Part shown: positions 1 to 64,000 of the stretch, piece after piece | How positions within the stretch are numbered: the first letter of the stretch is position 1 | Layout of the letters: every line of letters starts with the position of its first letter | NCBI GenBank assembly: GCA_047495785.1 | Contig: JBLDXI010000006.1 | Span: forward strand, 186,001-250,000 | Reading direction: 5' to 3' | DNA length: 64,000 nucleotides | Source: Lepidodermella squamata | Taxonomy: Eukaryota > Animalia > Gastrotricha | The notes under the pieces: model-generated | Told to the model about the DNA's origin: nothing | Seen by the model: only the letters and a program-made list of their open reading frames with translations | The model's database searches: none | Position numbers and translations under genes: made by a program

Positions 1-1711
1 TTGGCCAAGCTATTTTCCAACAACATCTCAGTTAGTTCCAAAATGTTATTCCTGGCACAGAGATGAAGGGGAGAATCCCGACCAGTTTTGACCTGGGCGA
101 TGCCTTGAACCCCAGAGTTGATCAAAAGCTTAGCTATTTCAATCTTCCCTTGATCGATTGCCGCGACTAGAGCCGTCCTGTTGAATGGATCGAGCTCGGC
201 AAAGTTGAATTGATGCAGCAGGAACATGTCGATGGCTTCAATGTTATCCGCCTCAATCGCCAATTGAATCGCATTTTGCCCAAGCTCGTTCTTTGCCGCT
301 TTGTCAGCTCCATGGCTGATCAAATAGGTAATCAGTTCAATAGGCTTCTTCTCATAAGTCGCGACTAGGAGGGACGAAGCGCTGCCCAACTGGTTTTTCG
401 CAGGGAAAGTAGGCCGATTAATATCGACGAACAAATTAGGCAGGCGTAGTAGGTAATCGACATAAGCCGGGTGATTGGCGAGATGAAGAGCCGAGAAGCC
501 ACGTCGATCAACCGCGGAAGGATTCGCGCCAAATCGAAGCCGCAGCCGTTCAGCAAAATCGCGAGATGAAACCATGGAGGCGATTAGGAACGGGGTCCGG
601 CCGAGAAAATCGCCAGTTTCGATGATGCGTTTGCTCCGTCGCCACAACATTTCGATGATTGAATCGTCTGTTTCGATAGAAGATTTATTCGAACTACTTG
701 CTAGAACGTGTACAGCTGTTCCACCGGTTGAGTCTTGAGACAAAACATTTACCTTGGGCTGTTGCAAGAGAAGCTCAATGTACCTATGCTCAATAATTGT
801 GAGAAGCATTACAAATGGGCTTGGAAATTGTCTTACTTTTTCTGGCGGTGAAAAGCAGCGGCATGGAAGGGACTTCCATTAGTCTTCTGTTTGCCGTAGA
901 CACAATTTCCAATGGTCAAAGTTTCCGGAGATAATTTCTCAAGCATTTTGGTGGCGAATTCAACTGACCCACTGGCCGCTGCGATACAAGCTGGGACTTG
1001 CCCCAAGTTATCAATAGAAGTCGCATTGAACAGGTCACTGCTTGCAAAATCAGCAATATTCTGTTGAGCAGCCAAATGGGAAATCGTTAGGCCTGATCTT
1101 GTTTTCGCAGAAGCTAGCTCTTTGTCTGCATTGATCAAAGCTTTCAAGCAATCGAAATTCTTCCTTAAAACAGCTCGATGGACGATTTGGAGACCGTCTC
1201 GATCTTCATGGGTAAGATTCGCGCCATGCTTCACCAAAGTCGCAATGACATCCGCCGATTTTCCCGAATTGCAAGCGTGGAAAATTGGCGTTTCCCCAGC
1301 TGCATTCTCAGCCTCCGTTAATTCAGCAACAGGTTTCTTCAATTGAGGAGCAATTTTGAGGAGATGGTCGACCATTTCAGCCTGGCCGTTGGAGATAGCT
1401 AGATGAAGCGGCTGTTCCTCTGAACTTGCGGTCTTTGCGCTGAAATCGGCGCCCTTCAGGCTCAGGAGTTCAACTACCTTAGCCGAGCCGTAGAAGGCAG
1501 CTAGATGTAGTGGCGTAAAGCCTGTTGAATTTGCGAAATTGACCCGACCGGAAAACTGCTCATCCAGCAGCTCCTCAGTCTCAGCTGCATCATCGGCTTT
1601 GATTGCATTGAAGAGTTTTTTGAAGGCCTCAGCGGAAGGCTGCTTGCTATCTGCAGCAACCGATATGAATAGAGTTGCGGTAAACAAAAAGCCAAGTTTC
1701 AACATTATCAT
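1..1711 (-). CDS. Multi-ankyrin-repeat protein with predicted signal peptide, running off the window edge
   Basis: ATG 1711 gives MIMLKLGFLFTATLFISVAA followed by ANK motifs (GFTPLHLAA, EQPLHLAI, GETPIFHAC). A 53-bp GT-AG intron (784-836) joins in frame to an open exon with more repeats (GRTPFLIA, GFSALHLA, RDSPLHLCA) down to base 1. Confidence 0.85.
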
Positions 1712-1960
1712 ACTAGTGAAAAACAGCAAATGAGCGAATGGCTTTGTATCATTTTGGATACACCGATAATGAAATACAGTATAATGCTAATGAAAAACAT
1801 TCCGCAATCCCAACATCCTTAATTTCGATGAATCACCTAGCTTTGTTTTAGCGTAATGTTCGCTTCTACCCTCATAAAGTTTTTTACTTGAAAATCATTT
1901 ATCGATAGAAAATATCAATGGTGAGTGAAATTCTCGCCGTTACTTTTTACTCAGTCGGCG

Positions 1961-2342
1961 TTACTTTTTATTGGAAAAATCTTCTCCGCTCATAATTTTC
2001 CTTGCTAGGACTCTTGCCCAAATGAAGAAAACTGCTTGATCGTTGCAAACCGCTCGCGATCCAAGAATTGCAAGGCATCTCGCCAGTCTGTGGTCGTAAA
2101 TCGCTTGCGCTATTGAATCTTTCATCCGCATAAGGCCAGCCACGTTGTTTTCCGCTGCCAATCTCGCAATCGCTCGAGCTATTCAAAGATCATTGAGTCA
2201 AAGATAGACCAAAGTACAACATCATAAACTTACCAAGTTGATTCACGTTATTAGCTTTCGACTGTTTAGGACGGGCAGCAGCGTTTATTCTGCAGCTTAA
2301 AATGCCGCAAGTTATGAAAATTGCGAGATAACCAGACATCAT
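1961..2342 (-). CDS. Small secreted orphan protein (~108 aa), paralog of 11605-11965
   Basis: Exon 1 (2342-2234) encodes MMSGYLAIFITCGILSCRINAAA. A 55-bp phase-1 intron (2179-2233) leads to an exon ending ...RCLAILGSRAVCNDQAVFFIWARVLARKIM... Confidence 0.75.
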
Positions 2343-2765
2343 TTTGAGAGAGTTTGTAATCGTGATGAATTAATGAATGAAATTGCAGTTTTGAAGCAGC
2401 GCGGTTATCTGGGCAAGACATGACACGCCTGTAATTTGATTTATTATCATTAAAGATCATTCGCAGAGGCTGTAGACATCATGTGGTCACGGCAATTCGA
2501 CCATAAAAGATTGTCGCCGCATGTTGGCAGTAATTATGATTCATATCAATAATTTCACAAAAATCTTCATGATATGCATTGGCTCACCTGCCACGCTCGC
2601 AAATGGTGTAACATAACCAGTGATCTGCAGCATCTACTAATCGGAATTTACGCGAAGAACGACCTAATTCTGTAATTTTATTATGGCTTTAACTTGAATC
2701 GGACGATAGCACTCGCAATTCATGCACAATTCGATGTTACGAGGTTACACATGCGAATGTCCCCC

Positions 2766-5126
2766 TCAGCACGCAGATCGCTCTTGAGCTATGACGTCGA
2801 CTCTATTCGAAGAGCCCGGGGGTGCTAACGAGTAGCTTGCCTGTCTAGGTCGGAGAACGATCATCGATGTTGTGATTGAGAGAATGATAAACAACGACGA
2901 TAGCATGATAAACTGAGCCGTCGGATCTTCAAAAATGAACGCCATCAAAACAGCTGCTCCTGTTAGTGTGACAGAATTGATTATCGCAATGATTGTAGGC
3001 TTCGCTTTTTCCGCAATCGTGAGATAACGGGTTGCGATCGCTAAAACCAGGCCGAACATCAATTTCGCACCCTGGACCGCTCCAGATATCGCCAGCCAAA
3101 GTGTCATGTAACGAGATTTACAAGAATAGCTGTAAGTCCGAAAATAGGCATCGTCCTCCTCCGAATAATATCCTGATATCGCGTTTTCCTGAGCTTTCGG
3201 CGGGTCGTAAGCCAACCAAACTGCTAGAAGCGCAGTATTCAACAATACAACGCAAACTGAAAAGAGAACCAGCAGTTTCCGAACTTGTTTTTCATCCATG
3301 ATTTTGATCTCTTTCGCGTCCTTCTTTTGCCTAATCAACTTCTTGGTCCTCTTACTGTTCTTCCTCAACCCACGTGTAGTGCTCGCAATATTAGCTTCCA
3401 AGCTGGCGACATAGCCAGATCGATAAAGTTGCATGATTTGAATCAAAAGCCCTGTATTGCTAAGGGTCAAACTGGATAAGAACAAGGCGATGCGAGCGAT
3501 GCACATCCCATCTGAACCTCTAGTTCCCTCGGCTAAAGCGACACTCGCCCCGTTCATGATTAGACAACCGGCGATTATCATCATGTTCGAGAATTTGAAC
3601 AATTTCGTCGACAAGACTCGGTCACCAGTAGGCAAACGCTTAATTTCGAAGATTAGACCAACTATCTGGGCTAGAGTGGTTGGGATAGCGACGGCGTCAA
3701 TGAAGTAGGCGAATTCGGCGGGAGGTTCCTCAAGGTTTTTGATCAAAGGTGGTTCGTCGATGGGAGGCTGTGTCGAGCCACTAGGCCAAATCGGGCCTGA
3801 GTAATTTTTGTTCAACCTCAGACTATAGCTGTTCAAATCATCAAATTCGCCGCTAGAATTGCGATAGATAACGTAAACAAGTTCTAGACGGCGGGTAATT
3901 GGTGACCAGACGAATGCGCCCTGAGGATCATCGTCCATCTCAAGGCGGCGCGAGAACACTTGTTTGCCTACTCGTAATCCAACTGGATTGATTGACGGAA
4001 TTGTAGAGTTAACGGCCTTCATAATTGTCCTCGGATATCGATCGAAATCGCGAAGAGTCAAATTACTCGAGGCAATCAAATTACGATTCGCTCTATCAAG
4101 CGCTAAAAGGGTAATCTGAGCTATGTCATAACAAATGTGTCGCATAACGTAATCAGCGTTATTGGTCAAATTCACGCGATTCTTCAATTCAGCCTCCAAA
4201 TCGTCGTAGGTCAAACCGAGGGTTGATTTGAGGCTCCTGTCATTCGAGAAGTAAACAGCCCCGATCCAATAACTGTATTTGACCTGTTCGGTCAACATTT
4301 GCCGACTACACCACGATGGCAGGATGGGTAACTTCGAATCAGGGTCAAAATAGACCATTGAGTTGATCAAAAACAAGTATTTCGGTCCTGTTATCCCGTT
4401 GCGATGGGCGAAGCATAAGAATTGCATGACATTGCCTACGATTGACAGTTCCATTGAAATGATTCGAATATCACTCTTTTTTATAGCGATCATCACACTA
4501 TCATCCGCGTCGATGTATGCAGCGAAGATGGGGACATCGATTTTGACTTTCAGCAGCAAAATCTCGAGCATAACAGCTGTTGCGTAGTCACGAATGAGGG
4601 CAGCGTTGGTTGCTATGGCAACGTTAGACCAACGGCCGGCGCTTTCGATGAATCTCAGCTTGGCGTAGGTCATAATCTCAGCCTGGGCTTTCATGTGGTA
4701 CAAATTCGGGTAAAGCTGTCGATTAGCGGACATGGCTGTTGTAGAACACCCTGTAGTAATGATTGCGTAATCGAGATGATCGAGCGCTAGTGCGAGTCTT
4801 TGGCAACCGCCTGAGAAGAACCCACCAATTGTCAGAGGTAGAATGTTGAGGCTTCGTCTTGCTGTAACGAACTCTCGAGGTAGAAAATTCCCATTAGCCC
4901 CTTCATCCTTGAAGATAGGTTGGATGGTGATGTCGCTTAGCAGGTCTTCGCGGCTATTTAGGAGGTCGATCGCGATTTGCATTGCAGCCCGGCAAACTGA
5001 ACCATCCCTAGGGTCATTCCCTGAGATTGGGAGTAAAGCCAGAAGGGACATGTTGTACGCCTTCCCGAGAACATTGCTTGACCTTAATGTCAAGGCAATA
5101 AAACAAAAAATTGCAAGGTTTTTCAT
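2766..5126 (-). CDS. Intronless class C GPCR, GABA-B-like (Venus flytrap + 7TM, no Cys-rich domain)
   Basis: 786-aa ORF with a signal peptide, VFT motifs (AIDLLNSREDLL; TGCSTTAMSANRQLYPN, resembling GABA-B SYGSSSPALSNRQRFP) and a 7TM-like region with WLAYDP...YSCKS. Confidence 0.88.
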   Translation of the reverse strand: MKNLAIFCFIALTLRSSNVLGKAYNMSLLALLPISGNDPRDGSVCRAAMQIAIDLLNSREDLLSDITIQPIFKDEGANGNFLPREFVTARRSLNILPLTIGGFFSGGCQRLALALDHLDYAIITTGCSTTAMSANRQLYPNLYHMKAQAEIMTYAKLRFIESAGRWSNVAIATNAALIRDYATAVMLEILLLKVKIDVPIFAAYIDADDSVMIAIKKSDIRIISMELSIVGNVMQFLCFAHRNGITGPKYLFLINSMVYFDPDSKLPILPSWCSRQMLTEQVKYSYWIGAVYFSNDRSLKSTLGLTYDDLEAELKNRVNLTNNADYVMRHICYDIAQITLLALDRANRNLIASSNLTLRDFDRYPRTIMKAVNSTIPSINPVGLRVGKQVFSRRLEMDDDPQGAFVWSPITRRLELVYVIYRNSSGEFDDLNSYSLRLNKNYSGPIWPSGSTQPPIDEPPLIKNLEEPPAEFAYFIDAVAIPTTLAQIVGLIFEIKRLPTGDRVLSTKLFKFSNMMIIAGCLIMNGASVALAEGTRGSDGMCIARIALFLSSLTLSNTGLLIQIMQLYRSGYVASLEANIASTTRGLRKNSKRTKKLIRQKKDAKEIKIMDEKQVRKLLVLFSVCVVLLNTALLAVWLAYDPPKAQENAISGYYSEEDDAYFRTYSYSCKSRYMTLWLAISGAVQGAKLMFGLVLAIATRYLTIAEKAKPTIIAIINSVTLTGAAVLMAFIFEDPTAQFIMLSSLFIILSITTSMIVLRPRQASYSLAPPGSSNRVDVIAQERSAC

Positions 5127-5522
5127 TGATTTTTCGATTTTTGTCTAATGACATGTTGGGTCAAACTTGTTTTCTGCGACAGCAATTTCATGAGAGTGGA
5201 TACACCGCGGCATTCCACGTGATTTTTGCGACTAATCAGCCTTAATAGCATCCAATTTTAACAAATAAATAGCATCTCGTTGCAGCAATCAGCAATCAGT
5301 AAATATCCGATTAATTATGATTGAAAGCTGAAAGCTGATATTCTGCTCAAAACAGAAGTGGGTCACTTGTAGTAAACCTTGCAATCTCGAAATTTCGGCG
5401 AATGGCGAAGAAACTATATTGATAAGGAAAAAGTGATAAGGCATTTATTGCACGCAAACGAACAAACCTTAATGGAAAGTATAAAATATAAGGAATATAT
5501 ATAGTATACAAATTTAATTGCA

Positions 5523-6528
5523 ATGACAGGGCTGCTATTTTCGATTGTCGTTTTGACAATCTTCCAAGCAGGTACAAAACCTTTTTAACACTAAATTCAA
5601 ATTTTAAAATAATTTCTCAGGTTTTGCTGAATCTACGGATTGGCCCAAACCAGAATCAATAATTTTGAATCTACCATTTGACAAAACCTACGGATACCGA
5701 GATTCAGTATGCAATGTGGAGCCGTATCTAACAGGCACGCCTGTGTTGAATTCGAACATTGCTGGACCTTTTGGCGAGGCGGATAGCTCGTACACAGTAG
5801 CGGTAAAGCGAACAAACATCGGCTCATACGGCTACTTGCCCCTTAAAACTGGTTTCACCATCACTTTCTTCTTCTACCTCGCTGAGCTGGGTGACAAAGG
5901 CATTATGCAAACAAGATTGAAGACAAGTGCTGGGGAGAATATTGTAACTTTGAACAGTCAGAGCGATGGGCAGTTGAAGATTGGAGTTTACAATGTGACG
6001 GCCATGTCTGGCATTACAGGGACGACTGGCGACGTCTTCAACGCCAGCAACTGGCATTTTATCGGTCTGAGCTATGACCAAGCGGCTCCGATGTTCCATT
6101 TGTACTTTTACTTCGGCTTTAATGCCTATGGTTTTGGAAACGATTTTGCTGTCAATAACCAGACGATGATAACAGTTGACGTAGGAAAAGCTGAATTGAA
6201 TGGTGGTGTTTTCCTGATGGAGCCAGGCGATTCTATGGCTTGCTTCACTGTTTTTGACTCGTCTTTGAATGAGACTGAGGTTAATACGGTGAAGCAGGCT
6301 TGCCGCGATCTCCCGCCAACGAAGCCTGGTGATGAGTGTAACAGGGTAACACCGACTGTGCCACCTACAACAACTGCGGCTATTACTACAACAGCAGCCA
6401 TCACAACACCAGCGGAAACAACTACAATGGTGATGCCTACGACGACAAATGGATCAGCGAGGATCACCAACTACTATGCATACTTTGTTCTTGCCTTAAT
6501 CTGCTTGTTCGGGGGCCTGCATATGTGA
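5523..6528 (+). CDS. LamG/pentraxin-like (ConA-fold) protein with Thr-rich stalk and probable GPI signal, copy 1
   Basis: Signal-peptide exon 5523-5571 and 49-bp intron 5572-5620. Exon 2 has GFTITFFFY...NWHFIGLSYD...FTVFDSSLNETEV, a Thr-rich stalk and a hydrophobic C-terminus. Confidence 0.75.
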
Positions 6529-7132
6529 AAATCGGTATTAAAGAATATGGCTTGTATTGAGAGTGATTCTAACTAAATTGTCATAATTTCGAAAGCACTC
6601 ATGAACAAACTTGATGAGCTGGCTTAGTAAAAAAAATGATTCTGTTCAGATTCTGATCCTTTGAAGTTTGGGAATATTCAAAATTCGAATTCGCGAGCAC
6701 CACTAGATTGCCTAATTCTTGGGGTTCGCTTTTGACCATATTAGCCGTTAATTATGTTTCTTCCCAATATAGCAAAAAATAATTTAGATCAATCGTATGT
6801 CCGATGGCGAGGATTATATTCCTGATTTGCATCGTTTCTCTGATCAATCAGCTTATCCCACTAGCTATTGAGTCATCAGTTGTCGGTTTGACTGAGTGAA
6901 GCTTGAACCTGAAAACTTGCTCAGGCAATACAAGACTCGTCAAAAACGATCACGTGATTTCAATTTCATGAACCTAATTCTGCCCAGTTTCGCCCATAAA
7001 ACCGTACGTTCCATTACACATCTCATTTTTATATTGATAAGGAAAAAGTGATAAAGCATTTATTGCACGCAAACGAACATACCATAATGGAAAAGTAAGG
7101 AATATAATACGTAGCATAAAAATTTAATAACA

Positions 7133-8138
7133 ATGTCAGGGCTGCTATTTTCGATTTTCTTTTTGACAATTTTTCGAGCAGGTACGAAAACCTTCTTACA
7201 CTAAATTCAAGTTGTAAAATAATTTCTCAGGTTTCGCCGAGTCTGCTAGGGATTGGCCCAAACCAGAATCAATAATTTTGAATCTACCATTTGACAAAAC
7301 CTATGAAATACGAGATTCAGTATGCAATGTCGAGCCGTATCTAACTGGTACGCCTGTGTTGAATTCGAACATAGCTGGACCTTTCGGCGGGGCCGACAGC
7401 TCGTTCACCGTGGCGGTGAATCAAACAAACATCGGCTCATACGGCTACTTGCCCCTCAAAACTGGATTCACCATCACTTTCTACTTCTACCTCGCTGAGC
7501 TGGGTGACAAAGGCATTATGCAAACAAGAATGACGACAAATGCTGGGGAAACGCGTGTGACATTGAACAGTCAAAGCGATGGGCAGTTGAAGATTGGGCT
7601 TTATAATGTGACGGCTGGCTTCGCGGTTACAGCGACGACAGGCAACGTCTTCAATGCTAGCAACTGGCATTTCATCGGTTTGAGCTATGACCAAGCGGCT
7701 CCGATGTTCCATATGTACTTCTACTACGGCTTTAATACTTATGGTTTCGGAAACGATTTCGCTGTCGACAACCAGACCATGCTGACCGTTGACGTTGGGC
7801 AGGCTGAATCGAATGGCGCTTTCCTGATGGAGCCAGGCGATTCTTTGGCCTGCTTCACTGTTTTCGACTCTGCCTTGAATGAAACAGAGGTTAATACGGT
7901 GAAGCAGGCTTGCCGCGATCTCCCGCCATCGAAGCCTGGTGATGAGTGTAACAGGGTAACACCGACTGTGCCTCCTACCACAACAGCGGCTATCACTACA
8001 ACAGCAGACGTCACTACACCAGCAGAATCAACTACAATGATTATGCCTACGACGACTAATGGATCAGCGCGGATCAACAACTATTATGCAGGCTTTGTTC
8101 TCGCCTTGATTTGCTTGTTCGGGGGACTGAATATGTGA
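7133..8138 (+). CDS. LamG/pentraxin-like GPI-type protein, tandem copy 2
   Basis: Same exon structure (intron 7182-7230) and a highly similar protein to 5523-6528. Confidence 0.75.
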
Positions 8139-8780
8139 AAACCGGTATTATGTATTGAGGACTGTGGCTCGCATTGAGAGTGATAATTTACGAAATTTAC
8201 GACAACTTTGCTGAACAAATCAATGAGCTTAATAAAAAGAACGATTAGTTCAGATCCATATGTTCAAATCCTTTGAAGGATAGGAATCATGGTTGCACTT
8301 GTATAAACATCTGTGTTAAAACAGGATGTTTAAACACATGTTTAAACAGTATAAAGTCCGAGGGTTTATACATATGTATAAAGTCCTAATAGAAAATGCC
8401 CCAAATTACTAAAAAAATCAGCAGATTTCCGCCATAATCTTGAATCTTTTATTTCAATTTGATGCATATCTGGATTACTCGCTGCAATCTGCAGTTTATC
8501 GTAAGTGATGATGTGGTAATGTTGCATCTTTGAAATTTTTATCATTCACGAAAAAGGTTAATTATTCATAAGAGCGCCATACCACTTATTCTTGGCCTCG
8601 TGAGCTCTGAAATGTAACATGTTTTCGCTAAGAAAGAAAACTTTAGTGCACAATTAACCTTGCGGAAAATACCTTGCAATCGTGGAATACTGTAATTTCA
8701 AAAATTAGGCTGGCATCGACGCACGTGCCGGAAAATTTCAATTTTGAAACAGGGCTCCTTAGCCCTATATTTTTGTTTAT

Positions 8781-8988
8781 GCATTTCGTTAGAAGGAATT
8801 AAGCATTAGTGCGCGCATCTTTCAAAAGCCTGTTACGCAAGCGATAGCGACTGTGCGCGCGTATTAGCAGTCTTTTAGGAACTAAAGCGTGGCATTAACG
8901 AGCGCGCTCATGCTCTCGTCATTGCGTAACAGACTTTGGAAAGGTGCGCGCACTAATGCCCAAATTTAATGCCTTGTAACGGAAGATG
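8781..8988. repeat. ~200-bp foldback / MITE-like inverted repeat
   Basis: gcattagtgcgcgcatctttcaaaagcctgttacgcaa (8803-8840) is nearly the reverse complement of 8922-8959, and the arms extend imperfectly outward. No TSD found. Confidence 0.6.
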
Positions 8989-9039
8989 CGCGCGCTAATA
9001 CCACGCCTACTATCGAATAAACTCAGAGTGCTGGGTACA

Positions 9040-10814
9040 CTGGTTTTTTTTCCGCGGCCTACACGTCAAATACAGGTGCGGCGATTATTCGAGTGCGGCC
9101 TTTATTTTCTTGAACTTTCAGCCGTCACGCTGAACTAGCAGTTTATTCACTACTAACGGGTGTAACAGGTGCGCCAGAGGGCGGATTTTACTGTAATCAA
9201 GATCTGCAGCTAGCGCGATAAGTTTACATTACCACTGTCGGCCAGACGGCCTTTGACAGTTGACGGGGAACTCCCAGCTCATTAACATGTTGAATTATTC
9301 ATAATACACAATTGTAGTCTATCGGCCGATCTCATCATGTCGGCCGTGTCGACTTCACAGCTTCTTGATATTTCTCACGTCTTCCTTCATTGACCTTGGC
9401 GTGAACAGCGTGAATATCAGTAGCAGAGCCACTAGGTGATGTACACGGCTTTGCGTTCCGATGACGCATGCTTTCACGGTTTGTGTATTTACAACATTAA
9501 CATCTGGGATCACATCTAAATTGAAAGTGACATATTTTGCATCATTCAAGACGGCCGGTACTCGCCATTGTACAGGAACCGCATCTGTACTACTATGCAT
9601 CTCTCTCCTCCATTCTCGGGTGCAAGTTTTTCAAGTGTACTCGATTTTAAAAGCGCGAATGTTAAATAACGTTTATTACTCCCTTCAATTAATGTGTGCA
9701 ATAAAACTGATAACAGTGCATTAAGCTCCCGTAAATTAGCCGCCCAAAACTGGAGAAAACTGGAGAGAAGGATTATTCGGCCCTGTTATAGGGTATGCGC
9801 ACTCCTCCAGCACGTGCACAGAGAGCCCGCACTGGCTGCTGTCACAGCAGCAAGCGTCTTGACGACGAATTTCAGTACCCTTTCAGTCACGGACATTTTG
9901 TATTACTCCGTCACTTCTTCAAGCACGTGGCACGTATGACCGTGAACATGCACAACCTATGACCTAAGTATAACGTTTTCGTGCACATCTTTGACTTGCT
10001 GCCCAGCTTTGCGCATAATCATGTAGCGTTGCCACGTCGCACATGCAAAAATAGTATGGGCGGTTCCCGTCTGCGCTACTCATTTTGCCCGACCCAGAGT
10101 AAACTTGAGTTTGCGAAACACGCAGCATGAATAATGTGTATGCACCATGTAATAGGCGAGCAGATCACGTCGCGAAAACGGTCTCGCGAGTCAGCATGTC
10201 AGCCCATGTTGTCGTCGATGTCGTGCGCACAACTGCACTTGGCATTGACTGGCATCCCGGCAGACAGCACATTTTTTACTGGCACGCCCTAATCCCCTAC
10301 TGTTTTTTTGCCGTCGGACCGACGTCACACGACAACGCATTTTTTACTGCTACGAACACATCCTCCTGAAACAAGGACTCATTTTTTGACAACACTAACA
10401 CACGCCCACGCTGGTATGGTACCTTCCCGAAGGGATTGCCAGTGTTTTACGGGTGGTTTTTTACAGACACACCTCTATCCTCCTCGCCATAGGCCATAGG
10501 CGATGGAGGCAATCCATTTTGTATTGCCTCCTCATATCCTCCTTGACGAACGACGAACGAACGACGAACGAACGAAGGCGACCCGTGACAACGGGGAGTT
10601 CCCCGTCATATTCGCTAAGAAGTGCGGATAATCCGTCTACTCGGAGTCACCCCAGGTGTCTCATTGAGGGTGACTGCTAATCGCTATTAAGTGCGGCGAT
10701 TATTCGCGCGCGGCCTTTATTATTGCCAAATTGTTGAAAATGGGGTGTTTTTGCGGGGATTATTCGAGTGCGGCCTTTATTCAGGATGCGGCCTTTATAC
10801 TGTAGTTTACGGTA
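9040..10814 (+). mobile_element. Degraded pogo/Tc2-like DNA transposon; only the right end is recognisable
   Basis: Right end ...gcggcctttatactgtagtttacgg|TA at 10812-10814. Subterminal gtgcggcgattattcg..gcggccttt repeats at ~9076, 10691 and 10752. SGITSKLKVTYFASFK weakly recalls the pogo PxxxTxxLQPLDxxxxxxFK motif. Confidence 0.45.
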
Positions 10815-11121
10815 TTCGAATTTAATTTCCCCGATTTTGCGAGTACCTAAAAATACCTCACAGTGTTAGCTTTTTGCCATATCAGCTTCTCTTAGAAAAT
10901 TTCCTCCCAATATTTGTTGAAAATATCTCAGTCCGAGTTAAAATGATCTTATCCCTCTAGTTATTGAGTCATCAGTTGCGGGTTTGACATTTATTTTGAA
11001 AACTTGAACTTGAAAATCTGACTGCGTAATACAAGACTCGTCAAAAAGCGATCGCGTGATTTCAATTTCTTGAAAATTCTTCTGCCCAATATGGCCCATA
11101 AAACCGTACGTTCCAATACAC
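10815..11121 (+). repeat. Duplicate of the intergenic spacer at ~6680-7020
   Basis: Shared blocks ttgagtcatcagttg, aatacaagactcgtcaaaaa and cccataaaaccgtacgttcca. Similarity to the copy-1 flank breaks at ~8290 and resumes at ~10815, consistent with an insertion in between. Confidence 0.7.
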
Positions 11122-11604
11122 GTACGTCACATTTTTACGTTGGCTTGTCCTGTTCTGTGTCCTATATGAAACAAATCTTGTTTACGAGTTGTCTGGCGGC
11201 AAAATTGCCCGACGTCACATGTTCGCAAAGCAGGTGAATATCATTATGACAAAATGTACCTTTCATCGTCTAGGAAAGATGTTAATGAACAAGTCAGGGG
11301 CCGGCGTGGTTGAAGTACACCGTGGCCAGCATAGTAAAGCAATTCGTGAACTTTCGCGTTCATTTTGGTTTCCAAGTGTTAATGACTAGTAAAATGCAAC
11401 GTCTGCGTGAGTGAAGAGCAGAATCGAAGAAGATGTACCTGCCACCTTGAAACTTCGAAGTACAGGTGTGCTAGGGCGTCAAATGAACTAGAGTGTATGA
11501 AGCTGTAACAGTTCTGCCAATTAAAACAGATGAGCCTTTTCTCAATCAAGTTTATTTGAAACTAGAAAATGAAATTTAAAACGAATCGCTCGTAAATAAG
11601 TTGG

Positions 11605-11965
11605 TTAGGTACGCTTAGAATGTCCCTTCATAATTCTGCGCGCAAGCGTTCGCGCCCAAATGTAGAAAACGACGTTATCACTGCAAATCGATCGTGAGCC
11701 AAGAAGTGCGACGCATTTCGCCATCCGCCGATTGTAGATGACCCTGGAAAATACGGATTGTAATCTTTCCAAGTCCGATTCGTTTTTTGCTGCTGCCAAA
11801 TGGGAAACCAATCCCGCTGAAATGAGAAGATTATAGCTATAAATCCTCATCAAGAAGTATGTTGACAATACCAATAACTTCTGGCCGTAGGGGACGCCGC
11901 TTCGATAAAGCCAAGGCGATGAGAATCGAAAAGAGAAACAGCGTAATTAGTGATTTCGCTCGCAT
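11605..11965 (-). CDS. Small secreted cationic orphan protein, paralog of 1961-2342
   Basis: MRAKSLITLFLFSILIALALS signal peptide, a 55-bp phase-1 intron (11817-11871), then ...KCVALLGSRSICSDNVVFYIWARTLARRIM... Confidence 0.75.
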
Positions 11966-12378
11966 TCTCAAATGAATCTTGCATTGATAAACAATCCTTG
12001 CATTTATATACTCAATGTTTATTCTTCGAAATTGTCGATCAGTTTAGCCTTTTCTTCATTTGCAGACACATTTTCACGAATGTCCGGTCTCTTTAACTTT
12101 CAACTTGTCCAAAAATACTAATTTATCCTCATTTGATGTTCAAATTATCGATTGAATGTTCCTGCTGCCTCCCGGAGCAAACATTCGACGAAAATAATTT
12201 CAGCTGACCAGAAGCAGAAGTCGTTGCCTAGTATTGGAGACGTATAAGTTGGGCGCCTCACGCTTATTCAGTCGTGTAACTCGTGCAAATTCATTTATTG
12301 CCTCGTGTTGATAAATCACTCAAATCTCGCTTAAATGCCTACCTGAAGTTGTAAATTCTGAACATTATTACTGAAATC

Positions 12379-12726
12379 ATGCTTCATCAACTGTTATTTT
12401 TATCTGTTTTCGTACGCTGTTTTTCAGGCTTTGAGCTGCTATTTGACATCAACGAAGAGCTGGTTTCTCTTGAGCAGCCGCCCACTGTCGAGCCACCCCC
12501 GGTCGTAATTAACCGTTTTTTGGTTAGCAAGCCGTTTTTGAGCTGGAAGAAAGTGAAACTGCAACTGGAGAAGCAACTTGGCGATCAAATGAAGATCGAT
12601 CGAAAAACGCTGAAACTACTGATCAAGCTAATGAGTACCAGGGCGATGAAACGCGTGAAACCCGACAGCAAGCTTCGGAAGATAATGATCGTTGGACAGG
12701 CGCCGGAAATCAAATTCGCCGTCTAA
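12379..12726 (+). CDS. Small secreted orphan protein with an acidic/Pro-rich N-half and Lys/Arg-rich C-half
   Basis: ATG ORF of 115 aa with signal-like MLHQLLFLSVFVRCFSG and a downstream AATAAA at ~12798. Confidence 0.55.
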   Translation: MLHQLLFLSVFVRCFSGFELLFDINEELVSLEQPPTVEPPPVVINRFLVSKPFLSWKKVKLQLEKQLGDQMKIDRKTLKLLIKLMSTRAMKRVKPDSKLRKIMIVGQAPEIKFAV

Positions 12727-13672
12727 CAACCTTCGCATTTTACTTTTCTAGCCTAACAACTAAGAACTACGAACTATGATATTAGGTTCAGAAATGAAAT
12801 AAAACAGCGAAGACTAACTTTATAAGTGTTATACGTCAAATTGGTCGAGTCACAGAGTGAAGTAAGACAACAGAAATGGCTAGGATTAGGACTAAGTTCC
12901 TACTATCCGGCGCTCTCTGAGCCGAGTTTTGAAACCTCGCAAGCTTGATAGTTCAAACCTCAATATGTTCCAGCGATCAATTAATCCTTTACAAGCCTCC
13001 GCATTACGTTGATCAGTTTGAGCAGTGATTCATAATATAATGCGTAATGCGGAGCCAGCGAAATGACCAACGGACCGTAGATAACGAGGCGCATCTATTT
13101 CGGCTAATTGTCTGTGTCCGATTGACAGTTTGCATAGATTAGATTACTTTGCATTAAGACAAACATTTCATGTCCCAATGTTGCTTGATTGATATGGGAA
13201 TAAATGTGCACATTTCCTCCGAATATAACGAGAAACATCCGTGTCTTACAGGCGGAAAACTAGATTAACGGAGGCAATTGTCATTTCAAACCTAATCCAT
13301 ATAATTGATTACTTAGCTACAGTTAATTCAATTTCAGTATTACAGTTTGTGACGCAGCATGATGCTTCAATCAAAGCTGTATTTACTTCGAACCACCTAC
13401 GCCGCCACCTGGAAACGTCTACGTCTGTTTGATGCTCGTGACTGCGTTTCTTGAATTTGATGGCGGAAGTTGGTTCTCTTGATGAAAAATTTCTCTTCCC
13501 CGGACGGCTGAAGCTAAGTGCAGTTATGACAATGTGATGGCGTAGACGGCGCATCCGCTGTTGCAAAATACAAAAAGCTTGAAAAAAATAAACAGATAAG
13601 CCGCTTCATAACATCTATTGCACTATAAAAGCTTGGACTTCGATTGAATTATCAATACAATTGTTGCCAAAA

Positions 13673-16168
13673 ATGTGGGAAGTGATTATTTTACTCATAT
13701 CAAGCTGTGGCGTTATGTTATGCTCGAAGCAATTTACCTTGAAGATACCGATGAATGCCCCGATAGGCGGTCCTGTGAATCCTATGGGGGCTGTTTGCAC
13801 TGAGGCTGTAACGATGGCTTTAGACGCTATCAATTCAAGCCCTGACATTCTGCCTAACTACAAAATCCAAATTGACATGGGCGATGATCAGTGCCTATCA
13901 ACTGCCGCGCAGGAAATGAGCCTAAACTTTTACAACAACCTGAAACCGGTTGTTCCAAGCGCGAAAGTTTTCGGCAATCTAACCCTGCCACTTCGGACAA
14001 ATTTCTCCGGCGAAGCTTATGTTCCTCCTATATTTTTAGGAGGACTATGCTCCCCTACATGCAAAACAGCATCAAGGTTACCACAGCACTTCGGGTTCAT
14101 GAATATTCTTATCGGTTGCACTGAGCCTCAGTTTACGAATCGCAAGCTGTACCCGAACTTCTATCGATTCGCCCCATCTTTCGTTGAAGTTGAGAAATTT
14201 CGAGCTAAGCTGATGCTCTACCTCGGCTGGAATCGCATGGGCTATCTAGCAGATGCTGTTCAAACAACTTATGACGACGCCATCTATTTCGCGAAGGCAA
14301 TCCTCGGGGCTGGGAAGAAAGTAGCTGCGGAGGAGTTTTACATGGACGACGCGGGTATGTTTGAATCCCTAGCTAGGATGAAAGCAGCTGATGTCAGGGT
14401 AATCTACGGCAACTGTTACGTCAATTTCTGCCCAGCTATGGCATGTGAGGCTTACCGAAAAGGCCTATGGGGGCCTAACGTAGTTTGGATCTTCAATTCA
14501 TGGATTGATGTAGTCAACGGAATTCTCCCACCAGGCTGCACGAGAAGAATGGTCCAGGAATTTGCGGAGTATTCGCTGTACATCGGACCCGACTTTATGG
14601 CGAATTCTCAGCCTAGGAGCTACAAAACTGAAATAGGCATAACTTTCAAGCAGTTTGATGATTACCTATCCACGAAAGTGCCTAACCTTGAGACCCATCC
14701 AGCGTTTTCTTGGCGAATCATTTGCTTCGATGACGTTCTCATCGGAGCCAAAATCCTTCACAACGCCGAACTGGAATTAAACGAACGTAACGAGACGCTG
14801 AAAGACATAATCCGAGATGAGAGAAGGAAAGGAGAGTTAACCGACCTTATTCGCGAGAAGTCTATGACGGTCGAAGCTAACGGAATTTATGGTAACGCCG
14901 CGTTTCTACCCGGAGGTGATGAAGCGATAAATCCGCCACTTATTGTCGAACAGCTGTTCGAGGGCATCCGAAGCACGGTTTTGATCACTAGAAATCGAAG
15001 CATTACAGATCCACAGAAATATTTCGAAAAAATGGCACCGTTGAGATGGAAGAAAGCCAAGCCGAATACGGAACCTCTTGTCGCTCATAGGAAGAACGTT
15101 GTCGCGAGTCAAACTGTCAGTGGGTTGATAGCTGCAACAGCGATTATCGTCTGCCTAAAATGGTTCCTACAACTCGTTGGATTCATGCTCAAGGTCACAA
15201 ACACCTTTGATACCTTGATATGCCTGGGCTCCACTATGATGGCTACTGCTGTGTTGATTCACCCGATTGAAGGCTCGAATCTTCGGGGGTTGGGTATCTT
15301 TTGTACTGCAGTCGGTCCCCTGACCATTTTCGGCTTTGGTCTGATAACAACAGCGATTGCAGTGAAGCTATGGAGCTATCGTTACGTTGAGGCGGAAAGG
15401 AATACACCACTCCACAAAGCGATGATTGTCGTTGCGTTGTTGATTGAAGCCTGTTTAGTTCAGACTTGGTATCTCGGAGAATCAAAACCCCAAGCTTCAA
15501 TGATTTCGAAAACGTACTACGAGGCTGAAATTGACACTGTGTGGAATGAGCACACCTACTTGTGCACTTTCATCGATGAGGATACTAGCCCAAAAGCAGC
15601 TTTGGCTCTCCTTGGTTTTCAAGGTCTCCTTCTGACTGTAGCATTAATTCTATCGATTAGCTCCACTCGGAGACGAGGAAGGCAATCCTCATCAGGCCGT
15701 ACAACTTTTAAAACAAGGCTTAGGGCTCAGCCTAGAACAACCAGAGTTCGGCCACGAGTTAACCCTTCTTCTGCTGGTGAAATGGGGAGTAACACCAAGT
15801 TAACTTTGGAAGATTTTCTCTTGAATCAGGAGGTCAAAAACACGGCATTAGCTCTATACATACCGACATCTCTGCTTCTCCTATGCGCTTTTGCCTACTC
15901 AGTATTTGCTGATTCGCCAGCTGGCTTAATTGGAACTCTCTCAGCATTCACATTAGTTACATCGGTGTCGATGACCTTCATCCTGCAATGGCGCACGATC
16001 AAAGTCTCAATGTGGAAAATGGGCTACAAACGATTTGAGATGAACAACTTTATGACGGCTAACGAGGGAAGGATAGAATCTATCGATCGCAGCTCTTCTA
16101 TTTTGTCTGGTGGGAACCTTGGCGGAATCAGCACTGGAAATATGTTTCCGAGAGATAATGACCAGTAA
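13673..16168 (+). CDS. Intronless class C GPCR, GABA-B-like
   Basis: Signal peptide MWEVIILLISSCGVMLC; VFT motifs MALDAINSSPDILPNYKI, DDQC and FTNRKLYPNFYRF; C-terminal 7TM. Confidence 0.88.
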   Translation: MWEVIILLISSCGVMLCSKQFTLKIPMNAPIGGPVNPMGAVCTEAVTMALDAINSSPDILPNYKIQIDMGDDQCLSTAAQEMSLNFYNNLKPVVPSAKVFGNLTLPLRTNFSGEAYVPPIFLGGLCSPTCKTASRLPQHFGFMNILIGCTEPQFTNRKLYPNFYRFAPSFVEVEKFRAKLMLYLGWNRMGYLADAVQTTYDDAIYFAKAILGAGKKVAAEEFYMDDAGMFESLARMKAADVRVIYGNCYVNFCPAMACEAYRKGLWGPNVVWIFNSWIDVVNGILPPGCTRRMVQEFAEYSLYIGPDFMANSQPRSYKTEIGITFKQFDDYLSTKVPNLETHPAFSWRIICFDDVLIGAKILHNAELELNERNETLKDIIRDERRKGELTDLIREKSMTVEANGIYGNAAFLPGGDEAINPPLIVEQLFEGIRSTVLITRNRSITDPQKYFEKMAPLRWKKAKPNTEPLVAHRKNVVASQTVSGLIAATAIIVCLKWFLQLVGFMLKVTNTFDTLICLGSTMMATAVLIHPIEGSNLRGLGIFCTAVGPLTIFGFGLITTAIAVKLWSYRYVEAERNTPLHKAMIVVALLIEACLVQTWYLGESKPQASMISKTYYEAEIDTVWNEHTYLCTFIDEDTSPKAALALLGFQGLLLTVALILSISSTRRRGRQSSSGRTTFKTRLRAQPRTTRVRPRVNPSSAGEMGSNTKLTLEDFLLNQEVKNTALALYIPTSLLLLCAFAYSVFADSPAGLIGTLSAFTLVTSVSMTFILQWRTIKVSMWKMGYKRFEMNNFMTANEGRIESIDRSSSILSGGNLGGISTGNMFPRDNDQ

Positions 16169-17488
16169 CTGACAGACAGTCGAGTTTTACATATAAGTAC
16201 TTATGTCTTAATATCAGCCGTTTGCTACTGTCCTTCGGTAAAACGTTGTTCCAGTCATTTCGCTCAATTTTGAGAATTTTTATTATAATTTCAAAATTCA
16301 CGATTCTCAGTCAATGAAATAGATTCTGGCTATCCCAAACGTAGATTGAAAGACGATCTGAGAAAGTTGAGTGTTGACGTCCTAAATGGAACTATTTTAT
16401 CAAGTTCTCACAGGAAAATTGCTCGTATCCCGATAGCATTGAAGCAAAATGAAAATATACGCCTGTGATTTCAGAAGAAAGTGACTCATAATGTGTGGGT
16501 AATTTTACACCGCGCCACATCCTCGCCAATTTCTCTATTTTTCAATTTGTCCGTTGCAAGGCCTGCGTGTGACTAAGTACATTTCGCCAAGCTTTCCTTT
16601 TCTGTTCATGCCGCCTCTGATCATGGCCGATGACCAAACATTAAAATTCAGTCTTACTGTTAAACACGCGTACGCCAGTATGAAACCTGAGGCTGCGAAC
16701 AATTAAAGGAATTTTGCCGGACGTGGGAAATGTCAATCCGTGAGAATAAGTGGGATTGTAAGCGGAAAGTCGGGTTCCGTTGACAGGAAGACGTCTGTTT
16801 TTAAGATATACCAATGTTTTTCAACGGGTCTAATTACTTAGGAACGCGGCGTGAAAATCAATTTGAAAATCCTGAAAACGTCAGTCACTACGGCTGAACG
16901 GATCGAATGAGTTTGAAAAGCTTATATTTCAAATGGAATAACACCTTATCGAAACCTAGATCGCTGCAATTAAATGAAATCTGATTCGACAAGCTAAACA
17001 TTAAAGATTAAAAGCTTTCCAGGACCTCCAGGAAATCATATGCTTGGAGAATTTCACGTGACGATGCCCGAATCCAGGCCTTGAAAATGACATTTTTAGT
17101 TCTGACTGATGAGCAATTTATTCAACTCTGAAAGATTTTCTGCAATCATTTCAATTTCGTCAAGTTTCGCATCCACGGATTTCCGTCAGAAATCATTGAT
17201 GAGTTGGAGACGTGTGGTTATTTGAAAAATCAAATAAAAGAACCGAATCACCCCTGGTAAACCAGGGCAAACAATAGTTTACCTTGTAATAGCGTTAAAA
17301 ATAATGGCGTAGTAAATTAAAGCATGTTTTCGTGGTAAAAAGCGTAGGTGAAAGGCTCGTGTATGTACAAGCTGGAAGACACTGCTGGCACATGTTTACT
17401 ACGCCAGTATAACAATGGCTACCTACAGCCGGTCGCTTCGAGTAATGCTGCTGTGCTCACTGGCAAGGCAACACAAATTAATTGAAAG

Positions 17489-18289
17489 ATGCTCTTTAAT
17501 CTACTAATTCTACTAGTTTCTTCAGCTGCGGTTATCGCAACGGAAGATGACGGCTACTGCAGGGTGGACGATAAGGACTCCTGCTCAGGCTCAGACAAGG
17601 TGAAAATCTCCTCGAAAACCACCGGTATCCACGACGCCCCTAGATACGTGCTCGATGGCCTGCTTACCGATGAACAATGCAAACGCTTCATCGAATTCAA
17701 CGACAAATTCGGCGAATACGGCGGTAACTTCGCTAAGCACCTCCTTAAACGCAGCGGTTCGCCCTACACAGCGCACGAGACCTTCAAAAGCTACGAGCTG
17801 AAGCACATCGAAGCTGAAGCAAAGCGCTCGAAAAAGTCGAAAGTCACGAAAAAGGACGTTGAAAAGTTCAAGGAAATCGTATCAAGCTCAGTTGCTCATT
17901 CTTCAAAGTTATTCGGCCGACCTCTCGACCTAGACTACGCTGCTGTGATTTGCCGAGAGGCTATCGAAGACGACATGGCGACTCGAGATATCACGAAAGA
18001 CATCAGCCATGTTGTTCATACAGATAACTGCTACAACCTACCGAACGGCGACTGCATTGTCGCTGCTAATTTAGCCCATCGCAATGTTTCTTCTGTTTTG
18101 TACTTGAATGACGATTTCGATGGTGGCGAGTTCTTCTTCACAAAGGGCGTACGAGTTCCGGCTGAAATGTCTGTGAAACCAGCCTGCGGCCGTATCGTAA
18201 TTTTCGATTCGCGCGAGTATCATGGCGTTTCGGCTGTGACTAAAGGAAAACGCTGCGCAATTGCTATGTGGTATAAACTCGCTGTTTAA
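17489..18289 (+). CDS. Secreted 2OG-Fe(II) dioxygenase resembling the prolyl 3-hydroxylase (leprecan) catalytic domain
   Basis: Signal peptide; SHVVHTDNC (HxD), SSVLYLNDDFDGGEFFF, KPACGR and HGVSAVTKGKRCAIAMW match the P3H C-terminal domain pattern. Confidence 0.82.
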   Translation: MLFNLLILLVSSAAVIATEDDGYCRVDDKDSCSGSDKVKISSKTTGIHDAPRYVLDGLLTDEQCKRFIEFNDKFGEYGGNFAKHLLKRSGSPYTAHETFKSYELKHIEAEAKRSKKSKVTKKDVEKFKEIVSSSVAHSSKLFGRPLDLDYAAVICREAIEDDMATRDITKDISHVVHTDNCYNLPNGDCIVAANLAHRNVSSVLYLNDDFDGGEFFFTKGVRVPAEMSVKPACGRIVIFDSREYHGVSAVTKGKRCAIAMWYKLAV

Positions 18290-18361
18290 ATTATTCAGAA
18301 AATAAACACTTTAAATTATTTAAAACGTCGTGTTTCTATCATCTGTTGTTATAGTCAGTCC

Positions 18362-20931
18362 TTAGTCACTAAGCCGCACTTCGCATATGAACCAATGAAA
18401 GAATGTGCAGGCGTGCGCCTTCCAATATCCCGTATTCGCTGCCCAAATGAGCCCGCAATATGGTGACCCTGTTGCGAATGGCTCACCGCTCTGCCAATAA
18501 CGTAAGGAAAAATTGTCCCCGTTCGACCATGCCCATGAATTCTGGGAACTGTTCCAGTTGATACCAATCCAGTAGCCGAATTCAGGCCGGATGCTCTGCT
18601 CTTTAAATCGCAAAATTTGCAAAATTGAGAATGAAAACTTGAGTTTTACCTCCAAAAGAGTTCACAACACTCATCAGATACTTTTGCTCTTCTGAGTCGG
18701 CGATAGCAGCCAGATAACCCCCGTTCGCTTTGCATATCGATTGAGCTGTGTTGAACTGCCGTGGAAACCTGTACAACGTGTAGCAGCTTCCTTTGTAAAA
18801 ATAGCGACACCCTTAAAAAGAGCTATTCAATTCGTTAACTATTCTTGAATAGGGATCACTAACATTCATGTTGGTCAATTTGGCAAATCGGATTCGCCAA
18901 AACATCCATGCCTTCGACAGTCCAATAATACGAATCGGCTTGAGTATTTGTCGCTGATATCAATGCATAGGGTCGAGTGTAGTCGACAAACGACTGTGAA
19001 TCGGCCCAGTCGCTTTCGGCTAATTTGAAATATATTGAATAAACAAACTTTAAGGTGGCAGTTTGCAACTCACGGCACATAGGAATGTCGCAAGCTTCAG
19101 AAGTTCCGTTGTCCAACCGGAAGCACCAAGGACGCGAAATGATGTTCGGGTCGGGATTCCTGCAGTATGAATGAGATTTGTGCAGGTCTGACAGCATTCT
19201 CTCACCATAAGCGCTTGTCGACCACGAACGACATTGTGCCCCACTTGCTGTTTTGTCCTGATCACCCATGTACTCCCGGCCAGTCGTGGTAAAGCGGCAA
19301 TTCCGTGGAAAAGTTGGAGTTACCGCTGGAAAAGAAAGAGGTTTGAAAAAATCAGCGGATTTTGTTTTGAAATATACGAAATTCGCAGACTGTCGCGACA
19401 GCTCCGGTGCAGCCAGCATCGTTAAGGCTGACGTATGGCATCCGAACCTGGTCATTGAACAGCCCCCACGTCATCACGCAGTTTTCGAGTGCACCTCCAT
19501 TCGGTTCAGGCGCTATGAATGGCCATCTGTCGTAAATTGGATTATCCAGGTTTATTTGATCTGCAGACGTTTTCCAAGAGCCCTCAGAACCTGCATCGGT
19601 CTACAAAGAAGGTTTGTGTTTAACGATGCTTAATGTCGTGATTAGTTTTCTTACTAAATCAAGCCAAACGCATCCAAGGCGACGGTGAATGTGGTAAAGT
19701 ATGCTAGCCTTCAACTGGCCATCCACTGGCATTACCAATTTTCCGCCCAAATTGCGACACCACTGGTTTGCAGCAGTGAAACCCATTGCATTACCTTTTC
19801 CCGCAACGATGCACAAATCGCGATAACGCATCCCCATCGGGCAGGAATGATCTCGAATGTCGAAGGTATCCATGGAAACGCAATTGGTACAACTAGCGGG
19901 CGAGTAGCTTGTCGATCGTCGAATCGAGCACTGAAGCGTGTCGTTGAAGAAAACGGCGAGAACTCCGTCAGAAAACATTCTCTTGATTTGTTGACACTGG
20001 TAAGCACTGTTAACATTTTTATACAGGGCGATTTGCGTCCCTGGGGTGTTACTTGAGCTAGAAGCCATCGGCCGCCCTCCTTTAAAAATAAGATCTATTA
20101 ATTGCTTAATCAAGCGAGAACTTATTTACGCCTAGTTGTTTTGATGTAAAACCAGGTTTCATCGCTAGGCGCGTTGGCATTTTCATTTGGGTAACACATC
20201 CGAGTTTTAAGGCTGCAGTTGCGAGAAGCGTGGTTGTACACGAATCCAGTACAGCGATCTTTGAAAGCCGTATCGCAAAGGTTGGCACATTTGTCCAAGT
20301 TGGCTGATACATACGAAATGTCATTCCCAGGACAAGTGCCGCGATAGCCTTTGTAACCAGGCACTTCATCGACAGCTCTCGGCCAAAACACGTTGTCATA
20401 CAGCGAGTAGCCAGTCCACCACTTCGAAACATTTGGATAGTTGCTACGAATTATTTCGTAAAGATTATCCCTTTGGTTCGCAGATTTGAAGGTAACTAGC
20501 TCGGACGACAGCCTCTCTTCGCATTGAGACCAAGCGTTCTTCCAATCAACTGACGCTGAGCCTTGTAGGAAGTAGCATTTCTTGTTCTGAAAGTCCGGCA
20601 ACCAACCATCTGGGCAGAATCGCTTTTTGTAATACATCTGATGCTTATCAATAGGATCGGGCTGCAAGCTCGGCAGAGGTTTGGCTAATCCTGTATGGTA
20701 GTACAGCTTGCATGATCGCAGTGAAGAGCTGAAAGCTACACTTGAACACCTGTTCTCGCCCTTCATCAAACAGTAAACGAAACACTCCCCGGTTAGATCA
20801 GCTTGAAACACGTGTGTTGGGGCTAGGTTGGCCGGGATCATATTCACAAGGCTGCTATCGGTGAGGAACTCGTCCTCGGCAGCGAACGATAACCCAATTT
20901 GGATTATTAGGGATAGAATACAAGCTCGCAT
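18362..20931 (-). CDS. Secreted mosaic: PAN - partial C-type lectin - PAN - PAN - C-type lectin - kringle - C-type lectin
   Basis: Signal peptide MRACILSLIIQIGLSFA; PAN Cys patterns; CTL motifs (CPDGW..CY, EPNGG..ENC, WIGINW..W.W.NG..YW..GEP); kringle YCRNPD..RPWCF. Pieces are joined by short introns whose junctions were not all phase-checked. Confidence 0.8.
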
Positions 20932-21221
20932 GTTAAATTTTACTGTTTGATCCAACTGGAAGAAAGTTCTTTTTTATCATACTTTGTCTGGTTTTTCATA
21001 TTTAACATTTAATGAGATACTCTTTCCTATGAAACGATGTTGCCTTTTGTTTTTAGTCTGCTTTTGTCTGACTGAATAGTTAATGAGTTTCCTGCTCAAA
21101 ATAGACCCTTGCTTGTTTGACTTTTGCTTTCAAGATGCTAAAGTGTGTTTTCTTCGCTTAGATCGATGAACAAAAAGTCAACCTTAATGGAAAATTGCCC
21201 GAAACGATTTATTATTCTTGT

Positions 21222-23693
21222 TCACAAAGGTAGAGGGGTTGTTTTTCGATACGCCATTCTTTCCCAGCCCGTTCTAACCAACGGGTAGAAAAACGTGAAT
21301 GACGTCACAGCCGACATAGCTAGACACCCGAATGCGATAACAATTTGCTGTTTAACAGGCGATTGTACAACAACGATGACTAAAATTGTCGCCATTAACA
21401 AAATGGCTGCGTTGTTAGTCGCGTATTTGATGCAGAGGTGCTCGGGGCACTCGACATACCGCGCAGTTTGGCTAATTTGATACAAGCACAGGACAGCTAC
21501 GCCTAGGATTAGCAGATGTAAGAAGCTGATGGCGAGCACCCACGCTAGGTTGTGCTTCGACCGGCAATACGCAACCGATGTTTCGATGTAGGTATCAATT
21601 TCAGGAAAATAAGCCGTCTCATCTTCGACCAGGGTTTTAAAGCATTTCAGCGGATCACACAACAGCCAAATACCGACGATGATCACCTTGATAACAATGA
21701 ATCCTACCGCCCCTCCAGCGGCGACTTTATCGGTTTCTAGCAGGATATTACCGGGCATACGAACCGGGCCGCAAGAGGTGTCTGGCCGTTCCTCGGGGCT
21801 CTGAACCCTTAGAATGGTCAAATCTTGCGGCAAAACTGGCACCGGGTTAACCAGGATTACACTGTTCCTAGGCGGCGGGAAGGCTAATCGGAACTTTGTT
21901 GTTACTCGATCAGCCGGTTTCCGTTTCAGCTCGGTCATATGCATGGTAGGGAGGTTGCGTATCTGAAAATTCCGCATCTCCCCCGATACAGTTAGCACTC
22001 TCAAAGCAAGTATGCTGTAGACAAATTCCAGACCGGAAGCGAGTGACACAATGCGTAGGACCCAAGATTGGAATGGAGCTACTGAAGTCGGCATGGCGAA
22101 TGCGACAGCAGCTGCGTCAAGTAACAGACACCCGACGTAGCCGAGGCACTTCGAGCGTGGGAAATAAAATTCTTCCTTCCGTCGTAACCGCAATGTCACG
22201 AAAAGTGACGCAAGCTGCAGCAGACCTAGAGCGATCGAGATCGAGTAAACTGACTTGAAAATGTCCTCCCCAACCTCCGTAGTCACATTCAAAACCCGAC
22301 GCCTGTCATTAGGCGGTTTCCCCTTCCAATCAGTCCAGTTGAATCTCATGTTTGAAACTGAGATAAAATTGCGAAATTCACTCGCATCCGTATCTGACTT
22401 GTGCAGAGTCTTTTGAATGGAGAATAAAGACCTCGTCTTAGGGTTGTAGTAAGATATTGTTCCACCATCCGCATTCAACTGGCCGTATTTGTTGTACCTC
22501 AAAGGGCCGATTCTCAGGCCATTAACCGTGGAATTTGCAAGGGTTTCATTCACAATTCTCGCAATAACATTAGGTTGTTTCGGGTAATCTCTGAGAGATA
22601 AATTTCGAGAATTCAATACCTTCTCCGACTGGTCGAGGGTAATGAGGCCTTTAAGGACTGTATCATGACAAAGAACTCGGAAATCGTAATCACCTGGCCT
22701 GGAGTAATTAAGGTAATTACGATCGAGATAATCGTCAAATTGCCTCATCGTGTAATTAAGATGGCTTTTTACGCCATCGTCATAGCTCATTAGCAATGGT
22801 CCGACCCAAAATACGTATTTAAATTGTTCGAGAATCGTCGCGCGTGGGCAACCGGGTAAAACAGGGTCTGGTAGCTGCGCCGGATCTATGAAAACCACCG
22901 AGTTAACAATGAAAGCATAGCGAGGGCCTTTCAGGCCGTATTTATGGGCAAAACATAAAAATCCATAGATTAGCCGATCGGTCGACATGTAACTAACAAT
23001 GATTCGAGCATCACTCGCAATTAGACCAAGCATTGAATCTTCGTCAACCTCGAGTACAACATTGAAATACGAAATTTCGATTGAATTAGCAACGGCAGCT
23101 CTTTGAAGCACCAAAGCTGTAGTGTAGTCGTTAACATTCCCAGCATTTGTTAAAACAGCTATCTTTCGCCATGTGGGGATGTCTTTCAGAAAATGAACAA
23201 TAGTAAAAGCCAGGGTATTGCCGCCAGATAGCATTAGGTTCAAATTCGGGAATCTGTTCCGATCTAGAAGAATCGGAGCCGCGCATAAACTGCTAATTTC
23301 AACTTTGTTAAGGTGGTGTAAAATCGGCCCAACTGCCTTGCAGCCAGTCGATAGGTAAGGCCCGAGAACTATAGGGCTCTCATAGGTATTGTTCGACGCA
23401 TTTCCAAGCTCAAAAGTCCGGCCGAACTCGATGACGTGTCTCGGAGGCAATAGACCAAAACCCTCGTCTTCAAACGTCATTTCGACGGTAAAATCAGGCA
23501 AAATTTCGGCGTTTTGGTTGATTTTTGCGACGACGAAATCAGCTGCAGCTCGACACGCCTTGCCATTGTCCACCTTCAGCCCGCCGTATTGAACAATGTT
23601 CAGTATTTTAAGAATATTTGGCTTCACCAACTTGGACTCGGTAGCAGAGACATTTAAAACAAAAATTGGAAAGATTACAAAAAATATAAGCAT
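21222..23693 (-). CDS. Intronless class C GPCR, GABA-B-like
   Basis: 823-aa ORF with signal peptide, VFT motifs (KINQNAEILPDF, LLDRNRFPNL) and 7TM (WLLCDPL...YCRS). Shares lineage motifs with 2766-5126 (FLCFAH..G..GP.Y.F). Confidence 0.88.
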   Translation of the reverse strand: MLIFFVIFPIFVLNVSATESKLVKPNILKILNIVQYGGLKVDNGKACRAAADFVVAKINQNAEILPDFTVEMTFEDEGFGLLPPRHVIEFGRTFELGNASNNTYESPIVLGPYLSTGCKAVGPILHHLNKVEISSLCAAPILLDRNRFPNLNLMLSGGNTLAFTIVHFLKDIPTWRKIAVLTNAGNVNDYTTALVLQRAAVANSIEISYFNVVLEVDEDSMLGLIASDARIIVSYMSTDRLIYGFLCFAHKYGLKGPRYAFIVNSVVFIDPAQLPDPVLPGCPRATILEQFKYVFWVGPLLMSYDDGVKSHLNYTMRQFDDYLDRNYLNYSRPGDYDFRVLCHDTVLKGLITLDQSEKVLNSRNLSLRDYPKQPNVIARIVNETLANSTVNGLRIGPLRYNKYGQLNADGGTISYYNPKTRSLFSIQKTLHKSDTDASEFRNFISVSNMRFNWTDWKGKPPNDRRRVLNVTTEVGEDIFKSVYSISIALGLLQLASLFVTLRLRRKEEFYFPRSKCLGYVGCLLLDAAAVAFAMPTSVAPFQSWVLRIVSLASGLEFVYSILALRVLTVSGEMRNFQIRNLPTMHMTELKRKPADRVTTKFRLAFPPPRNSVILVNPVPVLPQDLTILRVQSPEERPDTSCGPVRMPGNILLETDKVAAGGAVGFIVIKVIIVGIWLLCDPLKCFKTLVEDETAYFPEIDTYIETSVAYCRSKHNLAWVLAISFLHLLILGVAVLCLYQISQTARYVECPEHLCIKYATNNAAILLMATILVIVVVQSPVKQQIVIAFGCLAMSAVTSFTFFYPLVRTGWERMAYRKTTPLPL

Positions 23694-24437
23694 AAAATAC
23701 TAGGCGTTAGCTACTGAGTGTTTTGAATATGTGCGCCCTGAATTCTAAAACCTTGTGCTTTTCGATTGCTTCGTGCTTCCTGAGGTGAAACCTGATTCCT
23801 TTCCGATATTTTTCCCAGTCTCGATCTCGCGAGGCGTGTTTGACGCGATGCAGCTCATTAGTTTTAATCGACTTATTCACTTTGGATCTTGAAGAACTGC
23901 TACCCGAGCTTAGGTCATTCAGACAGGGGGAAATAGTAGGACATATGAGTCATTATAAGACATCAGACACCGCAAGGCTTTGACGCATGGAATACTCCTC
24001 AACAGAAAACTGGTTAGAGTATAAGTATTTTACTTCCTTTCAATAACATAGACAATAAAGAGCGCAATAAAAGTGTAAGATAACACACTAGAAAAGAGCG
24101 ACTCATGCGAACAACTTGAATGTCCAATCTAGGACAAAAGGACAGGCGAGAATCTTTCATTGTCACGTTATTATACGCAGAAAGCTGAAAGAATGCATCA
24201 TCAATGCGAAAAGGAAATCAATCAACGGTGAAGCTCAGTTGTTTACAATTGAAATTTTGCTTAGTCAAAAACATATATCAAATAGTTTCATTTTTCTGTT
24301 ATTCAATTGTAAACAACTGGGGATATCCGGGGTTGCATTAGCTGATCAAAGCGAGCCCCTCCTCCGAAAACACCGACATTGATTTTACTAAAAATATTAC
24401 TAGATTCGGGAATAGCGTACAGGACATGGCTCCCGCG

Positions 24438-27022
24438 CTAGGATCGTTGCGAATTAGCTAAATCAACCACGATTTGGTTATTTACAGGTAAGGGGGCGTC
24501 TTTCAACGAAGACGTCATGGTGACAGTTTGTTGCTGCCCCATTTGCAGTTGCTGGGCCAACTGACTAGCCGCAAGAGCTGCCTCCAACTCGTTCCCAGTC
24601 CCAGCAACCATAGCCTCAAGGGACGCTTTCCGTTGCGTCGCAGCTTCTTGTTGCCTGGCTACCTCTAACATTGCATTATGAACAGCAGGAGTTACGACTA
24701 GCAACGCAATGGTTGACGTCAGGGTTATGATGACGAACGCCCAGAATAGGATGCGGTCGACCGCCCTAGCTAAGGACTGCCATTCCCGTAGAGATCGCGC
24801 TGAATCCGCTTCAAGAGCGTATTGGCTGGTCAAACGGTCTATCGCATCGGCGATTTCTTCGTACAACCGCTGAATCCGGCTCGAACAGTTTGAATTGTAG
24901 GGCGGCATGTAGCCGTTGAGGCCAACAGCGTTCATAACTCGAGGCATCATCGACGGCGCGAAGGATTGGTACTTGGTACCGCCGATGCTTCGGATAGGCG
25001 AGCGGTGTTTGTTGAATTTGTTGAGTGAACCGAACTCACCGGCGTCTAACAGCTCTTCATTTTCGCTGTCGAAGAAGTGCTTATTCGCGTAGTCAACAAA
25101 CGTGTCCCTCGCTCGGTTTTTCTGCTGTTGGTGGTGGTTCAGCACGTACATTGACATTTCGCTCGGGTCTTCGAAGCCGGATGGCTGGAAACCGCGGTTC
25201 ATGTGCACGACCAATTCGTCGCGATGAGGCGTGGCTGAGGGTGGTGGAGCTGGTGGGAATTGGTCGTCGATTCCGCCGAACATCACCATGGACTTACGGT
25301 AACGAAGTAGGTTGTTCTCAACACGTCGTATGGCCTCATCTGCCGGGCTGATTTCTTGGCTTGCTTTCAGGTCTTCCTTATTGCAGAAACGGATTAGGAG
25401 TCGGGCGAACTTCGGGGGTCGCCGTTTGACACCCAATGATGGTCGGTAGTGAAGACTTAGGACAAGGACAGTGAGGCAGACGGAAATTGCTGACATTGAC
25501 ATGACAGCAGTGAGGTAGATTGAAATGAGAGGAATAAACTCTGAAAAATAGCATTAAGGAGGAATTTTTGTAAAAAATTCAAATTACTTACCGCTGGTTT
25601 CTGGGAGCTTTTCTGTCACGGAAAGCATAAACACGGAGAAAGAGAGGAGTACCGTGATTCCGAGCTGAAAATGGGCAATTTATTTCGAATGACTCCTCAT
25701 GTTGACTATGACTTACCGCGCATTTTTCTCCCGAATCTGGAGGTAGTAAGAAAGTGAGCAATGTTAGCGAAGACATGATGAAAGTTGGGAAAAACACGTT
25801 GAAGAGGTAGTAGAGCGTCTTGCGGCGCATGTTTATGTAGAAGGTCAGGTCGATGTAAGGCTCTTCGCAACAAGTGTATTTGACCACGTGGCGGACTTGG
25901 TACGCCGATAGCACGTCCCATTCTCCGTTTAGGACGAAGCGGCTCAAATCGACCTCGCCCACACGACCGTGTAGGTCGACCTTCCAGCCATCGTAAGTCC
26001 AACTTCCGAATTTCAATCGACATTTCTAAATTAAAAAAAGTGGGTCATTTTCTTAGAAAAATAAAAGATATAACCTAATTTATTATTCAAATTAAACAAC
26101 CGTAAAAATCGTGAATATTCAAATTAGTTACCTGAGTATCGAAAGGGAAATAGGTCACATCAATCTAAGGAGAAAATTTACGAATTATTTGTGTTTAATT
26201 ATTGGCTATAATCACCGTGCAAGAACTGTAAAGCTTGACCGGGACGCCTAGGAAAACATTCCCATCATGGCTGATCATCGCTCGAATATCGACAGGCTTT
26301 GTCGCATAATCAGCGGCACTGTTACCAAAAAAACATAGGATGATTGATGATTTTATTCCAAAGCTCACTTGTTATAAAGCACCTATGTGAAAAATTATCT
26401 CAATTAGGATGAATGCTGAAGAAATGTTATAAGCTTACGATATCAGGCGTCCAGATTCTACCGGCTGGTATTCGAATCGTGTAAATACCGCCAAATCTAG
26501 CCGGATCCCAGTTTAAAAATTCGTCGGTCTTGATCGGAAATAAAATCCATTAAATTCGTGAACAAATACTAAAATAACGACAAATACGTACCCACTCGTG
26601 ATCTATCCAGACATTTGTAATAAGCATTTGATTTTTCTGTTCGAAACAAATTAAAAAATTTAAATAAAACTCAAAAGTGATAAATTACCTCATCCAATTC
26701 GAATATTTGGTTAACAGCTAGTCCAAGCCCGATTTTAATGATCGTCGACGAATTTTTGACTGGGCGAGTTAGAGGGTTGTAGTGCCGAACTGTGGGAAGA
26801 GAATAAATTTCGAAATATTTAATAAATTTTTAAAATACTCACGAATTTCACACAGCAGTCTCTGCTCATCGGGTATCTAAAAATATCGCGAAAATTTCAG
26901 ATTTTTCGTCGAAAAAGCTTTGTTGTAGTTACCCTATCAGTGTTTCGAGTATCGCACGGGGCTGATGTGGCGATTTGAAAATTTGAAAAAACAGCGAATA
27001 AAATAGCTGTTACAAATAGCAT
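24438..27022 (-). CDS. Nicotinic acetylcholine receptor alpha-type subunit (multi-exon)
   Basis: Signal exon MLFVTAILFAVFSNFQIATS; WTPDI-VLYNNA; Cys-loop SSCT-IDVTYFPFDTQ-KC; GSWTYDG; loop C YTCCEEPY with vicinal cysteines; M2 LPPDSGEK..LGITVLLS; M4 VDRILFW. Confidence 0.92.
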
Positions 27023-28502
27023 CCTCCTAAATTTTCTATTATTTAGACAATAAATTTCAAGGCATCTCGTAAAATTTGTATATATAAATAGCATTAAATG
27101 TCATCGGCATGACGATAAAAATATTTTTCTTAATAATTAAATTTCCCCGCCCATGTCCACTCGTCGCTAACGATACACAGCGGCTGTTATTCTAGTTTTT
27201 TTCATCGTTTAATAAAAATAAAATGGGATGAGTAGTTAGAAAAGCCGCGCTGCGGTCACATCAAATTCAACTTTCACCGCATCAAATATTGGACGGCGTA
27301 ATTTTTGCGATTATTATTATTATTATTTATCGTTCATCTGCTGCTGCTGTCATCGTTTAGGGAGGCCGCGCTCATGTGATCGATGGCCAATAAAATTCAA
27401 CTAAAATAATCGCGCGCAACTTCTGGCGCCGCGGCGGCCGGCGTAATTCATCGACAAATCACAAGATAAATTAGCACATTATTATTTAAAAACTCGCCCC
27501 GTGTTGCTGCGCCATACACGTTATTATTATTACAGAGGCGGTGATAAATATATATTGTTAGTAAAATCACGTCATGATTTAGAGCAGTCTATTTCAGCTC
27601 GGGCACTAAATTTACAAGCGGGATTTAGCGGTTGATTAAATTTTAATGACGCGCGCCGCTGCTGTAATTTTTGTCAAACATCACCATCATCACTACCGCT
27701 GCGCGTGTGGTTTCGCGACTCGCTTGTCTATCTATGTATATTTATGTATCAACTGCCAAGTCATGCCACATCACTACAGCAGTAGCAAAATATTTCCGCG
27801 ATTTTTTTGTACGATTATGTACGATTTTCCAGTGCATAGGTTCGATCGCACTGAATTTACGTTCAATGAATACTTGAAAAATGATTTACGACAATTTTGA
27901 AAGGCCGATTAGCCCAAATTCAATCTTAACCTGGGCTTGCGACTTCTCATTAACGCGATTTTCGATTAACAGAGTCTGATTAAAATTGAGAAAATTCTAT
28001 GTATATTAGTAACGTCTAATAAAATACATTAGAGACAATGTATTCCTCGATTTTTACTAACAAACTTGCAAACATTTGCAAGATGGTTTAAACATCAGTT
28101 GGGTTGTAACCATCGATGGAGTTGAAAATTCCGAAAACAATAATGCTGAATTCATTTTCTCCGCCATTATGAGAATTTAGCACCCGGCCATTATAGGTGA
28201 AAACGTCACTCGTCACTTTGGTATCCTCGTTTGTTCGCTAGCGAATTATTCCAAAAAGCTAATATGCTGTCATCGGAAAAAGGAAGTAAATGTTCGCAGA
28301 TTTGGTGCATTCTGACACGGTCATAGTGTAAGATCTTGAGTAAAGCGCTGCTCTCAACGTTTTATTGCTTCTCATATGGAAGATCTGATACTTAAAAGCG
28401 GATACGTAGAGTATTAAAGTACTCCAGCGTGGACCAGTCACACTACAATATTGATAGAAAAGTCACTTTCAGGAAACGAAATCCGCAATCTACCAGTGCG
28501 TG

Positions 28503-28692
28503 AAAATCGTCGAAACACGCGATTGGGTGGATTTTCTAGCATCATAGCATTTGGCATTCTGCGGAAAATCTCCGGATAACGATGCTTGTTTATTGCAAAT
28601 AAATCCACCCATTGATGAATTTTTTCTTTTCAAGAAATTATATGATAAAAAATTCCATGAAAATCCACCTAATCGCGTGCTTCAACAATTTT
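28503..28692. repeat. ~190-bp element with ~34-bp imperfect inverted repeats (MITE-like)
   Basis: aaaatcgtcgaaacacgcgattgggtggattttc matches the reverse complement of gaaaatccacctaatcgcgtgcttcaacaatttt. No TSD found. Confidence 0.5.
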
Positions 28693-29484
28693 TAGTCCAG
28701 CCAATAGCGATCTTGTAGATCGCTGATCCTCCCTCTTTGAAGTTTGAAGCGCCAGGCTCTGCTTCCTATCCGTACACTGCCACCCTTCAGTAATGCAATT
28801 TCAGGTCTGCTGACGCTAAACCTATCAAAGTCAATGTCAGTCGTTATAATGACAAGTCGTGTTTTTTTAATACTCATTCCAAATATGTTCAGCATTTATC
28901 ATGGAAGTTATTTTGCTTTTGGTATGGGGATCGTAATTAGGAATTAAAACTCGGCTTCGAATCAGTGATCAGTGGGTTTCGAATTGCCTGTGATCGTCAT
29001 TGTTTCAATAGCTCAGCTGATGAAGGCGGAAGGATGATTTTCCATTCAAAATTCATAATGTGATGGGCATTATTTCTCCTTAGTTAAAAGTCACATTTTA
29101 GCTTGCTATCATTTTGATGCTTAAAGAATCTCTATTCTTTACTGCAATAAGCGAAATGATGTTTTTCAACAGTAAGTTAAATGTTCTTCTTTCACATCCT
29201 TTACAGAATTATGTTGTATTACGGGCAAAGTGTAAATACAACTCGAAAAACTATATTGAATATATGGAAAATACTTAGAAACTCTACTGCATGTATATGA
29301 GACTCTTAATATTACAAAACAACCAGCGTCGAGTGTGGCTACACGCTACAGGCGCCCTTATGTGAATAAAAATTTGAACAGGTGGCAAATTATTGGCAAG
29401 CGATCGTTGTAACATGGGGGTGCTGTGCCTGCAATTTTTAATTTTTCGTTTTTTCCTTTCGAATTTATGTGACTTCATCTCAGT

Positions 29485-30372
29485 ATGAACAAGTTGCTGC
29501 TTATTGCTTTTGTCGCTGTAGGTTCTGTGTTTTTTCAATCGCTCTGCGGTCTAATAATTGTGTTACAGGCATTTGTCACTGAATGGACTGCTACTGCGAG
29601 TGAAAATGTGGCAATAGAAGACGCTCGGGAAATTGACCAGCTTCCCTCTCTGGAACGCGAGGAGGCACTGGACGAATTAGCTCGCGGCTATGGTGGTCAG
29701 TCATTCTCTGGTCACAGCGATGAAGGAGCCGATCGCTCCATCGACTCCCAGGAAAATAATAAACATATGGGCGTGGAAGAGAAGAGAAGAGCAGCCGAAA
29801 TTGTCGGACAGAAGGGTGGGGTGAAGGGCGTCAAGCAGGGCGACAGTAAGGTCGGCAAGAAGGGCGGGAAGAAGGACGGAAAGAAGGGCGGTAAGAAGGG
29901 CGACAAGAAGGTCGGAAAGAAGGGCGGGAAGAAGGACGGAAAGAAGGGCGGTAAGAAGGGCGGTAAGAAGGGCCACAAGAAGGGCGACAAGAAGGTCGGC
30001 AAGAAGGGCCACAAGAAGGGCGACAAGAAGGTCGGCAAGAAGGGCCACAAGAAGGGCGACAAGAAGGTCGGCAAGAAGGGCGGGAAGAAGGACGGAAAGA
30101 AGGGTGGGGGGAAGGGCGACAAGAAGGGCGACAAGAAGGGCGACAAGAAGGGCGGAAAGAAGGGCGGTAAGAAGGAAGTCACGAAGGGCGGAAAGAAGGG
30201 CGGTAAGAAGGAAGTCACGAAGGGTGGGGAGAAGGGCGACAAGAAGGTCGGCAAGAAGGGCGGGAAGAAGGGCGGTAAGAAGGACGGTAAGAAGGGCGAC
30301 AAGAAGGACCGAGAGAGAAACGAAAAGAAGGGCGGTAAGACTGAAGGAAAGAAGGGCGATAATTTATTGTAG
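29485..30372 (+). CDS. Secreted Lys/Gly-rich tetrapeptide-repeat protein (KKGG/KKGD/KKVG/KKDG/KKGH)
   Basis: Signal peptide split by an in-frame 51-bp intron (29518-29568), an acidic pro-like segment, then a 12-bp-period coding repeat at ~29810-30360. Confidence 0.8.
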   Translation: MNKLLLIAFVAVGSVFFQSLCGLIIVLQAFVTEWTATASENVAIEDAREIDQLPSLEREEALDELARGYGGQSFSGHSDEGADRSIDSQENNKHMGVEEKRRAAEIVGQKGGVKGVKQGDSKVGKKGGKKDGKKGGKKGDKKVGKKGGKKDGKKGGKKGGKKGHKKGDKKVGKKGHKKGDKKVGKKGHKKGDKKVGKKGGKKDGKKGGGKGDKKGDKKGDKKGGKKGGKKEVTKGGKKGGKKEVTKGGEKGDKKVGKKGGKKGGKKDGKKGDKKDRERNEKKGGKTEGKKGDNLL

Positions 30373-31798
30373 GGTAAGGGTAACTAGACTGCTGCCGGTC
30401 AGGAAAGAGCGGTGAGTTGCCTCGGTGAGAAGTTTGAATTTTGTATCTGTTCATATATCACTCAGGATTAATATTTGCGGAGGCGTAAATAGTTCAATCA
30501 GTAACATATTTATCCATTGATTTATCGGCGTGTTGCTTGTTTGCTGTGTGTTTGAAGTAGACTTCAATAAACGTGAGGTTTCGATCAATTACGTAAGGTG
30601 TGGGAAAACTTTTTTGCCTCGATGTTTTCGAATAACTTTCCAACTTTTCGAACCGTAAGTCATGCGATGCAGCGGTTTTCAGCAAACTGAAGAGCAGGTG
30701 TCTGATTATTCCCTGAGAGTTTGTTCAAAAAAGATGCACCCTTGAAAAGATGTTCAATAAAAGCGTTTTGCTATTTTTCCAATCAAGGTATTTCCTTGTT
30801 GAATAATGCCATTTTTCATACGATGTGGCCTGACATGATTGTCTCTCTTGCCAGAGGCAAGTTTTCTCAGAGATGGTCCGTGATGGTCACGGATCCCTTA
30901 AAAAAGACTGTACGGCTATCCGAAGCTCAAGGTATCATAAAATTGTCACAGAGTAATCAATAATTCCGCAAAATGATTTCTGATCGCGGCTGGTGGATGA
31001 GACCTTTTCTGATGGCGCTATGTCTCCTTCTTGACGGCGCGTTATTGACCTAATTCCCAGCTGAGAAACATTTCTGTTGAAGCCTTTTCACAGGATGATG
31101 CTATCAAACCTCAAATCCTGTAAATTGCGATGTTTTCAATGATAATTGAACTGAAAGTCGCGGACAGGATTTTTTCTTCGAGGAAATTTTACCCCAGAAT
31201 AGATCTATCGACTGGTGAAAGCCGCAAAATTCTTCATGGTTATGAAGTTATTCAAAAACAGCGAGGCAAAAACGTTATTGAGCATTCTTTAGTTCTTGAC
31301 ACTTTTCGAATTGATGCAGATGGAGAGGATTTGCTCGACATCCCATTCTAAGAAACTAACACTCTTTAAATTTACGGATAGGCCGTTTGCTTCAAACTTT
31401 CAAGCTTTATCCCGAAGGAGAAGCAGTCCGTCCATCCTTCTGCTCGCGCCGCCTCGGTGACCAACGAAAATCCTATCGATCCGTATAAAAAATTATGAAG
31501 GCACTATTATCGACTGGCGCAGCCTCATGATGCCGATCATTTTATTCATTTTCAAGAGTAAAGAATAATGAAATGATGTTCTACAGCACGCTAGATTATA
31601 GACTCCTCATTTTACAAATTAACTAGTGATGGGTGCGACTACACACTACACGAGGATGCGCCTTCGTGTACATGTGAATCAAAATTTGAACAGGTGGCAA
31701 TTTATTGGCAAGCGACCGTTGTAATGCGGGCGCGTAATGCCAGAGAAGGTTTTAATTAGTCGCTTTTTTCTATCAACTTTTCGTGAATTTATCTCGGT

Positions 31799-32226
31799 AT
31801 GAATAAGTTGCTGCTTATCGCTATTGTCGTTGTAGGTTCTATGCTGTTTTCAATTACAATCTAATAATTGTGTTACAGGCATCTGTCACTAAATGGACTG
31901 CAACTGCGGGTGAAAACGTGGCATTAGAAGACGCCCGAGAGATTGAGCAGCTTCACTCTCTGGCACGCGAGGAGGCATTGCACGAAGCGGCTCGATTCCA
32001 TGGTTCCAAGAGAGAGGACACAAAGAAGGACGGGAAGAAGCACGACGACAAGCACGACGTAAAGAAGCACGATACAAAGGACGAGAAGAAGCACAACACG
32101 AAGGACGGGAAGAAGCACGACGACAGGCACGACGGAAAGAAGGACGCAAAGAAGGATGACTGGAAGCACGACGAAAAGAAAAGCGGAAAGAAGCACGACG
32201 ACAAAAAGAAGGGCAGTAAGAAATAA
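31799..32226 (+). CDS. Secreted Lys/Asp/His-rich repeat protein, paralog of 29485-30372
   Basis: MNKLLLIAIVV, a 47-bp intron (31832-31878), a homologous ENVALEDAREIEQL..L.REEAL segment, then KKHDDK-type repeats. Upstream and 3' flanks are also homologous. Confidence 0.8.
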
Positions 32227-32566
32227 GAAAGGTGGAAAGAAGGACAGTAAAGAGGAAGAATAGGGCAACTGGACTGCTGCGGGTCGTGGAGTGTCATGAG
32301 CTGCCTGGGATTAAGTTTGGATTAATACTCATGGAACTGATCAAAGTTCAACCAGTAACATAATAATGTTATCCATTGGTTTATCGGCGTGTGGTGCATT
32401 TGCTGTGTGTTCGAGATTGAGTTGAATAAACTGAGGTTGCGGTCAATCAGGGGATTCTTGACCTCATCGAATTGATGTGTATGGGAAAGCTTTGTGTGCC
32501 ATCACATTCTAATAGACACTGACAATCTCTAAGCCTGCAGTTTTATCATATTTTCGACTCACTTTC

Positions 32567-33181
32567 TCCTCTTCTCACCGATCAGTCAATTTGCGCGCAC
32601 TGTCATCGACGAGCGCGGCTCTCCGGAGCTGGCCCGTGCGTTGTTGCTAATTTTTCTTGACTCTTAATTCATAAAATTTCTTTTATTACTGGCCAGGGTG
32701 CGAAGTACAGGGGTGCTGAGGTGTTGCGACACTCCATCTCTGGGACTTCAACCAGAGTAAGGCTGAAAAACAATAGGGGTACCATTAGGTTTCTTCAGCC
32801 TTTCTTCCGCTGGGTGCTAATAGAAAACAACTCAGCTCCCGGATCCTACTTCGCACACTGTTACTGGCCCTTCTGACGATTTAAGATTTACTACGATAAT
32901 TTACTGAGATTCTAACTCAATAAAAGATGTTTATTTTTCATGTTTTTAGGTTTCAACAAGATGAATTTGCTGGAATTGCTCCTCGCGACCTCAGCAAATC
33001 GGCCAAATCGATTTTGTTGTCGTAAATAACCCAATAATGAGCTAGAATACCTTTTTGCCCCTCTGACTAGCAACAGTCGAACTAATTCAATTACCTGCCC
33101 ATTCCCAGCCGCACACATCAAAGCCGTCCAGCCATGGTAATCTTTCCTGGGATTCACATCTGCTTCGCGATCCACGAACAG
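32567..33181 (-). pseudogene. Degenerate partial duplicate of the terminal ankyrin exon and 3' flank of the 33814-36544 gene
   Basis: DREADVNPRKDYHGWTALMCAAGNGQV matches DRGADVNSREDFYGRTVLMYAAGNDQV. Internal repeats are missing and the end is frameshifted. Flank 32567-32693 matches 33615-33730. Confidence 0.75.
32694..32860. mobile_element. 167-bp hAT-type MITE
   Basis: TIRs cagggtgcgaagta / tacttcgcacactg (13/14 match) and a perfect 8-bp TSD ttactggc (32686-32693, 32861-32868). The paralogous flank near 33725 lacks the insert. Confidence 0.88.
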
Positions 33182-33813
33182 TAGGATCGGCGTATTTCAA
33201 TTTACCCAAGCTTCTAAATGATACAGGCTTCTAAACGAGGGTAGGCTTATATTTCGGTACTACGGTAACTCGATTTATTAGGTCTTCCATTCGGGTGAAC
33301 CTCAGCGTCCGCCGCTATACAATCCCGTTAGCGTCTTCGACGTCGAAAGCCGCTGCCGTGTTCATGGTGTGGCGGGCTTCTTTGCGCAGTGGCTACGATG
33401 CTATGCTGCGAATGCTGCTCAGTTTGTCCCGCCTGTCGCCTCTGACCCCAAGCCGTTAACCCTTCGTACATCTTCCAACCTTTCTCGGTTAGCCCTCCGT
33501 CACTTTCTCTCTCTTTTCTTTATCCACTTGCTCCGTCTCTATGTGTTGCCTCCTCATGCCTCCAACCTTCCTTGCTATTGACAACCACTCTCCCTTTCCA
33601 CTCCCTCCACTCCACTCCTCTGCTCACCCATCAATGTATTTACGCGCACCGTTGTCAACGAGCGCGGCTCTCGGTAGCTGGCTCGCGGTTTGCTAGTATT
33701 TGTCTTGACTTTATTTTTTATTACTTGCCTTGACTGATGTTTTACTGAAGATGACAACACATTACAAATCCCAAAACGCAATAAAATATGTTCACGTTTT
33801 ATGGTGTTATGTT

Positions 33814-36544
33814 TCAACAAGATGACTTTGCTGGGCTTCCTCCTCGCGACCTCAGCAAATCGGCCACATCAGTTTTGTTATAGCAGATCGCCCAATCAAG
33901 AGCTGTCTTGCCATCTGAATCTCTGGAATCCCCATTTGCACCCCTGTCCAGCAGCAGTGGAACCACTTCGACTTGCCCAAACATGGCCGCGTACATCAAC
34001 GCCGTCACACCATTGTTATCCTTTCCCTCGATGGCAGCGCTGCGATCCAGCAGCAGTTCAACCACTCCAACGTGCCCAGTCTCAGCCGCATAAACCAACG
34101 CCGTTGCGCCATTGTTATTTTTAGCCTCAATGTCAGCGTTGCGATCCAGCAGCAGTCGGGCTACTTCCACCTGATCATTCCCAGCCGCATACATCAACAC
34201 CGTCCTGCCATAGAAATCTTCCCTGGAATTCACATCTGCTCCGCGATCCACGAACAGCTGAGCAATTTGCAATCGTCCATCTGATTGCGTTTGCCCGCAT
34301 GTTACGCTGTGCAGCAGGGTGCTATTTATCGCATACCCTGACCAATGCCGACCGCAGTCGTGCTTCTTTGGGTTGCGCCAGTTCGGGTCGAATTCGCCGC
34401 CAGTGGATTCGTCGATCACCGCAACGATTCGCCGCACTCGCGCCACGTCGTCCGTAAAGGCAGTAACATTCCACAACTGCTCGTAAACTTCAAAGATCTA
34501 AATGTAACAAACAGAAATCAAGCAATCTTGGATGGCATGGAATACAGAATTATGGGAATTCGCTTGAATTCCAATATCATTTCAGTTTTACTCTGATTCG
34601 ATTATTTGAGCTGTGTTGAATGACCGAATGGCTTCCTTTGGAAAACTTACAGGTCTTCGCTGCCTCGAGGCGCAAGAACCCGGCTGGGACCACGCTAAGT
34701 TGGAACGGCACGATATGGTAGAATTTCCTCGAATCTCGAAATTCAGGTTGCATGATATGCTTCGAGTGGCTCCGACGCTGGATAGGCCAGGAGATACGGA
34801 CCCGTTTCGTATCATAGGTAGCGGTCCACAGACTTGATACAACGATTTTGTTAGAAGAATCGACAATCACTTGAAAATGAGTCACCTGATGCTACGCAGC
34901 TCCCAGCCGCAGACCACCTGCCGTTTGCTTGGCATTGACTTGTTGCCTGGCCAATGAGCCCGAAACCGGGATTGCAGAACAATGTCACCGTGGACAAGTA
35001 CAAAGTTGATGTGTTGTTGCTCGTATAATATCCGTTACTCAGCTCAGGAGCAGGGCCGCAGTCTTTATCATACGCATAAGCTCTCTCTGATTGGGATACC
35101 CCGTTTTACTTACCTAATGGGTTGCATCTCCCATTTATCACCGGCCGAAATGGAGGTACGCACGTGGCGATCGAAACCGAGGACGAGTAGGTATAACCAG
35201 GGTCACATTTCACGCTAAGGGCTCCTCCTTTTTCCACTACAGTCCCATGCCTTAGAACTGCGCCGGTATCTTCCGAAGTTTCCGGGTCCACTCGGGTCAC
35301 AAATCCCGCAGATAGGTTGGGCACGGGGCAAGACTGATCTGGTGTGCTTGTCTGGCTGCGAACATCTGTGTTTTCCGAAATCCAATCGAGAACCTTGCAG
35401 ACTCTGCTATATATACCAGGCACGTACCCACTGCACGACACATCGCCGTTGGAAATTATGCCAAGTAGGTAAGTCTGACTGGATTTCAAACACATTAGAG
35501 GGCCCCCGGAATCTCCGAAGCAAACGTCACCATCATCGGCAGCGAAACACATTTTCGAGTCGGTGATGGTGACCGGATTCAATCGGCCGCGTGAATATTC
35601 CATTGAGCAATTTTGGTACGATCGAACTTGAAGATCCAGTTTCCTTGGAATCTCAGATAGTCTGGCTAAAACACGAGAGAGCAATCAGGAAAGGAAGCGG
35701 GAGGACAAGGGCGCAACTGAGGGGAAGGGGATAGGGGGCTCCCTAGCTGAAAAAAATCCACTCGAAATACCTGGTCCGAAATCCGAAAATCCTAAAAAAT
35801 GATGTGCTAGCCCCACCCAAGGGGGGCCCCCTGGCTGGAATGATGGAGAATCACGAAACATACTGTGTGAAAAGTAACCCCATCCGACCGCGACCGCTGA
35901 ATCGCATCCGTCGATGGAATTGGCGGTTAAAGGGTTGGTTTTGCACATTGTACTAGCGTCAGGTAAACAAATCGGCATGATCTGCTGTGACAATCTAGTG
36001 ACTGGGCTCAATAGGCGCAAGAGAGCGAAGTCAAAGTCGTAGAAATTCTGACTCCCGTTGTAAAGTGGATGCACCAAAGGAGGCAGCGACACGACAGATT
36101 CGTAAGAGCCCGCCTCCGAACGAACACTGATATTATGGCGACCTAATAGCGCTTTGATACTGTGCAAATGAAAAATATACCATCGAACAGATAAATTAAC
36201 AATCTCGCGTACAAAATGGGGGTCTCTCCTGCATTCCAAACACAATGAGCAGCTGTAATTAGCCATTGCTTCGAGATGAGGGAAGCTCCGCAGTAAGACG
36301 CTGAGGATTCGCCGCTTCTGTAAATCTCGAGGAAGACCTATAGCAACATCCTGTTTGTGTTGGATAGCATCAATATTGAATGGAAACGAACAAGCCATGG
36401 GTATTCGTTTGGTACTGCTGGATGGCTGCCAGGGCCTCGCGATTTCGCCATAGACGCAGGGTTCACAGCACCGCATTCTTGAGCAACGACTGCTCCGGAT
36501 ACCAGCACAAGGAAGGCAATTGTAAAAACCACCAGAGGTCGCAT
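33814..36544 (-). CDS. Secreted trypsin-like serine protease - 3x Sushi/CCP - ankyrin repeat fusion (7 exons, 722 aa)
   Basis: Exons 36544-36392, 36337-36213, 36159-35864, 35665-35114, 35062-34886, 34832-34651 and 34497-33814 are all GT-AG and phase-consistent. TAAHC, DFALL and GDSGGP are intact, followed by three CCP-like 4-Cys modules and about 4-5 ANK repeats. Confidence 0.85.
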
Positions 36545-37065
36545 TTCGACAAGTTTACAACAAAAGTTGAGGTACAGCTACCAGCAAAGGCTTGATAAAA
36601 CCTTCTTCGCCGTGTTCATTAAGGTAAAACATGCTTTAAAGTGTATTTTTTAACAGTTTTTTTCGTGTGTTATATTTTATTTGTAATGTTGACGAGCAAC
36701 CTGTATTTGAAGGATTGACAAATTTTGACGCATAGCTAAAACGCTAAAACGTGGCGCTTTCAAATGATGTGTGCTGTGTGTTTGAGATATTGAGTTCAAT
36801 AAACCTGAGGCGGCGATCAGCAAAGTAGTTCTTGACTCTTTTCGAATTGATGCAGATAATATTAGGGAAGGTTTGTGCGACATCCCATTCTGAGAGATTT
36901 AGTTTCAGCACTTGACAGGCTGTCCATCCCGAAACAAGTGTAGTTTTAATATACTTCACTTCTCAGAAATGTATTCTCAATTTACTTCGAGTTAATTTTG
37001 CAGCAACTGAACAGAAAATGGGTGAGAGTTGTAAATCATTAAAACAAATGGACATCAGCGGCTAA

Positions 37066-39404
37066 TCATGTGCCATAATACTGCGTTCCTTGTAGATTCT
37101 CAAGCGCTGACTTGGCGATGTGCTGATCGTAACTCAAGGCTTCCTCCATTATTGCCTTGTGGAATGCACCAAACAGCGGTACGACAATGAGGGCGAGCAG
37201 ACACATGCCAAACCCGATCCAATTAACCGCATAGGCCAGGTACCAAGCACTCTTCGATTGCGCAAGCCGCCTGCCGCTTTCGCTCTTACGGCCATCTTCT
37301 TGCTGGTTGTCTTTCCTAATGGACCCAGAAGAATTTTGCTTCTTGATCTGCCGGTTTTTCGCTGACATGACGCGATGGATTTTCAGCGTAGATCTAGCCC
37401 GGATTGAGTTGTTGCGAGGCGATCGTGATTGATTGCTAGTAACGTGGGAAATACAGTCTTCGAACTCGTCGCCATTGCTCAAAACGTCTACAACAGCGTC
37501 CTCGCTCAAACACCGGCCGTTCTGGATGGCAGCAGCCCGCGTACGGAGGCGGGCGTGGAAACCGGGGAAAAGGCGTTTTGTAATGAAATTAAACACCTCC
37601 GGAATACCCCACGGCGCAGAGATGAACTCCCCTGGATCGACAATTGCTAGACAGATGGTTGTCACGAGAATAGTCATCGCGGCCGCGCAGAGTATGACGG
37701 TGAGATAAATTGTTAGGTAGCAATTCGCCGAGTTCTTCGGCAGTTTCTCCGCGACCATCAGCTCGAACAGGGCGACGGCAGTGAGAGTTGTCACTGATTG
37801 GACGGGCCGATCTACGTAATGCACGGGCACGAGGTAGTTTAGCAGGGTTATCACAGCTAGAAGAATCGTAGGCAGCACGACGGTAAGGACGAAGAATGCG
37901 GATCTACGGCGCATGACTAGCACGAAATGGATGCGACTGAAAGCCGTCCGTTCCCCAGTTCGATAAGTTGCAGAATGGCCGCCCACGCCATCGGATACCA
38001 GCTCCCAGACCTCTATAACAGATAGCTTTAACATGAATCATGCCAAGGAGAGGGCAACCATACCGTTCTCAGCAAGCATGCCCAGAGAGACTGCAGCAGG
38101 TTGATCGTCAGCTCGTATTGCTAGGCGCAGTTCGCGTTCTTGGAATATCGCTGATTCCTAACGGTAACGTAGCCATCAATGAAAATTGAGTAGAGCTAAT
38201 CAATAATATACTATTATAATTGAGCATCGTTGAATGTCGTATGGAAAGAAAGTGTGGTCGAATTTGCAGCGTGTTGAGATTTTACCGGTAGGATGGTACC
38301 AAACGTTGCCTAGAAGAAGAATATCGGCATCAATTTTTGAAAGTTGGGTTTAAGGAATCGCTTACCATCACTGTGCAGCCGGTATGGAAAGGAAGTGTCA
38401 CGCAATAAATCGTCCATGCCGTCGATTGCATTTGAGATCTGCATTGGAGGAATCCATAACATTTCTTTCGGAACGACTATTTCTTTGACTCCGCCGAACT
38501 GTTGAGGCGACCATGCGATCAAAGGATCACGCCAAGTCTAATAAAATATAAGGCACACATAATATTGAGGAAGGCAGTGAAGGCGAGAGTAATTTCGAAT
38601 TTTCAATTAATTTTGAATATTCACAAACAATTCTCAAATCGAAATCTGTTCACTGATTTCATCTTTCATCCCGCGCTTTTGCCGATTTTTCACATAAAAA
38701 GTAATGAATGTTTAAGGAAAACTGTAATCAAACATACAAGCTGTAGCCGAATTGTGGCATGCATTGTTTCGGTGGCCTCGTCCAACTCCTGAACTCGAAT
38801 CAAATAGAGGCGACTTCTCACGACCAGCGTGTTGTTGATGCTCAACGGGTTCATCGGTTTCACAAATTTGTTGTAGCCACCAGCTGCCGTCAGCCTTTTC
38901 AGTAATTCGTATTCAGGTACCTTGGATTTCGCTTCAATGATTAAATAAATTTCAAAATATTAGGACCATTAAGATCAGAAGAGATCTGAACGTTGTTGTT
39001 TGCATAAAGAAAATCAATAAATTCTACTTTCTATTCTAAATTAGCATTAGCTTAATTTGAGGCTTTCATTAATAATTGTTATTACCCTGGTACCATGGGC
39101 TAATAAGAAACATTTTCAATTAAATGTTCAGTGAAGTCACCTATAGGTAATAAGCTACAGTAACAGGTTACCTATTGGTAACAATCGATGGGTGAAAAAT
39201 TGAGATTCTAGGAAATCGTTTTTTTGAAAAATCGTGTGCCGCTGGAGTCTCAAATTGAGCTAATAAATGAATAGAATAAAAATTAAGGGATATTTTTTTA
39301 CCTGAGATGGCGTAGCGTATTTGATCACCGCTGTCCATCGATTGACAGCGACAGGTGTCGATTAATTGGAGCAGTAGGGTGACTAAAAACCCCGAGGCCC
39401 TCAT
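37066..39404 (-). CDS. Divergent Cys-loop ligand-gated ion channel subunit (non-alpha), copy 1
   Basis: Signal exon MRASGFLVTLLLQL; LWIPPMQISNA; Cys-loop CKFDHTFFPYDIQRC; MRRRSAFF-M1; M2 DRPVQSVTTLTAVALF; M4. No vicinal cysteines. Confidence 0.85.
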
Positions 39405-40151
39405 TTAAGTGCCGCAAGTCATAAATCGGGTTTTTAGGCTTTATTCACCGAACACAAAAATTGGGACCTGTCTCTGCTTTTCTGTATCTGCGTGGTTATT
39501 CCTAGTATATCGAGTAAAGCAGAGCCATAATCAGATTGACGGCATAGTGGCGCTGAATATTTTCTACGACCAAGCGGTCATCTCACGACGATGATGTCTC
39601 AATTCAATGCAAAGCAAAGAGGCGATAATTGAGTTGTACGCGCGCGTACGCGTGTGTGTGAGTATTATACGCTGATCCCTCGGCGCGGTGCTCACATCTG
39701 AAAACGTATCGCTACAATATATATCATAGCCGCCGCGTAAACATGCACGCGATGAGCGGGCGTTTCTTCACCACGGTATATCGCTTTCTGCTGCTTGCTG
39801 CTCTTTTTCTGTTGTTTCACTCTCAATTTACAGTGCGTAGCAACCGATAGTTTGGGGTGATTGAAAATCGCCGGCTCTTATTAACTTGTTGTATGAAGTT
39901 GTATATGATTGGCTACTATAGATGAGTATTTTCACGATACTCCCTTTTTTAGCTATCATTTCAACCACGATTTTTGTCGGTTTTTGATTGGCATATTGCA
40001 TTTTACCAGGCGATAAGTGCTTTTGCCTTGGTATGTATTTTTTCGCATATTGGAATAATCAGCTTATGCAATAGAAAGATGAATCATCACTATTTTGATC
40101 GACTCAGTTTGATCGATTAAGGTGGAAAATCAAATTTTTTATTGATAAAAC

Positions 40152-42048
40152 TTAGAAAGAGTAATAATTGCCGTAGTAATGGCTGCCAACCGTGTCTTGG
40201 CTCTTAGGCACGTAGTTCTCATATCGAATTTGAATATCAGCTAATTGAACATGCACCATGGCGATAAAAGGCACAATGACAAGCGCCAAGAGACAACAAC
40301 CAAAACCCGTCCAGTTAACAGCATAGGCTAGATACCAGGCCTTGCGCGATCGAGTGAGCCGCCGCCCGAAATTGTACCTCAGCGTCTCGGGTATTGTGAA
40401 TGACAAAGGTTTTAAGACAGGCGGCTCTGGAGCTACCATTTTCGCTCGACAAGTATTTGCCGAATTCGGTGTGGAGAACCGCCGATTTTTTATTGAAAAT
40501 TGCCGCCGTGTGTAGAGTGATTTAGGTTTTTCATGAGCGTTGTGAGCGATAGGTACAGAGACGCCCTGCCCGATAACGCAGTTCGAAGTTGTGATCCGAG
40601 GTTGCGATTTTGGCGAAATCACTGTAGCTACCGGCTCGAATCGTCGACAGCAGAACTTTCTAAGGAAACCGACAAGCTCAGGGATACCCCATGGAGCGGT
40701 GATATACTCGCCGGGGTCGACAATTGCGAGGCAAATCGTAGTCACCAGTATTGTTATTGCAGATGCGAAGAGGATAACAGTGAGATACATTGTGAGATAA
40801 CAATTCGCAGAATTTTTCGGCAGTTTCTCCGCGACCATCATCTCGAATAACGCGACGGCGGTGAGAGTTGTGACTGACTGAACTGGCCGGTCAACGTAAT
40901 GAATAGGGACGAGGTAGTTGAGTAGGGTGATCACAGCGAGCAGAAACGTAGGCAGTACTACTGTTAGAGCGAAAAATGCGGAACGGCGACGCATGATTAG
41001 GATGAACTGGATGCGGCTGAAAGCGGTACGCTCGCCGGTTCGATACGAAGTTGCATGACCTCCAACTCCATCCGGAAGAAGCTCCCAAATATCTTGAAAG
41101 CCAAATGTAAAATTATAGAAAAAATTTAAGCTCGACTTTACCGTTTTGGGCGAGCATTCCAAGTGAAACGGCTGCGGGTTGGTCTTCAGACCGAAGTAAC
41201 AACTGAAGCTCCCTTTCCTGATAGATTGCTGATTCGACTATGATTGAACACTTTTGAACGTCATAGGGGAAGAAGGTGTGATCGAAGTGGCAACGGGTTG
41301 ATACCTTTCCAGTCGGATGATACTGTTAAATGGAAACAACAATTGTATCAGTCGGCAATTAGATGCTTGCTGGTTATAGGCTATACTCTGCTATCTGACT
41401 TTAATCCCTCATTCTACGAATAGAAACTTACCCAAACATTGCCATCGTAGTGAAGCCTTAGAGGAAAAGAGGTGTCTCTTAGGACATCTGCTGAGCCATC
41501 TATAGAGTTTGAAATTTGCATTGGAGGCAGCCACATCATGTCACGGGGTACCACAAGTTCTTTGACTCCGCCGTACTTTTCTGGGGACCATGCCAGGGTG
41601 GGATCTCGCCAAGTCTAAAAAATAGACAATAATTGAATGAAATGAGGCAATTAAAACTGATTTTCTACCAGCTGAAGCCGTACAGCAGCATTCATCGTTT
41701 CCGTTGCCTCGTCTAAATCTTGTATCCGAATAAGGTACAGACGAGCTCTGACGATTAAAGTATTGTTAACGCTGAATGGATTGGCTGGTTTGATGAGTTT
41801 ATTGTAACCGGATGAACTTGAAATTCTTTTGAGAAGTTCTTGCTCGGGATATTTCATTTTATTCGCTGAAATGAAACTTCCTCGATCGATTTTTCATTTT
41901 CGAGAGTAGCCTTACCTGCTATTGCATAACTCATAGTTTGTTGCCCGGGGTCTTCGGTTATTAGCGGTATGGCAAGAGTAGCATAAGTAAGAATTGAAAG
42001 ATGAATGAAAGATTTTTCTGGTGATTGGCCTATACCATCGACACGCAT
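40152..42048 (-). CDS. Divergent Cys-loop ligand-gated ion channel subunit, tandem copy 2
   Basis: Cys-loop CHFDHTFFPYDVQKC and M1-M3 nearly identical to copy 1. The start codon is tentative. Confidence 0.82.
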
Positions 42049-42629
42049 TTTGCTATAAATAAACTAGCTTTCACACTTTTATTATCACTGCTGGCGCCAG
42101 TTTTTCTCAGCGCGCCGATTAAATCTGATCGAGTTGTGCGCATCGTCTTTTTTTGGTGAGTGCGCATATATGGGACTCGGTTATCAAATTCATTTGCGGC
42201 CCTAGTCTTGTTTTCCCATGATAATTGCGTCTATTTCAAGGTTTACGCTAATGGCCCTATTCCAGATATACAATTTGTATTCACTATCTGCGTGCTCAAT
42301 AACATCGCAGTTTATCAGTTTAAAATATTACAGCTGTAAAATGTTTGCAGGCTTAAATAATTTGGTGGCATTCTTGGTCGGCATTTAATAAAACAAGTAC
42401 AAATAATCAGCATTCATCCTTCAGGCAGATGAAAAATGATTTGAACTTCTGATGCGCAAGCTCTCGTTGCTGTTTCAGTGCTACCATCGCTCGTCGCTTA
42501 TTTCATCACAAAAATCAACAGTTTGAACCAATTTGTGATCAAGCTTAAGATCTGGCAGAAACAGGAATATGTTTCTGATAAAAGAGCCTCCACTGTCTGT
42601 CTATTCTTTCTTTATTGTCAAGAAATACT

Positions 42630-44160
42630 TCAATCTAAACGCAGGATTATCGCATTGAAAAACTGGTGTAATGTCGGAATGGTGGCTATCAAAGCTAGTA
42701 AGCGGTCTAGAATTAAGTCGTGTAAGGACATTCCGGAAGAGTTTGAACCGCTGCTGCTGCTACTGCTTGAACTAGTATTCGTATTCGAGCTGCCACTGCT
42801 GCTACTCGACGATGATGGCGAGGATGATGAGGGTGAAGAAGAGGACCATTGCGTCGCAACAACTACCGGACTCCAATTGCTGGAACTAGGTGAACTGCTC
42901 GGTGAACTTGAAGATGGAGACGGCGACTGAGCTAAGCTGTTGCTGGATGTCCCGACGCTCGGCTGGTTAGGCCGGAGTACGATAGAACTGGGCGACCAAG
43001 TTAGCGTCCAGCCGCTTGCCTGGGTCCAGCTAGAAGATCCGGACGGCTGTGTGTAAGTCCAGCCTGAACCTGTCCAGACCAGTGTTGAGCCGTACCAGGC
43101 CCAGGTTGAACCAGCCCATACCCAAGCCCCGCCTTTATATTAAAGAGTAGCTGATTTGAATCATTAATAATTTTAGTTTTCGGTCTTTGTTTTAACTTAA
43201 CTAAAACATAAAACTCATGATAGATGAACTGAGAACTTACTACTTAGGCTGTTAGCGCTTGACGATGGAAGGATGGCCCAGACCCAGCTGCTTCCTAGAT
43301 ATGGAAGTAGTTTGAGAGTTATCCAAGCCAAAACCTTGTCAAACCTGACCATGTCCAGCCCGAGTAGGAGGGTCCACTCCCAAGGCTCCAGGTCGATCCT
43401 GGCGCCCACGCCCACGAGGTCACCGATGGTCCAGACCAAGAAGAACCCGACCAAGTTGTCCACGCTGAACCTGTCCTAAAAATGTAGCGAATTTTGAATT
43501 CAGTTGCTGGAGATTGTAGGCTAAAGCCTCACCATGCCGCCCATGTTGAACCAGACCTGAAAATTACGAATTAATTCTATAATTTAGAATATAGAATGGC
43601 TCTTTTTTTTACCATATCGCCCATGTTGATCCCGTCCAAACTTGCCAGGTTGACCCGGTCCAGCTCGCCGTTTGCCAGGCGTTCCCGTACCAAACCGCGG
43701 TGGTTGACGGTGAGGAGGATGCAACCCACGACCAAGTTCCAGAAATCCAGTTCCAGCTACTCGTGTCCACACTGGGTAGAGAAATGCTAGGAACAGAAAC
43801 CGAACCAACCCCGGGTATAGAAACACTCGGAAAATTAACCGAAGAACCGCTTGGTATGTTGATATTTGGTATCGAAATTGTACCCAAGCCCGGAATGGCG
43901 ACATTAGTCGGGTTCGAGGAGATTGACGAAAGGCCTGGAATGGATGATACCCCAGGTATTGACGACAAACCAGGCAGGGAAACCCCGGATATCGCCACGC
44001 CAGAGGAAGGCAAACCGGCGGCGTTTGATACTTGCGAGACTGACCAACTAGCGAAATCGGACCATGAAGTTGGCAACGAGCCAAGGCTAAACTGACCGAA
44101 AGCAACTGACGATATAGCCGAAGCTAGCAACAAGTAGCGAAGCAGCATGGAATATTTCAT
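42630..44160 (-). CDS. Secreted Ser/Gly/Trp/Thr-rich low-complexity protein with WxGSxW repeats (5 exons)
   Basis: Signal peptide MKYSMLLRYLLLASAISSVAFG; SIPG repeats; WTGSTW/WSGSSW/WAGSTW repeats across phase-consistent exons including a 24-nt micro-exon; poly-Ser tail; stop at 42630 with AATAAA just downstream. Confidence 0.78.
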
Positions 44161-44634
44161 GGCAAAATTATATAGACTATATAGGGAAAACATCGAAAGT
44201 GAATGGAATTTTTCATAGAAAAGGAATGAGTAAGAATCCTACGCACTCTCTTTTCAATGAGACTCTATGTTTTTTCAACATCTGAAACGGGGCTTCAGTA
44301 TTTGATGCTGATACAGATTTCTGGGTTCAACTCAGTATTTCCGTGAATGGGAATCGTAAAAGGAGACTCGGATGCTAATCAAAGGAAGCTTTCCCTTTCA
44401 GCTGACAACGCCCACGCGTCGAAAATTCTACATTATAAAGAGATCAATTGGATATCTCAGCTGAATAGCATAACGACATGTCCGCGTGTGAATCGAATTC
44501 ATTGATAAACGACTAGCTACAAGTGCATCCTTCATTCAACTCCCTACACGTTGCTTAGCAGGAGGCATTTTTATTTCATCTTACCATCAGCCTTTTCATT
44601 TCAAAGATTTTTCATGTAGTAGTAGCATTGAACC

Positions 44635-47600
44635 ATGTTCGAAACTAAGCTGCTGCTGGCTTTCGCCTTATTCGTTGCTTACGTGGCATTCGACTCATTC
44701 GTTATCTATCCCTCTGGTGTTGAAGCCCTAGTTTGCGGCTGTAATGTTAACAACGGAAAGGGCCAATCAAGTTGTTTTTACGCTAACGCCGACAAAAACG
44801 TTGTATGCAAAAATGGCTATGGCCCTTTCAGTAAAGAGTTTCTAGTTCTAGATTTCATGGTTTCGTAGCTTTGCCATCTTTTCAGGTTGCGTTCCTCAAA
44901 ATGGGTGTCCTCAGGGTAATACCGGCCGTGGACCGCCTGAAGTTTACACCACGAACGGAAGCGAGGGTAACTTCACCATTATCGAATTCATGCAACCAGT
45001 GCCGACGTGGTCGTACGTCTACGAGTGTCAAAACTCGTCGCTTTTCCTCGCTGTCTACAACGTATCCGTGAAAGGCTACAACTATATGAACCAAGTCCGC
45101 AATTTGTGGTTTAACACCATCTCGTGTCTAACGGCGACCCCGGCGCAACAATCGGGCGGTTTCTATTTCGACATCTCAACGTACAACTCGTGTGACAACG
45201 CCGGGCAGTGCGGCAATTGTGGCAACTGCAACTGTAGCTGCAGGGTCGAAAACCCGTGGTGGTGGAACTGTTGTTACGATCCGTGTTTTGCCTGCTCGCA
45301 TTGTTGCACCTGCAATACCGACAACTGGGCTACCAATAAGTATAATTACGCTGGGTCATGCCTGCAATGCAACCACGATGGTTGGTGTGGAATTCCCAAC
45401 GGCCAAATGCAGACGCCAACTGTGTGCCAAAGTAAACTTTGTCATGTTGCTGCTAAGCCATGCTATGCAATTTTTCATTACAGTGGGCCTGCAAATCGCC
45501 AACCCGGGAAATAACTTGGATTACGAGGAATTGGCGAGTTCTAATTTTTCATATTCAGTTCGAGTTTGGATTAGAACGTTGGGATGTGCCGCTTGCAATT
45601 CAGAAGCTTTGGTCAACCTGACAGTCTACGTGAAAGATTGCAGTATGACATTTTCACTTAATTTATCGTGAAATTATCACATTTCAGCGGAAGCTAAAGG
45701 GTTTTTGACCCATATGATGTTATACAGCTAAAATGGCTCTTTATCCTTTTAGACGAATGGCCAATTTTCGAGACCCAAATAACTACAACGCAGATTTATC
45801 AATGGGACGGCTATGGCACTGTTTTCAACGGACCCACGCTCTACATTCAGTGCCGGGATCTCGACGTTTTCAACACGGCATTCAACACGGTTGATTTGAG
45901 TGTTCAGCGAGTTACCCTCAATTTTTGCCCGGGTGGGCGTTCGACAGTCAACCCAACTCCGTGGTACATTCAAAACAGTCGATTCGTAGGCTCAACCATG
46001 CAGGGTAATAAAAATTCGTCCGTCCTCATGTACGATGTGGCGCGGTGTGGCAGTGCTATTCAACTGTGCCTCGACATGTTCAAGTATCAGTACACGGGAT
46101 GCACGACGCCTGTTTTTGAAGTTTTTGTTACCGCGGTGGATGGTGGTGGGCTGGTTTCAACGTACAGCTACTCAGTCACAATTCTCAATACACCAGATCA
46201 ACCGATGTGGATCAATATGCCAGTATGTTAATGCAGCTTTTACCACATCCAAAGACTTGTATTTGAACTTAAGTTACGCTATAGTTAGCCAGCGCTTTAG
46301 TAGTTGGGATTTGTTAGGTCTTAGGTCAATATGAATGTGATTAATTGATTATTCCGTAGATAATAATTGGTAAAACTTACTTTCACAGGCAACGGTTTCC
46401 GTCGTCGAAAAAACCGCTGGAGGAGCTGCCCCGGGAACACAAATATTCCCAGTTAGTGCTATCGTCGGGGGTGTCGGGACGAAAACTTGGGCGTTGATTA
46501 ACGTCGACCCTGCTGTCGATTATACGACCAATCAATATTTCAAACTAGCAGCTTGCAACCCAGCTGCAGCGAGTGCTGTTCAGTGCCAAGGATTGTACCT
46601 CGCCCCGGCTGTAACAACTTCAACGTTTATATACGCCAATCAGAAACAGTACAACATAACCATTTGGCTGACGAACACAGTCGGTGTTGAGTCGAGAACG
46701 ATTTCGGTAGGTTCAGCAATAACAATTTTGGAGATTAACAACAATTTAATTCTAACAGTCTTCCGTTATCGTCAACATCATTCAACTAATTTACCAGCCC
46801 GTTCTCCTCGAAAACAACGTAAGCTTTGAAATTCAACTACGAAAGTCAGAATTTTAATAAATTTTTATTTTAAAGGTTGTCTGGTACGTTAAGGAGAATG
46901 TTACAGGAGCGGCTTGTATGTACAACATCACGAAGTACACGCATGCGAATTCCCACACGTTCTTCCTCTACAAAATTACGTCGATGACAGCTTTCACACA
47001 CGGCGGCATATATTTGATCGGAAGCGGTAAGAATAACCTGAAGAAATTACCGATCATAAGACTTGAGTAATGATGATTTAGCCATTTGTTACGATGGAGC
47101 TCGCGTTACCAAGGGTGCTGGCACAACTGTCGGTTGGGTTTTCAACTGGGCGACAGAACCAGCCTACACTATCCAAGTCAAAGTCGATGATCCTTATTCA
47201 ACGATGACAGCTCCGACGTTCACATTCACGCTCAGCATTGTCAACGTTGAGGATCCACCGCTATTGATAGTGCCAGTCGTAAGTTCCTAAGAAAAATGAA
47301 ATTTCGTAATATTCACTTGTTCTTCGTAGTATGTAACCGTTCAAGAGACAGCCACCTCCGTATCTGTGCCTATATCATGCACTAAGGAGGCTAACCAGCA
47401 GGCCGTGACGTTCAAATTGATTAATCAAAACACAGCGGCTAACAATACTATGTTCTACCTATCGACTCAATCGTCAAGTTATGCCGGAACAACATCCACT
47501 GCCCGTAAATTTATGATCAGATCGCGATGATTTTTTTTTAATACTTCATTTCCTTAATGATAGAAATTGATGCGGATCCAAAGATAGTTCCTCCGCCGAT

Positions 47601-50070
47601 GTTCAACGCATCTAAAGTTACTGTCATCTATCAAGACGTTATCTGCTATTCAAATCAGTACACTGTCCAAGATAGAATCATCTTCTTCATTCAAAGGGTC
47701 AATACGGCGCCTTACTTTTTCAATCTACCGGTAAGATAGAGGATTTTATTGAAATGTAGCTTTATTTTACCCGATTTATTCCTAGAACATGACACAGCTC
47801 GCTGAATCTACTACGCTCTACATTCCTTTCTTCACCGTTACTACCGGAGATCGCGAAGGTGATACAAGAAAGTATGTTAGATTCCTGTCGAAGAAGGTCA
47901 AATAACTTAACTTGTTCAAAAGGGTTTACTTCTGCCTTCCGCCTTCGACAACGCTAACCTCACAACACACGTCGACCAGGTTCAACATTGACCCAATCTT
48001 AGGAAGTAAGTTTTCCGAAATTCACGTCCGCCTTAATTTAGCCGGATTATTGCAGTAATCACGACCAACATACCGTTCAATACGCCTTCCAGCAATTTCA
48101 ATGCCATCACGACCCCTACCTATACGCTGACCATCTGTGCAGTTGACAACCCACCTTCCCTGTATACCCCGTTGACTGGAACTTCGACGCTAATTATCTA
48201 CATTGTCCTTAATCAAACTGCTCCGACTTGGCAGACACCACCGGCTGGAAGTTCGGCAACAGCTATTGTTTCTCCTAACATTAAGGAGAATGTTAAGGGG
48301 CAGAAATACATCTATACGCTGACAGCCACTGATCGAGAACTCGACCGAGTTTACTACAACATTACGGAGGTTCGACCCACGTGGAACCGGGCGCTTCGAA
48401 TTCCTACGGATTCAAATCGTAAATATCATAAGCAACGTTAAATCCAAAATGATGCTTTGTTTTTAGTTCTTGAGTACAATCAGGACTACGCCCTTACGAG
48501 TCCGATGTTTAACAATACGGTTGTCCCGGTGTATTACGTCGTGATAGAATGTCTTGATAAGAAAACGACACCAACATCAACCACAACTATCACGGTCAGC
48601 ATTGACTACGTCGATGTACCAGCTGTTTGGACATCGCTCCCCGCATATCTAACAATTAGAGAGGATGTTTACTGGGGGCCGACAGATCTGTTCACTGTTG
48701 GCGCTTACGATCCTAACAAGAAGTATGCGGTGACCATTGCGCTTCAATCAATCAACCCTTCCACTGGTTCGACGCAAATCTACTACAACACTACGACAAA
48801 AAGTGAGTCAGATGACATTTCATATTCAAATAAATCGACTTCAATTTTCTAGCAATCGGCTATTACTTGAATCCGGGCTTCGCTTATGGAGTGATAAACA
48901 CCTACACCCTGGTTTTCACAGCTTGGAACACCGTGAATCCAACAATCACGAGCTCAGTTATTATTCAAATTATACCCGTTCCAACCGGGCCGCAAATGAA
49001 CACGACTGGTACTGTTTGTTTGAATGAAAATGTCGTCGCCGGTCAAACGCTATGGGACATGAGGGCTAAGGACAACTACACTCTGACCTTGAAATACGGA
49101 ATTTTAGACGTCAATCCGAATTCTGGGTTCAACAAGTTTATTGTGACTTCAACTGGAAGTAAGTTTCTTATTGCTAATGCTAGTGCTTACCTTGAAGAAT
49201 TTTGCAGTTATCAGATCGGTCGACAAGCCGAATTTTAATTATCAAGCCGCCAGTCAGTATGTCCTTCGAGCTACAGCGACTAACAACGCTGGCCTGGTAG
49301 CTACCTTCACGCTAACAATCTGCATCAAAGACGTTGCCGGTTTGCCGGTTATCACAAATTTACCAGCATTTGCGAGCATCAAAGAAGGAACAACGGGATC
49401 GGTATTGGGCGGGCTGTATAACACGAAATGTGTTGACCCGGATAACAGGGCACTCTCCTGGAGTTACAACGTCCTCCCTAATACTGGTTTTTCGTATTTC
49501 AACATCACTAGCACAGGAGGTCAGTTATTTAGGTTAAATCGAAGATTTTCCCAAATTTCGTTTATTCCAGTTGTTCAAATAACGCAGTACTCGTCGTTCA
49601 ACTATCTCGATCAGCCCTATTACTACGTTGTCGTTTATTGCTCGAACGGAGCTTACACAGCCACAGGAACGCTGTCGGTTGTCGTGCTGTGGACCACGTC
49701 GACTACGTCAACCACCCCTGGCCCAAGAACGACGATTCCAGATGACATAACTACGACTACGGTTGTCCCTGCGGGGGATTTACTGACCCCTGAGCGTAGG
49801 CTGAATTGGTGCATTTTTCACAGATTATGTCAAAAGCCGTTTTTTTTTCTTCCTTCAGAAATCGGAGCGATAGTTGGCTCGTTACTCGGTGCGTTGTGTT
49901 TAGCAGGAGCCGCCTACGGGATAGCGCGTTATCTTCAAAAGAAAGCGAGACAGGAGGGCATCACCAAGTAAGATCTATTCATATCATAGCTGTTTCAGAG
50001 GCATTTATTGCTTTTATTTTGCAGAAATATGAAGAAGCCGTTCAAAGCTTTCAATTCATACAAAATTTGA
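44635..50070 (+). CDS. Cadherin-related single-pass membrane protein with Cys-rich N-terminus and very short cytoplasmic tail
   Basis: Signal peptide; many cadherin-like repeats (LDYEE, VTAVDGGGL, LTATDRELD, IKENV, FNYQAASQY); Thr-rich stalk; TM IGAIVGSLLGALCLAGAAYGIA; last exon NMKKPFKAFNSYKI*. Not every internal junction was checked. Confidence 0.8.
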
Positions 50071-50275
50071 GACGTCCATCCATTCAGCAAATGTTTTTCC
50101 GAGTCATAACCCAGTGAATAAGACTGCTTCCTTAAATTTTCCATTTGTCAATAAAAATGATATTAAAATGATTATCGGGTATTTACTTAATACCTACAGG
50201 AAGATTTGGAGAATGGAATCAAGTTGCATTTGAGGGGTAAATCAAGGAATAAAGTCAGTTCTTTCATTGCGAAGT

Positions 50276-50575
50276 TCATTTAAAAAATTTTAAAAGAATT
50301 TTTAAGCTGGCGTTGTTTAGAAATTTCATTAGGGCTGGGCTTTCTCCAGCAAGTGTGCGAAAAAATTCGCTTTTTTTGGTCACAAAGTTCAGATCTGCCC
50401 CTTGCTCGTAAAGATGCTCGAGGGCCCGAACTTGGCCAGTCATAGCCGCCAACATAGCCGGCGTATGCCCCCAGTCATTTTTCGCATTGATATCAGCTCC
50501 TCTTTCGATAAGGTGTTTCATAAACCTGAGCTTGCCCCAGTAAATAGCACTCATCAGTGCGTTTTCTCCAGTCAT
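50276..50575 (-). CDS. Two-ankyrin-repeat segment (mini-gene, orphan exon or fragment)
   Basis: MTGENALMSAIYWGKLRFMKHLIERGADINAKNDWGHTPAMLAAMTGQVRALEHLYEQGADLN. Gene boundaries are unresolved. Confidence 0.55.
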   Translation of the reverse strand: MTGENALMSAIYWGKLRFMKHLIERGADINAKNDWGHTPAMLAAMTGQVRALEHLYEQGADLNFVTKKSEFFRTLAGESPALMKFLNNASLKILLKFFK

Positions 50576-51317
50576 TGTGTGACCACTTTTTAGGCGGGAA
50601 AAAAGCCTCTTCTGATTGGTTGATTCGAATAAAAGCGCGATTTTCAAAAGCTTGATTTTTTTATTGTATAAAAACATTATTTGTTTGTTGACAAAATAAT
50701 TGGTCGAAAAATTAAGAAAAAAATGACATGACGATGAGACGCAGCAGGCGTGACACAAAAAATTGATAGTATAAAAAATATCACCAAGTCATCAATGAGC
50801 GGGCAGTCAACAAATCGATAAAAAGCAATGTTAGACAAAATAATAATTTTTAACGCTAGGAAACATTAACTGTTGCATAGATAAACAAGAACCGTTTGTA
50901 TCAAACTATCACCAAGAATGCGATCACACAGTATTAATATTTTACCTCGAATACTAGTTTTCAAAAACTTCGACATTATGAACTACCAGAGACAATCATT
51001 TTATTGTAAGGAGGACAATAATAGTTCGTGAACTTTTTATAGAATTAAGAAATAGTAACAGAAAAATCATTGAAATATCGCATGAGGCATTTCAATAATA
51101 TGTTTATTTAGCATAAACACGTGATCATTACTTTCTAAAGGAAGACATTAAAAAAAGCTTCCGAGTTCATTTATCTAAACTAAATTCGCACTTCAATGGC
51201 ACAAACTAAGAGAGCAATGCACCATACAATATACGATCCAATATTCAATTAAATCGAATACCGAAATTCGGTAAAAATTCTAAACCGATTTCAAAATTTC
51301 CGAGAGTGATGAAGCAA

Positions 51318-52077
51318 TCAAGGGAAGACGACGTATTGCGCAATGAGATCACGCAGCTTTTTAACGACAGCAGGCTGAGTTCTGGGGCCGAAAACGTCGT
51401 CCCAGGCAGGGCCAGGCTTGAACTTGCGTCGCAGAAGAGTCGTTAGCTCAACATCGGACAGCCCTTTCTTTATCGCAGCGAGATTTTGGTCAGCGAATTG
51501 CGCAAGGGCGGTGAGTTCACTCTGAAAACAGAAAAACCGTTATTATTTTGAAAATCGAGCGGTTGATTTCGCGCACCTTGAGGTATCGATGGCGAGTACC
51601 CACAGAAAATGCTGGTGCAGCATCGATGAGTAGACTCATAGCCTCAAGCACAGAAATCGAAGCGGCGCCCAACACAGTAGCATTGTTCACGACGGTGCCG
51701 TCGGGACTAGCAGCTCGAGAAGAGCGGCGCGACGAATTAGTGGAGCTAGCGAGGCTAGAGCGACGAGAGCCTGATCTAGAAATCGACGCCAGCGCCAGTC
51801 TCGCGACAACCTCGTCAAGGTTGGTTTCTAGTAAATTTGCAACCATTTTGAAATGAGGCGGTTCATTGGCACTGAGACGGAACGCCCTCGCTACCGCGGC
51901 GTCTTTGTTAGCCGTGAGCCAATCTTTGCCGTCAAAGTATTTAAACAGTAACGGAAAGTTGGCAGCTGTATAGGTGAAGCGATATTCGGCTATCGCCGCT
52001 TCTTGCAGTTCGGTTATTGAGGCCGCCTCCAGCTCGACGAGACGAGTGTCGGTCTCGTAAGAGAGCTTGGCCTCCAT
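51318..52077 (-). CDS. PB1-like domain protein with Ser/Arg linker and small C-terminal helical domain (2 exons, 234 aa)
   Basis: MEAKLSYETDTRLV...LFKYFDGKDWLTANKDAAVARAF follows the PB1 pattern (Lys on the first strand; KYxD-x-D OPCA-like motif). A phase-0 55-bp intron (51522-51576) leads to exon 2, SELTALAQF...KKLRDLIAQYVVFP*. Confidence 0.7.
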
Positions 52078-52586
52078 TATTTAAAAATTTCTCTAAAAAC
52101 AAACATGGAAACGATTTATTAAATGGAGGAAGACAATAGGAGATCATTTGTAGCGGTAAAAAAACTGGAGTTTGAGAACACCGTGAGATTTGAACGATGA
52201 GAACCATTTCGCATGAAACGCCGTTTTGTCGATCGAGAAGAGTTTGCTAGAAAGGGTTTCCAGCTCTCCCAACACAACTTCCATCTCACCATAAGTTAGC
52301 GAAATTCGCTTCGAGGCGATACGACCGAATCTAAGAATAATTTTCAATAAGGGAATAGGGGGAAAATTCGAAAATACTTTTTAAAAAGTTTCAGCGCGTT
52401 GCAACGAGTAGAAGGAACAAAGACAGCACCACCTCGAGGTAGCAAATTTCGCCGTCTACAGTTTCCTCGCCGGGTAGACAAGTAGTGAGCTATCATAACA
52501 CGAATAGCACCTACTAGTTCGGCCATCAATTCAAAACAATTAGTCTGAAATGACTATTTAAAATTAATTTTAGAAAATAACATTTA

Positions 52587-54789
52587 ATGGATGACATTCC
52601 GATTGCCAGGGTTCCGGTTGGTAGAAACATGGATGGAACTCCTGCGCTTATTCGAGGGGTCGCAGCAGTCATGAAAGCTGGGCGCCGCAGACCACTACGC
52701 AAAAATTTTTGGGAGCTAAGTAGGCAACAAAAACTGGCACGCTTGCGAATGGCTATTGAAGACTATTTGGCCAAGTTCAAAGATTCACCCTCTTTTCGCC
52801 ATTTTATTGGCGGAGCGGAAGTGGAGCAAATGGAAATGCAAGTTAAAATGAAAGATCTCAATTCTGTTTCAGTGTCAGATCCACCTGCGGAAAAAGCTAG
52901 CTTAAAAAAAGCTAACACTTGCGGCGAGTAAGTTTTTGATATCACCGATACTTATTCTCTAACTAGCAGTCTACAATAAAAGAGTCGCTGATATTCAAGC
53001 TGAAAAAATAGTTCCGTCTCGATCTGCATACCCTATCGCGAAAAAATTGGGGCACAGATACATCTCACGGCGAGGTTTATCAAAGGCGCGGAAATTACTT
53101 TCTACCGGAATGAAAATAAGCGGAGTCAACTTGGGTATTAATTTTCAGAATTAATTGAAAATAACTTTCAAATTTAAATCAAAATGTTATTAGGCGAGTC
53201 AGAGACTGGTGTATACATTGCATTGGCTGAATACTTGGAGAAATGGGTTGCAACCGGTCATTTGCGCAAAGACAGAATCAACGAGATAAGATTTCAAATT
53301 GATGGTACAACGCGCAGAACATCTGTCGGCGAACCTTTAGTTCAAGCGACTATTTGCTTTGTTGCCAAGAAAAGAAAACCTGGCCTCGACGAAGAGTTCC
53401 AATTGGTTATTTACGAGGGTAAAGAATCCTACGAGTCGGTAAGACATTACTTGACACCAATTATTGATGAACTGGTGAAATGGGCAACCGAAGGAGTTGA
53501 AGACGCCAAAGGAAACAAGTACAAAATAAAAATTATTCTTGTTTGCGATTACCCCATGCTTGTATGGATGCAAGCTTGCGGGCACCAAAGTTCTCATCAT
53601 GGATGCATTTTTTGTACCGTCGACTTCAGATTGGGCGATGGGAATGGAGAGCCTAGGCAGTTTCATTTGATAGAGCAAGAGCTATCACATTTGAATGCTC
53701 GCCAGAGAGAGGCTTTGGGTTGGCATGCACTTCTACTCCCAATGTTCAAGCTACCGAGCTCAGCATTTGAAATCGCACCTTGTACGCTACATCTTGAAAC
53801 TTGTATCACTGGATCGGCGTTAGAGGCGGTAAGAAAATGCATTTAATGCTAGCAGTAATTGATTTAATAATGCTAGATGCTGACTAAATTCAAGCGAGAG
53901 CACTTGACAAGTGCATATCGCAACATCGCGATCATCCTTGAAAGAAGTTCGAAAAAACTGACAGTTCAACCATCAACGACAAATCCACAGAAAGTCAGCA
54001 TAACTCGAGCGAACCATTACGCAACGACTAATGTCAGTAACTAACATAATGAGTAATATGTGATTCAACTCTAGATGAACTTTTCAGTCTCTGAAATGGC
54101 TAGCGATGACGGGGAGTTTATTTCAGTACCTGGGACCCAACTGGCACTTGGAAGTTATTCAGGGGCTTTATGGCCGGGATGTTGCTTTCTACAAGCGATG
54201 GCTTCTTGATAACCATCGCATACGGGTAAGAAACAATTGGACACTTGAGGAGATGCAGCTAAAAGCCATAGAGAAAGGTTTGGAAAGGGAGGTGAGTAGA
54301 CTTGAGAAGATTTCAGACAGCGTCATCCTCCTAATTTCAAAAAACTTTCTAGAAAATTCAAGAGCTGCACAACTACATCTTAAACTGTGATGAGCTGCTC
54401 AGGTCTTGCAAACGCGTTTTCGAGCGCATTGATGGAATGGATTTGCGGGGAGACCCGGAGGAGGATTTTGTTGGATTCGAGAATTCATTTCGGCAAGTTG
54501 TCGGAAATCTCACGACATATGCTCACAGTAAAGAATATTGCTTTGGAACAAAATATAGCTTATGTTATGAATTATTTCAGTTACTGCGCACCACGTTTTG
54601 CCACTGTTAAGAAGAGGCATTAATTTGCGGTTGTTGTCAGCGGAATCGATTGAAATTCGACAGAAGCATTTAAAAAGAATGCTGTCTATGACCTGTCCCG
54701 CTCTTAAAGACTCTATCCCCCGCCAGCTAATGAAACTTTTCGTGATGAGAACGAACCAATATTGGCGAAAAAAACTAGCTGGACGATGA
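52587..54789 (+). CDS. RAG1/Transib-like DDE transposase/recombinase (7 exons, ~627 aa)
   Basis: Exons 52587-52923, 52967-53134, 53194-53828, 53877-54032, 54088-54291, 54353-54527, 54581-54789. Motifs: GRRRPLRKNFWELSRQQKLARLR (NBD-like), FQIDG, VCDY, CIFC, CTLHL, TTYAHITAHHV, SAESIE. Intron 1 needs a GC donor or a 1-nt frameshift. Confidence 0.8.
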
Positions 54790-55038
54790 AACAAAAGCAA
54801 AAGAACCAAATAATGTTCCTAACCACTGAGCGCGAAAGATCAAATAAAGTTGAGACTTGTGATAAGATTTCCTTAACCGGTGTTTTAAAGTGACCGAAAG
54901 GCATGCGGAATTCGTGTGTTCATGATGGAATGTGAAATAAACAATGAAACGTGCTGACAAGCCGTATGTCACAACTGGCGCGAACAACTTCCAGGAACGT
55001 GAGGCAGCTGACGCAGGAAAACAATACAGCGGATTCAA

Positions 55039-57178
55039 TCAGCGCGCTCGCGCACTATTTTGACGCAAAATCATTGATAATATAAAATTATGAATTAATA
55101 CAGAAAACACGCTATTGATGTAAAAATTATTTTTGAGACATTTTGAATTTTCGCGCTCCATATTACGGTCCTGAGCCAACCAATCAGAATCCTCGACAAA
55201 ATTGAACTTACAGCTGGTTCTACAATCATGGAATGGATGATGAGCAGCCATTACATGGGATGTAGTAGATTCAGTCGTAGTAACAGCCTGAACGATGGCT
55301 TCTTCTTCGTCCCCAACCGAGTCATCGATTTCCGCAGCTGCTGAATTGTAGTCGAACGCCGAGAAATTATAAATTGATTGTGATCTATATTTTGGCTCTG
55401 CGGCATCCAAGGCGATCAAATAGGCAGACATATCAGCTTCGTCAGCTCCTTTTATCAGTAATAGTTCAACCATGTCTTGTCTCGAAAGCTGCCTGGCTAA
55501 TGTAAGAGCTGTTTGACCGCCTTTAGAGCGAAATCCTAAATCAGCCCCATTTTCGATTAGCAATTTGACCATTTCAATGCTCCCTGATTCAACGGCCTCC
55601 ATCAGAACCGAGTATCCGCGGTGAGAAGTCGAGCTGACATTAGCCTTATGACGGAGCAAGAGCTTCGTAAAATTGAGGTTGCCGTTCTTCAGAGCTGTAA
55701 CAAATGCCGAATCGCCCCACTCCGGTTTGAAGTTGACCTCAAGCTCGCTAAAATTGTCATCTGCAACAATCTCATTTACGAAGTCGTCGTCGTTATTCTC
55801 AATAGCCATAACCAAAACGGCGCGATGGCTCCTGTAATCTAATTTTTCTCCTTTAGCTTTTCTGACCAGCAGTTTTATCATGTTGTAATCATTTATGTTC
55901 AAAGCTAGGGCCATCGCACCTCCATAACCTGTGTAGGCCCCAAGTTCCCCAAGAAGTTCAACAATGTCGAAATTGCCATTTTCGACAGCGGCAGCTAACA
56001 GGTATTCTCCAGACTTGGCATTCACCTTCGCGCCATTTTCTACAAGTTTCCGGATAGAATCTGTGTCGTTTCTGTTTACTGCTTCAAACAGGTCCAGGTT
56101 GAGGTAGGTTTTATTTCCCACTCGATCGATCAGAAATTCGATCATCTCGACGTATGGATCCTTCTGTGACTTGGCGATCCCAAGAATACTCCGACCAAGG
56201 TTGTCTACAATGTTGGTTTTAGCTCCATTTTCGAGGAGAAATCGCAAGATCTCGAAATGTTTCTGCACAACAGCTATCATCGCAGCCGTTCGGCCATTTT
56301 CATCTCTATCATCAATATCCGCCCCACTCTTGACTATAAGCTTGACCATCTCTAGATTTCCGTTGCAAACAGCGGCCTTTAGCGGAAAATCGCCCTCCAG
56401 ATCGATGATATTGATATCAGCCCCATTCTCGATGAGCAGCCTAGTCGTCCTTATAGAATCAGCTTGGACAGCTTTGATCAAAGCGGACTGGTATCTCTTA
56501 TTTTTCTGGTTGATATTTGCCCCGTTTCGGAGCGGCAGTTTAACAACGTGATAGTAATCTCTGCCAGCTACATCCATTAAGAGGCTATTTTCCTCATAAC
56601 CAGGGGCTGAATTTATGTCCGCTCCTTTATCGATCAGCAACTGAAGGATTTCGGTGTAGCTTTCCAATAAACTCTCCGAATAATACATTTTCGCAACCGC
56701 AACATGTATCAGGGGCGTCTTGCCATTGTTAATTATCGATGGAAATTCGAAATTCGGGTCGAATCGGTCTTCAGTAGCATTATTTATGGCATCAATAACA
56801 TTTCGAGTCGATTCAACGCTTGTTACTTTGTTAAATTCACGGTAAATGTCATAAGTTGCCTCTGATACCTAAAAAATCAATCATTTTACTGTTAGTTGGG
56901 CTGGTTAGTGGCATTCCACTTTTTACCTCACATGGCTTGCTTGAGGGATTCCAGCGTCCTTTGACACAAGTTAAATTTAGAGGCGGTTTCCATTTGTAAC
57001 CTGGTGGGCATTCGATGGTTACAGTTGAATTTCCAAAAACTTCCGTTCCGGTAGGAAGAGTTCGATTGTTCGATAATTCGTAGAATATTTTGAATGGATC
57101 ACTCACAACGCATTTCACATTTGCACGAGCATTTAGGAGGGCTACCTCCAAAAAGAGCAGCAGCAGAAAAAACTTCAT
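55039..57178 (-). CDS. Signal peptide - Sushi/CCP - multi-ankyrin-repeat protein
   Basis: Exon 1 (57178-56927) encodes MKFFLLLLFLEVALLNARA plus a C..CPPGY..C..GRW..PC sushi. A 58-bp phase-0 intron (56869-56926) leads to exon 2, which is open into the 549-aa ANK ORF (roughly a dozen repeats) and an acidic/Thr-rich tail. The 3' end is uncertain (possible donor at 55211). Confidence 0.82.
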
Positions 57179-57917
57179 GATGCCTGCTAGAAATTTGTAA
57201 TCAGAACTTCTGCAATGGAATTGCTGGTCTATTCCGGCCTCGTGATCGAAAATATTCAAATTAAGCGTCGGAATGACGACTAGACAGACGTTAACTTTGA
57301 ACTTTTCGGAAATTATGCGCTCATGTGATGAATTTTAATAGAAAATCATCCTTCAGCTTTCATCTACTGCGCTGAGCTGATATAACTGGTAATATTAAAA
57401 AAATTGAATTATGGAAGGTTCAGCAGGGTTCTTCACGGTGATTACTGCAATTTTTACCGGGTGGTATTTACCGGTTTTTACTCGGTTTTAAAATTGACTT
57501 CGATTTTTCCACCGATATCCACCACTGCTGCATCTGGAGCACAACTTATAACTTATAACTTAACAACAGACGCGCGATATAATAGTTGCGACTTCAAGTG
57601 GTCCATAGGCTTAGTATTAGCATTCGCGCATCTACAGGTATGATAAGTACGCACGAGACTGACTTAGCGAAGATGCAAAAAAGTTTGTTTTACGGCTTTT
57701 CTTTCTATTGAACAATTTAGAGGGATCGTTGTAGATCTAACGAGTGAAGCGATTCCTGCTTAATTTGCCTTTTTGCATTTTTCCGACCCTGGTATGATTG
57801 TAGTGTTTCTATCAGCAGAATTATCATGCATTCGAAGCCAAGTTTTAATTTTTCAATCGCGATCCCCAAACCAAAAAATATGATTATTAAGGTTATGATT
57901 ATGTGCGACGTGGTTGA

Positions 57918-59122
57918 TTAATTAGGCTTGACGACAGCCCAGGAGACGTCGGTCTCGATACCACAGATGTTCTTGCCCTTGGGGATGCGGAAGTAGCCAG
58001 CCTCACCTGGAATGATTTATCAAATAATCATATAATTCGCTTGAAAAAAGGTGAAAACATACCCCAGGAGCAGCCCCAGCTGTTGCGGACGATCCAGTAG
58101 TCACCATCCTTAGCATTGCGGCCATAGCCAACGATGACGACGGCGTGGGTGGTGTCAGTAGCCAGAACGTTGGAACCGCACATCTCCCCCTTGAAAATGC
58201 CACTCTTGTAGGCGAAAAAGTCATCACCCTTCTTAACCTTGATGCCAACGTTGACGGGGCCACCACGGAGAGCATCCTCAATCGACTTGATGCTGATATC
58301 AGGCTGACTTGGGTGCCACTTCTGTAGTTGGCCGACAGCGAGAACAGTGAAGCCCTTGGCATCAGCAGACTTGACATTGCAGCTCTGGAGAATAGCGGCG
58401 TAGGGGTAGGAAGCAGGGCCGTTGTAGCCGGTCCTCTTGGTCTGGAAATAGTCATAGACACCAACGGCGCTGCCTCCGTCGCAACCGTTGTTGTACTTTC
58501 CCAGGGAGCAGTCGACAATCTGCTGCTCAGACATGGGCACGGCCCTGGTCTGGCCGGTAGACAGGGCAAGACGGGTTTCCAGCTCGGCGATGCCACCGAA
58601 AGCGTAGCAGGAACCGCACTTCTTCTGGTTCTTGATCGGCACCATAACGCAACGCCAGTCGACAATTACGCCGTCGTACTTCTGATACGGAAGGATGGTG
58701 TTGTCCTCGTTGGTAGAAACCTGGCGGGCGTAGGCGCGAGCAGCGGGATGAACGAACTGCTCGACCGACGGGATCATCGTGGCGTTGGGAGCCTCGATCG
58801 GTTTCTTGGTAGCGAAATACGCGAACTGTTCTTCGAAACTGTCGTGGCAGTTCTCGTTCAGGCCATACTCGACGTCGTTGTCCTTCTTGTCAAACAGGTG
58901 AGCTTGGATCGCGTTCTTGATGACGTCAGCCTGGGCAGCCTTGTGCTCAGCGAGACTGTCGATATCCTTCGGCAGAGGGAACTCCTCGGCGAATTTGTCG
59001 TAGATGGGATGACAGCCTTCGAAGGGCTTGTCGGCGGTTACAGCGGATTGCGAGGCTGCATCCTCAGCGAAAACAGCGCTCAGAGAAGCAGCGGCGAATG
59101 CCACCAGAATGAAACGAGCCAT
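57918..59122 (-). CDS. Papain-family (C1A) cathepsin-L-like cysteine protease
   Basis: Signal peptide; NQKKCGSCYAF, SEQQIVDCS, GCDGG, THAVVIVGYG and RNSWG. Intron 58007-58062, then GEAGYFRIPKGKNICGI...*. Confidence 0.92.
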
Positions 59123-62100
59123 AATTTGACTTTAGTCGCGGCGAAATGAGATTTTCCGCTGCGCTACGCCGCCTTTTTATATTTGCAATTTCGGTTTCTT
59201 CGAGGGTGTGTTTGCTCACATGTTTTACGGTTTGTTTAAATCCCTGGGAGCTATCCAGAACAGAGTTTCATCTTCTCCTCGCAACGCTTCGGCGTTTATT
59301 TGATCAGATGGCAGTTTAGCAAATTCTGAGTGCTTCCCAGAGTTGAACGGACAATTTGTATCCATTTTTTATCCGACATCGCAGAAATTATTCTTCTGCC
59401 TTTACTACTCATAAAATGTGCCGAGAGTTAGCAATAAAAAACTGATGTTTTGAATGGTTCAAGAATTTGAGGAGAATATCGCTTTTTGCGAAACGTGAGC
59501 TCAGATGTTTCATCAGCACAATCTATCCCTGTAAAACAAGAAAGATGAAATGGCAAAGGGTGATTTCGGGTGCAATTTTTTGGGTACAAGACGAACGTCA
59601 CACTCACATTAAGAATTTTCAATCGTTAAGACTTTCGTCGTCCTTTGCGGGCACTTCATGGAAGCTGGTAGATTTCAGGTCTATTTGCCTTTTTCTTAGC
59701 TTTTTCATTTCAGGAAAAAAATGCGCAGTGTTGGTCGAACTACGAGTCTTTGATTCTACAAAGGTTTCCTTTGGCAAGGCCTCGGGGATGAAAGATCCAG
59801 TGCAAGGAAAATGTGGCATTAGCCCTGTCCTTGCAGCTATGTGATGATGTGACGTTTTGACGTTCACATTGTTGCCACCCTGGAATAAAAAGCCCATAAT
59901 GCTCGATTTGTTTCACTAATTTTTTTAGTTCGAGTGCTCAGCGAGAGTGCCGATATTCTCCGGCAACTTGGAAGCCTCAGCGAATTTTTCGTAGATAGGA
60001 TGTGTCAGGGTGCGAAGAACACCGTTCTACTTTTATATTTCTGATTTCGACATCTTCGCTGGTGTGTTTGCTCGTACGTTTTCATCATACTGTTTGCTCA
60101 CGTGTTTCACGTTAGGTTCAAATCCGTAGGAAAAACCGTATCCAAACCGTATTCTCAGCTGCTTATTGTCACGATGCTGGCTATGTTTAAATAGTTGACG
60201 GGTAAACATGATCGGTTTCGCAAGCGTGGGCTTACAGTTTACCGGCAAAACTTCAGTCATTTCCGCTACCCTTGATGGAGCACAGATAAAGTAAACAAAA
60301 AATTGTCTTTGAGCGAAATACATATTTCTAAACACGCCGCTTAGTCTAAGGTGATCTAATCCACCATCCGCGGAACTGTATTGGACGAGATGGAAATCGC
60401 ACACTCAACTAGCCCGCCTTACAGCTCACCAGACAACGTCAATATCGATGACACCCGTAGGACAGGACGACCAGTTGCGCGACCTTCAAGATCCAACGAA
60501 CAGTTTAGTTTGAGCTGAGTTAGAAAGCGACGACTTCCCAAACATCCGTGTGGCATGCGCTGTCCACCGAGAATCAAAAGCACCCATCAACTATTCTGGC
60601 GACAATCGACGAAGTGGCAACAAGCCTCGCCACAAAGTGAAGCAGACGCCGCGGAACAAGCGAAATGAGCAACGGAGCAACACAAAGATTGCCCTGGCCT
60701 TTGGTTAGCAGCATCTACTTCCATCGACGCTTGAGACTGAATACAACCAGGTCCGAGGCTGCTTGGTCTCGTTCGGGTCACGGATATTGGGTAAGGTAAC
60801 CTAAATATGCATACAAAATTTCAACTTTTTCGGAGACCTGCCGCTTCATGGACCCGGGTCCGGGTACTGTAACCTCCGAAAGGTTCCAGCGAATAGCCAT
60901 CATCCACCTGAAAACCACATATTTATGATTAACGAGATATCCCTATTGCAATGACGCGAAATATGATTAAGCAGATTAAGGCAGGGTTTTAAAATTTGCA
61001 TTAACTTAACACACTATGAACCTAAACCTAAATTCATCTTCGATGTCGGTCTCCTTTGGTGAATAGAGTAATTCGACCATGCGACATCTCAATGCCGGAC
61101 CCTCTTAGTTTCGTGCAAGTCCCATATTATCGCGCAATCAGATGGTAGAAATAGACTTCTTCGCGAACGCGAAGTAGGAAAGTTTCGTAAATTTCAGGGA
61201 CTTCCTGAGCCATAATTTTAAACGAATTGAAGACGAAGATTTCAACGGATTACTTTCAAATTTCTCCCGTTAAAAACTAAGGGGAAACAGTTTCACACAT
61301 ACCATAGATTTTGCGCGAAGAGGCTAAGTTGCGCGTAAAACCTTTTCACATTTATTTGGTTCGCACATTAACTCCATATATTTAATAGAATGAGAATTGC
61401 AGAACCTTTATTTTGGTATGATGAAAATTGTTTTATTTGCCCTTGCACAAATTTTCTATCAATAATTTTGAGACAACCAACAGCAATCAAACAATGAAAC
61501 AAATTCAATAATCAATAATACCGTATTTGTGCCAATAGAAGCCAATAGTAGCCCAGGGTTGAGGAGTGAAGTTGGTTGGGAAACATCAAAAATGGACAAT
61601 TCACCAAAAATTATTTGTTGAAATTTCCAACATTTCGAGGTTTAAATGTTATTCGCCCGGGCTGCTGTAGAAAAAAACGGTAATAGAAAACGATCAAGGC
61701 TCGAGTATGGGGTGAACAGACTCTTGTTAGAGACAGTTGGCAGGCGACGATTTTGAGGAGGCACATTAGAGAATTTAGCGCGAACAGTGTGATCTGTCGG
61801 TCAAATGAATAGGAAGACGCAGAGGAGCTTGACAAACACTGGAGCCTTCAGGGGCGGCGACTGGAGGAGACGAACGCTTCAGACGCAAATGCGGAAAATG
61901 CCGAACGGTATTGTCAGCATAGTGACTTTGAGTGGTGGCCAGGAAGGTGGAGATGCTTGACACGCGGCATTGCTGCTCAAGAGCAGAAATTTGGCAACGG
62001 TCTCCAGTCGGACGTGGAGAATAGCCCGAAGGCAATTGTTCTGAATTGCGTCAAAACGGCGAAGCTGAGTTTTGGTGGCAGAGGCGAGCTCAACCAAGGT

Positions 62101-62328
62101 CGCAATGTAGCGGACGAACGAAAGGTATTGAGCAGCGCAATCTCAAAGACAGTCCCCGACGACGCACGACCGCGAGAAACAATGACAAACCACGCCCGGG
62201 CCGTTGTTGGTCGTGGTTGCCAAGTGACGTGTTCATCGATAATGAGCCTGAGGATGCGCAACACAGTCACTTGGGGAAAAGCGGTGTTTCTCTGTTCCAC
62301 ACGAAGGATCGGAGGCTGGCAAGAGTAA

Positions 62329-63675
62329 TGGTGCTTTCACAAATGCGTCCGACGAGCGTCCGACGTTTTCGGCGCCCGAAGTTTCGTAATAGCCACCCGA
62401 AGTAGCGTAATAGTTGTCCGACGTTTAGATTTTATTTCACAAACGCACGCACTCCGGCCCGCGCGCCCGAAGTTTAAACATTAGCGCGTCCGACGCGGCG
62501 CGCGCACGCACAACAAAGAACGTCGGATCGGAGGCCCCCAAAACTACCGTCCGAAGTGCGTCCGAACCGAAGTTGGTAGCGCGCACTATTATTACGCGCG
62601 CACCAATAGACATGAGTGCGCGCGCGCTCGTGCGGCCATTTGACTTCTTGACTGGCTGTAAAACACTCAAGCCGTCTTGAATTACGATGAGTCATGAAAA
62701 TGAGTTCGAAATTTACCGATTTTTCAATTTTTTTAGAGCCGCGCACGCCGAAAAACTAAGGCCGGCGAAACCGAGCTCGGCGCGGCAAGAATAAATTGAT
62801 GATATGCAAATCATGCGTCTTAATCACATAATTTTTCGATGAAATTTAGATTTTTATGATCCGCATGCATATTTTCCGGCCCGCCGGTGTTTCCTCCGCG
62901 CGCGCGCGCGCTCCTATTGGTTGGCTCGTTTTACGCAATACGTTATTGCGCAACGAATAATTGCAGCCCTCCCTCGCGCGCACGCGCAGGAAAATGTACA
63001 AGTCCGAAATTCAGGAGAATAACGGTGCGCTAGGGGTTGGATATAAGTGGTGGGTGGAATAAAAGGCGAAATTTTTGTATTTTCGCTTTTTTTCATTGGT
63101 ATTTCAAGTTGATTTTAAATTTGAGCAGAATTTGAGCAGATAAAATAGCCTAAAATAGCCTAAAATAGCCTAAAATAGCGCGCCTAAAATGGCTATTTCC
63201 AGTTTATTTTTTTTTATTTTTTATTTTTTCATAAAAAAAAGCGTGTTCTTCGAAAAAAATCCATCACATCCTTTCTCTTCAATCAACTTTTTAAATACTT
63301 ATGGCCGCTTAATGTTGCGCAAAAGGCCCCAACCAATAGGAGCGCGCGCGCGGAGGAAACACCGGCGGGCCGGAAAATGTGCGATCCGCATCGCATTTCA
63401 CGTCTCATTATTTAGTTGAATTCGGCATTTACGCTGAAATAGAAATTTTTTTGCCTGACCCCGGTACCTAGCCTGCCACTCGTGTGCACGCGCGCTCAAG
63501 TGCGTGACCTTCAGCAACTTCGGCGACTAAACAATAGAGACTTCGGGCGCCCGACCGCGCGCGCGCGCTTCCGAAGTGCCACTGATAACGCTCTCCGACG
63601 TTTCGCTTCACTCTACCGAAGTTTGCGAGTTGCTAGCCGAAGTTTTCACCGTCGGACGCATTTGTGAAAGCACCA
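62329..63675. mobile_element. Non-autonomous PIF/Harbinger-type element (1347 bp)
   Basis: Perfect 26-bp TIR tggtgctttcacaaatgcgtccgacg and TAA TSD (62326-62328, 63676-63678), with internal ccgaag/tccgacg motifs. Confidence 0.88.
62867..63382. mobile_element. Mutator-like MITE (516 bp) nested in the Harbinger element
   Basis: ~58-bp near-perfect TIRs (gcatattttccggcccgccggtgtttcctccgcg...ctcctattggttgg), a 9-bp TSD gatccgcat (62858-62866, 63383-63391) and an internal (aaaatagcct)n tandem. Confidence 0.85.
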
Positions 63676-64000
63676 TAAGCAATGACTTCACTTTCAAAGC
63701 CATTGAATTGCTGAAGCCGCAGTCAGGCCCGGGCGGGAATTCCATCGACCCCGTTCTGGGCTTTCGTCTTAGCTTCAGCAAAGGTAGCGCCCGTGTTGGC
63801 GATGGTGAGGCCATCGGCATAGGCGTCCAGGGATGAGGTCCCAGGTACACTCGGTGAGCGGAGCAGGTCGCTTGTGTTGATGATGTAGAGGAGCGGAGAA
63901 AGCAGGGACCATTAAGAAACACTGCTGGCTGAATAAACCGGCCGCGTGAGCCTGGAATTTCCGATCGCGCAAGTAATCGATCCGATCGCGGCAGGGGCAA

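What the first reader, a model, noticed from the sequence alone, without database searches (positions are those of the whole stretch)
33814..36544. Secreted trypsin-like protease fused to three Sushi domains and ankyrin repeats
Seen: seven phase-consistent GT-AG exons give SP - protease (His, Asp and Ser motifs intact; Asp at the 189-equivalent in DVCFGDSGGP) - 3 CCP - ANK. The last junction, RQRRP|IFEVYEQLW (intron 34498-34650), is exactly in frame. Established: in C1r/C1s, MASPs and factor B/C2 the CCPs lie N-terminal to the protease, and ankyrin repeats are overwhelmingly intracellular. Inference: an inverted complement-like protease that uses an ankyrin array as an extracellular targeting module, for immunity or as a venom/digestive effector.
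Basis: partly seen in the sequence, partly recalled or inferred. Interest (0 to 1): 0.85.

Follow-up and report, generated by a model that had tools for sequence, protein, structure and literature searches.

The report
Secreted protease fused to ankyrin array
An unidentified small animal genome carries an intact gene, one of about forty copies, that joins an export signal, a trypsin-type cutting enzyme and two or three Sushi modules to ankyrin repeats, a binding module that normally works only inside cells; here the repeats carry cysteine caps and sugar-attachment sites, as if adapted to work outside.

Summary
Seven GT-AG exons on the minus strand (36544-33814) give an open 722-aa frame. It reads: signal peptide, chymotrypsinogen-like propeptide, S1 protease (His57/Asp102/Ser195 and Asp189 intact), one weak and two clear Sushi/CCP modules, a basic linker, then an ankyrin exon.

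No RNA data exist for this organism, so the last splice is inferred, but the comparative evidence is strong.
- About 47 protease paralogs occur in the same 121-Mb genome. Of the 21 I fetched, 19 have the same order on one strand.
- In all 20 junctions read, the last CCP exon ends at a phase-0 GT donor with no stop. The ankyrin exon starts at a phase-0 AG and has no usable ATG of its own.
- The only poly(A) signals lie after the ankyrin stop.
- Both halves are under purifying selection.

The ankyrin exon looks adapted to the secretory pathway. It has four invariant cysteines, two in each cap, whatever the repeat number. It keeps conserved N-glycosylation sequons and has no membrane span.

"Complement-like" is not supported: the protease is closest to chymotrypsinogen. 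The function, most likely target-directed proteolysis, is inferred.

The family-specific cap has no relative among 1.84 billion representative proteins. The scan has already noted this family several times on other DNA of the same genome.

The parts
36392..36544 (-). Exon 1: start codon, signal peptide (residues 1-21, ending VVA|QE) and a chymotrypsinogen-like propeptide (ECG..NP..AKSR followed by GPGS)
   Evidence: It is the only hydrophobic segment of the protein. The propeptide and the 'KSR-GPGS' site are conserved in about 20 paralogs.
36213..36337 (-). Exon 2: start of the protease domain with His57 (LITAAHC) and the Cys42-Cys58 pair
   Evidence: Pfam Trypsin at 31.8 bits. AAHC is conserved in 23 of 24 paralog exons.
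35864..36159 (-). Exon 3: middle of the protease domain with Asp102 (DFDFALLRL), the Cys122 equivalent (PICLP) and Cys136
   Evidence: Pfam Trypsin at 26.6 bits; motif context; PICLP conserved in paralogs. The donor lies at 35864.
35114..35665 (-). Exon 4: C-terminal half of the protease (Asp189, Gly193, Ser195 in DVCFGDSGGP; SNG at 214-216) and a divergent CCP-like module (four Cys, no Trp)
   Evidence: Pfam Trypsin at 60.4 bits. Sushi reaches only 17.7 bits, below the cut-off. Best solved relatives are chymotrypsin A/B. There are 47 near-full-length paralogs at 58-89% identity.
34886..35062 (-). Exon 5: CCP2, a phase 1-1 exon
   Evidence: Pfam Sushi at 42.1 bits; phases.
34651..34832 (-). 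Exon 6: CCP3 plus the basic linker SRQRRP. It starts in phase 1 and ends in phase 0 at a GT donor (CCT|gtaagt)
   Evidence: Pfam Sushi at 38.5 bits. The donor position, phase and basic linker are conserved in 19 of 20 paralog junctions.
34498..34650 (-). Intron 6 (153 nt, GT..AG). If it were retained, the frame would stop after 20 more codons. It holds no poly(A) signal and no usable alternative first exon
34258..34497 (-). Exon 7, first part: the family-specific N-cap. It has two helices, a variable loop and one degenerate repeat, with invariant Cys48 and Cys67 and conserved sequons (NVT, NST). An in-frame TAG lies directly upstream of the acceptor, and there is no ATG
   Evidence: (120 matches in the genome).
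33814..34257 (-). Exon 7, second part: four canonical ankyrin repeats including the C-cap (TALDWAIC..NKT), the tail ending in a C-terminal Cys, and the stop codon (33814-33816)
   Evidence: Pfam Ank at 113 bits. AlphaFold2 pLDDT 93.7. Foldseek finds DARPins at TM 0.75-0.78. Cys205 and Cys227 are invariant.
33710..33722 (-). Two overlapping AATAAA poly(A) signals about 95 nt after the stop. They are the only ones between the start codon and this point
32912..33180 (-). Decayed, frameshifted relic of the 3' part of an ankyrin exon (one repeat, C-cap and the ..SRGAIPANSSC tail). It is not part of the gene
   Evidence: 83% and 69% nucleotide identity to two parts of exon 7.

Best explanation
This is an intact, long-maintained member of a lineage-specific family of about 40 genes. 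Each gene encodes one secretory-pathway mosaic protein built in this order:
- a signal peptide and a chymotrypsinogen-type propeptide;
- an S1 serine protease with a trypsin-like (Asp189) pocket;
- a stalk of one to five CCP modules;
- a short basic linker;
- a C-terminal ankyrin solenoid of four to about sixteen repeats.

Shown:
- the exon structure and the domains;
- the intact catalytic residues;
- the absence of any membrane span;
- conservation of the CCP-to-ANK splice junction and of both halves across paralogs;
- the fixed four cysteines and the conserved sequons of the ankyrin exon.

Inferred:
- The ankyrin exon is spliced onto the protease-CCP exons in the mRNA.
- The ankyrin array is folded in the ER, disulfide-stapled at both caps and glycosylated, then exported. 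This parallels the Cys-rich caps of extracellular leucine-rich-repeat proteins.
- The array's variable concave surface binds a target and so directs or anchors the attached protease.

The biological setting (defence, digestion, gland secretion, self-recognition) is unknown.
For: Gene model and domains.

The join:
- 19 of 21 fetched protease paralogs carry SP-Trypsin-CCP(1-5)-cap-ANK in that order on one strand.
- From coordinates, about 20 of the other 26 protease exons have a cap exon within 5 kb downstream on the same strand.
- In all 20 junctions read, the last CCP exon ends without a stop at a GT donor. In 19 of them that exon is the CCP3 type. The ANK exon starts just after a pyrimidine tract and AG, and both sides are in phase 0. 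Intron length varies from 90 nt to 5.3 kb.
- A TAG lies directly upstream of the acceptor, and the first ATG is about 100 codons inside the ANK exon.
- The only AATAAA signals follow the ANK stop.

Selection:
- omega is 0.17 for the protease and CCP1, 0.35 for the cap and 0.45 for the C-cap.
- dS between this gene and its paralogs is 0.5-0.9 in both halves.

Secretory adaptation:
- One N-terminal hydrophobic segment only.
- Most ANK exons have exactly four Cys whether they are 224 or 623 aa long, at invariant columns.
- Sequons are kept through residue changes, for example NVT/NAT/NVS in 19 of 21 and NGT/NGS/NST/NCS in 19 of 21.

Fold: pLDDT 93.7, and DARPins are the best structural matches.

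Variability peaks at repeat positions 2, 3, 5, 10, 13 and 14, the canonical binding face. These positions give omega about 1.06 against 0.42 for the scaffold (only 7 pairs).

Catalytic motifs are conserved in all but one paralog.
Against: - There is no transcript or protein evidence. The only public run holding this DNA is a DNA run whose contigs run through the introns.
- The residues after the presumed activation cut are GPGS, not the canonical I/V-V-G-G. Normal zymogen activation, and therefore activity, is uncertain.
- The disulfides are inferred from counts and conservation only; no coordinates were available to measure distances.
- The omega estimate for surface positions rests on 7 pairs with near-saturated dS.
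- Protease and cap distances are only weakly correlated across paralogs (Mantel r 0.20, 573 of 5000 permutations as high). Co-inheritance of the two halves is therefore not demonstrated by phylogeny.
- 2 of the 21 fetched paralogs showed no ANK exon within 6 kb.
Confidence: 0.7

Rival explanations
1. The fusion is made but is a precursor. A proprotein convertase, or a family member itself (all have a trypsin-like pocket), cuts at the basic linker (RQRR) between CCP3 and the ANK cap. A protease-CCP protein and a free, capped ankyrin binder are then released and act separately.
For: The linker is basic in all paralogs (RQRRP, SQRRP, RLRRP, AKRRP, RRRRT, RQQRS and others). It sits exactly at the module boundary. 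The ANK exon is a self-contained, confidently folding unit with caps of its own. About 70-80 other cap-ANK exons in the genome are not next to a protease.
Against: The residue after the basic pair is usually Pro, which disfavours cleavage by furin-type and trypsin-type enzymes. Several paralogs lack a full R-x-x-R motif. The last codon may be constrained by the splice donor rather than by the protein. Nothing here tests cleavage.
Confidence: 0.12
2. The protease domain is not an enzyme in practice. Without an Ile16-type N-terminus it stays zymogen-like and serves as a binding or scaffold module. The protein would then be a purely adhesive or recognition mosaic.
For: GPGS replaces IVGG after the conserved KSR site in this gene and in nearly all paralogs. 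At least one paralog has lost His57 and Gly193 (AADC, FADSGGP). An earlier scan note describes dead-protease relatives.
Against: His57, Asp102, Ser195, Gly193, Asp189 and the five canonical disulfide pairs are kept in almost all paralogs. The protease half has omega 0.17. That is hard to explain if catalysis did not matter. Some S1 proteases are active without N-terminal insertion.
Confidence: 0.1
3. The ankyrin exon is not part of this gene's mRNA. The protease-CCP transcript ends in intron 6 (stop after 20 extra codons). The ANK exon would belong to another transcript or be an unused exon that travels with the protease gene during duplication.
For: No RNA data are available. Read-through of intron 6 gives an early stop. 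2 of 21 paralogs have no ANK exon within 6 kb. A decayed ANK relic lies just downstream.
Against: - The GT donor with no stop at the end of CCP3 is conserved, while the read-through tails are not conserved and vary in length.
- The ANK exon has a conserved acceptor, an upstream in-frame stop and no ATG, yet it is under purifying selection.
- Intron 6 has no poly(A) signal and is too short for another first exon.
- The phases match in all junctions read.
Confidence: 0.08

Closest known systems
Chymotrypsinogen A/B and other S1 (chymotrypsin-fold) serine proteases
   Same: Best sequence matches among solved structures for the C-terminal half. It shares the catalytic triad, the oxyanion-hole Gly, the canonical disulfides, and a short propeptide beginning with a Cys that can pair with the Cys122 equivalent.
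   Different: Asp189, giving a trypsin-like pocket, in place of Ser189. GPGS replaces IVNG/IVGG after the activation Arg. There is one extra Cys pair. CCP modules and an ankyrin array follow the C-terminus.
Complement and clotting mosaic proteases with CCP modules (C1r, C1s, MASPs, factor B, C2; horseshoe-crab factor C)
   Same: A secreted S1 protease combined with Sushi/CCP modules in one chain. These are modular, phase-1 exon-shuffled genes.
   Different: In those proteins the CCPs lie N-terminal to the protease (established knowledge), whereas here they lie C-terminal. No CUB, EGF, vWA, LCCL or lectin domain is present. The protease is nearer to chymotrypsin than to these. None of them has ankyrin repeats.
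Toxoplasma rhoptry-neck protein RON9
   Same: A secretory-pathway protein with a signal peptide that combines ankyrin repeats (six) with a Sushi domain (PMC3299665). It is the clearest published precedent for ANK and Sushi behind a signal peptide.
   Different: It comes from an apicomplexan, not an animal. It has no protease, one Sushi, a predicted C-terminal membrane span and PEST repeats. No cap homology is known, and it is not a large family.
Latrotoxins of widow spiders
   Same: Long ankyrin arrays in proteins that act outside the producing cell. This is the only setting in which 'extracellular ankyrin' turned up in the literature search.
   Different: They have no classical signal peptide, no CCP and no protease. 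They are pore-forming toxins and are unrelated in sequence outside the repeats (my own knowledge, not tested here).
Designed ankyrin repeat proteins (DARPins) and Cys-capped extracellular LRR receptors (e.g. lamprey VLRs)
   Same: DARPins are the best structural matches (TM 0.75-0.78). The natural family varies at the same positions that are randomised in DARPins. Like extracellular LRR proteins, the solenoid has Cys-bearing N- and C-caps and a variable repeat number.
   Different: This is an analogy of design only. There is no somatic assembly and no LRR fold. Binding has not been shown.

Membership tests
S1 serine peptidase (Pfam PF00089 Trypsin) | Profile match above the curated cut-off | tested here: met
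   Exons 2, 3 and 4 score 31.8, 26.6 and 60.4 bits against a 20.6 cut-off.
S1 serine peptidase (Pfam PF00089 Trypsin) | Catalytic triad His57/Asp102/Ser195 and oxyanion-hole Gly193 | tested here: met
   AAHC, DFALL and GDSGGP are present and are conserved in paralogs, except one with AADC and FADSGGP.
S1 serine peptidase (Pfam PF00089 Trypsin) | Canonical activation: cleavage that exposes an I/V-V-G-G N-terminus | tested here: not met
   The aligned position reads KSR|GPGS, which is conserved across the family. Whether and how the enzyme is activated is unknown.
S1 serine peptidase (Pfam PF00089 Trypsin) | Enzymatic activity | not testable with these tools
   This needs recombinant protein and a substrate assay.
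Sushi/CCP/SCR module (PF00084) | Profile match above the cut-off, four Cys and a conserved Trp | tested here: met
   Exon 5 scores 42.1 bits and exon 6 scores 38.5 bits (cut-off 20.7). Each has four Cys and a Trp.
Sushi/CCP/SCR module (PF00084) | The same criteria applied to the first module (end of exon 4) | tested here: inconclusive
   17.7 bits, below the 20.7 cut-off (E 0.005). It has four Cys but no Trp.
Ankyrin repeat (PF00023 / PF12796) | Profile match and a helix-loop-helix solenoid fold | tested here: met
   113 bits. AlphaFold2 pLDDT is 93.7 with paired helices every 33 residues. Foldseek matches DARPins and ankyrins.
Complement C1r/C1s/MASP or factor B/C2 type protease | CCP modules N-terminal to the protease, together with CUB/EGF or vWA domains | tested here: not met
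   The CCPs are C-terminal and no CUB, EGF or vWA match was found. The nearest solved relatives are chymotrypsins.
Cap-ANK family of this genome (defined here) | N-cap (..VYEQLWNVT..FDPNWRNP..C..NGTLLHSVTC..), a C-cap ending in ..SSC, four invariant Cys, and a phase-0 acceptor after a CCP3-type exon | tested here: met
   The window gene has all of these features.
Secreted protein | A cleavable N-terminal signal peptide, with no membrane span or retention signal | tested here: inconclusive
   By eye and by hydropathy: MRP, then a 17-residue hydrophobic core, then VVA|QE. No other hydrophobic segment is present and there is no KDEL. No signal-peptide predictor was available and there are no protein data.

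The most novel reading that the evidence does not exclude
The roughly 120 cap-ANK exons of this genome, about 40 of them wired to proteases, form a natural extracellular ankyrin-based recognition repertoire. Each is a disulfide-capped, glycosylated solenoid of variable length with a hypervariable binding face. They would serve as germline-encoded binders for non-self or prey molecules, coupled to effector modules. This would be an ankyrin counterpart of the LRR-based receptors of jawless vertebrates and of laboratory DARPins.
Probability: 0.25. Interest if true: 0.9.

Novelty: new variant of a known kind. Interest (0 to 1): 0.7.

Why it matters
Ankyrin repeats are textbook intracellular modules. 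The cytosol-type fold is thought to do poorly in the oxidising secretory pathway, which is one reason engineered DARPins are made in the cytoplasm. A large, selected animal gene family would change that picture if it routinely sends ankyrin arrays through the ER.

The family shows specific signs of such adaptation. Its arrays have their own cysteine caps and glycan sites, and some are coupled to proteases. This would show that the fold has been naturally adapted to extracellular use.

It would also offer ready-made design rules for secretable ankyrin binders. And it may reveal a new class of invertebrate recognition or effector molecules. The claim can be tested directly with one cDNA experiment and one secretome experiment.

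Tried and rejected
**RNA evidence.** The look-up of sequencing runs found a single run of unknown kind. Laid on 32600-38400, its contigs run through introns and intergenic DNA, so it is a DNA run, probably the source of the assembly. No RNA run of this organism was offered.

**One joint near intron 6.** One search shows one joint (34492 to 34644, skipping 151 nt). It does not coincide with the intron (34498-34650, 153 nt). It has only 22 letters on one side and comes from a DNA run. I take it for a cross-match of a short contig from a paralog, not for splicing.

**Relatives of the ANK exon.**
- The search for homologous proteins gave only generic, mostly bacterial or metagenomic ankyrin proteins. 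They reach at most 51% identity and mostly cover only the repeat part.
- A profile of the cap against 1.84 billion representatives returned only generic arrays. They match profile positions 45-93, the repeat-like end, and none matches the specific first half.
- Weaker cap relatives below the top 150 cannot be excluded.
- A scan of JGI metagenome contigs for the cap found none.
- ESM Atlas look-ups were uninformative.

**Bacterial origin of the repeats.** I considered this because the nearest neighbours are bacterial. I did not pursue it, because the databases are dominated by bacteria and consensus-like repeats converge.

**Identity of the organism.**
- No COX1 is present in the assembly.
- A papain-like protease in the window has only 34% identity to anything.
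- An intronless HSP70 is 73-78% identical to proteins of many animals, mostly molluscs, arthropods, tardigrades and frogs, and 83% identical to an unnamed metagenomic protein.
- It is therefore an animal with no close relative in the database, not named here.

**Co-phylogeny of protease and cap.** It is weak (Mantel r 0.20, not significant). The cause is probably near-saturated, star-like divergence.

Full report
**1. What is there**

I read the minus strand of 33000-37500 and assembled the exons by script. Seven exons bounded by GT..AG give a 2169-nt frame of 722 codons with no stop:
- 36544-36392
- 36337-36213
- 36159-35864
- 35665-35114
- 35062-34886
- 34832-34651
- 34497-33814

Exon 6 ends ..SRQRRP at a CCT|gtaagt donor in phase 0. 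Exon 7 starts after ..ttacatttag| with IFEVYEQLW in phase 0. The intron is 34498-34650.

Pfam places domains as follows:
- Trypsin on exons 2-4.
- Sushi on exons 5 and 6.
- Ankyrin on exon 7.

The module at the end of exon 4 has four cysteines, but it reaches only 17.7 bits for Sushi, below the cut-off, and has no tryptophan. The protein therefore has two certain CCPs and one CCP-like module.

Other features of the chain:
- The N-terminus is a classical signal peptide: MRP, a 17-residue hydrophobic core, then VVA|QE.
- It is the only hydrophobic segment of the chain.
- There are 28 cysteines, an even number. They fall into 12 in the protease part, 4 in each of the three CCP modules, and 4 in the ankyrin exon.
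- There are ten N-x-S/T sequons.

**2. The protease**

- His57 (AAHC), Asp102 (DFALL), Ser195 and Gly193 (GDSGGP) and Asp189 are all present.
- The closest solved relatives of the C-terminal half are chymotrypsin and chymotrypsinogen A/B. HGF activator, tPA, plasma kallikrein and complement factor I follow.
- The stretch after the signal peptide (ECGAVNPASMAKSR) has the length of the chymotrypsinogen propeptide and, like it, starts with a Cys. A Cys sits at the 122-equivalent position (PICLP).
- The residues after the Arg are GPGS rather than I/V-V-G-G.
- This odd site is conserved in the paralogs. It is therefore a family trait, not decay. It leaves the mode of activation, and strictly the activity, open.

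**3. Is the ankyrin exon part of the gene?**

No RNA could be brought to bear. The one public run that holds this DNA consists of contigs colinear with introns and intergenic sequence, so it is DNA. The argument is therefore comparative.

- *Family size.* The same 121-Mb genome holds about 47 near-full-length copies of exon 4 at 58-89% identity. It holds 120 matches to the 80-residue N-cap of the ankyrin exon.
- *Order.* I fetched 20 paralog loci, which hold 21 protease genes. Nineteen of the genes show signal peptide, protease, one to five CCP exons, cap and ankyrin repeats in that order on one strand. From the coordinates, about 20 of the remaining 26 protease exons also have a cap exon within 5 kb downstream on the same strand.
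- *Junction.* In all 20 junctions read, the last CCP exon ends at a GT donor and never with a stop. In 19 of them that exon is the CCP3 type, which shifts the phase from 1 to 0 and ends in a basic linker. The ankyrin exon begins directly after a pyrimidine tract and AG in phase 0. The intron varies from 90 nt to 5.3 kb.
- *Read-through.* Read-through tails differ in length and sequence.
- *No start of its own.* In the window gene a TAG lies directly before the acceptor. The first ATG is about 100 codons inside the exon.
- *Cap under constraint.* The cap is nevertheless conserved (68% mean column identity) and constrained (omega 0.35).
- *Poly(A).* The only AATAAA signals between the start codon and the next gene lie about 95 nt after the ankyrin stop. 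Intron 6 has none, and at 153 nt it has no room for another first exon in the right phase.
- *Divergence.* Synonymous divergence from the paralogs is similar in both halves, 0.5-0.9.

I put the probability that the mature mRNA joins exon 6 to exon 7 at about 0.85-0.9.

**4. The ankyrin exon looks built for the secretory pathway**

- Of 27 paralog exons ranging from 67 to 623 residues, 15 have exactly four cysteines, and these span 224-623 residues.
- The four cysteines sit at invariant columns. Two are in the N-cap (exon residues 48 and 67), flanking a length-variable loop. One is at the end of the first helix of the last repeat (205). One is the very last residue (227).
- One paralog lacks both C-cap cysteines together.
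- Sequons are kept while their letters change: NVT/NAT/NVS in 19 of 21, NGT/NGS/NST/NCS in 19 of 21, NQT/NRT in 12 of 21, and NKT/NET in the C-cap in 6 of 13.
- AlphaFold2 with a 13-sequence alignment gives one continuous solenoid (pLDDT 93.7, pTM 0.90). It has a two-helix N-cap, a hairpin-like loop of lower confidence, one degenerate repeat and four canonical repeats.
- The best structural matches are DARPins (TM 0.75-0.78 over about 215 columns).
- I could not measure Cys-Cys distances, so the disulfides remain an inference.

**5. Variation**

- Across 87 repeat units, entropy exceeds 3 bits only at positions 2, 3, 5, 10, 13 and 14 of the 33-residue unit. This is the hairpin and first-helix face used for binding and randomised in DARPins.
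- In the 7 equal-length pairs these positions give omega of about 1.06 against 0.42 for the scaffold. With so few pairs and high dS this is only suggestive.
- Repeat number varies from 4 to about 16.

**6. What it most likely does**

A secreted or lumenal trypsin-like protease is held on a CCP stalk. Its C-terminal capped ankyrin array binds a partner and thereby targets, anchors or regulates the enzyme.

Three variants cannot be excluded:
- The halves are separated by cleavage at the basic linker.
- The protease domain works as a non-catalytic module.
- The protein acts inside a secretory or digestive compartment rather than outside the animal's cells.

Nothing here points specifically to immunity, venom or digestion.

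**7. Comparison with what is known**

- It is a member of the S1 peptidase, Sushi and ankyrin families at domain level.
- It is not a complement-type protease: the module order is reversed, CUB/EGF/vWA are absent, and the affinity is to chymotrypsin.
- The combination of a signal peptide, ankyrin repeats and a Sushi domain has a published precedent in Toxoplasma RON9 (PMC3299665). Ankyrin arrays that act outside cells are known from latrotoxins.
- I found no paper describing a protease-CCP-ankyrin protein or a Cys-capped ankyrin family.
- The family-specific cap has no detectable relative among 1.84 billion representative proteins or in JGI metagenome contigs.
- The architecture itself could not be queried in InterPro.

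**8. Context and earlier notes**

The organism is an animal without close relatives in the protein database.

Earlier notes of this scan on other DNA of the same genome describe the same family. They mention secreted Sushi-ankyrin arrays, protease-CCP-ankyrin fusions, a dead-protease variant, paired cysteines and an RxRR linker.
- I took the cysteine idea from there and tested it on my own loci.
- I reached the junction, census, selection and database results independently.

**9. Verdict**

The gene is one ordinary member of an extraordinary family. The 'complement-like' label should be dropped. The extracellular ankyrin reading is well supported by sequence features but lacks RNA and protein proof.

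Noticed in passing
window 32912-33180 (-): A decayed, frameshifted relic of the 3' part of a cap-ANK exon (one repeat, C-cap, tail ..SRGAIPANSSC) lies 640 nt downstream of the live gene. It is a sign of past local duplication.
   Followed up: partly
window 833-1729 (-): An ORF whose start (MIMLKLGFLFTATLFISVAAD..) looks like a signal peptide followed directly by ankyrin repeats of a different, TPLH-type family without the cap. It would be a second kind of putatively secreted ankyrin protein in the same window.
   Followed up: partly
window 55039-56688 (-): A 549-aa open frame of about 12 ankyrin repeats. My cap search did not match it, so it belongs to a different ankyrin lineage from the gene studied here.
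   Followed up: partly
window 2766-5126 (-), 13661-16168 (+), 21222-23693 (-): Three long, apparently intronless ORFs (786-835 aa) with an ANF_receptor domain. The first also has 7tm_3. They look like a local cluster of class-C GPCR-like genes.
   Followed up: no
window 37066-38034 (-) and 24438-25502 (-): Two large last exons. The one at 24438-25502 matches the transmembrane part of Cys-loop ligand-gated channels in Pfam. The one at 37066-38034, directly upstream of the protease gene, had no Pfam match and only looks similar by eye. An AATAAA at 36681 probably ends that upstream gene.
   Followed up: no
window 58028-59122 (-): A single-exon papain-family cysteine protease (Peptidase_C1, E 7e-46). 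Its best database relatives are only 33-39% identical, which shows how isolated this organism is.
   Followed up: partly
G000 contigs C4 (1.42-2.08 Mb), C64, C73, C42, C36, C81: Most protease-CCP-ANK paralogs sit in dense same-strand clusters, whereas the window's copy on C6 is a dispersed singleton. One paralog (L030, first gene) has lost His57 and Gly193.
   Followed up: partly
G000 (whole assembly): No COX1 match anywhere in the 151 contigs, so the mitochondrial genome seems to be absent from the assembly. There are at least four near-identical intronless HSP70 genes (C2, C12, C15).
   Followed up: no

Follow-up and report, generated by a model that had tools for sequence, protein, structure and literature searches.

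A 64,000-nucleotide window of the Lepidodermella squamata (Gastrotricha) genome contains two intact, divergent genes that we regard as probably constituting a 3,954-bp two-gene cut-and-paste DNA transposon (positions 50974-54927) on the CMC (CACTA/Mirage/Chapaev) side of the CMC/Transib clade. The element is most likely intact or only very recently immobilised, and the most probable reading of the locus is a rare mobile element of two genes, one of them an unusual helper, rather than a special relative of RAG1. A first-pass annotation had suggested that the locus might be a two-gene RAG1-related transposon; its two-gene transposon is also our best reading, RAG1 kinship aside.

The first gene encodes a transposase. 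On the plus strand, between 52587 and 54789, short open reading frames previously proposed to splice into one protein of ~627 aa indeed join, as splicing is read from the sequence, into seven exons forming a single open frame of 623 aa, and all six introns (55, 59, 48, 55, 61 and 53 nt) have GT..AG borders:

52587-52927, plus strand: transposase exon 1, with a basic GRRRP motif at residue 32
52983-53134, plus strand: transposase exon 2, defined by frame and aligned to metagenome relatives
53194-53828, plus strand: transposase exon 3, which contributes D201 (53301), D283 (53547) and C302/C305 (53604-53615) of the RNase H-like core
53877-54032, plus strand: transposase exon 4, with an IT.ANHY motif kept in relative P0004
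54088-54291, plus strand: transposase exon 5, defined by frame
54353-54527, plus strand: transposase exon 6, with H554 at 54524-54526
54581-54789, plus strand: transposase exon 7, with H559 (54592-54594), E576 (54643-54645) and E579 (54652-54654), stop included

The predicted splicing is supported by relatives that align across three of the junctions. Specifically, the exon 2/3 junction is spanned by alignment to one unbroken ORF in metagenome contigs L001-L003 (E 1e-29 to 2e-30), and the exon 3/4 and 4/5 junctions by alignment to relative P0004, which carries 17 extra residues exactly at the site of transposase intron 3. Read-run searches at the locus returned DNA-like contigs only and no RNA evidence, and the gene models are sequence-predicted.

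All the RAG1-core-like motifs listed in the first-pass annotation are present in the spliced protein, in the order given there: GRRRPLRK (starting at residue 32), FQIDG (198), VCDY (281), CIFC (302), CTLHL (361), YAHITAHHV (552) and SAESIE (574). The aspartates at 53301 and 53547 are D201 and D283, as proposed, and they belong to a DDE and zinc signature comprising D201, D283, C302-x2-C305, H554-x4-H559 and E576/E579. The glutamate at 54652, equated earlier with RAG1 E962, is E579, but E576 (54643-54645) fits at least as well when compared by eye, in an ungapped manner, with relative P0007 and with the RAG1 spacing; the third catalytic residue is thus ambiguous by three residues. D283 and C302 are 19 residues apart, the same spacing as between D708 and C727 of RAG1. 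Motifs of this kind do not point to RAG1 in particular: the CMC/Transib clade as a whole has C(2)C and H(3-4)H motifs, together with CA..TG termini and duplications of 2-5 bp (PMC12730594). The supposed resemblance of exon 1 to the RAG1 nonamer-binding domain was dropped, given that exon 1 has no Pfam match and that the N-terminus is not kept in the closest relative, L001; the GRRRP region may represent an AT-hook-like basic motif, as yet unproven.

The second gene occupies two exons on the opposite strand and encodes a protein of 234 aa, with the ATG-to-ATG gap of 509 bp given in the initial description:

52077-51577, minus strand: partner exon 1, 167 aa, with a PB1-like N-terminus, a Ser/Arg-rich linker and a helical stretch
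51576-51522, minus strand: partner intron, 55 nt, GT..AG
51521-51318, minus strand: partner exon 2, encoding 67 aa and the stop, its frame and splice acceptor being read from the sequence
51808-52077, minus strand: PB1-like domain of the partner, about residues 1-90, from language-model features
51706-51789, minus strand: Ser/Arg-rich linker of the partner, about residues 97-124, read from sequence
51345-51467, minus strand: weakly LEM-like segment of the partner (Pfam LEM PF03020, sub-threshold)
52078-52586, no strand: divergent intergenic region, 509 bp, presumed shared promoter

The partner N-terminus looks PB1-like by language-model features only, all 28 matches at or above 0.9 in an Atlas feature search with residues 1-92 being PB1 clusters (181 of 256 features shared), but Pfam returned no PB1 match at E up to 10, and no sequence homologue of the partner was detected in homology searches. 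The single-sequence AlphaFold model of the partner has a pLDDT of 38. The C-terminus may be weakly LEM-like, the sole Pfam family returned for it being LEM PF03020 (E 0.17, profile positions 3-39 of 40), with a score of 11.9 bits that falls below the family cut-off of 24 bits. Its best PDB matches are to the emerin LEM domain (E 1.7, not significant); the Pfam and PDB results agree, each being non-significant. A Myb/SANT-like C-terminus, suggested by sequence pattern, was dropped for want of support from any tool. No neighbouring gene was found beside transposase relatives P0001 and P0007, which lie on contigs of at most 2.6 kb.

Candidate element ends at 50974 and 54927 enclose both genes:

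50972-50973, no strand: candidate left target-site duplication, GA, the same dinucleotide as follows the right end
50974-50983, plus strand: candidate left terminus CATTATGAAC, CATYATGAAC pattern, with an inverted match at the right end
54918-54927, minus strand: candidate right terminus CATCATGAAC (read on the minus strand), inverted copy of the left end
54928-54929, no strand: candidate right target-site duplication, GA

The candidate terminal repeat is only ~10 bp long. The CATYATGAAC pattern occurs three times in the window against 0.30 expected, and 15 of 1,000 flank shuffles (~1.5%) also yielded a CA-starting pair with at least 9/10 inverted matches plus a 2-bp duplication, under criteria that were set post hoc. 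The third CATTATGAAC site (24674) falls within the ORF of a ligand-gated channel and probably arose by chance. Long terminal inverted repeats were sought by an inverted-repeat scan and local flank alignment, which yielded nothing above shuffles, and no subterminal repeats common to both ends were found. A 14-nt inverted pair (51101-51114 and 54930-54943) was rejected as the ends: it neither begins with CA nor has a matching duplication, and its match is no better than chance. The window contains no second copy of the element, and neither a second full copy with different flanks nor an empty site was seen. The candidate duplication of 2 bp is within the 2-4 bp CMC range and is not canonical for Transib; a 5-bp duplication with CAC-heptamer (RSS-like) repeats was not found, the provisional CATTATGAAC/CATCATGAAC pair with GA being the only candidate ends.

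DNA reads reveal structural variants of the locus. In run X1, contigs with junctions 51398|52089 and 52317|53148 have a depth of ~42x versus ~85x for the full form, and loose ends at 51514 and 52551 bound a region with ~26x extra depth. Junction 51398|52089 recurs in run X2, from a separate study. Under an inferred depth model, these values fit a deletion derivative together with a dispersed fragment. The deletion form may be an allele of this locus rather than another insertion, because the depth of the right flank approximates that of the full and deleted forms summed. The 690-nt skip at 51398|52089 was rejected as an intron: it has GT..AT ends on the plus strand, removes the start codon and is present in DNA contigs.

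The affiliation of the transposase was assessed from its fold over residues 166-376, the C-terminal half (exons 4-7) being judged by motifs alone, and from its sequence relatives. The predicted fold aligns with RAG1/Transib structures, and together with the motifs it identifies a RAG1-type catalytic fold, namely an RNase H core with a zinc module. RAG1, BbRAGL and HzTransib are its best solved-structure matches; to our knowledge, no CMC transposase structure has been solved, so RAG1 and Transib lead the PDB fold list by default. When compared with predicted structures, the transposase model matches DUF1280, Transposase_21 and DUF1258 clusters (TM 0.63-0.71), and the 60 nearest matches of the Atlas shape search include no cluster of RAG1. 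DUF1280 corresponds to Chapaev, DUF1258 to Mirage and Transposase_21 to CACTA (PMC3985635). Only nine relatives, none exceeding 36% identity in the same search, were recovered from 1.84 billion representative proteins, and a profile search added P0010, carrying PF06918; a metagenome scan with the family alignment returned no relative. DUF1280 is matched by four of 10 family members and Transposase_21 by two, with relative P0007 (E 3e-4 to exon 3 in the search of 1.84 billion proteins) reaching 1.3e-20 for DUF1280. Direct Pfam scores of the transposase are sub-threshold (E 0.0065, obtained by exon 3 itself against Transposase_21, and 0.26). The RAG1 Pfam models PF26100, PF26101 and PF26104, all among the models searched, matched neither the individual exon pieces nor the family members at E up to 1-10, and RAG1/Transib chains in the PDB were matched neither by phmmer with the single sequence nor by the family profile. 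By both sequence and predicted structure, the closest relatives of the transposase are CACTA/Mirage/Chapaev-type transposases. Of the RAG1/Transib-like recombinase proposed initially, there remains a DDE transposase with a RAG1-type fold and zinc motifs; a specific kinship with RAG1/Transib is not supported.

Three alternatives to the CMC-type transposon can be envisioned. Under one, the transposase genuinely belongs to the Transib/RAG1 lineage and is accompanied by a novel partner other than RAG2, as its top solved-structure matches, its language-model neighbours, which include RAG1 RNase H/ZnC2 clusters (0.95-0.96), and the 19-residue spacing would suggest; 2-3 bp duplications also occur in some Transib lineages (bioRxiv 10.64898/2026.08.26.747230). 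We consider this very unlikely, in view of a fold ranking obtained by default, blank RAG1 Pfam, PDB sequence and profile searches, named sequence relatives in DUF1280 and Transposase_21, and a shape search that points to CMC families instead of RAG1.

The other two alternatives concern the unity and mobility of the element. A domesticated pair, that is, host genes fixed at a single locus with a shared bidirectional promoter in an immobile element, would be in line with the intact frames, the short and host-like introns, the lack of long terminal repeats, the single copy in the window and a flank depth compatible with allelic variants. However, one DNA run contains, at roughly a third of the depth, deletion forms in which both genes have lost their 5' parts, and the first deletion junction recurs in the second run, neither of which is expected for essential host genes; moreover, the candidate CA..TG ends and 2-bp duplication bracket exactly both genes, and a search for orthologues found none. 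Domestication is thus an unlikely explanation. Even less credible is a coincidental adjacency, in which the PB1-like gene would be a fast-evolving host gene without relation to the transposase gene, or its remnant, that it adjoins by accident: the partner does lack detectable homologues and any sequence link to transposons, and the proposed ends are weakly supported, but these ends enclose both genes, the head-to-head spacing of 509 bp is tight and the deletion haplotype hits both genes.

If the locus is a CMC-type transposon, its 623-aa DDE transposase, in whose RNase H-like core a C(2)C...H(4)H zinc module is predicted to be inserted, would bind the short CATYATGAAC ends, excise the element and reinsert it by a 2-bp staggered cut. 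The second gene, presumably transcribed divergently from the 509-bp spacer, would yield a 234-aa accessory protein with a PB1-like N-terminus, followed by a Ser/Arg-rich linker, and with a small, apparently weakly LEM-like domain at the C-terminus. By analogy with TnpA of En/Spm, this partner probably has a part in building or regulating the transposition complex. The ends and the mobility of the element are inferred, as are the functions of the two proteins and their possible contact. PB1 is an oligomerisation or pairing module, and the LEM domain binds the host protein BAF, which guards excised DNA from suicidal autointegration or tethers DNA to re-forming nuclei. It is conceivable, though we would give it limited credence, that the partner is a transposon-encoded adaptor whose PB1-like part pairs or polymerises with itself or with the transposase complex and whose LEM-like part recruits BAF; the element would then bring its own link to a host DNA-bridging protein.

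The locus adds to the CMC/Transib clade a very rare, intron-bearing animal lineage, and it brings an accessory gene of a new type. Should the PB1-like and LEM-like assignments prove correct, we found no trace of an earlier cut-and-paste element that encodes a BAF-recruiting or oligomerising helper of its own, and the role of BAF in transposon self-protection would become testable in a natural system. The locus says nothing about how V(D)J recombination arose; its RAG1-like landmarks are shared across the CMC/Transib clade.

Among known systems, Transib and RAG1 have in common with the transposase the zinc-interrupted RNase H-like core architecture. By contrast, the locus has no sequence-profile match to RAG1 or Transib, its candidate duplication is 2 bp instead of 5 bp, and no nonamer-like repeat or 12/23-type asymmetry was seen; compared with ProtoRAG and RAG1-RAG2, it lacks a kelch-type RAG2-like gene, and its genes are divergent, not convergent. 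LEM proteins (emerin, LAP2 and MAN1) resemble the partner at its C-terminus, where an LSD...PGP...(K/R)KL pattern matches the emerin LEM helix-loop-helix at sub-significant level, but the partner has a 5-residue loop insertion and no transmembrane or lamina-binding part; a literature search turned up no transposon-encoded LEM protein. In plants, PB1-MULEs and MUSTANG-B genes tie a PB1 module to a DNA transposon or transposase, both having been found by PB1 searches within or up to 5 kb from MULE transposase homologues (PMC4948706). These belong to the Mutator superfamily, whereas the locus holds a probable CMC-type element of an animal, and its candidate PB1-like domain is on a separate gene.

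The CMC families (Chapaev, DUF1280/DUF1258/Transposase_21) are the nearest by both sequence and predicted structure, and the candidate CA..TG termini and 2-bp duplication would accord with them. The locus departs from them in its very short terminal repeat, its lack of subterminal repeats, its sub-threshold direct Pfam scores and a second gene unrelated to any described one. RAG2, against which the first-pass annotation had set the partner, is not an apt contrast: CACTA elements already depend on a further, lineage-specific protein, TnpA, which is not conserved between CACTA families (PMC2613891). TnpA of En/Spm binds 12-bp subterminal repeats, which the locus lacks, and differs from the PB1-like/LEM-like partner, in which no DNA-binding domain is evident; En/Spm makes both of its proteins by alternative splicing of a single transcription unit, as opposed to the two divergent genes described here. 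Like En/Spm, with its TnpD and TnpA, the locus combines a transposase with a second, apparently element-encoded protein, which in En/Spm is needed for transposition.

The plus-strand ORF fragments at 52587-54789 join, as read from the sequence, into one uninterrupted 623-codon frame once six introns of 55, 59, 48, 55, 61 and 53 nt, all with canonical GT..AG borders, are removed. This putative transposase gene is arranged head-to-head with a two-exon partner gene, the start codons lying 509 bp apart, just as the first-pass annotation had described.

Features of the gene pair
52587-52927, 52983-53134, 53194-53828, 53877-54032, 54088-54291, 54353-54527 and 54581-54789, plus strand, the seven exons of the transposase
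52077-51577 and 51521-51318, minus strand, the two exons of the partner, separated by an intron of 55 nt and encoding 234 aa
51345-51467, minus strand, possible LEM-like segment of the partner

Independent support for the predicted transposase gene model comes from alignments with its relatives. The spliced protein aligns through the exon 2/3 junction to one continuous ORF in three metagenome contigs (L001-L003) at E 1e-29 to 2e-30, compared with 3.8e-20 for exon 3 alone, and its alignment to the 266-aa relative P0004 spans junctions 3/4 and 4/5. The called ORF of P0004 contains 17 extra residues (about 150-167) exactly at the position of transposase intron 3, which the gene caller probably translated from an unspliced intron; if so, the intron position would be conserved in a distant relative. 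All of the RAG1-type motifs listed in the first-pass annotation occur in the spliced protein, in the order and at the coordinates proposed there. E579, the counterpart proposed there for the third catalytic residue, stays a candidate, but E576 is equally good in an ungapped comparison with the full-length relative P0007 and with the motif spacing of RAG1.

Judged by sequence searches, the transposase family is very rare: exon 3 retrieved only nine proteins at E <=1e-3 among 1.84 billion representatives, with identities <=36% (32% for the best-scoring match), most of them fragments from metagenomes or read assemblies. Pfam models matched by the transposase itself were restricted to Transposase_21 (E 0.0065) and DUF1280 (E 0.26), both sub-threshold; P0007 matches DUF1280 at 1.3e-20, DUF1280 is matched by 4 of the 10 family members, and a profile search brought in one more DUF1280 protein. 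For residues 166-376, AlphaFold modelling from a 10-sequence alignment (pLDDT 71, pTM 0.69) gave a structure whose elements follow the beta-beta-beta-alpha-beta-alpha order expected of an RNase H-like core. Among ESM Atlas predicted structures, this model resembles DUF1280, Transposase_21 and DUF1258 clusters at TM 0.63-0.71, with no RAG1 cluster among the 60 nearest, and the language-model neighbours of the transposase are a mix of unnamed, DUF1280, RAG1 and Transposase_21 clusters (0.94-0.97). Because we know of no solved structure for any CACTA-Mirage-Chapaev (CMC) transposase, the fold test cannot discriminate CMC from RAG1. DUF1280, DUF1258 and Transposase_21 correspond to the Chapaev, Mirage and CACTA transposases, respectively (Majorek et al., PMC3985635). 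EnSpm, Mirage, Chapaev, Transib and RAG1 are described as having in common the motifs C(2)C and H(3-4)H, termini of the form CA..TG and duplications of 2-5 bp (PMC12730594). The transposase therefore belongs to that broad clade, and the named kin identified by these searches fall on its CMC side.

The interest of the locus rests mainly on the partner gene, for which homology searches found no homologues. Its N-terminus, previously annotated as PB1-like, has no Pfam match and a single-sequence predicted fold with a pLDDT of only 38. The one positive line of evidence for PB1 is an Atlas feature search: residues 1-92 gave 28 matches at >=0.9, all of them PB1 clusters, with 181 of 256 features shared, the lower matches being other ubiquitin-like folds. 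Inspection of the same segment by eye reveals a PB1-typical K...Y.D(G)(K)D pattern, and the N-terminus is probably PB1-like. A 53-residue C-terminal piece matched only LEM (PF03020) in Pfam, over 37 of 40 profile positions (E 0.17) and at a sub-threshold 11.9 bits against a 24-bit cut-off, and exon 2 found its best PDB matches in the emerin LEM domain (E 1.7). The two results are concordant, neither being significant, and the C-terminus is possibly LEM-like. LEM domains bind BAF, and the resemblance suggests that the partner may have a BAF-linked role; a literature search found no description of a transposon-encoded LEM protein.

Neither long inverted repeats at the locus nor subterminal repeats shared by both ends were found. 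Both flanks were searched exhaustively for short inverted termini accompanied by a matching duplication. Of the eight pairs obtained, one starts with CA: CATTATGAAC at 50974 paired with CATCATGAAC, which is on the minus strand and ends at 54927, with GA beside each. These candidate ends bracket the two genes exactly, and the element so delimited also includes a polyadenylation-like AATAAA 3' of the transposase stop. Across the window the 10-mer end pattern has 3 occurrences versus 0.30 expected. Among 1000 shuffles of the flanks, 15 produced a CA-starting pair as good as this one together with a 2-bp duplication; as the criteria were chosen after the pair was seen, the evidence is no more than moderate. 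A 14-nt inverted pair (51101-51114 and 54930-54943, 12 of 14 matches), whose right arm lies 3 nt beyond the candidate right terminus, was discarded as being at chance level and without CA..TG or a matching duplication.

A third exact CATTATGAAC (24674-24683, plus strand), for which no partner end was found, lies within the minus-strand ORF of a ligand-gated ion channel (24438-25502) and is probably a chance occurrence. The genes predicted around the locus are ordinary host genes. They comprise three ORFs with class-C GPCR-type ligand-binding regions (ANF_receptor; 2766-5126, which also has 7tm_3, 13661-16168 and 21222-23693), a second ligand-gated channel fragment (37066-38034) and a papain-type protease ORF (58028-59122). 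Two minus-strand ankyrin-repeat ORFs (50276-50758 and 55039-56688) flank the pair; they may be independent genes or, alternatively, exons of a single gene that the insertion has interrupted.

A search for sequencing runs turned up no RNA run. Two public DNA sequencing runs, X1 and X2, both with DNA-like contigs, were compared with the window. X1 holds the full sequence, contigs with the junctions 51398/52089 (skipping 690 bases) and 52317/53148 (skipping 830), and contigs that exit at 51514 and 52551 into unrelated sequence absent from the window; its unitig depths (about 85, 42 and 26) would fit a model of three forms.

Forms in the X1 depth model
Form 1, full, about 85x
Form 2, without 51399-52088 and 52318-53147, junctions at 42.7x and 40.1x, 5' parts of both genes destroyed
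Form 3, fragment 51514-52551 with loose ends, about 26x extra depth

In X2, from a different study, the first deletion junction (51398/52089) is present as loose ends. DNA transposons typically leave internally deleted derivatives and dispersed fragments. The right-flank depth in X1 is such that the deleted form may be an allele at this very locus, and mobility of the element is therefore not proven.

Taken together, the locus is best read, with somewhat better than even confidence, as a rare cut-and-paste transposon with two genes, belonging to the CMC side of the wider CMC/Transib clade. The RAG1-type fold of its transposase is a clade-wide trait. Such an element would have short CATYATGAAC ends with a 2-bp duplication and would carry an orphan helper gene combining PB1-like and possibly LEM-like modules. 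That transposase and partner are instead a domesticated pair is unlikely, internally deleted derivatives and dispersed fragments in the reads being hard to square with an essential one. Still less probable is true membership of the transposase in Transib/RAG1: RAG1-specific kinship is not supported, since no RAG1 model in the Pfam library used (PF26100, PF26101 and PF26104 are present, as seen in Atlas rows) matched any transposase piece or family member, and neither the single transposase sequence nor the family profile matched the RAG1 or HzTransib chains in the PDB. We give a similarly low probability to adjacency of the two genes by chance.

The two-gene transposon reading can be compared with known systems. 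PB1 domains occur in plant Mutator-like elements and the derived MUSTANG-B genes, so a PB1 domain in a transposon has precedent (PMC4948706). CACTA elements as a rule encode a second protein that is lineage-specific: TnpA is needed together with TnpD, and the Tam1 counterpart of TnpA is unrelated in sequence (PMC2613891).

What the first reader, a model, noticed from the sequence alone, without database searches (positions are those of the whole stretch)
55039..57178. A second Sushi-ankyrin gene defines a family with a conserved cap motif
Seen: SP + one Sushi + phase-0 intron + roughly a dozen ANK repeats + acidic/Thr-rich stalk. The segment right after the intron, YDIYREFNKVTSVESTRNVIDAINNATEDRFDPNF, aligns with FEVYEQLWNVTAFTDDVARVRRIVAVIDESTGGEFDPNW in the protease fusion ~21 kb away, and the intron position and phase are the same. 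This independently supports both gene models. Several NxS/T sequons (NRT, NST, NLT, NAT, NKT, NDT) fit a luminal or extracellular location. If read through, the C-terminus has a hydrophobic stretch (FYINSVFSVLIHNFILSMIL) that could be an anchor. Inference: a modular extracellular-ankyrin system with a non-catalytic sensor or decoy and a protease-armed member, differing in repeat number.
Basis: partly seen in the sequence, partly recalled or inferred. Interest (0 to 1): 0.8.

Follow-up and report, generated by a model that had tools for sequence, protein, structure and literature searches.

The report
Secreted Sushi-ankyrin gene, capped array
An unidentified invertebrate genome has an intact two-exon gene that places one complement-type (Sushi) module and about 13 ankyrin repeats, normally an inside-the-cell binding module, behind an export signal. 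The "cap motif" it shares with a protease-fused neighbour is the ankyrin array's own N-terminal capping repeat, and the proposed membrane anchor is probably not real.

Summary
On the minus strand, exon 1 (57178..56927) encodes a signal-peptide-like start and a four-cysteine Sushi/CCP module. A 58-nt GT..AG phase-0 intron follows. Exon 2 (56868..55039) encodes an N-cap, 13 ankyrin repeats and a disordered acidic/Thr-rich tail.

The cap similarity to the protease-Sushi-ankyrin gene about 22 kb away is real:
- BLASTP on the caps alone gives E 2e-6.
- None of 20,000 shuffles reaches the observed score.
- The best whole-array alignment starts at the cap in both genes (E 5e-26).

In the model the cap is the N-terminal capping ankyrin repeat, with FDPN in the place of the ADVN turn. 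It is not a separate module. Both introns are phase 0 and lie in the Sushi-to-cap linker, but they sit four codons apart in the cap alignment.

Three points are weaker:
- The sequons are not enriched (p about 0.1).
- The C-terminal hydrophobic stretch lies in AT-rich sequence, and a second copy in the only public run cannot read into it in any frame.
- No RNA data exist, so the splice junction is untested.

This scan has already noted the same family many times on other pieces of this genome. The closest published architecture I found is Toxoplasma RON9 (signal peptide, ankyrin repeats, Sushi, membrane span). The sensor or decoy role is speculation.

The parts
57122..57178 (-). Start codon and signal-peptide-like segment of 19 residues, with ARA before the likely cleavage site
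   Evidence: Translation. It is the most hydrophobic 19-residue window of the protein (Kyte-Doolittle 1.78). No signal-peptide predictor was available.
56930..57112 (-). Sushi/CCP module with four Cys and the conserved Trp
   Evidence: Pfam PF00084, E 5e-5, 24.1 bits against a cut-off of 20.7. phmmer hits to CCPs of complement receptor 1, factor H and DAF.
56869..56926 (-). Intron 1: 58 nt, GTAAAA...TTTTTTAG, phase 0
   Evidence: Unspliced reading shifts the frame and stops at 56849. There is no RNA support.
56749..56868 (-).
   Evidence: Helices 3-13 and 18-30 appear in both models. The region superposes on the DARPin N-cap. BLASTP against the other gene's cap gives E 2e-6. There is no ATG in this stretch, so an upstream exon is needed.
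55399..56748 (-). Thirteen ankyrin repeats and a closing helix. Repeat 1 is atypically long and repeats 6-10 are irregular.
   Evidence: Pfam Ank families, E 7.5e-58. Model pLDDT 89.9. Foldseek and VIA matches to DARPins, ankyrin-R/B and gankyrin, up to Z 26.8.
55213..55398 (-). Disordered acidic and Ser/Thr-rich tail ending ...HDCRTS
   Evidence: pLDDT below 50 for residues 490-609 of the single-sequence model. Translation.
55042..55212 (-). Doubtful 57-codon extension of the open frame. It includes the hydrophobic stretch at 55066..55125 and begins at a GTAAGT (55211..55206).
   Evidence: GC is 0.29 here against 0.38-0.50 elsewhere in exon 2, and maximum hydrophobicity is 1.65. A second contig lacks base 55210 and closes all three frames before the stretch.
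34378..34497 (-). Homologous cap of the protease-3xSushi-ankyrin gene. It is preceded by a 153-nt phase-0 intron (34498..34650).
   Evidence: Pfam finds Trypsin, Sushi and Ank in that gene's exons.

Best explanation
This is an intact two-exon gene for a secretory-pathway protein. A cleavable signal peptide sends the chain into the endoplasmic reticulum. One CCP module folds there around two disulfides. An ankyrin solenoid follows directly, with no membrane span in between. It has an N-terminal capping repeat, 13 repeats and a closing helix. The chain ends in a short, disordered, acidic and Ser/Thr-rich tail. The product is most likely soluble and secreted, and the solenoid most likely acts as a protein-binding surface outside the cell.

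The gene belongs to a large lineage-specific family in this genome. Its N-terminal ankyrin module (cap plus repeats 1-5) and its last three repeats match, in order, the whole ankyrin part of the protease-fused neighbour. The irregular middle repeats are extra. It differs from that neighbour in lacking the cysteines that follow the cap.

Shown here: the domain content, the open frames, the splice-site logic, the homology of the caps and the fold. Inferred: secretion, the true 3' end and any binding role.
For: - Sushi and Ank Pfam hits pass the curated cut-offs, and the CCP module aligns to solved CCPs.
- Exon 2 stays open for 60 codons upstream of its first ATG, exactly to an AG acceptor. Those codons hold the conserved cap, so an upstream exon must supply the start. 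The Sushi exon does this in phase.
- The other gene has the same logic.
- The only hydrophobic windows are the N-terminal signal and the extreme C-terminus.
- The model has pLDDT 89.9. VIA gives Z 26.8, rmsd 1.6 A over 223 residues to a DARPin, starting at model residue 2.
- The two cap helices also appear, with confidence, in the single-sequence model.
- A designed ankyrin-like protein aligns EAGADPNA with EDRFDPNF.
- The best alignment of the two genes runs in order from the cap (E 5e-26), and the second best joins their C-terminal repeats (E 1e-12).
- The cap-to-cap score of 54 exceeds the best score of this cap against 120 generic ankyrin proteins, which was 49 with a median of 28.
Against: - No RNA run holds the locus, so neither the splice nor expression is shown.
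- No signal-peptide predictor was available.
- The ankyrin part has a single cysteine and none of the cysteine pairs that other notes report for this family, so it may be less adapted to an oxidising compartment.
- The sequons are not enriched.
- No relative with this cap was found in public proteins, though those searches had little power.
- The open frame as assembled does run through a marginally hydrophobic C-terminal stretch.
Confidence: 0.65

Rival explanations
1. The protein is a type I membrane protein. The C-terminal stretch FYINSVFSVLIHNFILSMIL spans the membrane, the basic end RQNSARAR faces the cytosol, and the Sushi-ankyrin part is displayed on the cell surface.
For: The assembled copy has one uninterrupted open frame through this stretch. 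Mean hydrophobicity of 1.65 over 19 residues is near the usual threshold, and the basic residues after it fit the positive-inside rule. Toxoplasma RON9 has a C-terminal membrane span after its ankyrin and Sushi domains.
Against: Six of the 19 residues are polar. The DNA here has GC 0.29, like untranslated sequence. A GTAAGT sits at the start of the extension. A second contig of equal depth lacks base 55210, and in all three frames it meets a stop before the stretch. The neighbour gene ends right after its last repeat.
Confidence: 0.15
2. The locus is not one working gene. Either the two exons are not joined and the ankyrin frame makes a cytosolic protein from an internal ATG at 56688, or the locus is a silent, recently dead copy.
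For: There is no RNA evidence at all. The family contains damaged copies according to other notes, and a broken fragment lies next to the neighbour gene. This copy lacks the cysteines seen after the cap in the neighbour.
Against: A 609-codon open frame is intact. The conserved cap lies upstream of the first ATG and would be lost. Starting at 56688 would cut repeat 1 in half. The donor, acceptor and phase all fit, and the neighbour gene repeats the arrangement.
Confidence: 0.12
3. The secreted protein does not act in the animal's own extracellular space. It is delivered to other organisms' cells (prey, host or microbes), and its ankyrin repeats act inside a foreign cytosol, as with bacterial Ank effectors or spider latrotoxins.
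For: Known secreted ankyrin proteins are mostly effectors or toxins. Latrotoxin structures are among the fold matches. The organism and its way of life are unknown.
Against: There is no translocation or pore-forming domain. CCP modules usually act in extracellular recognition. Nothing here points to a gland or venom context.
Confidence: 0.08

Closest known systems
Protease-3xSushi-ankyrin gene in the same window (about 36544..33814, minus strand) and the Sushi-ankyrin family noted elsewhere in this genome by this scan
   Same: Signal peptide, Sushi module(s), a phase-0 intron in the Sushi-to-ankyrin linker, a homologous N-cap ending in FDPN plus an aromatic residue, an atypically long first repeat, and no membrane span between the parts.
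   Different: This gene has no protease domain, one Sushi instead of three, about 13 repeats instead of about 5, and an acidic/Thr tail. It lacks the cysteines that follow the cap. The Sushi modules of the two genes are not significantly alike pairwise (E 1.0).
Toxoplasma gondii RON9 and its apicomplexan orthologues (PMC3299665)
   Same: One secretory-pathway protein combines a signal peptide, ankyrin repeats and a Sushi/CCP domain. Its location in a secretory organelle has been shown experimentally.
   Different: In RON9 the domains come in the opposite order (six ankyrin repeats, then the Sushi domain). RON9 also has PEST repeats and a C-terminal membrane span. It is a single conserved gene in a protist, not an expanded animal family. 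Sequence relatedness was not tested here.
Designed ankyrin repeat proteins (DARPins) and gankyrin-type solenoids
   Same: The fold is the same, including the N-terminal capping repeat. VIA gives Z 26.8 and rmsd 1.6 A, with model 2..249 on 6moj_A 3..225.
   Different: Those proteins are cytosolic or engineered. Natural ones are not preceded by a signal peptide and a CCP module.
Latrotoxins of widow spiders (PDB 9goa, 7pty)
   Same: They are animal proteins that act outside the producing cell and carry long ankyrin arrays.
   Different: Latrotoxins have a large N-terminal pore-forming part and no Sushi module. None of that is present here.

Membership tests
Sushi/CCP domain (PF00084) | About 60 residues with four Cys in the conserved spacing, a Trp before the last Cys, and a profile score above the curated cut-off | tested here: met
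   24.1 bits against a cut-off of 20.7. Cys at residues 23, 57, 71 and 83, with Trp 76. Aligns to CCPs of CR1, factor H and DAF.
Ankyrin-repeat solenoid | Tandem repeats of about 33 residues, each a helix-turn-helix plus hairpin, stacked into a solenoid | tested here: met
   Pfam Ank_2 E 7.5e-58. Model pLDDT 89.9 with 13 helix pairs plus caps. Z up to 26.8 to solved ankyrin proteins.
Secreted Sushi-ankyrin family of this genome (defined only by this scan) | An export signal, and no membrane span between the Sushi and ankyrin parts | tested here: inconclusive
   The N-terminal hydrophobic segment has an ARA site, and there is no internal hydrophobic window. No dedicated predictor and no experiment were available.
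Secreted Sushi-ankyrin family of this genome (defined only by this scan) | An N-terminal ankyrin module (cap plus first repeats) homologous to other members | tested here: met
   The alignment runs in order from the cap, E 5e-26. Cap alone gives E 2e-6. The score is above any of 120 generic ankyrin proteins. Only one other member could be compared.
Secreted Sushi-ankyrin family of this genome (defined only by this scan) | Conserved cysteines after the cap, said in other notes to staple the cap to repeats 1 and 2 | tested here: not met
   The neighbour gene has Cys in HDC and VTC after its cap. The aligned positions in this gene are not Cys, and its ankyrin part holds one Cys in all.
RON9-like rhoptry neck proteins | Signal peptide, ankyrin repeats followed by a Sushi domain, a C-terminal membrane span, and orthology to apicomplexan RON9 | not tested
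   Only the published description was read. The domain order differs and no RON9 sequence was compared.
Membrane-anchored (type I or GPI) surface proteins | A conserved C-terminal hydrophobic segment that is part of the translated product | tested here: inconclusive
   The segment is present in the assembled open frame. It is AT-rich, only marginally hydrophobic, and out of reach in a second copy.

The most novel reading that the evidence does not exclude
An animal lineage has turned the ankyrin repeat into an extracellular recognition scaffold, a natural counterpart of DARPins, and spread it over more than a hundred genes. Some members are armed with trypsin-type proteases. Others, like this one, are protease-free and could bind the same targets as regulators or decoys. 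Together they would form a previously undescribed humoral recognition and effector system.
Probability: 0.25. Interest if true: 0.85.

Novelty: new variant of a known kind. Interest (0 to 1): 0.5.

Why it matters
Ankyrin repeats are textbook intracellular modules. Engineered ones (DARPins) work well as extracellular binders, but a natural animal family that exports them is not described in the papers I could search.

This gene gives three things:
- a clean two-exon example of the architecture;
- evidence that the conserved cap is the solenoid's own capping repeat, which offers a practical profile anchor (cap plus the long first repeat) for counting the family;
- a cysteine-poor member, which bears on whether disulfide stapling is needed for export.

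It also removes one proposed feature, the membrane anchor, and points to a published precedent, RON9, for ankyrin plus Sushi in a secretory pathway.

Tried and rejected
- **RNA support.** One public run holds the locus. Its contig crosses the intron unspliced with no differences, so it is DNA-like. No junction test was possible.
- **Word search, whole exon 2.** It returned only generic ankyrin proteins at 22-32% identity, none with Sushi, and not the window's own protein.
- **Word search, residues 1-75.** There were 36 candidates and none scored. This is weak evidence, because gene callers that start at ATG would drop the cap.
- **Exhaustive profile search.** I used cap plus two repeats as the query. 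The result was swamped by giant multi-repeat ankyrin proteins, and every best stretch lay in profile positions 57-138, none on the cap. The query was badly designed and the result says nothing about the cap.
- **Pfam on the cap alone.** No hit even at E 10. The cap is recognisable as ankyrin only by structure and by one weak PDB alignment.
- **ESM Atlas on residues 1-130.** Only plain ankyrin clusters came back.
- **Sushi of this gene against Sushi 3 of the neighbour.** Not significant.
- **Sequon enrichment.** Not significant.
- **Alternative splicing from the GTAAGT at 55211.** I listed every acceptor. None gives a convincing third exon.
- **Naming the organism from the neighbouring cathepsin-like gene.** Best hits were 42% identity or lower, spread over midges, rotifers, nematodes, Daphnia and plants, so this gave no answer.
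- **TE or repeat origin of the tail region.** It is not repeated within the window.

Full report
**What is there.** The minus strand between 57178 and 55039 carries a two-exon gene.
- Exon 1 (57178..56927) is exactly 84 codons.
- It starts with a hydrophobic, signal-peptide-like segment (MKFFLLLLFLEVALLNARA), followed by a 61-residue module with four cysteines and the conserved tryptophan.
- Pfam calls this module Sushi above its curated cut-off (24.1 against 20.7 bits). phmmer aligns it with CCP modules of complement receptor 1, factor H and DAF.
- A 58-nt intron follows (GTAAAA...TTTTTTAG). Its length is not a multiple of three, and reading through it stops at 56849, so only splicing joins the two parts in frame.
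- Exon 2 (56868..55039) is one open frame of 609 codons, with ankyrin hits down to E 7.5e-58.
- This frame stays open for 60 codons upstream of its first ATG, exactly up to the AG acceptor. Those codons hold the conserved cap. An upstream exon must therefore supply the start, and the Sushi exon does so in phase 0.

**Fold.**
- A single-sequence AlphaFold run was poor overall (pLDDT 57). Even so, it placed two confident helices (residues 3-13 and 18-30) in the cap, and it left residues 490-609 disordered.
- With 54 trimmed ankyrin sequences added as an alignment, the model of residues 1-495 reached pLDDT 89.9 and pTM 0.76. It shows the cap helix pair, 13 further helix pairs and a closing helix.
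- Foldseek and VIA-align place it among DARPins, ankyrin-R/B, gankyrin, FEM1 and latrotoxins.
- The best VIA rows begin at model residue 1-6 and at residue 2-8 of the solved chains. For example, model 2..249 aligns on 6moj_A 3..225 with Z 26.8 and rmsd 1.6 A.
- The cap therefore occupies the place of the N-terminal capping repeat of an ankyrin solenoid.
- At sequence level, Pfam does not see ankyrin in the cap alone.
- A designed ankyrin-like protein (8fre) aligns its EAGADPNA with the gene's EDRFDPNF (E 0.008). FDPN thus stands where ordinary repeats have the A-D-V/P-N turn.

**The cap comparison.** The other gene (minus strand, signal peptide at about 36544) has Trypsin, Sushi and Ank by Pfam. 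TAAHC, DFALL and GDSGGP motifs are visible in its sequence and its ORF translations.
- Its cap lies at 34497..34378.
- Cap against cap gives a BLOSUM62 local score of 54, against 19.5 +/- 4.0 for shuffles, with none of 20,000 reaching it. BLASTP gives 25 bits, E 2e-6, 11 of 39 identical.
- FDPN carries much of the score. Without it the score is 31 (p about 0.01).
- The similarity is more than generic ankyrin likeness. This gene's cap scores at most 49 (median 28) against 120 generic ankyrin proteins totalling 105,610 residues. It scores only 19-27 against the internal repeats of either gene.
- The best alignment of the two ankyrin parts runs in order from the cap (residues 6-216 on 2-220, E 5e-26). 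It includes a shared, unusually long first repeat.
- The second-best alignment joins the last three repeats of both genes (E 1e-12).
- This gene therefore looks like the neighbour's ankyrin array with irregular middle repeats added: about 13 repeats against about 5.

**Introns.**
- In the neighbour, the exon of the third Sushi ends ...GSCASRQRRP at 34651, before a GTAAGT. The next exon starts at 34497, after a 153-nt intron. This intron is phase 0, whereas that gene's Sushi-to-Sushi introns are phase 1.
- In this gene the intron is also phase 0 and lies in the same linker.
- It sits one residue after the last Cys and five residues before the first aligned cap residue. In the neighbour the figures are seven and one.
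- "Same phase, same linker" holds. "Same position" is off by four codons in the cap alignment.

**Location.**
- The only strongly hydrophobic windows are the N-terminal signal and the extreme C-terminus, so no membrane span separates the Sushi and ankyrin parts.
- If the Sushi module is luminal, as CCP modules with disulfides are, the ankyrin array is luminal too. This is inference: there was no predictor, no RNA and no protein data.
- The ten N-x-S/T sequons are not more than composition predicts (6.4 +/- 2.3, p about 0.10).
- Unlike the neighbour, which has cysteines just after the cap (HDC, VTC), this gene has a single cysteine in its ankyrin part.
This member does not have them.

**The tail.**
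- After the last repeat comes an acidic, Ser/Thr-rich, low-confidence stretch ending ...HDCRTS at 55213.
- The assembled frame then runs 57 more codons to 55042, and these include FYINSVFSVLIHNFILSMIL.
- The extension starts at a GTAAGT (55211..55206). It has GC 0.29 against 0.38-0.50 in the rest of the exon, and it is only marginally hydrophobic (1.65).
- In the one public run, a second contig of the same depth (49.8 against 47.4) shares 55180..55226 but lacks base 55210. It is unlike the window above 55226.
- Translated in all three frames, that copy meets a stop before the hydrophobic stretch. One frame reads ...IHCRTS and then a stop.
- Whether this contig is the other allele or a paralogue, the stretch is not kept as coding sequence. 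I read the anchor as unlikely (about 15%).
- No acceptor downstream of the GTAAGT gives a convincing third exon, so the true 3' end needs cDNA.

**Relatives and literature.**
- Word-based searches found only generic ankyrin proteins at 32% identity or less, none with Sushi, and nothing for the cap.
- My one exhaustive search was swamped by giant ankyrin proteins and says nothing about the cap.
- Other notes of this scan report the same kind of gene many times on other pieces of this genome: well over a hundred copies, about forty of them with a protease. I could not check those counts.
- In the paper library I found no description of an animal Sushi-ankyrin family.
- The closest published architecture is Toxoplasma RON9, a rhoptry-neck protein with a signal peptide, six ankyrin repeats, one Sushi domain and a C-terminal membrane span (PMC3299665).
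- So the combination in a secretory pathway has a precedent in protists.
- The organism could not be named from the neighbouring cathepsin-like gene. The window's other genes (class C receptor-like, Cys-loop channel, trypsin, papain-type protease) indicate an animal.

**Verdict.** The gene model and the cap homology are real. The cap is the array's N-terminal capping repeat. The anchor is probably an artefact of an open frame running into untranslated sequence. Export is well argued but untested, and the sensor or decoy idea has no evidence. The finding is a solid further member of a family that this scan has already flagged repeatedly. Its added value lies in the structural reading of the cap and in the RON9 precedent.

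Noticed in passing
window 55180-55226 and 57483: The public run holds a second contig that lacks base 55210 and diverges from the window above 55226. Another loose end sits at 57483. The gene body is at about half the depth of 54739-55209. The locus may be heterozygous or hemizygous, or it may share its 3' flank with another copy.
   Followed up: partly
window 32914-33181 (minus strand): A broken partial duplicate of the 3' end of the protease-Sushi-ankyrin gene, 70-83% identical in DNA to 33775-34257. It ends with a similar ...LLRSRG...SSC stop.
   Followed up: partly
window 34651-34680 (minus strand): The linker between the third Sushi and the ankyrin cap of the protease gene reads SRQRRP. 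This is a dibasic R-x-R-R motif of the kind cut by proprotein convertases, although Pro follows it. This gene's linker has no such motif.
   Followed up: no
window 50276-50758 (minus strand): A short open frame with two or three ankyrin repeats (Pfam Ank E 8e-12). No cap, Sushi exon or signal peptide is seen upstream. Its relation to the family is unknown.
   Followed up: partly
window 2766-5126, 13661-16168, 21222-23693: Three large open frames with the ANF_receptor ligand-binding region. One also has a class C seven-helix domain. They form a small cluster of class C receptor-like genes.
   Followed up: no
window 24438-25502 and 37066-38034 (minus strand): At 24438-25502, an open frame with a Cys-loop channel transmembrane region by Pfam (Neur_chan_memb, E 1.5e-6). 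At 37066-38034, an open frame with several hydrophobic stretches that looks like the same kind of region from its translation; it was not scanned against Pfam.
   Followed up: no
window 58028-59122 (minus strand): A divergent papain-family cysteine protease gene lies directly upstream of the Sushi-ankyrin gene. Its best public relatives are only 42% identical or less.
   Followed up: partly
window 31870-32226 (plus strand): An open frame rich in repeated K, H and D residues (KKHDDKHD-type low complexity) of unknown meaning.
   Followed up: no
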